NCBI GenBank assembly: GCA_008632985.1
Contig: QPGO01000246.1
Location: forward strand, 62,001-97,737
Reading direction: 5' to 3'
From: Psammoneis japonica
Taxonomy: Eukaryota
DNA length: 35,737 nt
Shown here: piece by piece, positions 1 to 35,737 of the stretch
Position numbering within the stretch: the first letter of the stretch is position 1
Layout of the letters: each line of letters opens with the position of its first letter
Translations under genes and position numbers: made by a program
Notes under the pieces: generated by a model
Told to the model about the DNA's origin: nothing
Seen by the model: only the letters and a program-made list of their open reading frames with translations
Database searches by the model: none

Positions 1-639
1 GACAAGAGTTTGTTTCGTTTCAAGCCTTGTAAAATAGAACGCAGCTGTTCTCCGTTCAAAACTTCTCCTTCCACCCCATCTTCGTACCCTGTGTGATTGG
101 AAAACTGTACAGAATTTATCACGTCGACATCGAAACCGAGCAGTTGCAACGGGAAAACAGATGATTTATTTCCAACATCTGTGCATAAATCACGACCATT
201 TCTTAGATGTCCATTAGTCCAAAACACAATATCCATTCCTCTTTGTCTACACTTACAGCCAGAGACAACGTGCGATTGAATTGAAAGTACACGTTGAGGT
301 GTAGGTTCGTCCGCGTATTTCGTTTTCGTTTGGAGATTCGACATGATACATGAAAGCCAAAGAAGATCAAAGAAAAGCTTCTAGAAGGAGTCCAGTGTTC
401 TAGATGCGCATGAATGGGAGATCACCTCACAATTACGAGCAGATGTGTATTTCGCAAGGCAAGCAACAACGACAACAAACAACAATAGGCTGATGTAGGC
501 GATGACGACCAGAAATGGGGACCATGATCAGTGATCATGCGCGCTCGGAATACGCACGACCGCACGCTGCGCGCGATGATGTCTGTGCGAGCGTCGGCCG
601 CAGATTTCTTCATTCCAACGCTCACTCGTCCTTGTCACC

Positions 640-1236
640 ATGATGAATTTCAAGCGGACGTTTGCCCTCGTGGTGGTTCTGTTGCTCTCTTCACCAGTCA
701 GTTGTCAAGATGATTACCGAGAAGATTATGCACAAGACAATCTCTATCACGATTATGCCATGAGGCAACAAGAAAAGCAAGCACCAAAAGGGTATGTCGT
801 TGATGTTTCAATTTTTGAACAATTCCCGAATTTCGTATTCATGACAGACTTGCAATACGTAATTTGTCCCACGGTCGTATTCGAATTTCGTATCAAAGTT
901 TGTGTTGTTCCACGCGTAACGATGATGGTCGGATGTTCGACTATCGACGACACTACTTGGTGGGTATCATCACAATTGTTTCTCACTCTCTTTTCAATTT
1001 CATCTCACTCTATTTACAGTGGCGGTGGCTTTGGCAAGTTAATAGTTGGTTTTGGTGTGGGTTGGTTTGCCGGGGCGAAATTCCACACTCGACGTGTCAA
1101 GAAAAAGCTATCCGCCAAATTTCAAGCCGATCAAAAGAACTTGTACACACAATACTACAATGACGTGTATACTCTTCAGGAGCAAAATGCACAACTTGTG
1201 CGAGCACTGGAGGAAATGGGTGTAAAGCTAAAATAA
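640..1236 (+). CDS. Small (~122 aa) signal-peptide + TM + coiled-coil protein, 2 exons (640-791, 1020-1236); paralog of 5292-6434
   Basis: Hydrophobic N-terminus ending VSC-QD. GTATGT donor at 792 and TTTACAG acceptor at 1019 (228-bp phase-2 intron, in frame). Shares YAQDNLYxDYA and FQxxQKxLYxQYYNDVYxL with the gene at 5292. Confidence 0.8.
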   Translation: MMNFKRTFALVVVLLLSSPVSCQDDYREDYAQDNLYHDYAMRQQEKQAPKGYVVDVSIFEQFPNFVFMTDLQYVICPTVVFEFRIKVCVVPRVTMMVGCSTIDDTTWWVSSQLFLTLFSISSHSIYSGGGFGKLIVGFGVGWFAGAKFHTRRVKKKLSAKFQADQKNLYTQYYNDVYTLQEQNAQLVRALEEMGVKLK

Positions 1237-1689
1237 GACGGTAGAGGACGTAGTGGTCCTTTCTGGATGATGTGATGGGCAGATTGGCGCTGACTCTCTG
1301 GTTTTGGCTTCCAAAGTCGAACGGCAAATGTATACTGCCCTCCAGCCCCCACTTTTGGGTTGAGAACGTAAACTGTTTACGCAAAAATCGGGATTAAAAT
1401 GATTAAAGAATGCTATGCTTTACACAATGAATTGTTCCCCTTTCTCATTGGCGAGACCTATTTCGTCCAACTTGTGCCGATCCCCTTCGTGATGCTCAAC
1501 AGTCACATTTTGTTTCGTAACGTTGGGGCTAGTTGAGAGTCAAAGATTCTATGGTGTTAACGCTGCTTTGCAATACACACGGATCAGAGCTACCGGTACA
1601 GCATAGAGGCTTGGGTTGATTTATGGTCGTCTGTTGTTCGTGTTTAGCACGATCCAACAGTTCAAAATGTACACCAGTCTCTTTCGCTC

Positions 1690-2800
1690 AGTGGATGGCA
1701 TTTCCAGAAATATGGTCAAACTCTGCAGGTGCCCATCACATGTTCACACAATTGACAGGGCAAACCCATGGCAAACAACACACAGGAGCAGCAACAACAC
1801 AATGCAGTGGTGGCAAGCAAAGCAAAACTTTCACAGGCATCAGTGAACCATGGACACCAAAAAAAAGTGACTGCCAATGCTGTGAATCTTCCAAGAATGG
1901 CATCATAACAGGTGGTTGACATGGAAAGGAATTTATTTTGGGTGGGGACAAATTTTGCCATGGGTGCCACTGTGCAACAAGAGCTGACAGCATTTGCGTT
2001 GCCGGAGTGCCGCTTGACTTTGTCGGCAACTTTTTCCAAAACACCAGGAGCAGCTGCTTCAAGCAGTTGCATCATCTGGTCTCACCATCAGGGTTAGTTC
2101 CATTGACATTTCAAAATGACAATTTTTTGGCATTCATGCATTGCTCCAAGAGATTCCACGCAGCCAAACACTGTTTTGAAAGAACCGAGCTCAAAAAGAC
2201 ATCCTCTCTGTGTCACAAACAAGAGGACATGTTTTGAGAGAGAAGCTTCTGTTTCACATTGAGTTCAATGTTTTCTTGCACTCTGTGTCCATGCCTGATG
2301 TGCACTTTTCTCTGACATCCAGCCCAGGTGACACCTTCAATTTTCTCACATTTGCAGAGAAGCTGCTGCTCTGCTGCTTTGCACACTTGGTTCCCAGCAC
2401 CATCTTTTCTTCATCGTCAGTTGTTGATGCACAGTGGGGTGTGGCATGGCTGCTTGTCAAATTGAGGCTTTCTCCAAATTGTCTTGCAGCAAAACAAGAG
2501 CCAAAGAAAAACCTTTGCAAGTGCCCAGAGCAGCTCCTCGATGCTTGTTGGAGGCTGCTGTGTGACATGTGTGGTGGAAGAAACACTCAAGAATGTTGGT
2601 CACTGGCACTCACAGCACTCCAGTCACTGTTGGATTTGTCCATGTCAAACTGCTTGAACATTTTAGTGGACAGCTCATCTTGCTGTGAGCAGGGTTTGAT
2701 GGGCCGGATTGTTGAGGACCAAGTTCGTCGTTCATGGCAACCCTCGGAGAGGCAATGGATGAGCACAGCAGCAGTGGCTGCAGCTCAACGGACGTCGAAA
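1690..2800. repeat. TpA- and CpG-depleted degenerate block, probably an old repeat or TE remnant
   Basis: About 5 TA in 1.1 kb by eye, few CG, rich in TG/CA; many overlapping Cys/His-rich ORFs with no recognisable domain. Boundaries approximate. Confidence 0.55.
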
Positions 2801-3064
2801 TAAGGATAGGGCGATCCAAAACTTCAAATAAAATCTATAGATACGAATATCCATGTAGCATTTTGTAACCCTGGTTCTTCTTCAATGTCGGTCAAGCGTC
2901 CATTCTACACAATTTCTGGTAGAAAATATACCTGGCCGAACTCTCCACCATTTTCAATTTGCTGCATGCAGCATGCCGCCACCTTTCGGCGAGCGGGAGT
3001 CGAAACCCGAAACCGCTGCAAAACAACCCATAGCAAACAGCAAACCACAGCCAACTCAACCAAC

Positions 3065-3268
3065 ATGGACACTGCCAAAGACGTAACCGCCAAGACGGTG
3101 AATCTTCCGGTAAAGGTTACGGAACAGGTGGTTGACTGGGGAAAGCACGGACTTTCGACGGGGGCAGATTTTACTTCGGATACCGTTGACGCAACGACCA
3201 ACATCGTCAAGACGCCATTTGACTACATTGGCGACTTTTTTGACAGCATCTTTAACTGCAACAAGTAA
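3065..3268 (+). CDS. Small hypothetical protein (67 aa, MDTAKDVTAK...)
   Basis: CA-rich leader then CAACATGG; codon usage like the host genes; amphipathic-looking sequence; GT-rich 3' UTR-like tail. Confidence 0.55.
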   Translation: MDTAKDVTAKTVNLPVKVTEQVVDWGKHGLSTGADFTSDTVDATTNIVKTPFDYIGDFFDSIFNCNK

Positions 3269-3637
3269 TCAAGAAGTGAGGCTTTTGATTTTGAGCCGTG
3301 TGGTTATGTGTGTATGTATGAGAAAGTGGATTAAGATTGATGACGGCAGCTTTGTGGTTTGAGGTGTCCAAGACGCTTTGGTCGCAAGCTGTGGCATGTC
3401 TTTCAGACTTCGAAACTCTAAAAAGTACAAGATATGTTAGAGAGAAGTTAGTCCGTTTCTATTTAGAATCTCAGCAATCGTTACCGCATTTTCTGGGCGA
3501 AAATTGAAGCTTCAAAACCACATGGATCGAAATTGTGAGCAGAACTTGAACCTTTTCATGTTTAGTCAAAGAAGCTACTATTCGTACTCACAGGTTTTGC
3601 TACTAGTATGATTTGATATGGACTACTTGTCAAACAA

Positions 3638-3855
3638 TGGCTTTTCTCGAATCGTCTCTCCAAGAAACAAAATGAAGAGAAAGCATTTTGTGTGTCTACA
3701 GAGCCACGAAAGAGCTCGACACACCAACGATTCGACGTGAACTATGCGCCAGATGAAGGCTTTATCGAATTGTTTCTCCAAGAAACAACTCAAAAGCAGT
3801 TCGTGTGTGTCTATACAGAGCCATTTGAAAAGCTCGACACTTGGAAGCGTTCGAA
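3638..3855. repeat. Degenerate two-copy direct repeat (~118-bp period) downstream of the 3871-4780 gene
   Basis: ctctccaagaaacaa...tgtgtctacagagccacgaaagagctcgacac (~3657-3722) recurs as ttctccaagaaacaa...tgtgtctatacagagccatttgaaaagctcgacac (~3773-3840). Confidence 0.7.
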
Positions 3856-3870
3856 GTAACTGGAAGCACT

Positions 3871-4780
3871 TCAATAGTCAATGACGCTCATGGCACGCCA
3901 GTCGCCGTTCGATTCTTCCAAATCGAAACGCTTGAACTTTTTCGTGGGAGGCTCGTCGAGGCTGCTTTCGCTGTCCGAAGCAGAATCAGGACTGGGTTGG
4001 GTTTGGACCTCGGCAGCAGGACGCTTGCGCTTGGGCGGACTCTTCTTGGTATCGTTGCGTGCCGTACCACGACGAGTAGTATTCTTCTTGCGACCAGTCC
4101 TCTGCTTGACCGGGCTAAAATCAACCGAAGAATCCTCGTCGTCCTCTTCGTCTGAACTGGATTCGCTTTCGGTATCCTCGTACACGGTCGTCTTGCTCTT
4201 GCTCGCGACTTTGGGTTCTTCTTCCTCGACCGACAAGTCGTCGTCCTCCGAGTCGCTCAAGTCGGACTTGTTGGGACTCTTTTCCTCAAAGGAGGCCTCG
4301 AGTTTCTCCTTGATGGAAGAACCGAGAGGTTTCGCCTCCTTCTTGACAAGCACATGCTTGCGTCCATCAAAGACAATGGGTTTCGTCTCACCCTTTGGCG
4401 TATAGTAGTACTTGGACGTTTTGTCATTGAGAGTGGCGGGATGCAAGGTCTTGCTCTTGTCCTTTTTCTCTTGAATCTATAAACAAAAAAGAAAAGAGTA
4501 GTGAGAGGCATGTTCCATGAATCAACGTAATAGCGACAGTACCACGACTTACGTAGACATCAAACCCAATGTCGTCTTGCTTCTTGCCACGCTGAAGCGG
4601 TAAAGCCCTATTGTTGCGACGTTTTGGAATGTTCGACGTAGAAGCCTTGCTGCTCTTCTTGTTGGTTACATCCTTGAGAGCGCGTTTCGTTTTGCCGGCA
4701 GTGGCAGTAGTACTCGCGCTACGCGCATTGCTCCTCGTAGAGCTCCTTTTGGTACGAGACGTCTTTGCGGGGGCGGCCAT
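3871..4780 (-). CDS. Hypothetical, probably nuclear, low-complexity basic/acidic protein (~277 aa), 2 exons (4780-4553, 4476-3871)
   Basis: ACCATGG start (MAAPAKTSRTKR). GTAAGT donor and TTTATAG acceptor join DVY|IQEKK in frame. K/R clusters (PPKRKRP) and D/E/S tracts. Confidence 0.75.
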
Positions 4781-4905
4781 GGTGACGGAATGACTATGAA
4801 CAATAAAGCAAATAGAAATCATTAAAGTGAGTGTATTCTCGAGCGTTTTAGAGGCGTCAATTCCAAACCACAGAGTCAATTCGCAACGCCATCAAAACGC
4901 GCCGT

Positions 4906-4915
4906 GGCGGGAAAA
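4906..4915. promoter_or_regulatory. Possible E2F-type site (GGCGGGAAAA) upstream of the 3871-4780 gene
   Basis: Matches the TTTSSCGC consensus on the minus strand, ~125 bp upstream of the ATG. Motif match only. Confidence 0.3.
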
Positions 4916-5291
4916 TCGGTTCGGGTCGAAGCAAACTCGATTTGGCAACGCCCACTTCTAAAATCTCGATAGCTTACCTATTGTATCGATAAAAGAGAGG
5001 TCGATGCGTCGTTGGGAATGTATCCAACAGGTGCTTTGTGGTTGCGGGACGGCAAGAAAGGTCTTTGTCAACGCGGCGTCGCAAAGATTGTGATGGATTT
5101 CGAGCGCGGTCACGACGACTGACTCCCGCGGGATAAGTGTCCTCAAGTCGCGCGAATAGCGCGAAAGATCGTATGCAAAAATCACGTAAGTAGAAATTAC
5201 GTAGATAGGTACTAGCGGGAGTTACACGTGGACTCGCCCTCCCATCGCACAACAAAACACGGCTCATCCATCACACTTTGTGCGATTCACC

Positions 5292-6434
5292 ATGATGCTT
5301 GTTCATCGGCGGCGAGTGACGGCTCTTGTAGTCATGGCGGCAATGGTTGCTGCACAAGACTACAATGCTCCAGATTATCCAGATTACCAAGATTATGCCG
5401 ATGGATACGCCCAGGATAATCTCTATGCCGATTATGCAGAAAAGCATCAAGAAAAGAAAGGCGGAGGGTACGTAAATGACGTTTTCTTATTCAAGGAAAT
5501 TTGATTTTCGTATGTATCTTTGGATTTTTATAGTAAATGCAGCCCGCATTTTTCGTATTGATTATCGGCACGCGATCTTTCCACGCGTCATGACAACATC
5601 GGCACGACCATCAACTTGACCAAGAAACAGTGACTAAGGATGTCAATGAACTTCTGCAACTAGTCTTAAACTTCTTGAACGCACAAGAAAGTAGCCACTT
5701 TCGTCGTGGGAAGATCACGTCGCTGACACTCGCTTTTTCTCTCTTTGTTTCTCAAACATATATCATCAATTTCAGCGGCGTTGGCATGGGGAAATTACTG
5801 CTTTGCTCGGGAGCTGCCTATTTTGCGGGTGGCAAGATTCAGTCGGGACGGGCCCTGAAAAAGCTAAAGGCCAAGTTCCAAAAGGAGCAAAAGGCCCTGT
5901 ATTCCCAGTATTACAATGATGTTTACAAGCTCACGGAGCAAAACCAGGAATTGACTTATACGGTGGAACAGCTTCAAGAAACACTCAAACAGACGGAACA
6001 AAAGGCAGAGTTGGAAGCCCTGCAACGGGATTATGAAGAATTCAAACAACCAGATCTTGACGGAGACGACAGGATCAGTCGTGCAGAGTTTAACATGTAT
6101 GTCAAAAACTACCTGAGCAATTATCCTGGCCTGCAAGAGAAGGACTATCCCAAGTTTGAAGACTTTGATCATGATGGAGGTAAGAACGATTGCACCGTAC
6201 CGCATGCCTTGATTCCAATTCAACTTATTCATTTTTCTTCTCTCTGTTCAAGACGGATATGTTAGCTTTCAAGAGTACGCACAACAAATGGCACTGCAGG
6301 TTAAGCAAGCCGAAAAGGAAGCGGCCGAAGTGGGTGGTGTTAAGGAAGCGAGCAAGGCCCAAGCCTTGCAGGATTTGTATGAAGGCACAACAAAGAAAGA
6401 TTCACTTCAAGATTTGTACCGACAATATCGCTAA
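5292..6434 (+). CDS. Signal-peptide/TM/coiled-coil protein with two C-terminal EF-hands, 3 exons (5292-5467, 5776-6179, 6253-6434)
   Basis: EF-hand loops DLDGDDRISRAE and, across the 6180-6252 intron, DHDGDGYVSFQE. GT-AG introns in consistent phases; TAA at 6432-6434. Confidence 0.85.
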
Positions 6435-6590
6435 AAGAAACAGTATACGAGTACAAACCAGCGTATGCTGTAAGCATATTATACAGTATCGCAACAGTCG
6501 ACAACTACTACTAAACCCACAACACTATAGCGCAATAATTGCTTTTGAAGCAACCGTCTATATTTGAACTCCCAAACTTCACCTTCAACC

Positions 6591-8623
6591 TTAGTACATT
6601 TCTTCTCTCTGCCTCGGAGCGCACTTGATAATATCATCCACCCTCAGAATCATCTCTGCCGCCTCGGACGCACTGAGCAGCACTTGCAGTTTCGACTTGA
6701 AACTCTCCATGACTCCCAACTCCTTCATGTCTCCAATCGTTCCATTGTACATGTCGAGTCCGTACGAGCTCTTGCCGGACGCATGAGCCGCACGGAGTTG
6801 GGTCACAAGCTCCGCCGAATCGTATCCGCCATTGTCGGCCACAATGGCCACCATTTGGCGGAGTGCCTTGGCAAAGGCCGTCATGGCAAGGGCCTTTTTG
6901 CCGGGCGTCGACTCGACGGCACGATCAATGGCTTGAGCCATGATGATTTCCGTACAACCACCACCGTAAATAGTGCGTGGATCCTTGACGGTCGAGGTTA
7001 AAATGCAAAGAGCATCGTGGAGGGAGCGCTCGGCTTCGTCCAACAAGTGAGAGGAGGAACCGCGCAACACAATCGAACAGGCTTCTCCTGATTTGCAACC
7101 ACCAAAACGAATGACCTTGTCTTCGCCAATCATGACCTGAGTTTGACATGAAAAAATTGGGAGTGAGTTACAACAACTCTATAGAACTCACACAAAACAA
7201 AAACGACAACGACGACCGTTCGCTTACTTCTTCAATCACTTTGCATTCACCCAACGTGACAAGTTCGGGATGATCAAAGGTACTGGCAACTTCTCCCCCC
7301 GTCACGGCCGCAATACGCTCCACCCCATCAAAGTCGGCGTGTTCAATCGCCATGACGCCCCGTTCGGCAAAAATGGATTCGGGCAAATTGTAAATCAACT
7401 GCCGATTGATGAAAACGTTGCATCCGTGATTGATGATTTTCTCACACTTTTGTTTCATCTTGTCCTGGGAAAAAGATATACAGTGAGAATATTGCGTAGA
7501 GAGAGAGTGAGTCAGTACTGTTAGAACTATGCGGCACAATACGCTTATCTCAAGGGACAACTTCTGCTCACCTTTTCGGCCTGTTCAATCTCAGCCACCT
7601 TGTTCATGCTATCCACCTTGACGCGACTGCCATAAATTTTGATTTTATCCGTATCCATACTCGTGTTGGCAATGAGAATCTTGGCATTCTCCATCTTGTG
7701 TGGCTGCCCGACACCGATCGACTTGTTGAGCAAGAATCCATCCTCGAGATAGGAATCCCGCAGGGATCCTCCAGGAATTTTCAAGACTTGCACGTGATCC
7801 AAATTGTTGGATCCCTGCAAACGCAACACGGCATTGACGGCCAATTCCGAAAAGTGTTTCTTGTCGTGCGTCAAGAGTTTGGAAGAAAGAGTCGTTTCAC
7901 TAATGCGCAACAAGTCTTGACGGAATTGGGAGGGGTCCTTGGAATGGTCCGTCGCGGCGGCTTCCAGGGCCTTGCGGGCATGAGCACGAGCCAAACGCCA
8001 ACCGGCCGCAATCGTCTGCGGATGAATGCGCTGTGCGACCAACTGCTCTGCTTCGCGACTACAAGATAGATACAGTAGGAGATATAGTATTGTGAGAGAA
8101 TCAATCAATCATTGCAGAAGAAAACACAAAACACAATCAGTATATATATCTACTACTCACAGCAACTCCCCACAAAGTACCGCGACACTGGTGGTTCCGT
8201 CTCCAACTTCATCGTCTTGTACCTTGGCAATATCCACCAAAATCTTGGCGGCCGCGTTATCAATCACGACGGATTTCAAAATGGTGGCGCCGTCATTGGT
8301 GACCGAGATTTCCTGTTGGGATTGAGGACTGACAGACTGCAAAATCTTATCCATGCCCTTGGGACCCAGCGTCGTTTTGACCAAGTCGGCAATCGCAATG
8401 GCACCGACAAAACTAGACAAACGAGCATTTTCGCCCTATTTGAATAATAAAAAGAAGAGTACGTTGAGATGAACTTGCGCTAGTACAGCGAATCAGAGGA
8501 GAAAACACGTGCTTTCTCACCACGCGCATCATAAAACGCGTGACGAAATCGCTTCAGCCACAACGACAATATCCAACAATCTTGATTTCCACATACCTTG
8601 TCGACACTGGTGCCTTGTTCCAT
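6591..8623 (-). CDS. CCT2: T-complex protein 1 subunit beta (CCT-beta), 5 exons (8623-8597, 8435-8161, 8058-7572, 7464-7228, 7136-6591)
   Basis: [83 protein letters not shown]; canonical splice sites. Exon 1 (MEQGTSVDK) is the least certain. Confidence 0.95.
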
Positions 8624-8834
8624 ATAAGCTGCTCCATGGTTGCGACGATTTCCTTGTTGTTTTCAAATCAAGCAGTGCTGTTGGTGGAATGTAATGGCGG
8701 CGAAAGTCGTGCGGCTCGCGGATCTTTGTGATAGTTGCGCGAAGTCGCAAGTCCACGCGATTCGAAATCAGATTTGGTTTCGCGTGCTATTTGGTCCGCA
8801 GAAGTGATCGCTATCGCGATCGATCGCATCGATT

Positions 8835-11800
8835 GCGGTGATTGGCATTTTTCATTCTAAAGATAAGAGACGAAATTGGCGGAACTTTTCAAAATGTTTG
8901 TCGCCTCAAAGCAAACTAAAGCCCAATGACAGCAATCATCCTCTCGATCATCCACGTCCACCAACAACAAGTGGCAGAGCAGCAAGAAGTGAAGAAAGAA
9001 GAGAGACCTCTCTGTGATGGTGTGCAAAGGAGGGCAACTTTCTTGCACACTTTCTCAAAGTTGCCCCTGCAACAAAATCAACCATGATGATGTGCACACC
9101 TCATGATGATGTGCACACCTCATTGGTGCAAGCTCAGATGTTCAACCAGGCAAGACAGCAGCTCATGAACTTTTTTCAATGATGTGGTGCTTCCTCACAT
9201 GCAAGTCTGGCCTGCCCCAACCCAAGCTGATCTCTCCTCTTGTTTGCGCAAGAGTGGACAATGTTTTGCCGTTTCATGCAGCAGAGCATTGCAGCACAAT
9301 GACAACAGTTGAAACACACTGCAGTGCACACAAGGCTGTCAAAGTCCTGGGCTGATCCTGCCTTTGCCCCTGTTGTTGTGCCATGCAGGGTGCACGCACA
9401 ATCCAGCTTTTTTGAGGTTGAAAAGGGCTGGAGAAGAAAAGATGCTGCAGAGCGGCTGGCATCAGCCCCTGCTGTGCAAGCTGGGCTCTCTGCTGGCACG
9501 GTTTTCATCCTTGACTGTCTTTTGTTGCTGAAGCATCTTTTGCTGTGTGCAAGAAGCTTTGTCTCCTCTTTTCAGAGAGAGCCGCCTTTTTGTGTGTGCA
9601 GTGGCCATTGGACCCGGCAACATCATTGTTCTGAGAGAGGATTCTGGTCTGCCACTTGTTTGCTTAAAATAAAACAAGTTGCACATGTGGAACAAATGTG
9701 ACAAAGCTTGGTCTTTCCTCCTCTGAGAGACAGAGGAACCAGCCGGCCACAAAGATCACAAAACACAATGCTCAATGCTCTCTCTTCTCTTGCCACTCCA
9801 AAGAGAACATGTGCTCATTTTGAAAATTGCACAGCAGTGCATTTGTGCACTCTGATGTTGTGCAGCCAGCTGGCACAAAGAGTTTCAGTCTTGTCTCACC
9901 ACTTTCTTTGTGCGCTGCTTCAGACAGTGTGTGTGTGCGGCTGCCAGGGTGGGACACAGGTGAGCTGACAATGTTTTTTTGGCCAGGGCAGTGTTGTGCA
10001 GCACTTCCAACAAACAACTTGAATTCCCTGCCCTGTTCTTCAAAAACTTTTGTGCACAAGCTGCGTGCCAAAGATCACAGCAATGTGCAGCCATGCACTC
10101 AGTTGGTCAGAGATGCCAGTGGTGTCAACGAGTGTGTCAATGAGGGCCACCCACAATGGAAACAAGCAGCATGTCTTTGTCCACAACAAGCTCTGGCAGC
10201 TTGTCCACATTGATGGCTTTCAGCTGAGCAAGCTGGGAGGCTAAGATGCACAAAGGGTGGATGATGGCACAACAGAGGACATGCCGCCCCTTTGACTTTG
10301 TCATCTCAAAATCAAGAAATGAGCTGGCAGCCTCTTGGCATCTTCACAGAGTGACACACTTCAAGGTGTGACACATCCATGGGCCTGGACTCTGGCCTTT
10401 TATTGCAGTGTGTTTTTTGTGTGGTTTTTGTTTGTCAAGGTTGCCAGCAGCTCCACTGCTTTCACCAGTGTCAAACATCATGACACCTCTGAAGTTCTCC
10501 AGGTGCACAAATTGCACTCTTTCCACCTGGCAGCTCCTCCTTTTCATCAACACAGCAAAACAGACACAGCTTGCCTGCAGGCACATGACACGTGCACATC
10601 TGGGTGGGCTTGCTGCTGCACCCTGACCCTTTGCATGTCACAATTTCTGCACCCTGGACAACCCTTGTGCTTCTGGCACAGCAAAGTTGGGAGAGCAAGC
10701 ACTTCCAGAACCCTCGCTCTGCATGCACAGCTGTTGTCATTGTCAGTGCTCAATTTTTCACTCAACAACCCTTTGCCAGGCATGGCACCACATCACTGGA
10801 AATGACAGCTGCTCCCCCATCTGTGCCAATGTCTTCTGCAAGAGCTTTGCGCAGCTCTTTCCCAGTCTTCTGTGAGAGCAATGCTTTGCAAGCAAATCCG
10901 CTGCAGTTTTTCGCCACATCCAACAACTCCTCTTGTGGACAAGCGTTGCTTCCAAAGGGAGAGATGCACCATGGCCATTGTTGCTGGATCATCAACCCCA
11001 CCAAATGTTGGGTGGCCCAGAGTTTGGCCGTCATGCTCAGCACCTTTGTCTTTTTCAAATGACAAGTGCCCCCACAATTTCATGTGCAGAATCTCCACCA
11101 CAATCTCAGCAATCTTTTGCCGACCAGTGCAAAGTTGACATGTCGTCATGGGATCTTTCATTTTAAAAATGGGGGTGTCTTTGATCACACCACCATCTGG
11201 CCTCCATTTGGGCCAGCGCACATCAAACAATGTGAGCTGCCCCGTGCAAAGCCATTGAGAGCCAATGGCCATTTTTGCAACACAATGGTCTGCCTGCACT
11301 GGCGTGGAGACAGTTGGGACAATGTCTTTTCCCTGTGGGTCATGTTCTTCCACCACACGCCTCACAAGATTTGTGTGAAAAACCACTGTGTCAATTGCTC
11401 AGCCCTCACTCAGCCCAGCATGCTTTCTGGGCTTGCTCTGCATGGTCTGCTGGACTTTGGTTTTGCATGCCACTGTTTGGGCTGCACGAGCCAACATCAT
11501 GATTTGCATCTCTTGGGTTGGTGATTGACATTTGCGCTCCAAAGATCAGAGACAAACTTGGCAAAACATTTCAAAATGTTCATTGCCTCAAAGAAACAAA
11601 CAAAAATCCTGAGTCCATCCATCCTCTTGATCATTCACGTGTGGGTGCAAATCTGACAAACATGACGACAATGTTTGCTGTGTCCATCAAATGGGGGGGG
11701 GGGCAACAAAGCAGCAAGCCAAAAGCAGCGAGCAAAATGTCTGGCGCAAAGGGCTGTTTTCTCACTTTTTCAAAATTGCCTGTGACAAAATCAACCATGT

Positions 11801-13310
11801 GCATGTCTCATCAGTGCAAGCTCAAATGCCAAGCTGGGCAAGACAGCAGCAGGAGCCACGCTGGCATTTTCAAGAGGTGCGCACTTCCTTTTTTCACACG
11901 CGGCTCTCTCCGTTGTGCAAGAACTCCTTTTGGTGCAGAAAGTTTCAGCGCTGGGGTCAATCTTTTCTTTTTCAATGTGCCCTGTGCATGACCCAACAAG
12001 CTGGCAGCTGTTTTTGAAATTTTGGAGAGGGACAGAGACCAGACGATGGTGCGAGACAGCATTTGGGCTCAGCTCCCACTGGCAATGCAAGATGGGCTTC
12101 TCTGCTCACAACCTTTTTCTATTTTGGCTGTCTTTGGCTGCTGTTGTGGCTCCTTGCTGCCTGCCACCACCACAGACCTTCAAGTCAACAAGCTCTCTTG
12201 CTTTTCATTGGAGAACAGAGCTGCTTCATGTGTGCACACTTCCATTGGGTCCTGTGCTGTTGCTCAAAAAGAAATTTCTGGTCTGCTGCTCACTTTTCAA
12301 CAATGAAGAAAGTTGTGCCATTGCATGTTCAACAAGTGCAAACCCTCTGACAGAGCCAGCAGTCTCTAAAAACAAAACACAGCTCTCTCTTTCTCTCTTC
12401 TCACCCTTTTGGAGATGGCACAGACACACACATTTTGAAGATTGCACAGTGGCACATTTGTGCCCAATGAATGCTTGGCTGCAGCCCAAGTTTGAATCTT
12501 GTCTTGCCATGTTTTTGAGTGATGCTGCAGAAAGCATGTGTGCAGGACAGGACACAGAGCCATGGCTGACACTTTTTTTTTGCAGGCAGTGTGATGGGCC
12601 ACTGCAGCTCCACCAACAACTTTAAATCCCTGCGCTGTTGTTCAGAGACTTCTGTGCACAAGCTGTGCATCAAAGATCACAGCAGGGTGCAAAGCTGCGC
12701 ACTCTGCTTCTTTGCTCTTGGCTCTGGTGGTGCTGGCAATCATGTCCTCACCAATGTTCAAAACAATGGTGTGCAAGCACGTGCACTGCTGCTCACATTT
12801 GTTGGTCACAAAGGCCTTGGTTGTGGCCCAATTTTGGCTTTTATCTTGCTTTGTCTTTTCAAACTCTGCTGGCCACAGAAGTGTGTCATTGCAGAGAACA
12901 CAACCCATGCTGTGCAAGAGCTTTGTGTTCCTCTGTCAAGAACCAAGCTGATCAGTGTCACACACAGGAAGTGATGGGTGCAGCCTCACCTGAGCACCAT
13001 TGTGGCCTCCTGTTTTCTGCAGCAACTTAGTGTGACAGCACTTTCACTCCCAAAGTGGCCTCCCACCAAGCACCATGTCATGCAGTCTGCACCCATGACT
13101 TGGCTCCCAATGATGCCAATGACAATGATGCTGACAGCAATGTCAATGTTGCTCAAGCTTGTGCCTCCTGCACCATGGATGTGCAATGCCCCCATGGCCC
13201 CAGTCTCATGGCAGACTGGTGGTGTTACCACACCCCCCCGTGTGGCATTCTTTACCATGTGGTCAAGGCCAAACCGGACATTTTCAAGAAATGAACGTCA
13301 TTCTGAAAGA
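8835..13310. mobile_element. TpA/CpG-depleted composite repeat block with two diverged direct copies of one element (copy A from ~8835, copy B from ~11517)
   Basis: Collinear homologous segments: 8838-8905 vs 11520-11592 (ggtgatt...aaagat..gagac...tttcaaaatgtt...gcctcaaag), 9061-9160 vs 11777-11850, 9815-9850 vs 12431-12465, 10026-10085 vs 12628-12685. About 10 TA in 9000-13200 by eye. Confidence 0.7.
9083..9123. repeat. Perfect 19-bp tandem duplication (CATGATGATGTGCACACCT x2)
   Basis: Read directly; single copy at the homologous position in copy B (~11795). Confidence 0.9.
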
Positions 13311-14167
13311 ACGTAGCAGTGGGAACCGCGTGTTGCTGAATTCGAGGAGTTTAGGATGTACATGCAGTAGAGTACGTCGTATATGCGATATACGGCATCC
13401 ATTGACGCCACTTGGTGCTTATGATTTGTAAATTACCCGCAACAATTTAACAAAGCACACCGTGTATCTTTTTGTTCCCACCAAAGCCCATTCTTTGTAC
13501 ACACCTGTTGGTAGCCTCTAGCAACAGATGCTCTGTTCTTAAACACGAACCGTTCTCTCCTTCCACTTCATTCATTTTCTTTGCAGTACAAGTACGATCT
13601 AGATTAGGAGACTACAAAATTTCAATGGACACTACTAGTGTCCATCCTACCGTGAGAGCACGGCTGCCACTATTAATAGCTACAGCCCAAACAACACAAT
13701 CATAGAAGAACAATGTTAACGACTTTCCATTGGATTTGACTGGTGCCTCCTGTTTCCCAAATCGTTTTTCACACACAAAAAGAGTACACAGCCCATGCCT
13801 TGAATAAGGGATGTAGCTGTTTCAACACAAGCAAGCACAATTCTCTCGTTGAACAATACAAGGTACCTACCGTTATTACTCCTTTTTTCAATCCATTCTC
13901 TCCGGCTGCTTGCAATCGCGCTTTATCATCACCTTCTCGTATCTTGCACAGATTGGCCGCAAATTGTATCACTTGCAATGTATGCAAGAGGAAGACATCT
14001 TGGTAGGAACGCAGAGCTCCGATAGGATCTTGGCGAGTGACAATGACCGGAAGCGTCCATTGGCAAAAGCTACTATAGAGTCGTGTTTGGTGGTGGTCCA
14101 AGTGGCCGAGACTGTGTTGATGACTGGGACAATACTTGTTGGCATTGACATTTGGTGTGACACCTTG

Positions 14168-15017
14168 CTACTTCATCTTGTTGGACGGTACTCTTTCAGA
14201 GCTCCGTTTCTTCAGCACAAGCCAGAGCAGTATAGTGGCCACGAGCCCAACAAATGGGATGATTAGCGTTTCTGATGTAAAGTAGGTCCGTTTCATATTG
14301 GCAGCACGTTGTTGTTTCAGAATATCTTGAAGATAGGTTACGATAGTGTCACTCACAACATTATTTCCATCTTGAACAAGGTTGAGAGGGGTCTTGTTTT
14401 GTGTGTTTTTCACAGAGACTGCTTGGGGATACTTTTCTGTAAGCAACTCGACTACTGCCGCAGGCACGAACAAATCGTCACGGCGGCTCCTCAAGGCCCA
14501 ATGCAAAGGCAAGTCTCCTAAGGCATCTTGATGATTAACACCTGCGGGAAATGCATCCAGTAAATGCTTCACAACATCTTGATCCGATCGCGCGGCACAC
14601 ATGTGAAGAGGAAGGGCTCCGTATTTGTCCGTCTCTCTGACGCTTTCAGGGTAAACTTCAAGAATGCTCTCTGTGAGCGCGGATTCCATCGGCTCGCAGG
14701 TGCTGCTGCAAGCTGCGCGCAACAGACTCCACCCAATCTGGTCCTTGGCTCAAACGTCTCATGGACAAATGCTCGGCAAATGCTGAAACATGGGCAGTGA
14801 TGGATTGCAGATCAATGCAGCATGAAGTGGTGGACAGCTCCACATCCATGGAGCTTCAAAGCACGCACATGGAAAGGCCCCCGTCGTTCATTTTGTTGTT
14901 TTTCATCACAACAACTTTGTGAAGATCCGTGTGGTTCCGAATCAAGGTCTGGATCTCCTGGAGTGACTGGTGAGATTGAAGTGCATGCAACAAGGTGGTT
15001 TCGTTGTGTTCCCCCAT
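14168..15017 (-). pseudogene. Ankyrin-repeat protein with a C-terminal TM segment; 5' part degraded by in-frame TGA stops
   Basis: Intact repeats YPESVRETDKYGALPLH, DALGDLPLHWAL, KNTQNKTPL. The same frame upstream reads PLHAALICNPSLPMFQHLPSICP*DV*AKDQIGWSLLRAA, with TGA at 14759-14761 and 14750-14752. Start position tentative. Confidence 0.7.
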
Positions 15018-15478
15018 GGTTTTCAGACTGAAATTGTGCTGTGGCCTGTCGATTGAGACATGACATGATGTGGTTGTTCTGTGGTTGCCCTCTTTTTGTT
15101 CATTGATCAACAAGCATTGCTCTGCAACTGCTGTTTTCTGTTGCCAGTGTACTCTACTCTAGCAGCATGATAGTGGGCCCCTCTAGCTAGCAGAGGGCTT
15201 CTTCAAGGTGATGTCGGATTTGCATTGTTGTCGGCCAATGTCGGCGGCAAAAAACGTGAGATCTTCTGCATGCGCTAACGCGCGCATGAAGTGCGCGAAA
15301 CAATGCCATGAATTAACGGTCAAATAACGCTCATGGATCCAAGATCCAGTACAAAATCAACGTGGCTTTACACGCACGAATCATTTCTCATCGGAACCCG
15401 CTTGCAAGCTCGTTTCACAACGCCGCCGGTTCAGTCACACGTTGTCGCTGCATAACCAATCAAGTAAACAAAACAACC

Positions 15479-16128
15479 ATGGTACGAACGAGAGTGTCGA
15501 GTGATGTTATGGACTGTTGAGTGATTGTTGTCGAGATTGAAATTGTCAGTCACTTCACCATGGTCTGTTATGTTGTCGAGAGCAAGCGTGTCTGTCTGCT
15601 GTTGGATGTCACGTAGTTTCTACGCGCTGATTATACCGAAGCCACGCTGTACGGCATCATACGCACAAACCTCACCTTTCTCGATTCCCTCTATGATTAC
15701 AGTCGACAGGAGTCACGGTGGACGATCAGCTCGTTCATGCCTTTAATGAATTCAAACTTCAGCGTGGTGAATACAAGCTCCGCTACTTTATTTATCACAT
15801 CAAGGACAAGAAGACGATTGTGATTGAAAAGCAGGGCGACCGTTCCAAGACCTATGACGATTTTTGTGCCGAACTCCCGGAAAATGATTGTCGATATGGC
15901 ATTATTGATTTGGAATTTGAAACCGACGACGGAAGGCCAACGTCGAAACTAGTTTTCATCACGTGGAATCCAGACACGGCGCCGGTTCGTCCCAAAATGC
16001 TTTACAGTGGTTCCAAAGAGGCTTTGAAATCGGCCTTGATGGGAGTCGGTATTCATATCAATGCCACGGATCATTCTGAACTCGATTTGGAAACTGCCAT
16101 TCTACCGACCGTCAAGAAGTTTGCGTAG
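15479..16128 (+). CDS. Cofilin / actin-depolymerizing factor; exon 1 is the ATG only (15479-15481), exon 2 is 15703-16128
   Basis: M|STGVTVDD..., LPENDCRYGIIDLEF, KLVFITWNPDTAPVRPKMLYSGSK (ADF-H motifs). GTACGA donor right after the ATG; TTACAG acceptor at 15702. Confidence 0.93.
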
Positions 16129-16765
16129 GCTTGAGTGTTGCTTAGTGTTTTTCCTTTTACTCTTGACGATCGTATGATGTGGGTTTGATAGTCTGTATGT
16201 GTATCATACTCTGTAGCTCAGAAAGGCCGTATACCTAGCTAGAAGCTGGCGTTTATATTGTGTTCTATTAGAAATCCAGAATAGATAATAGCTTTCTCTA
16301 TTCCCCTACGGTAGCTAGGAAAACAGGGAGCTAGCTATGGATACTCTAGAGTCGTCTCAAGGATGAAACTAACTGTTGATCCAATTTATTTTTTCTCCCA
16401 TCACACCGTCTGTCCATCATGTGTCGTTTTACTGGTTACCGCCGTACTTTTTGGGCCGCAACCGCACAAAGACAAAAGCACGAGGAGCGCTCTTGTGATT
16501 TTGTGAGGGGAACAATCGAAAAATGTGAGTGAGCATGGAGTTTGGTTGGGTCGTATGAAAGAGAAAAATTAATTTGACAATGCAAGCAAAATGGTGTTGA
16601 TGAACAAAGAAAATCTGCAGTTGTGCTTCAAGGCCATGGTGATGCGGTACTTTGTTGATATTCAATTCCAAGATTCCTTTTCTGCTACCAATTTTCTATG
16701 CATCAATGGAATTCGGATACTCACATTTTGTGTTTTCCCGCTGTTTTCAGTAAATATCAATAGCA

Positions 16766-17130
16766 ATGCCAGTTACAAGTTTGACGGACCTGAGCGACAG
16801 TCAAAAGCAAGAATTGGTGGCATCACTGGCTTGTTTGCTTTGCGGCGATGATGTTTCGAGCGACAAGATCCAAGCCGTGGCTACCGCTTCGGGCAATACC
16901 GTGAGTGACGCGTGGGCATCCCTCTTTGCCGGCGTTGTCGCGGCCGGTGGTGGTATTGACAAGTACTGTGCCGCGCCCGGTGGTGGCGCGGAGGCGGCGG
17001 CGGCGGTGGCGGTGGCGGAGGAGGTGCCGCAGAAGCTGCAGCGGAAGAAGAAAAAGTGGAAGAAGAGGAGGAAGCCGATATTGGAGGTGGAATGGATATG
17101 TTTGGTGGAGATGATGGCGGTGATTACTAA
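16766..17130 (+). CDS. RPLP1: 60S acidic ribosomal protein P1, with an apparent 1-bp frameshift near 16988
   Basis: ELVASLACLL...KIQAVATASG...WASLFA N-terminal domain. A different frame gives the Gly/Ala hinge and EEEKVEEEEEADIGGGMDMFGGDDGGDY* (TAA 17128-17130). Confidence 0.85.
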
Positions 17131-17158
17131 ACAGTATGTTAGTAAACTGCAATGCTTT

Positions 17159-18127
17159 TTAATCAATATACAATTGCTTGTGCTTGTACATGGGTAGTTT
17201 CTCCTTGTGCTGGTCAAAAATGCGTGATACTTCTTTGCAATACTTGTCGTGCCATTCATTAATGTCCTTGTCGGTTGGGTTCTCAATGTACGGCAGTCCC
17301 AGCGGCTTTCCCCGAGCATAGAGCATCTTGTCGTTTCGTGGAATGGGAAGATAGTACCGTCCCCAGAAGTACGTCAAGGACATTTGCAACTTTCGACTCG
17401 CCGACGCGAGCAGCCCGTGCTTCATGACGGTCAGAGCGGACGTGTTGCCAAACAAGTAGCACGGTACAATGTCGACATCTTGTAGGGACAGTGCCAGCTT
17501 GATGAAGCCTTTGCGACTCTTGAGAAAGAGTCGTTCTTCCTTTCGACTCGATTTAAACAATTCGGCAATGCCACCCACGTACAAGACCAAACAAGCATCA
17601 ATGCCTGTATTCTTAGTAAAGTGCCGAATCAAGCTGGGTTTAGACGCATCAATCAGACCGTAAATTCCCATGACGTGCTTGAGAATGGGTACTTGAAGCA
17701 AGACACGAGCTACTGCCGTTTTCACTCTACATACATCTGGAGGGCACTGCGTAATGGCCGTCATGCCACACAGCGAAAGGACACCATGTGGTTGAAAGGC
17801 AAAAATGTACTTTTTGCCCTGAGCGAGATTCTTTCGGAATTGATCGTCGGTAAAGTCGTGGAACTCTTCTTGGAAATCAAAATAATCCGCCATGGGAGAC
17901 AAGTATTTCAATAAATTGGGACATGCAATTGGGGGCAAAATAATGGAGATAATCAGGGGCATGGCGTAGAGATAGGATCGATACCACAACAACGACACCA
18001 ATGCCGTGACTATGTAGGCGGGTGCAAAATAATACACAACACAAAATGTCGTGGCTATGCACATGCCGATAAAGCAACGAATACTGTGCATCAAAGAGTC
18101 ATCTTGCTTTGCCGTTGATGCAGCCAT
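17159..18127 (-). CDS. DGAT2: Diacylglycerol O-acyltransferase type 2 (DGAT2/MOGAT family), single exon
   Basis: N-terminal TM helices; DYFDF, YIFAFQPHG, GGIAE, RKGFIKLA, IVPCYLFG and GKPL motifs. Confidence 0.9.
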   Translation of the reverse strand: MAASTAKQDDSLMHSIRCFIGMCIATTFCVVYYFAPAYIVTALVSLLWYRSYLYAMPLIISIILPPIACPNLLKYLSPMADYFDFQEEFHDFTDDQFRKNLAQGKKYIFAFQPHGVLSLCGMTAITQCPPDVCRVKTAVARVLLQVPILKHVMGIYGLIDASKPSLIRHFTKNTGIDACLVLYVGGIAELFKSSRKEERLFLKSRKGFIKLALSLQDVDIVPCYLFGNTSALTVMKHGLLASASRKLQMSLTYFWGRYYLPIPRNDKMLYARGKPLGLPYIENPTDKDINEWHDKYCKEVSRIFDQHKEKLPMYKHKQLYID

Positions 18128-18421
18128 GTTGTCGACTTTTCGTTTCACACAACTGCGAAAGCTGTTACCTCTTTTCTGCAACAAAAACGAAAGTGTCGCC
18201 TTGAAAAAAAAAGTGGCGTCGGTCGGTGCGTGGTCGCGGTTTGATGACGTGTCACTTCTCCCGCCATTTTCGCGCGATTTTGCGCAATTTTTGAAATTCG
18301 GAATCTCCCTCCGAGAGAGCTGTCAGGTGAATCCCGTCACGTCGGTCAAGACGGTGGCAACAGAACATTCTCACTTGTCATCCTATCACTGTCACCATCA
18401 TACGATTGCTTCTTGCCAACC

Positions 18422-19828
18422 ATGACACCCATCTCGTCAACACCCGATACGACGCAACAGGAAACTCGTACGAAGACTATTGTCGAGTATCACGCTGGCT
18501 TTGGCAATTCTTTCGAATCGGAAGCTATCGACGGTGCCTTGCCGCAAGGCCGCAACAATCCTCGTCACGTCCCGTACAATCTCTACACGGAACAGTTGAG
18601 TGGCACAGCCTTTACATGTCCCCGTTCTGTCAATCGCCGAACATGGCTCTATCGTATTCAACCCAGTGTGGTGTGTGTGGATGATTTCAAAGAAGCGGAA
18701 TCCTCGGATTATCCAAAGTTCTTTGGTGGTGTCAGCCCCGACGAGTTTGTACTCAATCCATCACCCCTTCGTTGGAGTCCCATGCCGGCAGAACCCAACA
18801 AGGACTTTGTGTCGGGTATGGTGACCATGGCTTCGAGTGGTGACGCCATGACCAAGGACGGATTGGCCATTTCCATGTATTGTTTCAACAACGACATGGT
18901 CGATACGCACTTTTACAATTCCGACGGTGACTTTCTCATTGTACCTCAGCAGGGTTCTATCGAGATTACAACCGAAATGGGAATTTTAAAAGTGAGTCCA
19001 AAAGAAGTATGCGTCATTCCACGAGGCATTGTGTTCAACGTTGCAAAGCTACAAGATGACGAGTCGTCCTTTGCTCGCGGATATGTGTTGGAAGTATACA
19101 AGGGCCACTTTCAATTGCCCGAGCTGGGTCCGATTGGTTCCAATGGATTGGCCAATGCTCGTGATTTTCTATATCCTCAGGCCTCGTTTGTTCAAAACAA
19201 GCAAGACTATCACCAACCGTGCACCGTTCTCAACAAGTACGGAGGGCAGTTGTTTGTCCGTCATGCAAACCATTCTCCCTACAATGTGGTGGCGTGGCAT
19301 GGCAATTATTTGCCCTTTAAGTATGACTTGGAACAGTTTTGTGCCGTCAATTCCGTCACGTACGATCATTTAGATCCCAGCATTTACACCGTTCTGACGT
19401 GCGTCGGTAATGAAACGGGCACGGCTTTAGCGGACTTTGTCATTTTTCCGCACCGCATCATGGCGACCGACGATGATACCTTTCGTCCACCGTGGTTTCA
19501 TCGCAACACCATGAGTGAATTTATGGGTTTGATTCATGGCAGGTACGATGCCAAGGAGGGATTTGTAGCTGGCGGGGCGTCGCTTCACTTGACCATGACT
19601 CCGCACGGACCCGACTCTACCACGTATGAAAAGGCCATTGCGGAGGACTGTTCCGTGCCATCGAAATTTGAAGGTGGATTGGCTTTCATGTTTGAAACGT
19701 CTCATTTGCTCAAACTCAATCCTCGAGTGTTGGACTGTGAGTATCGTGACGTCGAATACTCGTCGTGCTGGCAAGGATTGAAGGATAACTTTCCGTGGGA
19801 GCAACAAGAGCAGGAATATGTAGAATAG
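18422..19828 (+). CDS. HGD: Homogentisate 1,2-dioxygenase, single exon
   Basis: GFGNSFESEA, LPQGRNNP, LYTEQLSGTAFT, WLYRIQPSV, GPIGSNGLANARDF, DHLDPSIYTVLT, FRPPWFHRNTMSEFMG, MTPHGPD, LAFMFET. Confidence 0.97.
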   Translation: MTPISSTPDTTQQETRTKTIVEYHAGFGNSFESEAIDGALPQGRNNPRHVPYNLYTEQLSGTAFTCPRSVNRRTWLYRIQPSVVCVDDFKEAESSDYPKFFGGVSPDEFVLNPSPLRWSPMPAEPNKDFVSGMVTMASSGDAMTKDGLAISMYCFNNDMVDTHFYNSDGDFLIVPQQGSIEITTEMGILKVSPKEVCVIPRGIVFNVAKLQDDESSFARGYVLEVYKGHFQLPELGPIGSNGLANARDFLYPQASFVQNKQDYHQPCTVLNKYGGQLFVRHANHSPYNVVAWHGNYLPFKYDLEQFCAVNSVTYDHLDPSIYTVLTCVGNETGTALADFVIFPHRIMATDDDTFRPPWFHRNTMSEFMGLIHGRYDAKEGFVAGGASLHLTMTPHGPDSTTYEKAIAEDCSVPSKFEGGLAFMFETSHLLKLNPRVLDCEYRDVEYSSCWQGLKDNFPWEQQEQEYVE

Positions 19829-19989
19829 GAGGCGCCGTGAATGGAAGCAGTGGTTTAGAATCTGCATAGAAGTACATTGAATTCAATTGTTGCGAGATGA
19901 TGGGTGGCACATTTTTCTTGTAGAGTTAAAGGAATGATGTAGCTGCACGAGAATATTTCTATCAGCATCCATGACAATCCCCGTGTAAA

Positions 19990-21390
19990 CCATTTTCATT
20001 GACGCACTGTGATTTTCCCTCCGCGTCGTGATCACTGCATCGATTCCGGACAAATGACACAAAAGCGCACCTTCCAAATCAAAGGACACCCCTTTTGTGT
20101 TGCCATCCCATGCTTGTGTGGGTGGAAGCAGGAGTTCACTGAGAGGCTTGGCCACCTCTTTAAGCACCCACCTCTTCCGCCACCATGTGGACAACCAAAG
20201 CCCAATGTTGTTGTGCACTCAAGCACCACAACTTGGACAAGAAGAGTTGCACAAACCAAAAAGAACTGCTGTTGCAGTCATGACAATGGGCACTGTGAAA
20301 GGTTTTCTCCTCTGCACCTTCAACAGCTCCCCCTTCTCCACTGCTTGCTGCACCAAATTCTCAAAAAGGTTGCAAATGGAGGTGGTGCATGCCACTGGCC
20401 TTTCCGGCCTTTTTTTTGGAAGGCCACTCCTCTCAGGTGAGTCAGGAGCTGCAGAGTTTTACACAGACTCAAGCCCACAAAAGGTTGTTTTAAATCTTGC
20501 AAAATGTGCAACAGGCAGCACACAAAAACATCTGCAGCATTCACAATCATGTGAAGAGCACAGCTGTTCTTTTGTTGATTTTGTGACACCCTTTTTTGTT
20601 CAAAAGTTTCTGTGCAGAGTTTGGAGGCCCATGGTGGTGGGAGGAGAGAGTGGTCTGCCCCCCCCCCCTGCTCACACACACAGGGGTTTTTCACTTGTTG
20701 GCTGCTTGCACATTGGGTGGCTGCACTTGGAAGCAGTGTTGCAAATCATTGTGAGCAACACCACCAGAACAAGCCACTGCAAAAGCTGGCTCTTTCTTTT
20801 TGTCAGTGCCATGGGTGCTGCTGTGCATCATGTTGCCAACAAGCAGAGAGCAAGTTTGCTTGCTGTCCACACCATTGTCATCTTTCTCTGGCAGGAGCTT
20901 CGCCCCATGGTCATCGGAGGGGGCTCCAGCCACAAAAGAGAGAGAAAAGAGAGCCTGCTGGAGGTGCAACAGAGGGCAATCATCATGCAATTGAAAACAT
21001 GAAGAAATGGTTTAAAAATTGCATGACTTTGGGAAACAATGCAGCCAGCTTTGCGACGCTGTTTGGGGTCAGGGGGCAGGGTGGAGGGCAAGAGCAAGGG
21101 TGGCAGGCTTCTGCCTGCACAGCGCCACCGGCTGCTTCTTGTTGATCATCAGAACATCATCCTGCCTCCTTGGACGATCAAAATTTAGTTAGGACAAGAG
21201 ATTGAGTTGTTCAACTCAATGTTGTGGCTTGTGTTTGAACTGACATGGCATTTGGGTTGAGCTGAGCTGAGGCAGCCAGGTGCAAAAAGGGGGCTCATGT
21301 GTCACTCCAAAAAATTCGGACATTCGTGTTTCAACGGATCTGTCATTCAAAGATGTCCGTGCAGACATCGGACGACGGAGTTTTGCCAGG
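19990..21390. repeat. TpA/CpG-depleted degenerate block, probable non-autonomous TE remnant
   Basis: About 6 TA in 1.4 kb by eye, all in TTA context; poly-C tract at ~20658; no credible protein. Boundaries approximate. Confidence 0.55.
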
Positions 21391-21597
21391 GGCTTATGTG
21401 TGAGTGAATGATTCAGGAGTCTCTGTTACATTAATTAGTCCTCAAGTATGAGGATGTTGATTGCACTGAAGTCATAGTTTCATTTTTTCGATAGGCTCAC
21501 CAAAGTAGTCGTAGAACAGGCCCGATTAGAGTAGTCGACGAAGCACTCCAATCAAGGAACAGGGGGCATTCTCAATTCTACTCTAGGAGTGGTTGCG

Positions 21598-23628
21598 ATG
21601 TTCAGTTTTGTCACGCGTCTTGTGTTTGGGCTCACGGTTGTCCTTATCTACACGAATAGTGTCTGTAGTTGCAAAGCGGTTGCTGGGGAGAAAAGGCGGC
21701 TTGATGATGTTGATGACTATGATCCCGTGTATTGCGGAAGTTGTGGACAAGGTCTTAAGGATGAACTCAAGAAGGTTGACTCCAAATCGTTTCCTTACGG
21801 GTACGACTGGGCTATCCAATCTATATATAATGGGAAGCCGACGCTGATTGTGTTCAGCCACACAGGCATGATGTTAGAACAGATTGAAGGGGAACAAATG
21901 GTAGATCGAAAATGCACAATATTGCGACGAACTTCACCCAAACGTCAAAGAGAAGTGACTTGTAGGTCACTGCCGGAGTCATGTATCGGACCGGACTGTC
22001 TGGGACCAGAAACAAGCGTACCTACACTGAAACCAAGTCATCCTCCGACTGGATCGCCGACCACAACGCCGTCCAGGTTGCCGACACAAAGACCAACAAC
22101 AAAGCCATCAAACTCTCCCACTCCATTGCGCACAAACTCACCGACGATTCCTCCAACATCAATCCCAACTCCCGATCCTACACGTGTGCCAACCTCTGCT
22201 CCCACTAACGCACCAACGCGTTTGCCCACATCATCGCCCGCCCGAACTACCGCATCTTCTACGAGAGAAAAACCGTTTGCAAGCCAAATGACTGGGCAGA
22301 TGTGTTCTTCTAACAACGAATGTGCCTCCCAAACTTGCCGTAATGGAGTTTGCATGGCGTCTTCTGACTGCTATCCAGTGAAACACAAGTATGGTAAACC
22401 GTTTGACACCAACACCATCAATGTGGTTTTTGTGGCGTCTGGGTTCACCAAGACCACACAAAATGCATGGCGAGCGCAGGTCGACAAGACCTACCAGCTC
22501 TTTACAAGATACAACATGTTTTCTGAACAAGTGGAATCACTCAATGTATTCTTCGTCGATCCGACTTTTTCGGCCAGTGGCGAATCGAACTCATTCTGCC
22601 ATTTTGGTTGTTCCGGCATTGATCGATTGCTTTGTTGTGATGTTGACCAAGTCCATAGGTTAGCGAGTAAATGCTTCCCCGTAGGCTCGAACCTCCAAAC
22701 CGTCGCTGTCCACAACTCTCCCATCTATGGCGGCGCGGGATACACCAATGCCAATATTGCAACGATCTCCATGCATGCATCATCTCCTTACGTTGCTGTT
22801 CATGAGCTAGGTCACTCGCTATTTGAATTGACTGATGAGTACATTTCTGGTGATGGTAATGATTCGGAACCAAACTGTGATAGCCGAAGCTGCGACAAGT
22901 GGGCAGATCTGATTGGAAGAAAAAACACCCCTGCAGGCTATAAGACTGTACGATGTATTCCTGGTTGCGGAGAAAACAAGTACTTTGTCGCAACCAATTC
23001 CATAATGAATGATGTAACGAAGCCGGTTGGAGCCGTAAATGATCGATTCACTTGCTGCACCTACCTTGCCTTGACGAAAAGCATGCCATCTTACTGTCTG
23101 GCGTTTGAAACTTCCCCTGGTTACTTGCTTCAATACTGCCAAACGAATGATTACCAACATTATGGAAGCTCAAATTATGACTCTGAAGAGCTTATGGCTA
23201 TCCCTGGCTATACCAGCCAAGACAAAGCCACTGACAAGTATAAGCGGGTGTCGGATCCGGTTCTAGTAACCATCACCGCAAAGGTGAAACGGACGGGTAA
23301 CACGGTATTCAAGGCAAAGCAGATCCCATTGCAGCCGGGCATGTTCGCGAAGTCTCAGGTCGAGGGTGACTTTCCAAGTCCCAAGGTCGCCGCGAAAAAG
23401 GGAGTCGATACGCTTCTAAAAGTCATGACCACGTATCGAACCGGGAAGGAGACAATGTTCTTTTCGCTTAACACGACAATCGAAGTCCCATTTCCTGATC
23501 CAAATGACAAGACTTCACCACGAGACAAGCGTCTTCGTGTCTCTGAGAAGTCAGCGGCAATAGAATTGGTTGTCGATACGAAAGGTCGGGAATTGAAAAA
23601 GATCCGTACAAAGCTAATAAACGTGTAA
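21598..23628 (+). CDS. Secreted zinc metallopeptidase, M64 (IgA peptidase)-like, with a Pro/Thr-rich linker and a Cys-rich module
   Basis: Signal peptide; PTxxPT repeats; CSSNNECASQTCRNGVC; INVVFVASGFT, YGGAG and HELGHSLFELTDEY motif. Confidence 0.75.
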   Translation: MFSFVTRLVFGLTVVLIYTNSVCSCKAVAGEKRRLDDVDDYDPVYCGSCGQGLKDELKKVDSKSFPYGYDWAIQSIYNGKPTLIVFSHTGMMLEQIEGEQMVDRKCTILRRTSPKRQREVTCRSLPESCIGPDCLGPETSVPTLKPSHPPTGSPTTTPSRLPTQRPTTKPSNSPTPLRTNSPTIPPTSIPTPDPTRVPTSAPTNAPTRLPTSSPARTTASSTREKPFASQMTGQMCSSNNECASQTCRNGVCMASSDCYPVKHKYGKPFDTNTINVVFVASGFTKTTQNAWRAQVDKTYQLFTRYNMFSEQVESLNVFFVDPTFSASGESNSFCHFGCSGIDRLLCCDVDQVHRLASKCFPVGSNLQTVAVHNSPIYGGAGYTNANIATISMHASSPYVAVHELGHSLFELTDEYISGDGNDSEPNCDSRSCDKWADLIGRKNTPAGYKTVRCIPGCGENKYFVATNSIMNDVTKPVGAVNDRFTCCTYLALTKSMPSYCLAFETSPGYLLQYCQTNDYQHYGSSNYDSEELMAIPGYTSQDKATDKYKRVSDPVLVTITAKVKRTGNTVFKAKQIPLQPGMFAKSQVEGDFPSPKVAAKKGVDTLLKVMTTYRTGKETMFFSLNTTIEVPFPDPNDKTSPRDKRLRVSEKSAAIELVVDTKGRELKKIRTKLINV

Positions 23629-25742
23629 GCTCACCTGTGGTTTCCTCTCATCGACTGCTTTGATGTGAAACGATATGAATAGTTTTGTCGGCAAGATTGA
23701 TTGCTCGCATGACTGCCGGACTGGAGAGATATGATCAACAGAGAGCCGATTCATCGGAACTGGACAATAAGCTAGCCAGTACCCCACAATTCTTTTTTCC
23801 CATAGCATCTCCGTCTCCACTTCTTGTACCACGATTCGTGTCGCCCAAAGAAGCCTACCGGTAGGGGTTTGATGTCGTTCATCTTCTTCTGGATCATAGT
23901 CGGCATCCCTGTTGCTGTCTTCATTTTCTAATGGACTTGACCGCGAGTGTATCAAATGACTGATAGCAATGGTCGATTTCACGAAGACTCCCCAAAACGA
24001 GGCGAAAATGTTATTCCATTTAGCTTCAAGCTGATCTTTGGTCAAGCGTCTTCTGTAGCGTATCCGCGCAATTCAAGGTGGTTGAAATGCTGGATCATCC
24101 ATGCTCAAGATTCAGGAGTACCCGAGATCTCCACACATCTTCGAGGCATTTAAAGCCGGGCACCTCCGCTGACACAAAGAAGGGACGCATAACTTTGAAG
24201 TCAGAACAAGTTCCTCTTGGAAAGTCGAAATTCCGTACAACAGTCCTGAGAACGACGGATTTTGGTGGGTTCACGTATTTCATCTATGTCCTGCGCTTGA
24301 AGATTTAGTCTCTGATATGGACTTTGGATTGCATGGATCGATCTGAACACCAAGATGCTGCAAAACAAAGGCCAACGGCCAACTTTGCACTATTACATAC
24401 AGTAAGCCTTTCTCGTTTTCTCGTATTTTTCCCAAAAATCGCCCCGCTGTATCCCCACCCCTACTGCATTAGAGTCGCAGAACCACAGTCTCTGATTTGA
24501 TGGCGGGGAGGGGGGGGGGGGGCCAATTTTTCAAAATTGATCTTTGAAATTTTCGGGGCGTCGCGGTTCTGTGATCTGTGATGCGAACCCGTCCCATGAC
24601 AGCAGTGTGACCCCTAAACATCTAATCAAAAAATGTTTGCTGTTGTGTGTCAGAGCATCAACAACGACAGACACGAAATTGGAAAATGAACAACGGGCCC
24701 GATCAGACTGAAAAGGGGGCGATTGAAAATGATGGTGGACTGCATGACAACGACACGCCATTGTCTTTTTATGAAGAAAAGCAGAGAATGGGAAATCGTC
24801 GACAACCTCAAAAAAGACTTCAAGTTGCAAATCAAGATGCGAACGAACCTGATGATTCAGAACCTCCAAGTGTGATTGCCACTCCGGTGACTCAAACACT
24901 GACGACGGATGAAGAGACGGACCTTGACACACTTTGGGAGCCCGTGCCGCATGCGCCGACAATGACACCGGATGAGCGCTTTCAGCAAATTGCAGACATG
25001 ATTGCATGTTTGCAGCATCAACAGCTGCTGTCATTTGCTCCTCATCAGAACCAAGATTCTAGCGCGACTGAATCTAACTTGTCGAATGTGGAACAAACCA
25101 TGGGATGGAAAACTCAGACTGTGAGGGCCACAGCGAGCGATCCTCCTGCTTCACTTGCGACGGCTTCCACCCAGAAACAGAACCTGCAACGCAGTCAAAA
25201 GCCAGATCCTCCAGCAATGCAATTTCTGATTGATGACATGCTGCCAAAACTCGATCCCAACTGTGAAGTGCAGAGTGACGATTTGAATGATTGGGTTCAG
25301 GAAAGATTGATTCCGGCTGTGTCTGTCCATCGCGAGGCAGGGACCGGCACGAGAGCTGATTCATCGGGATTGGACGATGGAAAGCCACCCGCCAGACACA
25401 TTGACAATCTCTTTGCAATGGATGCCAATTCGGAATTTCCAGACTTTGATGAAAGGTGGAAAAGAGCTGAGCAAAGGGTGCAATCGCTTTGTGGCAAACG
25501 TGACAGTGCGGTCAACCAGCCAACCACCACATCCAACTCATCCCCCAATCTCCCCGATGCATCAAACGCCCCATCCCAGGCAGCATCGAACAATGAGGTG
25601 ACAGAGAATGCAAGTCAATTTCATGGTGCCACTTGGATGGCTCCCGCAAAATGCACTCCAGCAGATCCCAAGGACATTGACGGCGAGCCCAAAGACGAGA
25701 CGAAAGTCCTGGTCTCTGCTCCAGATCCGGTCACTGCCCATT

Positions 25743-26099
25743 TGTGACAATTTGGCATGACTGTGGACATCTCAGGACGTCCAATCTTCTTAGAATTTCC
25801 ATGTGGCTGAGTTGGACATCGGAAAGGACAATTCAAGTGATGAACTCATGCCGTGACTCTCAGTGCATGTTCTACATGAGTGACATTCAAAGAATGTCCA
25901 TTTTCTGACGTGGCATCATCCAAGATCTTTCGGATCACAAAACGAGAGATTCACTTTTAGATTAGTTCTAGCTCACAATTTCAACTGAGCAGGAGTCAGC
26001 AAGACAACTCATTGCCATTTCACTGGCTTTTAGTGCCTTGCACTGATTGTCAGCAGCACACTCTACAGATGGGACCTGTGTCCCAGGTAGAATCTCACA
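25743..26099 (+). repeat. 5' LTR (357 bp)
   Basis: TGTGACAA...GAATCTCACA; aligns without gaps to 32328-32684. Confidence 0.95.
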
Positions 26100-26119
26100 C
26101 GCTTCCTCTGCGACCTGCT
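26098..26119 (+). other. Putative primer-binding site complementary to the 5' end / D-arm of initiator tRNA-Met
   Basis: Reverse complement AGCAGGTCGCAGAGGAAGCGTG resembles the eukaryotic tRNAiMet 5' sequence AGCAGAGTGGCGCAGCGGAAGCGTG; there is no TGG-type PBS. Confidence 0.55.
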
Positions 26120-26171
26120 TCGCAACTTCGATTTCAAGCCAGCCATTGATCGAGACCCAAGCCATCCAACA

Positions 26172-27652
26172 ATGGCAACCACCCGCACCTCGTCTGCCAT
26201 GACTGGAGCTCCTGCTTCAGCTCCCGCTGCTGCTCCTGCTGCTGCTCCAGCTGCTGCTCCTGCTGCCGCTCTGGCAGGTGCACCTGTGCCAGCACCACCA
26301 GCTCCACCGGTTCCACCAGTCCCTCCAGGAGGCGGTGGTGGAGGAGGTGCACCTCCAGTGCCTCCAGTGCCTCCGGTTCCTCCTGCAGCACCTGCTGCAG
26401 GACCCACATTCGCATTGACCCCTGGTCAGCACCGTCCAAATGACTGGACAGACTGCGGCACCTCACAAGGTCTCAAGCTCTGGAATGCTGCCACGGCTCC
26501 ACTGCCTCACGAGTTCAATGGAGACTCTGAAGGTCTCAACAAATTCTGTGAAGTTCTCAACGAACGAGCAGCAGAGTCAGGATGGAAGTCAGGAACGGGA
26601 AACATCATGTCGATCCCTGACAGCAATGGAGTCGCTCGAGACTTGATCACCGAGCATGGCAGACTTGCCGCACAAAACGTGCGCGACCATGCTGCTGCCT
26701 GCATGGCTGCTCAGTCAAGGCAAGCCCAGAACCAAGTCCAAATGGCTGAGGCGATCTCTCAGACCCTAACTGTGGAAGCCAGAGACAAGATCATCACCGA
26801 AAGTGAGCAATGCAAGATCAACGGAGTACAAGTCGGTGCACTGTTCTTCAAACTGCTCACTCAGAAGGCCATTGTGGACACTTGCTCAACCGCGAACTGC
26901 TTCCACAAGAACTTGTCCAGCCTTGACTCATGCATGTCGACCTGCAACTCGAACATCGAGGAGTTCAACAAGCACGTCAAACTCAATCATGACGGACTCA
27001 GAGCTGGGGGAGAAGGCTGCGATGACCTTGTGGTCAATCTGTTCAAAGGATGCGCAGCAGCCAGCGATCAAGCATTCGTCAAGCACATGGCTGACATGGA
27101 ACAGAAGCACGACGACGGTGAGGACTGCACTCTGGAACGAGTCATGCAGCTAGCACTCAACAAGTGCACGAACCTTGATCAAGCAGACAAGTGGGGAGCA
27201 CTCTCTCCTGAGCAGGAAAGGATTGTTGCACTCACCATGGAAGTCGAGACCATCAAGGATCACAACCTCAAGCTCTCCAAGGCTCTCAAGAGCAGTCCCA
27301 GTGAGTCCAAGGGAGGTGGTGGCAAGCAGAGCTCCAAGAACAAGAGCGAGAACCCGAAGCGCACCAAGAAACAGGACGAAGCCTGGAAGAAGACTCCGCC
27401 AAAAAGGACAGTGATCCCACGAAGACTGTCAACGGGCACAAGCATCATCACAAGAGTCAGAAGGGACGAGACTGTTGTTGGTGCAAGTGCCACTCTGCTT
27501 GGGTGGCTCACTTGCCTGATGATCCGGGAGACAAAGGTTGTCGACTTCGCAAAGCTCAAGAATCTGAAAGCGGAACGAAAGACTCCAACAAGAAAGTTTC
27601 CTGCACCAACGCTCTGGCCTCAATCATCGAGGATCTCGAGTCCGAGGAATGA
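26172..27652 (+). pseudogene. gag: gag (Ala/Pro-rich N-terminus, CHHC-type knuckle); 1-bp frameshift at ~27405
   Basis: TFALTPG, LITEHGRL, NLFKGC...SDQAF. After the shift: WCKCHSAWVAHLPDDPGDKGC...LESEE*, TGA at 27650-27652. No Tyr. Confidence 0.85.
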
Positions 27653-30600
27653 CTGGTCCGGAAGGTGCTCCGGACATGGGCATTCTGCATGAAGGCGGCA
27701 CTTGTCGCGTTCGCAATTGCCCCAGTCACCACAAGCTTCGTAGATGCCATGGCTCCACTGTTGGTGCTCACAGTGTTTACAACGCTCAACCTGCCAGAGA
27801 AGAAGTGGAAACGCGCATCTGGGTCAGCAATGACATTGGGTGAGTGGATCATTTCGCAAATCCCAGCTGACAGCATGACTGGCACACGCAAACCACGACG
27901 AAACAAGAGTCGACACTCACCGCGATACATCACTCACAAGAAGAAGGGCCACCCTGCTCGAATCGCGTGCAAGACAGCTCAATGCGAGATCACCTTTCGT
28001 GAAACAGTCTACGCTGACACCTCGACCACCACGACGCCATTCAAAAGAGAGCCAAGAACGGAGCCAGTGTCCTGCGACTCCGACTCCTTCATTGTCGGTG
28101 TCGACAACCACACAACCTGCACAATGTTGAATGACAGATCACACTTTGTCGGTGACCTGCGTCCCACAAACAAGCGGATCAAGGGAGCAGGCGGATGGTT
28201 GGACGCAGAAGGAGAGGGCACACTCAAGTGGTGCATCGAAGACGACGACGGACAGGTGCATGCGATCACCACACACGACGCACTGCATGTTCCCAACTCA
28301 CCTGTTTGCCTCCTCTGCCCTCAGCAATGGAGCCAGCAAGCTCAGGATCATTGTCCTGAACCACACGGAACGACTTCCTGTAACCAAGACAACGGCCTCC
28401 CACTCATGTGGGATCAAAGGAAGCACACGAGGCTGGTCCCTTGGACCAACAACTCCAACGTTGCACGCTTCCGTTCCGCACCCGGTGCCACTGATTGTCG
28501 GGCATTCACCGCCGCAGTCGATGCTGACAACAATGTCGAGACTGTCGAGCACGTAGCCTGTCAAACGCACGTGACACCTCCAGACGACGACAGTGACCCT
28601 GAGTCCGCGGACGCTGCGAATCACAAAGACGCCTTCACAAGTCCTGATGAGACAGGTCCTGACGAGACCCAAGGCACGTGCAACAACATTGATGAGGACG
28701 TGCCACTGTTGTTCAAACCGACAGATGCTGCACACAGATCCGACTCACCTGATGAGAACCTCAAGGATCTAGCAACCCCAGACGTCCACTCTCAACTCAA
28801 AGATCCCATCAACGTCATCCCTGACGATGATGCCCTGGCGGCCACCAACGACCAAGGTGAATTGTTGCGTTGGCACTGTCACCTTGGACGCCAATCATTC
28901 AAAATGATTGAGCTCCTAGCTGCATTGGGTGTCCTTCCGCAATGCCTCCTGAAGGTCAAGGAACCCAAATGTGCCGGCTGCCTCTGTGGCGCCATGACCA
29001 AACGCCCTTGGCGCACCAAATCCAGACGCAAGTCGAACACACATGTCGCCACAAAGCCAGGGGAGGTCACATCGGCAGATCAGCTCGAAAGCTCAACCCC
29101 AGGCTTTGTCCCTCAACTCAAAGGGAGACCCACAAAACAGTGATGCAGAGCAGCAACAGCATTTGTCAATCACTGCTCCAAACTTGGGTGCGTGTTCCTG
29201 CAATGATCACTTGCCTCCGAGGAAACCCTGAAATCCAAACATGCTTTCGAAGCCTTTGCGAGACGACATCATGTCCAAATCAAACACTGCCATGCCGACA
29301 ACGGACAATTTGCTGACAACGCTTTCATGCAAGACGTTGAGAAACAAGGACAAACCATGTCGCACTGCGGCGTCAACGCCCACTTCCAAAACGGCATCGC
29401 TGAAAAGCGAATCCGCGACCCACAAGAACAGACTCGCAAACAGCTGCTACACACGAAAGCAAGATGGCCAACGGCCATTGAGATCAATCTCTGGCCAAGT
29501 GCGCTGCGCAATTCAAACGAGCTCAAGAACAAATTGCCCAACCACGAAGATGGCAGCTCTCCAATCGAACGATTTGCCTCCGTCAAGGTCGCTCCAAATC
29601 TCAAACAACACCACACTTTCGGATGCCCCGTCTGTGCGCTTGACAACCGACTGCAGAGTGGACAGAGAGCACCCAAGTGGCAATCAAGAGCAAGGTTAGG
29701 AATCAACTTGGGACCATCTCCGAGACACGCTGGATCAGTCAATTTAGTGCTCAACCTCGAGACTGGACTTGCCTCTCCGCAATTTCATGTTCAATTCGAT
29801 GACTTCTTCGAGACGGCACGGCCTTCAGCAGGAAATGCACCTACATTCTCGCAATGGCAAACTGCACCAGGACTCAAGAAGCAAAGAGCATTGAGGTTCA
29901 ACATCTTCAAGCCACAAAGGGAAGCAAGGGAGCCTCGCTCCGCTGTGCCAGCGCAGAACACTTCGACACCGGAACCCAATGTTCCGCAACAACTCAAAGA
30001 CGAGCATTTCCCTGTCACTGAAGACGAGACACCCGAATCAGCAGAAGACACGACACCTGAAGACTCTCAAGAGACAGTGCCAGAACAACCAAGTGTCAGC
30101 AGGGCTGGCAGAGTGCGCAAACCAATGCAACGAATGGTGGAAAGTCAACAACAATGAGCCGCTGGCATCGCATCGCATCTGTCGACCTGTTGCGAGTGCT
30201 GCGATGCAATGCACGAGGACGACTGCAAGATGCAAGATGACATGGACTCACCTTTCGCCTTCTCAGCCAGAACCGACCCAGATGCCATGTGTTTTGATCA
30301 AGCTGTGAATGAACCAGACCGAGATGAGTTCGTCAAGGCTTGCATCAAGGAAGTCAATGATCACATTGAACAAAAACACTGGAAACTGATTCCTGTCAAA
30401 GAAGTTCCAGAGGGAGTCGACATGCTCCCAGCGGTGTGGTCTGTGAAGAGAAAAAGAGACATCAAGACAAGAAAAGTGCACAAGCACAAGTCAAGGCTCA
30501 ATCTGCACGGCAGAAAACAAGAGCATGCAGTCAATTGTTTTCAGACTTGTGCAGCAGTTGTCAATTGGAACACTGTGCGGTTCCCACTCATGCCGTCCAT

Positions 30601-32284
30601 TCTGAACAGATGGCACACTCGCCAAGTCGACTTCGTTCTTGCCCATCCTCATGCCGACATCGAATTTGACATGCACATGGAGCCACCAAAAGGCATCGAA
30701 ACCAAACGCGGCAATGGCAGAACCCATGTGTTGAAATCACTCAAGAACCTGCATGGACAGAAACAAGCAGGGAGAGCATGGGGTGAGCACTTGCGAGAAG
30801 GATTGTTGAAAATTGGATTCAAACAATCAAAAGTCGACGAATGCCTTCATCATCGAGGAAATGTTGTTTTCGCACACCACGTCGACAATGGCACATTTGC
30901 ATCACCAGACAAGGATGCCATTGACAAGGCGATCGAAGATGTCCGCAATGCGAACTTTGACATCGATGATCAAGGAAATGTTGACGACTGCCTTGGTGTC
31001 AACATCGAGACACTGCCTGATGGCAGAATGAAACTGACGCAACCACAAATGATCAAGCAAATGCTCGAAATGGTGAACTTGCCTCATCGTGTGCCGGACA
31101 AGCAGACTCCAGCAGCATCTTCAAAGATGCTACATCGACATGAGAACGAAGAATCTTTTGGACGCATTCCAGACGCAGGTGGGAATCCGTGTGACATTGG
31201 GCCCGTGGACTTCTACGTGCGAGCTCCACAGCAAAATTGTGCGGCAATTAAAATGTCAATGATCGCCAACAGAAAATGAGGCAATTTTGTGAACGCACAA
31301 ACTCGCACATGATTGAAGCACATCATTTTTTACTTGGCCAGTTACATTCTTCAGACATTGAAGAATGTAACTGGCGCATTGTTGTTTCTACAAATTTGTC
31401 ATGTAAAACGTCTGGGGCTTCGCAAAACAGCGAGTCTGGACAATTTTTTTTAAATGTCACACGTAGAAATCTACGTGCGAAACATACGACGGATGACAAA
31501 AATTGTTGTTGTCACACGTCAGCACTGCGAGCTCCCACCCAGGGCTGGAACGCGTCTTTGATGGATCCTTTGACTGTCGCAGCATCATTGGCAAATTGAA
31601 TTTCCTGGAGAAGAGCACTCGACCCGATGTCGCGTGCGCTGTGCATCAAGTCGCGCGATTTTCAAGTGACCCCAAACGATCACACAGTGAGGCAGTGCCA
31701 TGGCTCTGCAAGTGCTTGCGAGCAACCAGACACGAAGGTGTCATTCTGGACCCAATGGAAGACAAGTCATTGGAAGTTCACGCCGATGCCGACTTCGCAG
31801 GCAATTGGAACAAAATGACTGCCCCTTGTAACGTCAGCACTTCAAAGTCCAGGGCAGGGCATGTTGTCAACTGCGCAGACTGCACTGTCGTTTGGACATC
31901 TGAGCTTCAGACACAAATCGCGCTAAGTGCAACAGAAGCCGAACACATCGCTTTGTCCGAGAGCCTCCGAAGCGCCATTCCTGTCATCAATTTGATCAAG
32001 GAATTTCAAGAGCATGGACACAAGGCACCATCCAAGACTCCTTTGGTTCATTGCAAGGCATTCGAGGACAATTCAGGTGCATTGGAAATTGCAAGACTGC
32101 CCAAGATGAGACCAAGAACCAAGCATTTCAATCTGGCGCTGCATCATTTCAAGGAACATGTTGGGAAGGGAGAGTCATTTCCATTCCACCCATTGACACC
32201 ACTGAACAAATTGCAGACATGGAGACCAAGCCAGTGCCTCAAAACATGTTTGTTCGCCTTCGAAAGAAGCTGCTCAAGTGGTGA
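27653..32284 (+). pseudogene. pol: pol (protease, integrase, RT, RNase H); stops, frameshifts and a MITE insertion
   Basis: PR IVGVDN; INT WH..LG..SF...CAGC, SADQLES, HADNG, QNGIAEKRIR, FGCPV, SPQFHV; RT QVDFVLAHP, KNLHGQKQAG, HHVDNG; RH ADADFAG, IALSATEAE, FEDNSGAL, RTKHF, IADM. TGA at 29141 and 29204. Confidence 0.92.
31161..31556. mobile_element. 396-bp MITE / non-autonomous DNA transposon nested in the RT region
   Basis: Imperfect 24-bp TIRs (GACGCATTCCAGACGCAGGTGGGA vs reverse complement GACGCGTTCCAGCCCTGGGTGGGA); 4-bp TSD TTTG (31157-31160, 31557-31560). Excision restores EESFDGSFD. Confidence 0.88.
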
Positions 32285-32319
32285 TTTTAGATCAAGTCAC
32301 AGCTTCACCCGACACTTTC

Positions 32320-32327
32320 AAAGGGAG
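32320..32327 (+). other. Polypurine tract
   Basis: AAAGGGAG immediately before the TG of the 3' LTR. Confidence 0.8.
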
Positions 32328-32684
32328 TGTGACAATTTAGTGTGACTGTGGACATCTCAGGACGTCCAATCTTCTTAGAATTTCCATGCGGCTGAGTTGG
32401 ACATCGGAAAGGACAATTCAAGTGATGAACTTGCGCCGTGACTCTTGGTGCATGTTCTACATGAGTGACATTCAAAGAATGTCCATTTTCTGACGTGGCA
32501 TTGTCCAAGATCTTTCGGATCACAAAATGAGAGATTCACTTTTAGATTGGTTTTGGCTCATAATTTCAACTGAGCACGAGTCAGCAAGACAACTCATTGC
32601 TGTTTTGCTGGCTTTTAGTGCCTTGCACTGATTGTCAGCAGCACATTCTACAGACAGGACCTGCATCCCAGGTAGAATCCCACA
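32328..32684 (+). repeat. 3' LTR (357 bp)
   Basis: TGTGACAA...GAATCCCACA followed by the TSD CCATT. Confidence 0.95.
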
Positions 32685-32940
32685 CCATTTGGTTCTCGAT
32701 GATGACCACAGCTCTCAGCTGCAGAGGCTGAATGAAGCAGTTGCATCCTTGCAAGAGAAACAGAATGTAATCGATGCCACTGTGAAGTGTGCAGAACCTG
32801 CAGGCAAAGAGAATGAAGACTGTGATGATGAGCTGAGTTTTCTGGAAGCATGTGGACCTGCACTGATCTTGTCTTTCCTTGCTTTGGGTGTGGGAATCAC
32901 CGTTGGTTTGAGGATGGGACATTCACGAGGTGGCAAATGA

Positions 32941-34960
32941 TGCAATGGACACCATGCCAAAGAACCGTCGACAGATCTGCTTGTTCGCAACATTGAAAGG
33001 AAAGTCTCGAGCTGAGACTCGACATTGTTGTGCCAGCGAAAACACTGGTTGTGTTCGCCGACCGCTTGTGCTGGTGGCATCATGATGAATTCGTTGTCGT
33101 CCCAGAAAAACGTCTTGTTGAACTGGTGGGAGACCTTGATGGTGCATTGACAGACATCATTGGATGGGGTCGACGAACACTCGATCATGTGCTTTCTGCA
33201 TGTCTGCGCTTTCACAGTCAACATTGCTCCTTTCGTCTTGATTCGACGGAAAAGCCTTCCATGTCCTGTTCTTGCCAATCCCTGCAGGCCTTGCGAGTGA
33301 TTGATCTTCTTGATGCTTGCCTGGAGCTCCAGCTGGAGGAGGGACTCTGGACGCAATTCATCGCCAAGCTCAGAAAAAATGTGGTGCGCTGATGGCGACT
33401 GAGTGAAGCGCAATGTGTGCTCCTCGAAGTGCCAATCGTGATGGTGGAAAAACCACTCAATTGCGTGAGCAAGGTTGCCCCCCAGTGGTCCAGCATCAGC
33501 GCTCCGGTCTTCAACAAGGCATTGACAACCAAGCACTTTGCAATCTGCGACTTCAATGCAGTTCTGCAAGAATCTTCTGTGGCACACTGTTTTTGTTTCA
33601 ACACACTCCACCATGGGGATGAGAGAGAGGGAGGGCAGTGAAAACATCACTGGCATGAGAGAGAATGCACATCACATGACTGGCACACAAAAAAACATTG
33701 AGGCCTCATTGTTTGAGAGTGATGCCCCAAATGACAAATGCATGGCTTGGAACTTCCTTCCTCTTGTTGTTGCCATGCAAGTCCTGACTTCCACAATGTT
33801 GGTCTCTTGCTGATTGGCAAAGTCCAGCTCAAAAACAATTTTTCTCTCTGCACACAGGCACAAAAACAAAAGCAATTCTTCAAATTGATTGTGGAGGTTT
33901 TCATGTCTGACCAGGTGCTGGAAGAGCTGAGAACTGCCACTTTCTCTTGCTTGTTCTGTTCTCTTGCATGGGTCATTTGATTCTGCCATTAGAGAGTGGC
34001 AGTTTTTTCAGATGTGTGTGTGCTGGCTGGCACCAGAGCCACTCTTGTTTTTGAGATGGTGTCCTGTGTGATTGACCTCCAATTGTTCCCCAGAGGGCAC
34101 AGGCAACTGACAGTCTGCACCAAGCAATCTCAAGAGAGCAAGTCACAGGTGCACTCACGGATCTGTTTGGATCAACAGGTGGAGCAGCAGCGACCTTCGC
34201 AGCTCAAAACATGTGGAGCTGCCTGCAGCACAGCTGTCCAAAGGCAGTTGATAAATTGTTTTGTTTCCACTCACAAACATTACAATGGGTTGTGATCAAA
34301 CAACATGGCTCGTGAGACATTTCTGGAGAAAGATGCTGATGAGCCAAGCACTGTCCACACTGACAAAGATCATGCAAGCTTGAACCACCAAATGGTGCCA
34401 GAACTGTGCCGCTCTTAAACTCTGAAATGAGAGGAAGGTGTGCAGTGGCTCTTTGTAAAAATTTCAAGTTTGGACTGTGCTGCATGCCACCACGTTGTTG
34501 CAAGAAAAAGAAAATCTCCGAGTTTGCCTGTGTTTTTGTGCACAAGCGTTGTGTGTGCCCCACACAGCTTTGGGGCAGCAAATGGGCTTTGCTTTGGCGG
34601 GATTCCATCACCCAAAACATTCATCTCAGTCATCCTTGAAACAAAAGTCTGGCACATTCTTGAAGGAGTGGCCATGTGACACTGCACACACTGGTGGGGG
34701 GGGGCGCTGCTTTGACCTTCTTGCTTCTTCTCTCTGCCGAGCCACCACCACCAGCCCATCTCTGCATCATCATCTCATGATGAACAAAAGCTGTTTCTCT
34801 TTTGAGACAAGAATTTGTTGTGCATCCTGAGTGACAAACAAGCAGCAGACAACAGGCAACAAGCCCGAATGATTGTTGTCTTTGGGATGGCAAGTGTTTG
34901 GCAACAAATTAAATGATGAGATGCATGGCATGTGGGCTTGTCATGGCCGCATGGCCGCCG
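32941..34960. repeat. TpA-depleted block continuing the sequence the copia inserted into (degenerate ORF ~32940-33620, then non-coding)
   Basis: About 6 TA in 2 kb by eye; an interrupted protein-like frame (LVVFADRLCWWHHDEFVVVPEKRLVELV...) with no recognised family. Confidence 0.5.
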
Positions 34961-35068
34961 TACGTTCGGATCGTCAATCTTTCGTTCGATGTTGTCTGGG
35001 GGGATGTGCTTTTCAGGCATCAGAAATCAGGCAGAAGAATTTTGTATGCCGAAAAGGATCTTGACACC

Positions 35069-35737
35069 ATGGCGCTTCTTTACAGCATTCCCGGCGTCCG
35101 CCTTGTCCATGCCAAGCTGAACCAGTTGAGCTCTTTTATTCCTCCACCGCCTCCCGAAACATTGGAACCGAGACGCATTCTAATGGTTCATTCTCACCCC
35201 GTTCCAGACAGTTTGAGCGCTTGCATCGCAGATACCTTTCAAGAGGCCGCCGTCGACGCGGGCCACACTGTGGAACGAATCTCACTTTATGAACACAATG
35301 ATCCGTCAAAGTGCTTATCGTCCGAATATGAGCAAATACGAACGAGAAAATTACTTTTCTGATGAAAAGGTTCTGTCTAAGAAGTCGAGACGCATTTAGG
35401 TCTGATAAAGTGGTGCGACACGTTGGTGTGTGTTTATCCGACTTGGTGGATGAACACTCCTGCGAGCCTCAAGGGATTCTTTGATCGAACATTTCTACCT
35501 GGAGATACGTGGGAATTGCCTTCTCCTGAATCAGCAGGACAAGCGTCTCTTGTTGGAATTGTGCCCAACTCCACAACATTGAACGCATCGTGGGCATTTC
35601 CACCTATGGAGCGACTCGTGCCATTGCCACCATGGCGGGAGACAATGGCCGGCGAATGATTTCAAACAAGGTTCGTCATTCCGTGTGTCCTGCTGCCACT
35701 GTACAATGGTTGGGCTTGTACGGAGTGAATACTGCGA
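35069..35737 (+). CDS. NAD(P)H dehydrogenase (quinone), flavodoxin-like fold; about 3 frameshifts; runs off the window end
   Basis: [41 protein letters not shown] and GISTYG motifs lie in different frames (shifts near 35315, 35380, 35568). The true start may be upstream. Confidence 0.8.

Follow-up and report, generated by a model that had tools for sequence, protein, structure and literature searches.

Erasure of TpA dinucleotides in the two alleles of a single-copy ankyrin-repeat gene of the diatom Psammoneis japonica

RIP of the ascomycetes is a premeiotic, RID/DNMT4-dependent process, which needs duplicated sequence and changes C to T, thereby creating TpA. Leakage of RIP into single-copy DNA in fungi is described in the accessible part of PMC10823647. 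A process acting on TpA itself is reported for Bigelowiella natans in a 2026 preprint (bioRxiv 10.64898/2026.01.13.699255), the available sections of which describe TpA hypermutation of integrated viral DNA, including a single-copy NCLDV region, at a rate measured in mutation-accumulation lines, and propose adenine deamination as its basis. The same sections list host-type Pfam domains among the TpA-poor coding sequences, and these may include host genes affected likewise (10.64898/2026.01.13.699255). In diatoms, DNMT5-dependent CG methylation forms isolated silenced islands over transposons in genomes otherwise unmethylated, according to the portion of PMC9998398 at hand, and copy-neutral LOH tracts of 296, 614, 1644 and 8016 bp are given for Phaeodactylum cultures in the accessible text of 10.1101/2020.11.08.373134. 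Among the papers listed by a literature search, with most subscription journals outside its reach, none concerned TpA erasure in diatoms.

The window analysed here is a stretch of 35,737 nucleotides of the Psammoneis japonica genome (NCBI GenBank assembly GCA_008632985.1, contig QPGO01000246.1, positions 62,001 to 97,737 of the forward strand). A preliminary description of its letters had reported about 495 bp without TA over the 5' half of a host-type ankyrin gene. The allele present in the window is hereafter referred to as W and the allele on contig C361 as H2, and all positions are those of the window. The features needed for the analysis are as follows.

8850 to 13244: TpA- and CpG-erased repeat block, comprising an XPG_I-like ORF family, a degenerate direct duplication and a short dispersed repeat.
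13248 to 14653, no strand: island of W that retains 72 TpA, all erased in H2.
13248 to 13970: duplicated DNA, comprising the 3' end of an LRR gene, intergenic sequence and the last aureochrome codons (13883-13966, minus strand), with related copies on C319, on C235 and, in part, at the start of C246.
14168 to 15017, minus strand: broken ankyrin-repeat gene of about 280 codons, with its ATG at 15017 and its stop at 14168, based on Pfam and the H2 frame.
14168 to 14689, minus strand: frame that remains open in W, starting at an internal ATG (14689), with a predicted product of 173 aa carrying two to three ankyrin repeats and a hydrophobic tail.
14654 to 15149, no strand: TpA-free, CpG-halved and CpA/TpG-rich segment, delimited by dinucleotide counts.
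14654 to 14870: tract nearly identical in the two alleles (8 differences in 217 bp, no transversion), a putative product of gene conversion.
14750 to 14761, minus strand: two in-frame TGA stops (14759-14761 and 14750-14752) common to both alleles.
14807 to 14809, minus strand: Cys codon TGC in W, Tyr codon TAC kept in H2; the TpA loss (at 14808) is private to W.
14870 to 14925, minus strand: indel patch, in which the W frame from the ATG shifts, to stop at 14856-14858.
15018 to 15149, no strand: 5' flank, erased independently in the two alleles according to their alignment.
15150 to 16128, plus strand: unaffected divergent promoter region and cofilin/ADF gene, marking the right edge of the erased domain in both alleles.

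W has no TpA between those at 14652 and 15150, as the preliminary description had stated; the flanking genes, with 3.9 TpA per 100 bp, would lead one to expect 19.4 over 496 bp (P about 4e-9). Three stretches of the window rich in genes have TpA-free gaps of at most 220 bp. The segment carries 22.2 CpA and TpG per 100 bp (vs 13.9-15.3 in the flanking genes), and its CpG content is halved with some left (n=15; 3.0 per 100 bp vs 6.2-6.3). The 75 codons in 14654-14878 include no Tyr and seven Cys, whereas the 3' part of the gene (14168-14653) has 21 TpA and five Tyr in W. The quoted frame (FQHLPSICP, stop, DV, stop, AKDQIGW) was reproduced on the minus strand, and no terminal repeats or transposon ends were found bounding 14654-15149, in agreement with the same description. 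At the domain edge, 15150-15190 holds six TpA in 40 bp, and about 30 bp of the surrounding stretch are absent from H2.

It had been asked whether exactly this segment is duplicated or carried by a transposable element. A DNA search of the genome with 14654-15149 gave two matches, namely the segment itself and, as the sole other match, the allele on C361 at 87%; the next protein match to the ankyrin gene is 44% identical. Colinearity of C361 with the window extends from 2910 to 20024, with a divergence from W of 1.0% and 2.2% in the flanking genes. Among the contigs of the sequencing run X1 that were listed, the depths sum to 58-67 over 13614-15618, and a single W-identical contig, spanning 13125-14406, has a depth of 28.8, about half the summed depth; these depths are consistent with two alleles, though they give no copy number. 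The two DNA runs that hold the stretch represent one sample, which may be the source of the assembly, so that the suggested comparison could be made with the other haplotype, and no related strain was seen; no RNA run holding the stretch was listed in the search of sequencing runs. The alleles are nearly identical at 2950-4200 and 15950-17450 (two differences each), which resembles LOH. C361 also carries about 16 kb of TpA-poor, CpG-keeping DNA (approximately 25300-41332) with no match in the window or in the 10 kb before it.

The H2 allele is erased over the entire ankyrin gene, which retains 2 TpA in 849 bp and lies within an erased block of 8933 bp and 16 TpA that runs from the repeat block to the cofilin promoter. 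Thus, the division into a TA-free 5' half and a TA-keeping 3' half, as originally described, is correct for W and does not hold for H2. At the junction 13244/13248, W is without 2.5 kb found in H2, partly LRR-gene DNA. Of the 72 TpA of the W island, 67 lie in ungapped aligned pairs; none of these is kept in H2, and 58 have been changed to CpA (33) or TpG (25), with no strand bias (p=0.36). Among 53 CpG of the island, 31 have become TpG or CpA in H2 and 16 are kept. In the flanking genes, 402 of 419 TpA and 632 of 659 CpG are kept between the alleles. The island also carries 103 differences of other kinds in 1388 bp. By comparison with two outgroup paralogues, all TpA differences (10/10) and all CpG differences (3/3) were found to be derived in H2; the direction proposed earlier, TpA to CpA or TpG and CpG to TpG or CpA, is thus visible between the alleles and polarised. 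The other changes were assigned by the same outgroup to H2 in 21 cases and to W in 9 (19 vs 7 over 290 sites, P=0.03, after four rows beyond the end of homology at 13970 were dropped). Relative to the states common to both outgroups, the W island itself has kept 8 of 15 TpA and 6 of 16 CpG.

The TpA process itself is already known from the B. natans preprint, and the contribution of the present locus is the allele-level evidence for the loss of a host gene. As in the accessible account of B. natans, TpA gives TpG and CpA on both strands, the change is confined to regions, single-copy DNA can be targeted and the long-term signature is low TpA with high CpA and TpG. Unlike the spectrum given there, which is almost only TpA, the locus shows CpG decay (31/53) and the 103 other differences; a longer time scale and methylation may have added these changes. 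The targets in that account are viral and the rate was measured in living lines, whereas here only the end state is seen, in a diatom and a host-type gene, with near-complete erasure and a state that differs between alleles. The ankyrin gene has many distant relatives in its own genome, unlike a target of viral or foreign origin; a past transfer of the gene is possible, no orthologue having been found. The CpG decay fits diatom methylation islands such as those described in the available text cited above. However, deamination of 5mC cannot convert TpA to TpG or CpA.

The signature is not confined to the genome of P. japonica. Two metagenome contigs of another eukaryote (L084:1-3500 and L085:1-1700), with a cofilin 69% identical, were found to carry a TpA-erased, CpA/TpG-rich block with a gag-type frame, recognised by eye, which ends about 650 bp upstream of the cofilin gene. 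Within the window, a copia-type element at 25743-32684 (RVT_2, gag_pre-integrase, SH3) has its TpA erased and much of its CpG kept, unlike the block 8850-13244. In the latter, 10150-11450 belongs to a TpA-erased repeat family, also present at L041, L042 and L043, with an XPG_I-like ORF (E 9e-5, below the curated cut-off), and 8849-10089 and 11531-12691 form a degenerate direct duplication with a spacing of about 2.6-2.7 kb, the best pieces of which are about 80% identical. An island at 19950-21050, erased for TpA and CpG, is mostly absent from the C361 allele and has two weak matches elsewhere.

The assignment of the erased DNA to an ankyrin-repeat protein gene is based on a Pfam match that reaches into the TpA-free part above the curated Ank_2 cut-off of 27.3 bits. 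The frame 14171-14878, read through with X at the two TGA codons, matches Ank_2 in three stretches (E 3.4e-17, 63.2 bits), and the open part alone matches in one (E 5.3e-8, 33.8 bits). The erased part also holds the register of 30 repeats from paralogues in the same genome, the Pro and PLH columns of that alignment being fixed by the search pattern and carrying no evidence. In the column before the Pro, these repeats have Tyr at a frequency of 0.43 (13/30), Asn at 0.23, His at 0.17 and Phe at 0.10; W has Cys there, which is not among the five commonest residues. A hydrophobic stretch is recognisable by eye near the C-terminus. The ATG at 15017 and the PFPCACFEAPWMW stretch share a frame in H2, whereas W reaches that stretch only after a frameshift; the pieces of the gene were therefore one frame. 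An intron in the erased part was considered and is unneeded, since the H2 frame runs on from the ATG through the site of the W frameshift. H2 has its own frameshift at approximately 14841, further frameshifts towards the 3' end and a TAG stop, whereas the 3' part of W comprises 193 codons free of stops and frameshifts, a contrast that either selection on W or the hypermutation of H2 may explain. A single-copy host-type ankyrin gene has thus been pseudogenised by the process, and the earlier proposal that the process reaches host-type genes and can inactivate them is borne out by the allele comparison and by the dead gene of H2.

No orthologue was found among 167 candidates of near length; 1044 longer candidates gave only seven distant matches (25-33% identity), and the best 150 representatives gave only multi-repeat proteins of at most 43% identity. 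The ancestral 5' sequence is therefore not readable from a relative. Three queries for an exact record of the protein returned none. In 45 metagenome loci with a cofilin relative, most of them short and uninformative, an ankyrin match was present in none and cofilin-HGD linkage in two. The best named matches of the neighbouring DGAT2 gene are from the diatoms Seminavis (58%) and Pseudictyota (57%). A formerly longer 3' end of the gene had also been suggested in the preliminary description. Beyond the TAG at 14168 the frame does stay open to 13769; the suggested extension is nevertheless contradicted, as its residues 68-95 match the C-terminus of aureochrome (19/31 identical) and a Pfam search of the frame past the stop gave no match and no ankyrin domain.

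An explanation for the loss of only one half of the gene in W is suggested by the divergence between the alleles, which falls sharply over that half. Transversions number 0 in 217 bp at 14654-14870 and 55 in 1388 bp in the island (P=4.5e-4), and amount to 2.9-3.4% in the repeat block; four-fold sites of the flanking genes (15/697 transversions) give an expectation of 4.7 in the tract (P=0.009). The tract probably extends across the indel patch at about 14870-14925 to about 15017, and differences outside TpA and CpG number 8 in 354 bp as against 103 in 1388 bp in the island (P=1.3e-4). At 14654-14870 the alleles have the same stops and nearly all TpA outcomes alike. In the 5' coding part, one CA/TG discordance is seen where about 7.7 are expected of independent losses (P=0.004), an expectation that assumes the TpA density of the 3' part and that independent losses would leave about half of the sites discordant. 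Because the discordances are so few and both stops are common to the alleles, it is concluded that the TpA losses in the 5' coding part, like the stops, had a single origin.

Dense allele differences begin at 14653, the place of the first TpA of W. Since the divergence of the alleles steps down where the TpA content changes, 14653 is probably not a targeting boundary. A short near-identical tract inside diverged DNA is the pattern by which gene conversion or LOH is recognised, and other near-identical tracts, of 1.2-1.5 kb, lie in both flanks. The short tract and the replacement of one allele by the other recall interhomolog recombination in diatoms; the Phaeodactylum events, as given in the accessible text, were watched in culture, whereas the tract is deduced here from divergence, and a mitotic and a meiotic origin are alike possible. 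The direction of the conversion, from H2 to W, is suggested by the single coincidence of boundaries at 14653, no intact allele or orthologue having been found with which to polarise the tract. The frameshift private to W at about 14870-14925 must post-date or flank the tract.

The 5' flank has a different history. Here the alleles are 21.7% diverged, and 129 aligned bp hold three CA/TG discordances together with four CpG and one TpA lost only in W; changes on the W side number 8/129, compared with 21/1388 in the island (P=0.002). These changes, with the private loss at 14808, imply that W was also targeted directly, for which a second event is needed. The reading towards which the evidence leans, by a modest margin over all else, is that of a regional mutator active in silenced domains, with a domain in H2 that covered the whole gene and a later conversion of the 5' part of W by H2; meiotic recombination in the population would give the same mosaic.

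The strongest competitor, which is considered rather unlikely, holds that the 500 bp at the 5' end formed a small target domain of their own, erased once, either in the common ancestor or in W followed by copying to H2, and that only the H2 domain later spread. It would account for the independent mutation of the W flank and the loss by W of a TpA that H2 keeps, and single-copy DNA also makes up other small TpA-free islands in the window. Another erased allele pair, the start of C246 and C319, is equally low in transversions and discordances, which is consistent with shared erasure and silent on how the sharing arose. The excess of other changes derived in H2 points the same way, since collateral mutation would explain a part of the divergence step without conversion. 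However, a part already dead before the alleles split should have drifted in both branches, and at the W-branch rate about 10 other changes are expected in 217 bp where two are seen (P=0.002), or 17 in 354 bp where eight are seen (P=0.012). The adjoining flank, supposedly in the same domain, is 13% diverged, and copying from W to H2 would require the end of the tract to fall by chance on the boundary of W itself.

Duplication of the target was one of the triggers put forward in the preliminary description, by analogy with RIP. The locus shares with RIP dense dinucleotide-specific transitions on both strands, repeat-rich blocks and a spill that kills a neighbouring gene. RIP makes TpA by C to T changes, whereas TpA is removed here by A to G changes, and RIP needs duplication, whereas the erased DNA has no duplicate in the assembly, which may be incomplete. 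As both the polarity and the duplication rule fail, the process is not RIP. A homology trigger resembling RIP, in which the cue is duplicated DNA, or pairing with a silenced homologue, and the ankyrin gene is reached by leakage of mutation, is a separate proposition and is judged improbable. The gene does adjoin a segmental duplicate and repeats, leakage of RIP into single-copy DNA is described in the accessible part of PMC10823647, and a silenced allele is a homologous template that could explain the independent flank mutations of W. Nevertheless, the erased ankyrin DNA is without a DNA paralogue, while the duplicated neighbour at 13248-13970 keeps its TpA in W, as do the homologous stretches at C319 and C235; duplication as the trigger is therefore not supported. 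The islands 1650-2700 and 24500-25700 are also TpA-erased with one assembly match each and no allele match. These paralogue negatives are to be read with an assembly that may be incomplete and with erasure lowering the sensitivity of the search, and the duplicates of 13248-13970, at only 68-78% identity, may be too diverged to serve as a test. The genome has an aureochrome-type bZIP-PAS gene. The LRR_6 gene and the convergent aureochrome 3' end are duplicated at several loci (L005, L006, L013 and L047), which carry varying lengths of aureochrome; the LRR gene bodies at the duplicated loci are TpA-poor and TpA is back near their 3' ends. At C319, C235 and the start of C246, too, TpA is again present close to the LRR 3' end.

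Still less probable is the view that W was once fully erased independently of H2 and regained the TpA-keeping island 13248-14653 by recombination with an intact allele. Erased DNA does lie on both sides of the island, and erasure of the repeat block and 5' flank of W was in part independent of that in H2 (8-23 discordances per kb), yet a separate homogenisation of the 5' coding part would still be required and the left edge of the island is the natural erasure edge at the paralogous LRR loci. An assembly artefact, an intron or an unrelated insertion is very improbable. Identical runs longer than 31 bp (such as 14665-14715) could hide a haplotype switch, and the one sequencing run that covers most of the stretch may come from the source sample. 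However, TpA is missing here from both haplotypes, a pattern that a switch would not produce; X1 contains 0.97 of the words sampled, W-specific 31-mers touching the segment forming 16% of the query; and the erased part continues the ankyrin register.

Under the favoured reading of a regional mutator followed by conversion from H2 to W, both strands would undergo changes of TpA to TpG or CpA, accompanied by decay of CpG. Erasure would have spread in H2 from the neighbouring repeat block into the ankyrin gene and on to the cofilin promoter, and a local silencing domain, the other targeting cue raised at the outset, is consistent with the continuous erased block of this allele. W would have kept an intact allele, its own domain presumably ending at the end of the LRR copy, as at the paralogous loci. 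An interhomolog gene conversion of 217 to about 360 bp, with its left end at about 14653, would then have overwritten the 5' coding part of W with the erased sequence of H2; the 132-bp 5' flank of W would have been targeted on its own, and both alleles would have kept losing CpG and the last TpA. The target may be chosen by a spreading silencing mark, either CG methylation or heterochromatin, and the chemistry may be adenine deamination at TpA, as proposed for Bigelowiella. ADAT2/TadA-like genes are expected in any case for tRNA editing, and the nine genome matches to the deaminase family PF00383, one of them TadA-like by motif (L101), are no proof of the enzyme. One locus, L103 on C79, has a deaminase-family domain in one open frame with a putative 2-oxoglutarate/Fe(II) dioxygenase domain, recognised by eye.

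A broader proposition is offered tentatively, being less probable than the favoured reading. A silencing-guided, duplication-independent A-to-G DNA mutator of diatoms may spread from repeats into unique host genes, one allele at a time, and may then fix the loss on both homologues, through frequent interhomolog conversion and trans silencing, from a dead allele into the 5' end of a live one. If true, this would constitute a way in which an epiallele becomes a fixed null in a diploid organism, for which the literature search gave no precedent.

The locus may be regarded as a natural experiment on what the TpA mutator recognises. Since the same unique DNA is erased in one allele only, sequence, foreign origin and copy number are not the whole signal, and position in a chromatin domain is the remaining candidate. 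The results also carry a warning, as a sharp change in TpA content within a diploid assembly can mark a site of recombination instead of the limit of targeting. With this allele pair, chromatin position can be told apart from sequence and copy number, and the targeting rule is open to a direct test. For the diatom, the cost of such a system is the loss of a host gene, and the two alleles suggest a path from a lesion in one allele to the homozygous state.

Follow-up and report, generated by a model that had tools for sequence, protein, structure and literature searches.

Loss of TpA from a copia retrotransposon and from bounded domains of a diatom-like genome, probably by an enzyme acting on DNA

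The copia retrotransposon found at 25743-32684 of the window (the whole stretch of DNA analysed, 35.7 kb) was hypermutated at TpA after its integration, and the process is near saturation. Our results make it highly probable that TpA is converted to TpG or CpA at the DNA level, after integration, within bounded and probably silenced domains of this diatom-like genome; an enzyme, most likely an adenine deaminase, would drive the change. A:T has been replaced by G:C at TpA on either strand, inside sharply bounded domains that are probably silenced. In the element, TAY codons have become TGY or CAY, which removed Tyr, and ATA, TTA/CTA and all TAA/TAG stops have also been lost; the active site of the reverse transcriptase was destroyed by the same route, YxDD having become HVDN. 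The agent would be an enzyme, guided to chromatin that is silenced or foreign and not to sequence duplication, and may well be a polynucleotide adenine deaminase of the TadA/ADAT2 type, whose product, inosine, would be read as G.

The copia element and its tyrosine codons

The element is a Ty1/copia LTR retrotransposon, with LTRs of the TG..CA type, a 5-bp target-site duplication and an integrase upstream of the RT-RNase H part. Its 5′ LTR (25743-26099, + strand; 357 bp, TG..CA) retains 8 TA (o/e 0.29) and is directly preceded by the left target-site duplication, the pentamer CCATT (25738-25742). The 3′ LTR (32328-32684, + strand; 357 bp, TG..CA) is 92.4% identical to it and is followed by the matching right copy of CCATT (32685-32689). 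Between the LTRs, on the + strand, lie a Gag-like open frame of 534 codons without a single Tyr (26091-27692), for which a Pfam search gave no match, the protease/integrase part of pol (27653-30157) in two frames (27653-29143 and 29207-30157), the reverse transcriptase (30158-31156; Pfam RVT_2, E 2.6e-26) and the RNase H part (31557-32345), with the motifs HADAD and EAEH. The integrase part carries HCHADNG at 29285-29305; Pfam matches in pol to gag_pre-integrs (E 3.4e-4) and SH3_retrovirus (E 5.4e-4) are weak, both lying below the cut-off. A 400-bp MITE-like insert with 24-nt inverted-repeat ends (31157-31556; arms at 31161-31184 and 31533-31556, 79% complementary) splits pol. A full-length relative of 1323 aa (P0214) is colinear with pol, aligning over 28067-31159 and resuming at 31557, at the same residue on either side of the insert. 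Moreover, among the contigs of a public run, X1, one joins 25737 to 32685 and so represents the empty site of the insertion. The copy in the window is dead and non-autonomous: the catalytic YxDD of its reverse transcriptase is HVDN (30878-30889), and pol is spread over several frames and interrupted by the 400-bp insert.

An initial annotation had described the element as almost free of Tyr, with conserved Tyr replaced by Cys or His. Its five frames, read from stop to stop, total 2005 codons and contain three Tyr (at 27926, 28010 and 31214); the third falls inside the later 400-bp insert, which leaves the element itself with the two Tyr originally counted. The motifs quoted in that annotation, HVDN included, were all found where it had placed them. 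In the reverse transcriptase, taking as conserved those columns with at least 60% Tyr among 40 relatives with normal Tyr, 10 of 10 columns had changed, five to Cys and five to His. When we compared the full length with 12 full-length relatives, none of the 26 conserved-Tyr columns was kept, 9 having become Cys and 8 His; other conserved residues were mostly retained (Trp 19/22, Phe 19/26, Leu 41/54). Cys and His outcomes are thus balanced (5:5 in the reverse transcriptase and 9:8 over the full length), which indicates that the changes occurred on both DNA strands.

Neighbouring genes have normal Tyr contents, as had been stated (HGD 4.4%, DGAT 5.2%, peptidase M64 3.7%). Tyr also makes up 1.9-6.3% of 88 of the 92 homologues, with a median of 3.5% over 150 representatives, and 76 of 80 related metagenome loci have a TpA o/e of 0.42-1.00 in the reverse transcriptase region, against 0.016 in the element of the window. 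To judge from these relatives, the loss of Tyr and TpA is not a trait of the copia family.

TpA-depleted domains and their targeting

The signature extends far beyond the copia element, which the initial annotation had missed, and covers the domains 1711-2664, 8917-13226, 19986-21395 and 24624-34910. About 16.6 kb of the window consists of sharply bounded TpA-free domains, mostly poor in CpG too and in some cases at single-copy depth. Together the depleted domains (16,561 bp) hold 66 TA, with o/e values of 0.06 for TpA, 1.72 for TpG and 1.62 for CpA, compared with 733 TA and values of 0.56, 1.20 and 1.22 in the 18,776 bp of ordinary window DNA; GC is 0.50 in the former vs 0.47 in the latter. 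Within the copia element, TpA o/e is 0.08 (24 TA in 5414 bp) and 0.14 (11 TA in 1128 bp), while TpG reaches 1.45-1.67 and CpA 1.40-1.67. The patch at 1711-2664 retains 4 TA (o/e 0.06; CpG 0.16), and the domain at 8917-13226, whose old internal duplication has a ~2.65-kb period, retains 11 TA in 4310 bp (o/e 0.04; CpG 0.17). The intergenic island between HGD and the peptidase M64 gene (19986-21395) has 7 TA (o/e 0.08; CpG 0.27). On the left flank of the copia element (24624-25742; 3 TA, o/e 0.04) no Pfam match was obtained, and the CpG-poor right flank (32685-34910; 6 TA, o/e 0.04; CpG 0.36) stops at the start of the frame of a flavodoxin-like gene (34913). Outside the copia element, none of the 79 frames in the depleted domains matched Pfam above the cut-off, and tblastn gave no further copia-like match in the window, which leaves these domains with nothing identifiable as transposon or virus.

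CpG is depleted as well: its o/e is 0.16-0.36 across the old domains and 0.61-0.75 within the copia element, where about 90% of TpA has been lost vs about 30% of CpG. CpG therefore decays to TpG/CpA on the same domains, and does so more slowly than TpA is lost. The initial annotation had set methyl-CpG decay aside because it cannot remove TpA; that argument holds, yet the decay is active on the same DNA, where it also produces TpG and CpA and contributes three of the differences between the LTRs and seven of the 22 events between copies that are described below. Judging from their CpG depletion, the domains other than the copia element may be foreign or silenced.

The process had initially been proposed to target repeats. 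Fungal RIP acts on duplicated sequence, and a homology trigger of this type would recognize the duplication and not the state of the chromatin. Two observations speak for it: depth bins in the copia interior are 221-540 against ~31-84 for unique neighbours (roughly 5-10x), and the domain at 8917-13226 carries its old duplication. Nevertheless, the stretches 19986-21395 and 33108-35081 are TpA-free at single-copy depth, as measured with a likeness floor of 85% below which old repeats may have diverged, and the most repeated sequence, the MITE-like insert (depth bin 78,087, with many loose contig ends and three contigs joining 31156 to 31557), was not hypermutated (TA o/e 0.37, CpG 1.12), although it may be younger or too short. 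Moreover, the main target in Bigelowiella natans, as given in the text of a recent preprint, is single-copy (Mettrop et al., bioRxiv 10.64898/2026.01.13.699255). We consider homology-triggered targeting unlikely, and these data do not support the repeat-targeted reading in its original form. The coupling with CpG depletion, the spared high-copy MITE and the sharp stops at housekeeping genes point to chromatin state, not homology, as the guide, and the targeting of silenced DNA fits the data better than that of repeats. As the MITE is unmutated although the element around it is mutated, the process must be either intermittent or less than universal.

Site context, timing and candidate chemistry

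The susceptibility of a site is set by its flanking bases: RTAY sites were almost all erased, and YTAR sites (TTAG/CTAA, TTAA and CTAG) were often spared. In depleted vs ordinary window DNA, the surviving TA number 1 vs 132 for GTAT/ATAC, 1 vs 74 for GTAC, 0 vs 45 for ATAT and 1 vs 106 for CTAT/ATAG, and 21 vs 52 for TTAG/CTAA, 7 vs 30 for TTAA and 5 vs 24 for CTAG. Two independent metagenome elements displayed the identical order of contexts, with no survivors at GTAC, ATAC or ATAT, and the TA that both LTRs retain, six in number, all lie in TTAG, CTAC or GTAG. The order of RTAY over YTAR, found in three independent elements, amounts to a biochemical fingerprint by which candidate deaminases can be judged.

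Adenine deamination would be our leading guess for the enzyme activity. The natural substrate of TadA and ADAT2 is A34 of tRNA, which in the anticodon loop is always preceded by the conserved U33; written as DNA this is a T-A step, and deamination of the A has the effect of an A to G change. Alternatively, the T of TpA might be the target, being either modified to a base that mispairs with G (of the 5-hydroxymethyl/formyl-uracil type, for example) or excised and replaced through error-prone repair, with T to C as the outcome. Hydroxymethyluracil replaces T preferentially at TpA in some protists. In addition, TpA is palindromic, A to G and T to C are indistinguishable in sequence, and TG and CA are balanced here. 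We still regard a T-directed chemistry as improbable: TadA/ADAT substrates have a U-A context, in line with the requirement for TpA. Adenine deamination is also the only published proposal for this signature, as formulated in the preprint (10.64898/2026.01.13.699255).

The LTR pair places the loss of TpA in time. The two LTRs differ at 27 columns: eight CA/TG doublets, each corresponding to one ancestral TA that became CA in one LTR and TG in the other, four sites with TA vs TG/CA, three with CpG vs TpG, three other transitions and one transversion. Twenty of the 27 columns (the eight doublets and the four single sites) lie at an inferred ancestral TpA. In 20,000 simulations with 27 random transitions, doublets averaged 0.39 and never exceeded 5; the eight observed, together with the intact target duplication CCATT, indicate that TpA was lost after integration, on DNA. 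The units of the duplication in domain 8917-13226 likewise differ by seven TG/CA doublets, any other type of doublet occurring at most twice. Among 22 between-copy events read from contigs, taken from the 28 of 1449 difference rows that were listed and fell within the element, four are TG/CA doublets, four TA vs TG/CA and seven CpG vs TpG/CpA. The hazard at TpA sites in the LTRs is ~200 times the divergence at sites that are neither TpA nor CpG, a rough figure derived from four background differences. The claim that A:T is changed to G:C at TpA, on both strands and confined to domains, is thus borne out by the doublets, the TpA columns and the Cys:His ratios.

This evidence also bears on editing of the retrotransposon RNA before integration, in which an ADAR/ADAT-like enzyme would convert A to I and reverse transcription would fix the change. 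The element is a retroelement, and ADAR-type enzymes favour a 5′ U, a preference also cited in the discussion of the preprint (10.64898/2026.01.13.699255). However, a single template serves both LTRs, yet they carry eight CA/TG doublets and four TA/TG or TA/CA sites with the target duplication intact; both strands were changed; and the same loss extends over 3.3 kb of flanking DNA and a further three domains, all lacking a retroelement signal. We find RNA editing very hard to credit.

Hardly any more credible is an artefact of sequencing or assembly, in which a modified base at TpA would be misread as G or C. The runs come from one sample, and X1 is possibly that of the assembly itself, so that it supports the base calls and does not represent an independent individual. 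Base-calling error had been raised initially, and the TpA-free stretches were recovered without difference from X1: its contigs reproduce 19832-21425 with 0 letter differences (1594 bp, depth 31.4), as they do 32902-34098 and 34072-35119 (depth 34-38), and noisy long reads would not match TpA-free stretches of 1.0-1.6 kb in this way. Strand-dependent misreading would generate phases of all TG or all CA, whereas the two are mixed along the sequence just as they are in ordinary DNA, and runs phased by strand are absent (z -2.3 to +1.0). Moreover, the same signature of TpA loss is present in metagenome contigs of other assemblies. Finally, an error-prone polymerase or selection against TpA/UpA is the least probable explanation of all: ordinary window DNA does have a mild TpA deficit (o/e 0.56), but Pol eta, suggested in the initial annotation, predicts loss at WA generally, and ApA (1.15 vs 1.17, depleted vs ordinary) and TpT (1.24 vs 1.17) are undepleted, while selection is opposed by the destroyed catalytic residues and by relatives that keep TpA.

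Known systems and wider significance

The initial annotation knew of no described system of this kind; a 2026 preprint does report one in B. natans, where integrated DNA of NCLDV and virophages undergoes TpA to TpG/CpA hypermutation (Mettrop et al., bioRxiv 10.64898/2026.01.13.699255). According to its text, two viral regions acquired 231 de novo mutations, of which 230 were A to G or T to C at TpA, the de novo rate was ~1000-fold above background in some lineages only, and an ADAT2-like deaminase was proposed as the agent, with DNA activity of the amphioxus and trypanosome ADAT2 cited (10.64898/2026.01.13.699255). On comparison with what is described there, the signature of the window matches that of B. 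natans. Both involve exclusive A:T to G:C change at TpA in bounded regions, a single-copy region can be the target, the long-term loss of TpA is accompanied by a gain of CpA and TpG, and the process seems episodic; as a further likeness, reverse transcriptase and DDE domains are over-represented among TpA-poor coding sequences. Nevertheless, the host there is a rhizarian alga and here a diatom-like stramenopile, from a different supergroup, and the target here is an LTR retrotransposon plus intergenic domains without recognizable content. The affinity with diatoms is read from one gene, HGD, whose best hits are no more than 68% identical; among the best 120, the nine that carry an organism name are all from diatoms. 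Depletion here is near saturation (o/e 0.04-0.14 vs 0.45 for the NCLDV region of B. natans), CpG is co-depleted and the hierarchy of RTAY over YTAR is visible. Their data come from mutation accumulation, ours from a footprint read in one assembly. The main text of the preprint contains none of the words diatom, stramenopile, retrotransposon or context (10.64898/2026.01.13.699255). Set against that text, the kind of process is known, and what is new here is a host that is apparently a diatom, the proof from the LTR pair, the parallel loss of CpG and the reproducible order of contexts.

Fungal RIP is another permanent and saturating transition mutagenesis of mobile DNA that depends on dinucleotide context, affects both strands and kills the element. 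It makes TpA from CpA and lowers GC, whereas here TpA is destroyed and GC raised; the opposite direction noted initially is evident in the o/e values of TpA (0.06) and CpA (1.62) and in the GC content of the depleted domains (0.50 vs 0.47). APOBEC3 (C to U on cDNA) and ADAR (A to I on dsRNA, with a 5′ U/T preference) are likewise deaminases that hypermutate retroelements, but they act before or during reverse transcription and on one strand, unlike the post-integration changes seen here on both strands and also in non-retroelement DNA.

Targeted A:T to G:C change at TpA has been described only once, to judge from the text of the 2026 preprint, and in one rhizarian alga (10.64898/2026.01.13.699255). 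The saturated footprint now seen in a diatom-like genome, within an LTR retrotransposon, suggests either that the process occurs widely in major marine algae or that it originated repeatedly. More tentatively, and with the odds somewhat against it, diatoms and chlorarachniophytes, possibly the whole stramenopile-alveolate-rhizarian (SAR) supergroup, might share an old chromatin-guided defence by DNA adenine deaminase. The enzyme would be recruited to methylated or silenced insertions and not to repeats, would prefer 5′-RTAY-3′, and would act in bursts, an order of magnitude faster than methyl-CpG decay. Under such a defence, the erasure of Tyr, Ile (ATA) and Leu (TTA/CTA) codons would kill invaders, with extended spurious reading frames as a by-product of the loss of TAA/TAG. 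Its natural range would then be outlined by the places where the footprint recurs, namely contigs from microbial-mat metagenomes and ~3% of the closest copia relatives among public protein sets. For base editing, a naturally occurring adenine editor of DNA that has a defined motif would be of interest. Beyond this, LTR doublets provide a simple test of post-integration mutation that needs only an assembly and is usable on any genome, and domains without two of the three stop codons give rise to long spurious ORFs, whose Tyr-free "proteins" mislead gene callers and protein databases.

A tyrosine-poor copia element

The interval 25743–32684 is a complete Ty1/copia element, present as a dead copy. 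Its LTRs, of 357 bp each and bounded by TG and CA, lie at 25743–26099 and 32328–32684, and the pair is flanked on either side by a 5-bp target-site duplication (TSD), CCATT. Pfam places the RVT_2 domain at 30158–31279 (E 2.6e-26), with weak matches to gag_pre-integrase and SH3-retrovirus upstream, each below its cut-off. We compared the window with contigs and depth bins of a public sequencing run (X1), in which a single contig (depth 39.5) fuses 25737 to 32685 without the element and one TSD copy. An empty site therefore exists in the same sample, and the insertion is absent from another allele or paralogue. The element interior has about 5–10 times the depth of unique DNA in X1. A relative of 1323 aa is colinear with the element over 28067–31159 and then picks up at the same residue at 31557; three X1 contigs likewise run from 31156 straight to 31557. 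The skipped segment, 31157–31556, is a later insert of 400 bp that splits copia pol and ends in a 24-nt inverted repeat. It is a very abundant MITE-like element, because its depth bin reaches 78,087, where unique DNA lies at about 31–84, and it is joined to dozens of different flanks.

The initial annotation described a copia element nearly devoid of Tyr, and we found just 3 Tyr in the 2005 codons of its five frames, one of them inside the MITE-like insert. The altered motifs that it quoted are all in place, including HVDN, the mutated YxDD motif of the reverse transcriptase (RT), at 30878–30889, and the neighbouring genes HGD, DGAT and peptidase M64 have, as it held, a normal Tyr content (3.7–5.2%). 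All ten conserved-Tyr columns of the RT (those occupied by 10 or more residues, of which 60% or more are Tyr) are changed in the window, five to Cys and five to His, relative to 40 homologous proteins of normal composition (P0121–P0161 minus the Tyr-free P0160). Across the whole pol, aligned with 12 full-length relatives (the first 12 of the 150 representatives to have a length of 1000–1600 aa and at least 2% Tyr), Tyr is kept in 0 of 26 conserved-Tyr columns; Cys replaces it in nine and His in eight, and the remaining nine fall mostly in gag, which aligns poorly. Other residues are largely retained (Trp 19/22, Phe 19/26, Leu 41/54). At the DNA level, the observed/expected frequency (o/e) of TpA is 0.08 in one part of the element and 0.14 in the other, versus 0.56 in the ordinary DNA of the window.

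This signature is neither an artefact nor a family trait. A check of the bases showed no letter differences between the window and X1 contigs matching 19832–21425, 32902–34098 and 34072–35119 at depths of 31–38; these contigs were built independently, from a run of unrecorded library type that is possibly the assembly's own sample. A base misread differently on each strand would produce all-TG and all-CA phases, and instead TG and CA are interspersed in depleted DNA as they are in ordinary DNA. The same runs test of TG/CA order gave no sign of strand-coordinated processive clusters, z lying between −2.3 and +1.0 for the depleted domains and between −2.7 and −0.5 for ordinary DNA. As for the family, TpA o/e in the RT-matching part is 0.42–1.00 in 76 of 80 related metagenome loci and 0.016 in the window. 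Tyr makes up 1.9–6.3% of 88 of the 92 homologues, with a median of 3.5% over the best 150 representatives of an exhaustive search.

Mutation of the integrated DNA

When an element inserts, its two LTRs match exactly; those of this copy disagree at 27 of 357 columns. The differences comprise eight doublets, in which an ancestral TA was changed to CA on one side and to TG on the other, four sites where one LTR keeps TA and its partner reads TG or CA, three of CpG versus TpG, three other transitions and one transversion. When 27 random transitions were simulated 20,000 times, doublets averaged 0.39 and never exceeded five, compared with the eight observed. This comparison rules out RNA editing before reverse transcription, and descent from a source copy that was mutated beforehand cannot by itself account for the differences. 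Among other family copies in the X1 contigs, 22 readable events, taken from 28 displayed difference rows within the element (1449 rows in total), include four TG/CA doublets, four of TA versus TG or CA and seven of CpG versus TpG or CpA. The loss of TpA is thus a mutation of DNA following integration, and the core of the initial annotation, a DNA-level conversion of TpA to TpG/CpA on both strands of targeted domains, stands. The hazard of a TpA site in the LTRs is roughly 200 times the background divergence, a rough figure based on four background differences. The 6+2 pattern among the LTR doublets is not significant by itself.

A uniform rate over the TpA sites of the LTRs was rejected, as the kept classes predict 0.3 doublets versus the eight seen, and the flanking-base context was therefore analysed. 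Survivors in depleted DNA, set against counts in ordinary window DNA, are not random. GTAT/ATAC (1 versus 132), GTAC (1 versus 74), ATAT (0 versus 45) and CTAT/ATAG (1 versus 106) have almost vanished, and TTAG/CTAA (21 versus 52), TTAA (7 versus 30) and CTAG (5 versus 24) survive. TA is retained in both LTRs at six sites, each of them TTAG, CTAC or GTAG. Two independent copia elements from metagenomes, both TpA-free, repeat this order, and in them GTAC, ATAC/GTAT and ATAT have no survivors. The greater susceptibility of RTAY over YTAR is, then, reproducible.

TpA-free domains and their targeting

Depletion extends beyond the element to four domains: 1711–2664; 8917–13226, with its border at 8917 upstream of the CCT chaperonin gene; 19986–21395, with both borders between the HGD and peptidase genes; and 24624–34910, which contains the copia element and gives way to a flavodoxin-like frame at 34910. 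Pooled, they span 16,561 bp and contain 66 TA, an o/e of 0.06; the o/e of TpG is 1.72 and that of CpA 1.62. Their borders are sharp and adjoin ordinary genes. TpA is normal in the CCT/TCP-1 gene (6594–8435, minus strand, four exon-like frames), in a cofilin/ADF gene (15697–16125) and in the flavodoxin-like-fold gene (34913–35656), which starts at the very edge of a TpA-free domain. CpG o/e is 0.16–0.36 in the older domains and only mildly low, 0.61–0.75, in the element; therefore, TpA loss runs far ahead of methyl-CpG decay. The domain 8917–13226 contains an old direct duplication (8837–10089 versus 11520–12691, period about 2.65 kb, 70–76% identity) with seven TG/CA doublets and at most two of any other doublet type. 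The left end of its first unit, 8849–8914, just outside the TpA-free domain, retains TA and CpG where the second unit has CA.

In the depleted domains other than the element, none of the 79 stop-to-stop frames with 80 aa or more matched Pfam above cut-off (best E 0.003), and tblastn with nine copia relatives found no copia-like sequence in the window outside the element. With the element removed, an open frame of 455 codons crosses the insertion site (24626–25742, continuing at 32690), and another of 318 codons lies on the minus strand at 32718–33671, both without a Pfam match. Long open frames in TpA-free DNA may be spurious, because such DNA is without TAA and TAG stops. Separately, the 498 bp at 14652–15150 lack any TA (o/e 0.16 in a 500-bp window); this stretch, not counted among the depleted domains, partly overlaps the 5′ end of an ankyrin-repeat frame (14171–14749, minus strand).

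That the process is repeat-targeted, as initially proposed, is unproven. The domain 19986–21395 and the segment 33108–35081 have single-copy depth and are mutated, and the MITE-like insert, the most repeated sequence, has a normal composition (TpA o/e 0.37, CpG o/e 1.12) though it sits inside hypermutated DNA; simple repeat recognition is disfavoured because of these two observations. Chromatin-guided recruitment and episodic action would fit both the domains and the insert: the activity may be recruited to silenced, probably methylated chromatin and may act in episodes. As to the chemistry, adenine deamination appears the most likely. A thymine-directed chemistry would leave the same footprint, which sequence alone cannot tell from that of adenine deamination. 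The WA signature of Pol eta, also suggested initially, would deplete ApA too, and ApA is not depleted.

Known systems and the same footprint elsewhere

Fungal RIP runs in the opposite direction, and in animals APOBEC and ADAR do their editing ahead of integration, whereas the changes in the window came after it. The observation is real and striking, but it can no longer be called undescribed, since a TpA signature has been reported in Bigelowiella natans (bioRxiv 10.64898/2026.01.13.699255). According to that preprint, two viral regions integrated in the genome gained 231 mutations in mutation-accumulation lines, and 230 of these were A→G or T→C changes at TpA, with rates about 1000 times the background in some lines only. 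Reverse-transcriptase and DDE domains are over-represented among the TpA-poor coding sequences, and its authors propose an ADAT2-like deaminase (bioRxiv 10.64898/2026.01.13.699255). Our literature search returned this preprint as the sole match for the TpA signature and nothing on diatoms; a term search of its main text did not find the words diatom, stramenopile, retrotransposon or context. Sequence comparison indicates that the organism of the window is not B. natans, because its HGD protein has matches of at most 68% identity, all nine of the best 120 matches that carry an organism name come from diatoms, and the genes of the window are intron-poor. Going by the preprint's main text, the window is a further case of this very recently described kind of hypermutation. 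Its novel features are an apparent diatom host, LTR doublets that prove directly that the process acted after integration, CpG decay in the same places, a high-copy MITE-like insert that was spared, and the reproducible order of RTAY over YTAR.

Four metagenome loci, which amount to two elements (L066 and L059 are 99.9% alike, L047 and L035 98.2%), belong to other copia families and have an RT-region TpA o/e of 0.08–0.16 and 0–3 Tyr (L066:1–5900 and L047:1–3500). Two of these TpA-depleted contigs are labelled microbial-mat. No LTR pairs were found within L066, L047 or L035. In L066 the TpA-free stretch stops abruptly at about 5900–6000, where TpA o/e becomes 1.19, and a flanking frame of 700 aa has neither a Pfam match nor a homologue at E ≤ 1e-5. 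Public sets contain Tyr-free copia proteins too, as 4 of the 92 word-indexed homologues and 4 of the best 150 representatives, and in the four that we aligned the Tyr columns are Cys or His. P0213, a Tyr-free protein among those 150, is the closest of them to the RT of the window, at 62% identity. The Tyr-free copia polyprotein fragments noted in these sets, with 0–7 Tyr each, are P0160, P0172, P0178, P0194, P0213, P0234, P0308 and P0350.

Follow-up and report, generated by a model that had tools for sequence, protein, structure and literature searches.

The window analysed here, a stretch of DNA of 35,737 bp, carries host genes that look diatom-like and, beside them, blocks from which the dinucleotide TA has been almost entirely erased (Table 1). 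The genes HGD, DAGAT, M64 peptidase and TCP-1 are intact. The TA-erased blocks total 18,198 of the 35,737 bp and have observed/expected (O/E) ratios for TA of 0.05-0.14, against 0.58 for TA and 1.03 for CG in the rest of the window, and their edges against the normal genes are sharp.

Between two copies of CCATT, the intact target-site duplication noted in a first-pass annotation and found again here, lies an element with direct LTRs that start TGTGA and end CACA. Direct TG...CA LTRs with a 5-bp duplication, and integrase-type domains placed upstream of RVT_2, are the arrangement of copia elements, and the homologues carry PF13976/PF22936 and PF07727. The element is therefore read as a Ty1/copia LTR retrotransposon, carried by the nuclear genome of an alga that resembles diatoms. 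The 13 bases of the primer-binding-site-like stretch also follow the 5′ LTR of a metagenome element, L028.

The open frames are no longer intact, pol being split into four. The first pol frame stops at a TGA (29141-29143) where homologues have Arg, a CpG-type change, there is a frame change near 31300-31497, and a MITE-like sequence of 400 bp has been inserted. This copy of the family is dead. The insertion is missing from other copies, in whose contigs 31156 is joined to 31557; it is itself of very high copy number (bin depths 69,391-126,771) and keeps TA (O/E 0.37) and CG (1.12) within the TA-erased element.

The flanks of the element are TA-erased as well. The left flank had the lowest depth among the bins and hence is not high copy; the right flank is, judged by its CpG loss, older than the element. 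Elsewhere, the block at 8859 includes a tandem duplication whose copies have diverged, with CA/TG swaps at 10 sites, and the island at 19961 has the intact HGD gene on one side and the intact M64 peptidase gene on the other. No Pfam matches were obtained in the TA-erased frames 2180-2803, 10793-11398, 11786-12625, 20058-21002, 24626-25747 and 32715-33671, and Rfam and tRNA scans of the window gave no matches.

Table 1 Features of the element, its LTR pair and the TA-erased blocks (window coordinates)
Feature	Position	Strand	Basis or remarks
TA-erased block	1712..2806	.	5 TA, O/E 0.07; CG O/E 0.25
TA-erased block	8859..13252	.	13 TA, O/E 0.05; CG O/E 0.19
Small TA-erased block	14562..15159	.	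4 TA, O/E 0.11; CG O/E 0.61
TA-erased island	19961..21394	.	7 TA, O/E 0.08; CG O/E 0.27
TA-erased left flank	24616..25742	.	4 TA, O/E 0.06; CG O/E 0.75
Left target-site duplication CCATT	25738..25742	.	identical to 32685-32689
5′ LTR, 357 bp, starts TG, ends CA	25743..26099	+	alignment to 3′ LTR
Gag-like open frame, 0.0% Tyr	26091..27692	+	without Pfam match
Primer-binding-site-like stretch directly after 5′ LTR	26100..26112	+	flanking sequence
Protease/integrase N-terminal frame	27653..29143	+	gag_pre-integrs, below Pfam cut-off
Integrase C-terminal frame	29207..30157	+	SH3_retrovirus, below Pfam cut-off
Reverse transcriptase	30158..31279	+	RVT_2, E 2.6e-26
MITE-like insertion, 400 bp	31157..31556	.	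imperfect terminal inverted repeats
RNase H-side pol frame	31497..32345	+	homologues align to 32279
3′ LTR	32328..32684	+	alignment to 5′ LTR
Right target-site duplication CCATT	32685..32689	.	identical to 25738-25742
TA-erased right flank	32685..35044	.	8 TA, O/E 0.05; CG O/E 0.40
Swap sites, CA in 5′ LTR / TG in 3′ LTR	25756, 25847, 25861, 25917, 26016, 26021		
Swap sites, TG in 5′ LTR / CA in 3′ LTR	26070, 26079		
TA vs TG/CA sites (n = 4)	25753/4, 25963/4, 25969/70, 25976		
CG vs TG sites (n = 3)	25804, 25849, 25943		
Other differing LTR sites (n = 4)	25968, 25992, 26061, 26095		

The LTR pair

A gap-free alignment of the two LTRs (25743-26099 against 32328-32684) gave 27 differences in 357 bases (92.4% identity), comprising 26 transitions and one transversion. 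These group into 19 sites, and the tally made in the first-pass annotation, eight CA/TG double swaps, four sites with TA against TG or CA, three with CG against TG and four others, was reproduced exactly. Its estimate of about five CpGs kept in both LTRs and three changed in one also proved exact (5 and 3). Six TpAs are common to both LTRs. Sites of the TA class that differ number 12, and ten of these (eight swaps and two single changes) are changed in the 5′ LTR relative to the 3′ LTR.

When 27 random transitions were placed on the LTR, the mean number of CA/TG double swaps was 0.40 and the maximum was 5; eight or more were seen in none of 100,000 trials. Within pyrimidine-purine (YR) steps the LTRs differ at 24 of 174 positions (13.8%), compared with 3 of 183 (1.6%) outside them, and CG is depleted within the LTRs (O/E 0.35-0.46). 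With a raw divergence of 7.6% against 1.6% outside YR steps, dating by LTR divergence is unreliable for this element, as had been claimed.

RNA editing would be copied alike into both LTRs and on one strand only. From the pair it is clear that LTR synthesis preceded the changes, and the argument that had been made against RNA editing or reverse transcriptase error follows from how LTRs are made. A search of metagenome, genome and viral contig collections with a degenerate LTR pattern found no other LTR copies.

Polarity of the changes

The direction of change was determined in the interior of the element by comparison with homologues, which are only 40-61% identical to it; for this reason of the residue classes the tyrosine class alone was clean. 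None of 13 conserved Tyr columns was kept when the first 92 homologues were used, and none of 23 with 125 homologues. Those 23 columns are now Cys (TGY) in 14 cases and His (CAY) in seven, with one Ser and one Leu, and in the reverse transcriptase frame every conserved Tyr codon has become TGY or CAY. The control residues were largely kept: Trp 16/16, Phe 27/29 and Arg 28/35. Because no Tyr was kept and 21 are now TGY or CAY, the class of change is read as A:T>G:C at TpA. The 14 TG-type and seven CA-type outcomes bear out the earlier view that both strands were hit.

Arginine codons of the CGN type behaved differently from the Tyr codons, 16 of 19 being kept and three lost by a CpG-type change. 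Reversion at the codon level gave 21 TA>TG and 14 TA>CA changes against nine CG>CA and one or two CG>TG. Changes of the CpG type do exist, therefore, with 10-11 in the interior and three in the LTRs. The dinucleotide O/E ratios of the interior without its insertion are 0.06 for TA, 0.72 for CG, 1.66 for TG and 1.41 for CA. CpG decay, or alternatively a dinoflagellate host, was considered at first, and this view was dropped after this profile and the Tyr/Arg comparison.

The distribution of the two outcomes along the element was analysed as strand runs. The 21 Tyr sites fall into five runs (P = 0.007), all 35 polarised sites into 16 (P = 0.32) and the eight LTR swaps into two (about P = 0.06, hand count), while in the L028 LTR seven runs were counted by hand among 13 TA sites, close to the number expected. 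Overall, as the value for the 35 polarised sites indicates, there is thus no support for strictly strand-coherent tracts of the kind seen in RIP or kataegis.

Other copies and related elements

Contigs from run X1, which contains 0.58 of the window's sampled words, were aligned to the window (2,779 contigs). The depth in X1 was about 280-830 for the element, compared with 79-118 for its flanks. At position 30644 at least three X1 contigs have T instead of C, restoring TAT, and at 31860 at least one contig does the same. The codon at 31944, in a column that is Tyr in 24 of 24 homologues, is CAC in the window copy and TGC in at least two X1 contigs, which is a TG vs CA swap (31944-5) between copies. 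Many further TG/CA double differences between copies are found among the 40 differing places listed out of 1,941, in which the LTRs are represented by 32453, 32454 and 32461.

Tyr erasure is also seen in 5 of 118 homologous proteins and in 7 of 79 metagenome copia loci. Six of these loci have TA O/E ratios of 0.09-0.15 and CG O/E ratios of 0.66-0.90; TA-erased elements with a CG O/E as high as 0.84-0.90 exist. Many 100%-identical terminal repeats of 109-127 bp in the metagenome loci resemble assembly overlaps and were left out. In the LTR pair of L028, the 5′ LTR has A/T and the 3′ LTR has G/C at 17 of 18 differences, and 13 of the 18 are at TA: the 5′ LTR has been spared, and the interior and 3′ LTR have been hit. 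The counts for L026 and L028 are the same, and the two may be duplicate records of a single element.

The TA sequences that survive have characteristic flanking bases. Outside the LTRs, the surviving TAs of the window comprise 7 RTAY, 22 YTAR and 27 mixed contexts, whereas genic TAs comprise 239, 109 and 364 respectively (chi-square P = 4e-6). The difference is sharper for L028, with 0 RTAY, 36 YTAR and 15 mixed in its interior compared with 100, 76 and 182 in its flanks (P = 2e-13).

Six TAs were kept in both LTRs despite the near-total loss in the interior. Their contexts are CTAA and CTAC, three of each, and those of the swap sites are ATAC, ATAA and ATAG (two each), GTAA and CTAA. Survivor enrichment of the context is lower at swap sites than at the shared TAs (Mann-Whitney P = 0.006). 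With a strict 'cold' class, defined without the LTRs, three of the six shared TAs and one of the eight swaps were cold, a difference that is not significant (Fisher P = 0.24), and CTAC is enriched only 1.23-fold among survivors. A predicted purine before codons with a His outcome was found in the right direction (5/10 vs 2/11), again not significantly (P = 0.14). The rule that YTAR is spared and RTAY erased thus explains the six shared LTR TAs only in part.

The first-pass annotation had proposed that the swap sites were originally TA. This is supported by the loss of Tyr, the other copies, the flanking contexts and the LTR pair of L028, the support being statistical as regards the eight LTR sites themselves.

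Nature of the process

The preferred reading is that the element underwent TpA→TpG/CpA hypermutation after LTR synthesis, in a process that was local, near-saturating and restricted to selected DNA. Its probability, together with that of the element's identity, is put at roughly 0.8. The two LTRs would have been made as identical copies and then mutated independently, by a process converting A:T to G:C at TpA on either strand. Its targets would be the transposon and other non-genic blocks, about half of the window, with adjacent genes left untouched. 'Hot' TAs would be lost from both LTRs and, where opposite strands were hit, this would leave CA in one and TG in the other, giving the eight swaps; 'cold' TAs would survive in both LTRs (six sites) or in one (four sites). 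The preferred target would be TA with a pyrimidine 3′ of the A on the attacked strand, such that RTAY is lost first and YTAR last. Methyl-CpG decay would proceed in parallel but much more slowly, with three sites affected in the LTRs and about 16% of the Arg codons of the CGN type.

As to the chemistry, there is perhaps an even chance that a TadA/ADAT-like enzyme is drawn to foreign or silenced DNA and deaminates its adenine to inosine. The natural tRNA substrate of TadA has a U-A-C loop, which the TAY preference resembles. It is unlikely that thymine is attacked instead, with an enzyme modifying the T of TpA (one of the TET/JBP type, for example, hydroxylating it to 5-hydroxymethyluracil) and faulty copying or repair then putting C in its place. 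This modified base is enriched at TpA in dinoflagellate DNA, and T>C and A>G at TpA are one event on two strands, which sequence cannot separate. However, the simplest statement of the extended rule is that a pyrimidine lies directly 3′ of the attacked A (TAY), and the authors of a study of Bigelowiella natans favour an ADAT2-like deaminase as a candidate (bioRxiv 10.64898/2026.01.13.699255).

The timing of the process was also considered. The LTR argument needs only that the changes came after LTR synthesis, for which linear double-stranded cDNA qualifies, and APOBEC3-type restriction is described as acting at the cDNA stage (bioRxiv 10.64898/2026.01.13.699255). A deaminase might thus have acted on cytoplasmic cDNA before integration, the copy being born hypermutated, but this is very unlikely: both strands were hit (14 Cys vs 7 His); blocks without detected retro-element domains, namely the 1.4-kb intergenic island and the low-depth flanks, are TA-erased too; the 5′ LTR of L028 was spared when the rest of that element was hit; and the B. 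natans mutations are reported to arise de novo in integrated DNA (bioRxiv 10.64898/2026.01.13.699255). The TA-erased non-element blocks, L028 and the B. natans lines suggest instead that the hypermutation was chromosomal and took place after integration.

Methyl-CpG decay could in principle give the same swaps if these sites were CG at insertion and 5-methylcytosine was deaminated on opposite strands. The low CG ratio of the LTRs, their three CG vs TG sites and the CG O/E of 0.19-0.40 in older blocks are in line with such decay, and the LTR elements of diatoms carry cytosine methylation, reportedly at CpG (PMC2806351). Nevertheless, it is highly improbable that this decay produced the swaps. 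The interior keeps a CG O/E of 0.72 and 16 of 19 CGN Arg codons but none of its 23 conserved Tyr codons, a swap between copies occurs at a demonstrable Tyr codon (31944-5), and TA-erased metagenome elements keep a CG O/E of 0.84-0.90. A per-copy CpG loss of about 0.16-0.19, as in the 3/19 Arg codons lost, predicts only about 0.1-0.15 visible swaps where eight were observed, in agreement with the initial judgement that CpG decay is too weak for eight double hits.

There is an even slighter chance that each LTR derives from a different copy with a mutation history of its own, the two having been joined through recombination, gene conversion or chimeric assembly. The family is multi-copy, as its depth in X1 indicates, and repeats are prone to mis-assembly, but CCATT is found intact at either end of the element and only three non-YR bases differ between the LTRs; even if the LTRs had been so joined, the polarity and the process would be unaffected. 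Least credible is an artefact in which modified bases are miscalled strand-dependently, true TA or CG being read as CA/TG: strand-dependent miscalls of a palindromic dinucleotide would yield swaps and X1 contains only 0.58 of the sampled words, but CA/TG sites are too dense for a 58% match of 31-base words if many were errors, the same signature and context rule are present in separately assembled metagenome records, Tyr-erased homologues occur in protein records from other sources, and the blocks have sharp edges and normal adjacent genes.

Comparison with known systems

In mutation-accumulation lines of B. natans, de novo mutations are reported only at TpA (to TpG or CpA) in integrated viral DNA (bioRxiv 10.64898/2026.01.13.699255), and the coding sequences with low TpA show an enrichment of reverse transcriptase and DDE domains (Mettrop et al., bioRxiv 10.64898/2026.01.13.699255). 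That system, as described in the preprint, shares with the present one a change of A:T>G:C only, at TpA, with the strand deciding between TpG and CpA, a long-term low TpA with high CpA+TpG, and the confinement to foreign or selfish DNA beside normal genes that is also found in the window. It differs in its host, B. natans being a chlorarachniophyte (rhizarian) and the host here looking like a diatom (stramenopile), and in its target, integrated viruses rather than an LTR retrotransposon and TA-erased blocks without Pfam matches. The erasure here is near-total (TA O/E 0.05-0.1), compared with 0.45 reported for the B. natans NCLDV region, and the evidence is historical, from the LTR pair and Tyr codons, whereas that for B. 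natans consists of de novo mutations. On these comparisons the erasure of TA here is probably the same kind of process as that just described in B. natans, with a DNA adenine deaminase as the candidate. Neither LTRs and retrotransposons nor diatoms, CpG or the wider sequence context are mentioned in the main text of the preprint, and no report of TpA hypermutation in diatoms was found in the literature searched.

Fungal RIP likewise produces dense transitions on both strands of selfish or duplicated DNA, with a dinucleotide preference, and destroys coding capacity. Its direction is the opposite: C:G>T:A, mostly CpA>TpA, which creates TpA and lowers GC (PMC2621366). In the element described here TpA is destroyed (TA O/E 0.05-0.1), GC goes up and Tyr becomes Cys or His, whereas in RIP Gln and Trp codons become stops. 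Nor is there a sign of the duplication-dependence of RIP, as the TA-erased flanks had the lowest depth and the B. natans region is described as single copy. Methyl-CpG decay also feeds TG and CA and acts on the same blocks (CG O/E 0.19-0.75, three LTR sites, three Arg codons), but here it proceeds at a much lower rate than the TA process and can be separated from it, as the metagenome elements demonstrate; with three of 19 Arg codons lost, and three LTR CpGs changed singly beside five intact, CpG loss is not frequent enough for eight or more double hits.

ADAR and APOBEC3 resemble the process in that deaminases drive clustered transitions on selfish elements, and ADAR favours U before the edited A (bioRxiv 10.64898/2026.01.13.699255). 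APOBEC, though, gives C>U (G>A) and not A>G. The presence of both TG (14) and CA (7) outcomes at Tyr codons, and of 12 TA-class differences between the LTRs, does not fit an ADAR-type process; ADARs are metazoan enzymes (bioRxiv 10.64898/2026.01.13.699255). The A>I chemistry of TadA/ADAT2 and of engineered adenine base editors is like that proposed here. To our knowledge, erasure of TA across chromosomal domains of kilobase size has not been described for any natural enzyme. ADAT2 of amphioxus and Trypanosoma has been reported to be active on DNA, as cited in bioRxiv 10.64898/2026.01.13.699255.

Conclusions

A process known from one 2026 preprint and one chlorarachniophyte is extended here to a diatom-like host and to LTR retrotransposons. 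The added target rule (TAY attacked, YTAR spared) is a constraint on any candidate enzyme, and three diagnostics are provided that can be applied to any genome or metagenome: erasure of Tyr to Cys or His, CA/TG swaps between LTRs, and survivors that are YTAR only. For such elements dating by LTR divergence is badly biased; a 2025 survey of diatom transposons dated LTR elements from identity at a constant rate, with hypermutation unmentioned in its accessible text. Transposon annotation will also under-call hypermutated elements, because their Pfam-detectable domains and Tyr are lost.

It is tentatively proposed, at slightly worse than even odds, that an 'inverse RIP' exists in diatoms and perhaps in many SAR protists, a natural adenine deaminase system acting on DNA that processively removes TAY from both strands in sharply bordered domains of kilobase size. 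If this is true, the system would recognise silenced or invading DNA and raise GC, eliminating Tyr codons along with promoter elements of the TATA type. B. natans would have the same system or a convergent one, and the system would be widespread enough to show in environmental assemblies. A natural deaminase of adenine in chromosomal DNA, if real, would be of interest to genome-editing research, and inverse RIP would then add a new branch to the genome defences of eukaryotes and be nature's equivalent of the engineered adenine base editors.

Results and discussion

The two LTRs of the Ty1/copia element were aligned without gaps and found to differ at 27 of 357 bases, 26 of them transitions and one a transversion. 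The tally of differing sites in the first-pass annotation was recovered exactly: eight adjacent CA/TG double differences (swaps), four sites with TA against TG or CA, three with CG against TG and four others. The 5' LTR has CA at the first six swaps and TG at the last two. The count of five CpGs kept in both LTRs was also right, six TpAs are likewise common to both, and the CCATT duplication described as intact is present at both element ends. The swap pattern is real and greatly exceeds what chance would give: in 100,000 trials with 27 transitions placed at random, the mean was 0.40 swaps and no trial produced eight. Differences occupy 24 of 174 positions inside pyrimidine-purine steps and 3 of 183 outside.

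Dinucleotide content provided the decisive lead. The element interior without its insertion has only 19 TAs in 5.8 kb and a mildly low CG content, with TG and CA at 1.66 and 1.41 times expectation, whereas the genic kilobases of the window have TA O/E of 0.46-0.71 and CG of about 1.0-1.3.

Features of the window, with observed/expected (O/E) ratios of TpA and CpG; 0.05-0.11 is the TA range of the five TA-erased blocks
Feature	Coordinates	TA O/E	CG O/E
5' LTR	25743-26099		
Interior (ratios without insertion)	26100-32327	0.06	0.72
3' LTR	32328-32684		
400-bp insertion	31157-31556	0.37	1.12
TA-erased block	1712-2806	0.05-0.11	
TA-erased block	8859-13252	0.05-0.11	
TA-erased block	14562-15159	0.05-0.11	
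TA-erased block (1.4-kb island)	19961-21394	0.08	0.27
TA-erased block	24616-35044	0.05-0.11	
Open frame in island	20058-21002		
TA-poor stretch, TCP-1 exon region	7659-8066	0.13-0.14	1.07-1.33
TA-poor stretch, DAGAT-HGD gene starts	18071-18400	0.13-0.14	1.07-1.33
Tandem duplication, two copies	8837-10089; 11520-12691		

To polarise the changes, 125 copia proteins from public collections were aligned to the interior, columns counting as conserved when they had 8 or more sequences and 60% agreement or better. None of the 23 conserved Tyr columns is still Tyr (0/13 in a stricter first pass): 14 are Cys (TGY), seven His (CAY), one Ser and one Leu. The control residues Trp (16/16) and Phe (27/29) are kept, as is Arg in 28 of 35 columns, 16 of them still CGN, and only three Arg were lost through a CpG-type change (CAC, TGA, CAA). 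Single reversions restoring the conserved residue comprise 21 TA>TG, 14 TA>CA, 9 CG>CA and 1-2 CG>TG; a further 26 transversions and 15 multi-step cases are attributed to family divergence. The Tyr/Arg contrast and the reversion counts show that TA was ancestral and was lost on both strands, as the first-pass annotation had proposed.

CpG decay, the rival source of the swaps, is real; it is about five-fold less complete than TA loss, and as an explanation it fails on the same Arg/Tyr contrast. Per-copy CpG loss is about 0.16-0.19 (3/19 Arg codons; 3/16 LTR copy-sites), so double CpG hits should give only about 0.1-0.15 visible swaps, which bears out the earlier argument that CpG decay is too weak for eight. 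TA loss is close to saturation and exceeds 0.9 at susceptible sites, most of which would have lost their TA in both copies, roughly half of them being visible as swaps. The swap count then implies some 18-26 TAs per LTR at insertion, an O/E of 0.65-0.93 (expected count 28), close to the O/E of about 1.0 that L028, a copia locus from metagenome contigs, shows where its LTR region is unmutated.

The CpG-type changes of the interior are strand-skewed, with six further G>A changes, and its plus strand has a marked excess of A (AT skew up to 0.27). Read on the plus strand, each of the three CpG differences of the LTR pair is C against T. The strand skew may reflect family divergence and not mutation of this copy.

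Among the differences listed between this element and other genomic copies, T replaces C at 30644 (three contigs) and 31860 (one contig), giving TAT at Tyr columns. At 31944-5, a column with Tyr in 24 of 24 homologues, two contigs have TG for CA, so that the ancestor of this between-copy swap was demonstrably TA. At 31865-6 TG is replaced by CA in other copies; the column is conserved as Ile, with T|A ancestral. Within the LTR, at 32453-4, both LTRs have TG and two other contigs CA.

The order of domains in the 6.2-kb interior (gag_pre-integrs, a retroviral-integrase SH3-like domain, RVT_2), the TG...CA LTRs and the 5-bp duplication identify a Ty1/copia element. This copy is dead: pol is broken into several frames, has TGA at 29141 in place of the Arg of homologues, and is interrupted by the 400-bp insertion. 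The family is multi-copy in one sequencing run (2,779 matching contigs; depth about 280-830 in the element vs 79-118 in the flanks), a single sample containing only 0.58 of the sampled words. Other copies lack the insertion, and two of the matching contigs connect 31156 directly to 31557. The insertion is MITE-like, bounded by imperfect terminal inverted repeats about 24 bp long and with TTT on both flanks; contig depth sums to 69,391 and 126,771 in the two bins that span it, compared with about 80-120 in unique flanks. Its TA and CG contents stay normal inside the erased element; either the attack on this copy was over before it inserted or targeting is sequence-specific. The 13 bases following the 5' LTR (26100-26112) are identical to L028 2375-2387, as expected of a common, putative tRNA primer-binding site, and the reverse transcriptases (RTs) of the two elements are only 44% identical.

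TA loss is restricted to domains. The five blocks and two shorter TA-poor stretches within genes total 18,198 of 35,737 bp, and block borders are sharp relative to genic DNA, where TAs have a median spacing of 15 bp. CG O/E in the blocks is as low as 0.19 in older ones and rises to 0.72-0.75 for the element together with its left flank. The two short stretches, with normal CG, probably reflect coding or chance composition and not hypermutation. The diverged tandem duplication lies in a block erased of both TA and CG. Its copies, about 2.6-2.7 kb apart and 70-85% identical over four aligned segments, are distinguished by 10 CA/TG swaps, 27 transitions of other kinds and 34 transversions; Pfam gave no domain for the frames tried. 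The island lies between intact homogentisate dioxygenase and M64 peptidase genes, and its 314-aa open frame had no Pfam match.

Surviving TAs follow a context rule. In erased blocks outside the LTRs, 22 of 56 survivors are YTAR and 7 RTAY (R, purine; Y, pyrimidine), compared with 109 and 239 of the 712 TAs of genic DNA (P=4e-6). The TAs common to both LTRs are CTAA (three) and CTAC (three), and CTAA or CTAG is the context at three of the four single-hit sites. Seven of the eight swap sites fall in context classes that are either under-represented among survivors or neutral (rank test, P=0.006); with the strict context class and small LTR numbers Fisher's test was not significant (P=0.24). Context partly accounts for the six TAs surviving in both LTRs.

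Metagenome contigs were scanned by RT alignment, giving 79 loci. Trp columns are intact in all 79, and seven (L026, L028, L037, L020, L023, L034, L075) are Tyr-erased; one example keeps Tyr in 2 of 20 columns, with 8 Cys and 6 His. Among homologous proteins from other records, 5 of 118 are likewise Tyr-erased. Six of the seven loci have TA O/E of 0.09-0.15 with CG of 0.66-0.90, so the TA process is separable from CpG decay. L028, which may be the same element as L026 recorded twice, is a full element with an interior TA O/E of 0.14 (0.04-0.34 per 500-bp bin). Its interior survivors are 36 YTAR, 15 mixed and no RTAY, against 76, 182 and 100 in its flanks (P=2e-13). Its LTRs (2137-2374 and 8917-9154) show 18 differences, 17 with A/T in the 5' and G/C in the 3' copy and 13 at TA. 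TA is retained, at an O/E of about 1.0, in the 5' LTR and on either flank, and the interior and 3' LTR are erased, which could be a true domain border near the 5' LTR end or a chimeric assembly of two copies. The identical 109-127-bp repeats at both contig ends of L014, L015, L017, L022, L041, L046, L051, L054, L055, L058, L063 and L064 look like assembler overlaps of collapsed LTRs, uninformative as LTR pairs.

Some changes away from TpA also set A/T against G/C: three in the L028 pair (2147, 2298, 2308: two aTt to aCt, one cA to cG, polarised by the other 14 A/T-to-G/C differences of the pair) and three in the window LTRs (25968, 26061, 26095: tCt vs tTt, aCt vs aTt, cTc vs cCc, unpolarised). 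The process may have a minor activity outside TpA, in which case the true background divergence of the window LTRs is even lower.

The changes probably took place in chromosomal DNA once the element had integrated. As to chemistry, adenine in TAY would be deaminated on either strand, depending on which is attacked. Any bias in strand choice is at most regional. Targeting may be guided by silencing marks or small RNAs and not by copy number, since the erased flanks have the lowest depth among the bins listed. Editing of cDNA before integration and a thymine-modification chemistry have a low to moderate probability. An assembly artefact is unlikely, as the same rule is seen in separately assembled records. 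RNA editing fails, as the first-pass annotation had argued: LTRs derived from one edited RNA would match, yet these differ, and both strands are mutated. RIP has the opposite mutation polarity. This evidence comes from one sequencing sample, distant protein references and, in the LTR context test, small numbers.

The homogentisate dioxygenase gene beside the element has no introns; its named relatives are diatoms only (Skeletonema, Amphora, Fragilaria, Nitzschia, Cyclotella and others; 52-60% identity), with a best match overall of 69%. The TCP-1 gene has three short introns, and the integrase has named relatives in Attheya and Fragilaria. Judged from this one dioxygenase gene and the kin of the element, the host is most likely a diatom, or a close relative whose proteome is not annotated.

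Conclusions

The swap pattern noted in the first-pass annotation is confirmed and the interpretation given there is supported. A full-text literature search found no comparable process reported for diatoms or stramenopiles, and a term search of the diatom transposon papers PMC2806351 and a 2025 survey gave no mention of such hypermutation. According to a preprint (bioRxiv 10.64898/2026.01.13.699255), integrated giant-virus and virophage DNA in mutation-accumulation lines of Bigelowiella natans mutates about 1000 times faster than the remaining genome, only at TpA and to TpG or CpA. RT and DDE domains are over-represented in low-TpA coding sequences there, and the authors put forward an ADAT2-like enzyme as a candidate. 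The main text of that preprint is silent on LTRs, retrotransposons, wider sequence context, CpG and diatoms. The phenomenon is of a kind first described in 2026; new here are the host lineage, the target class and the added mechanistic detail.
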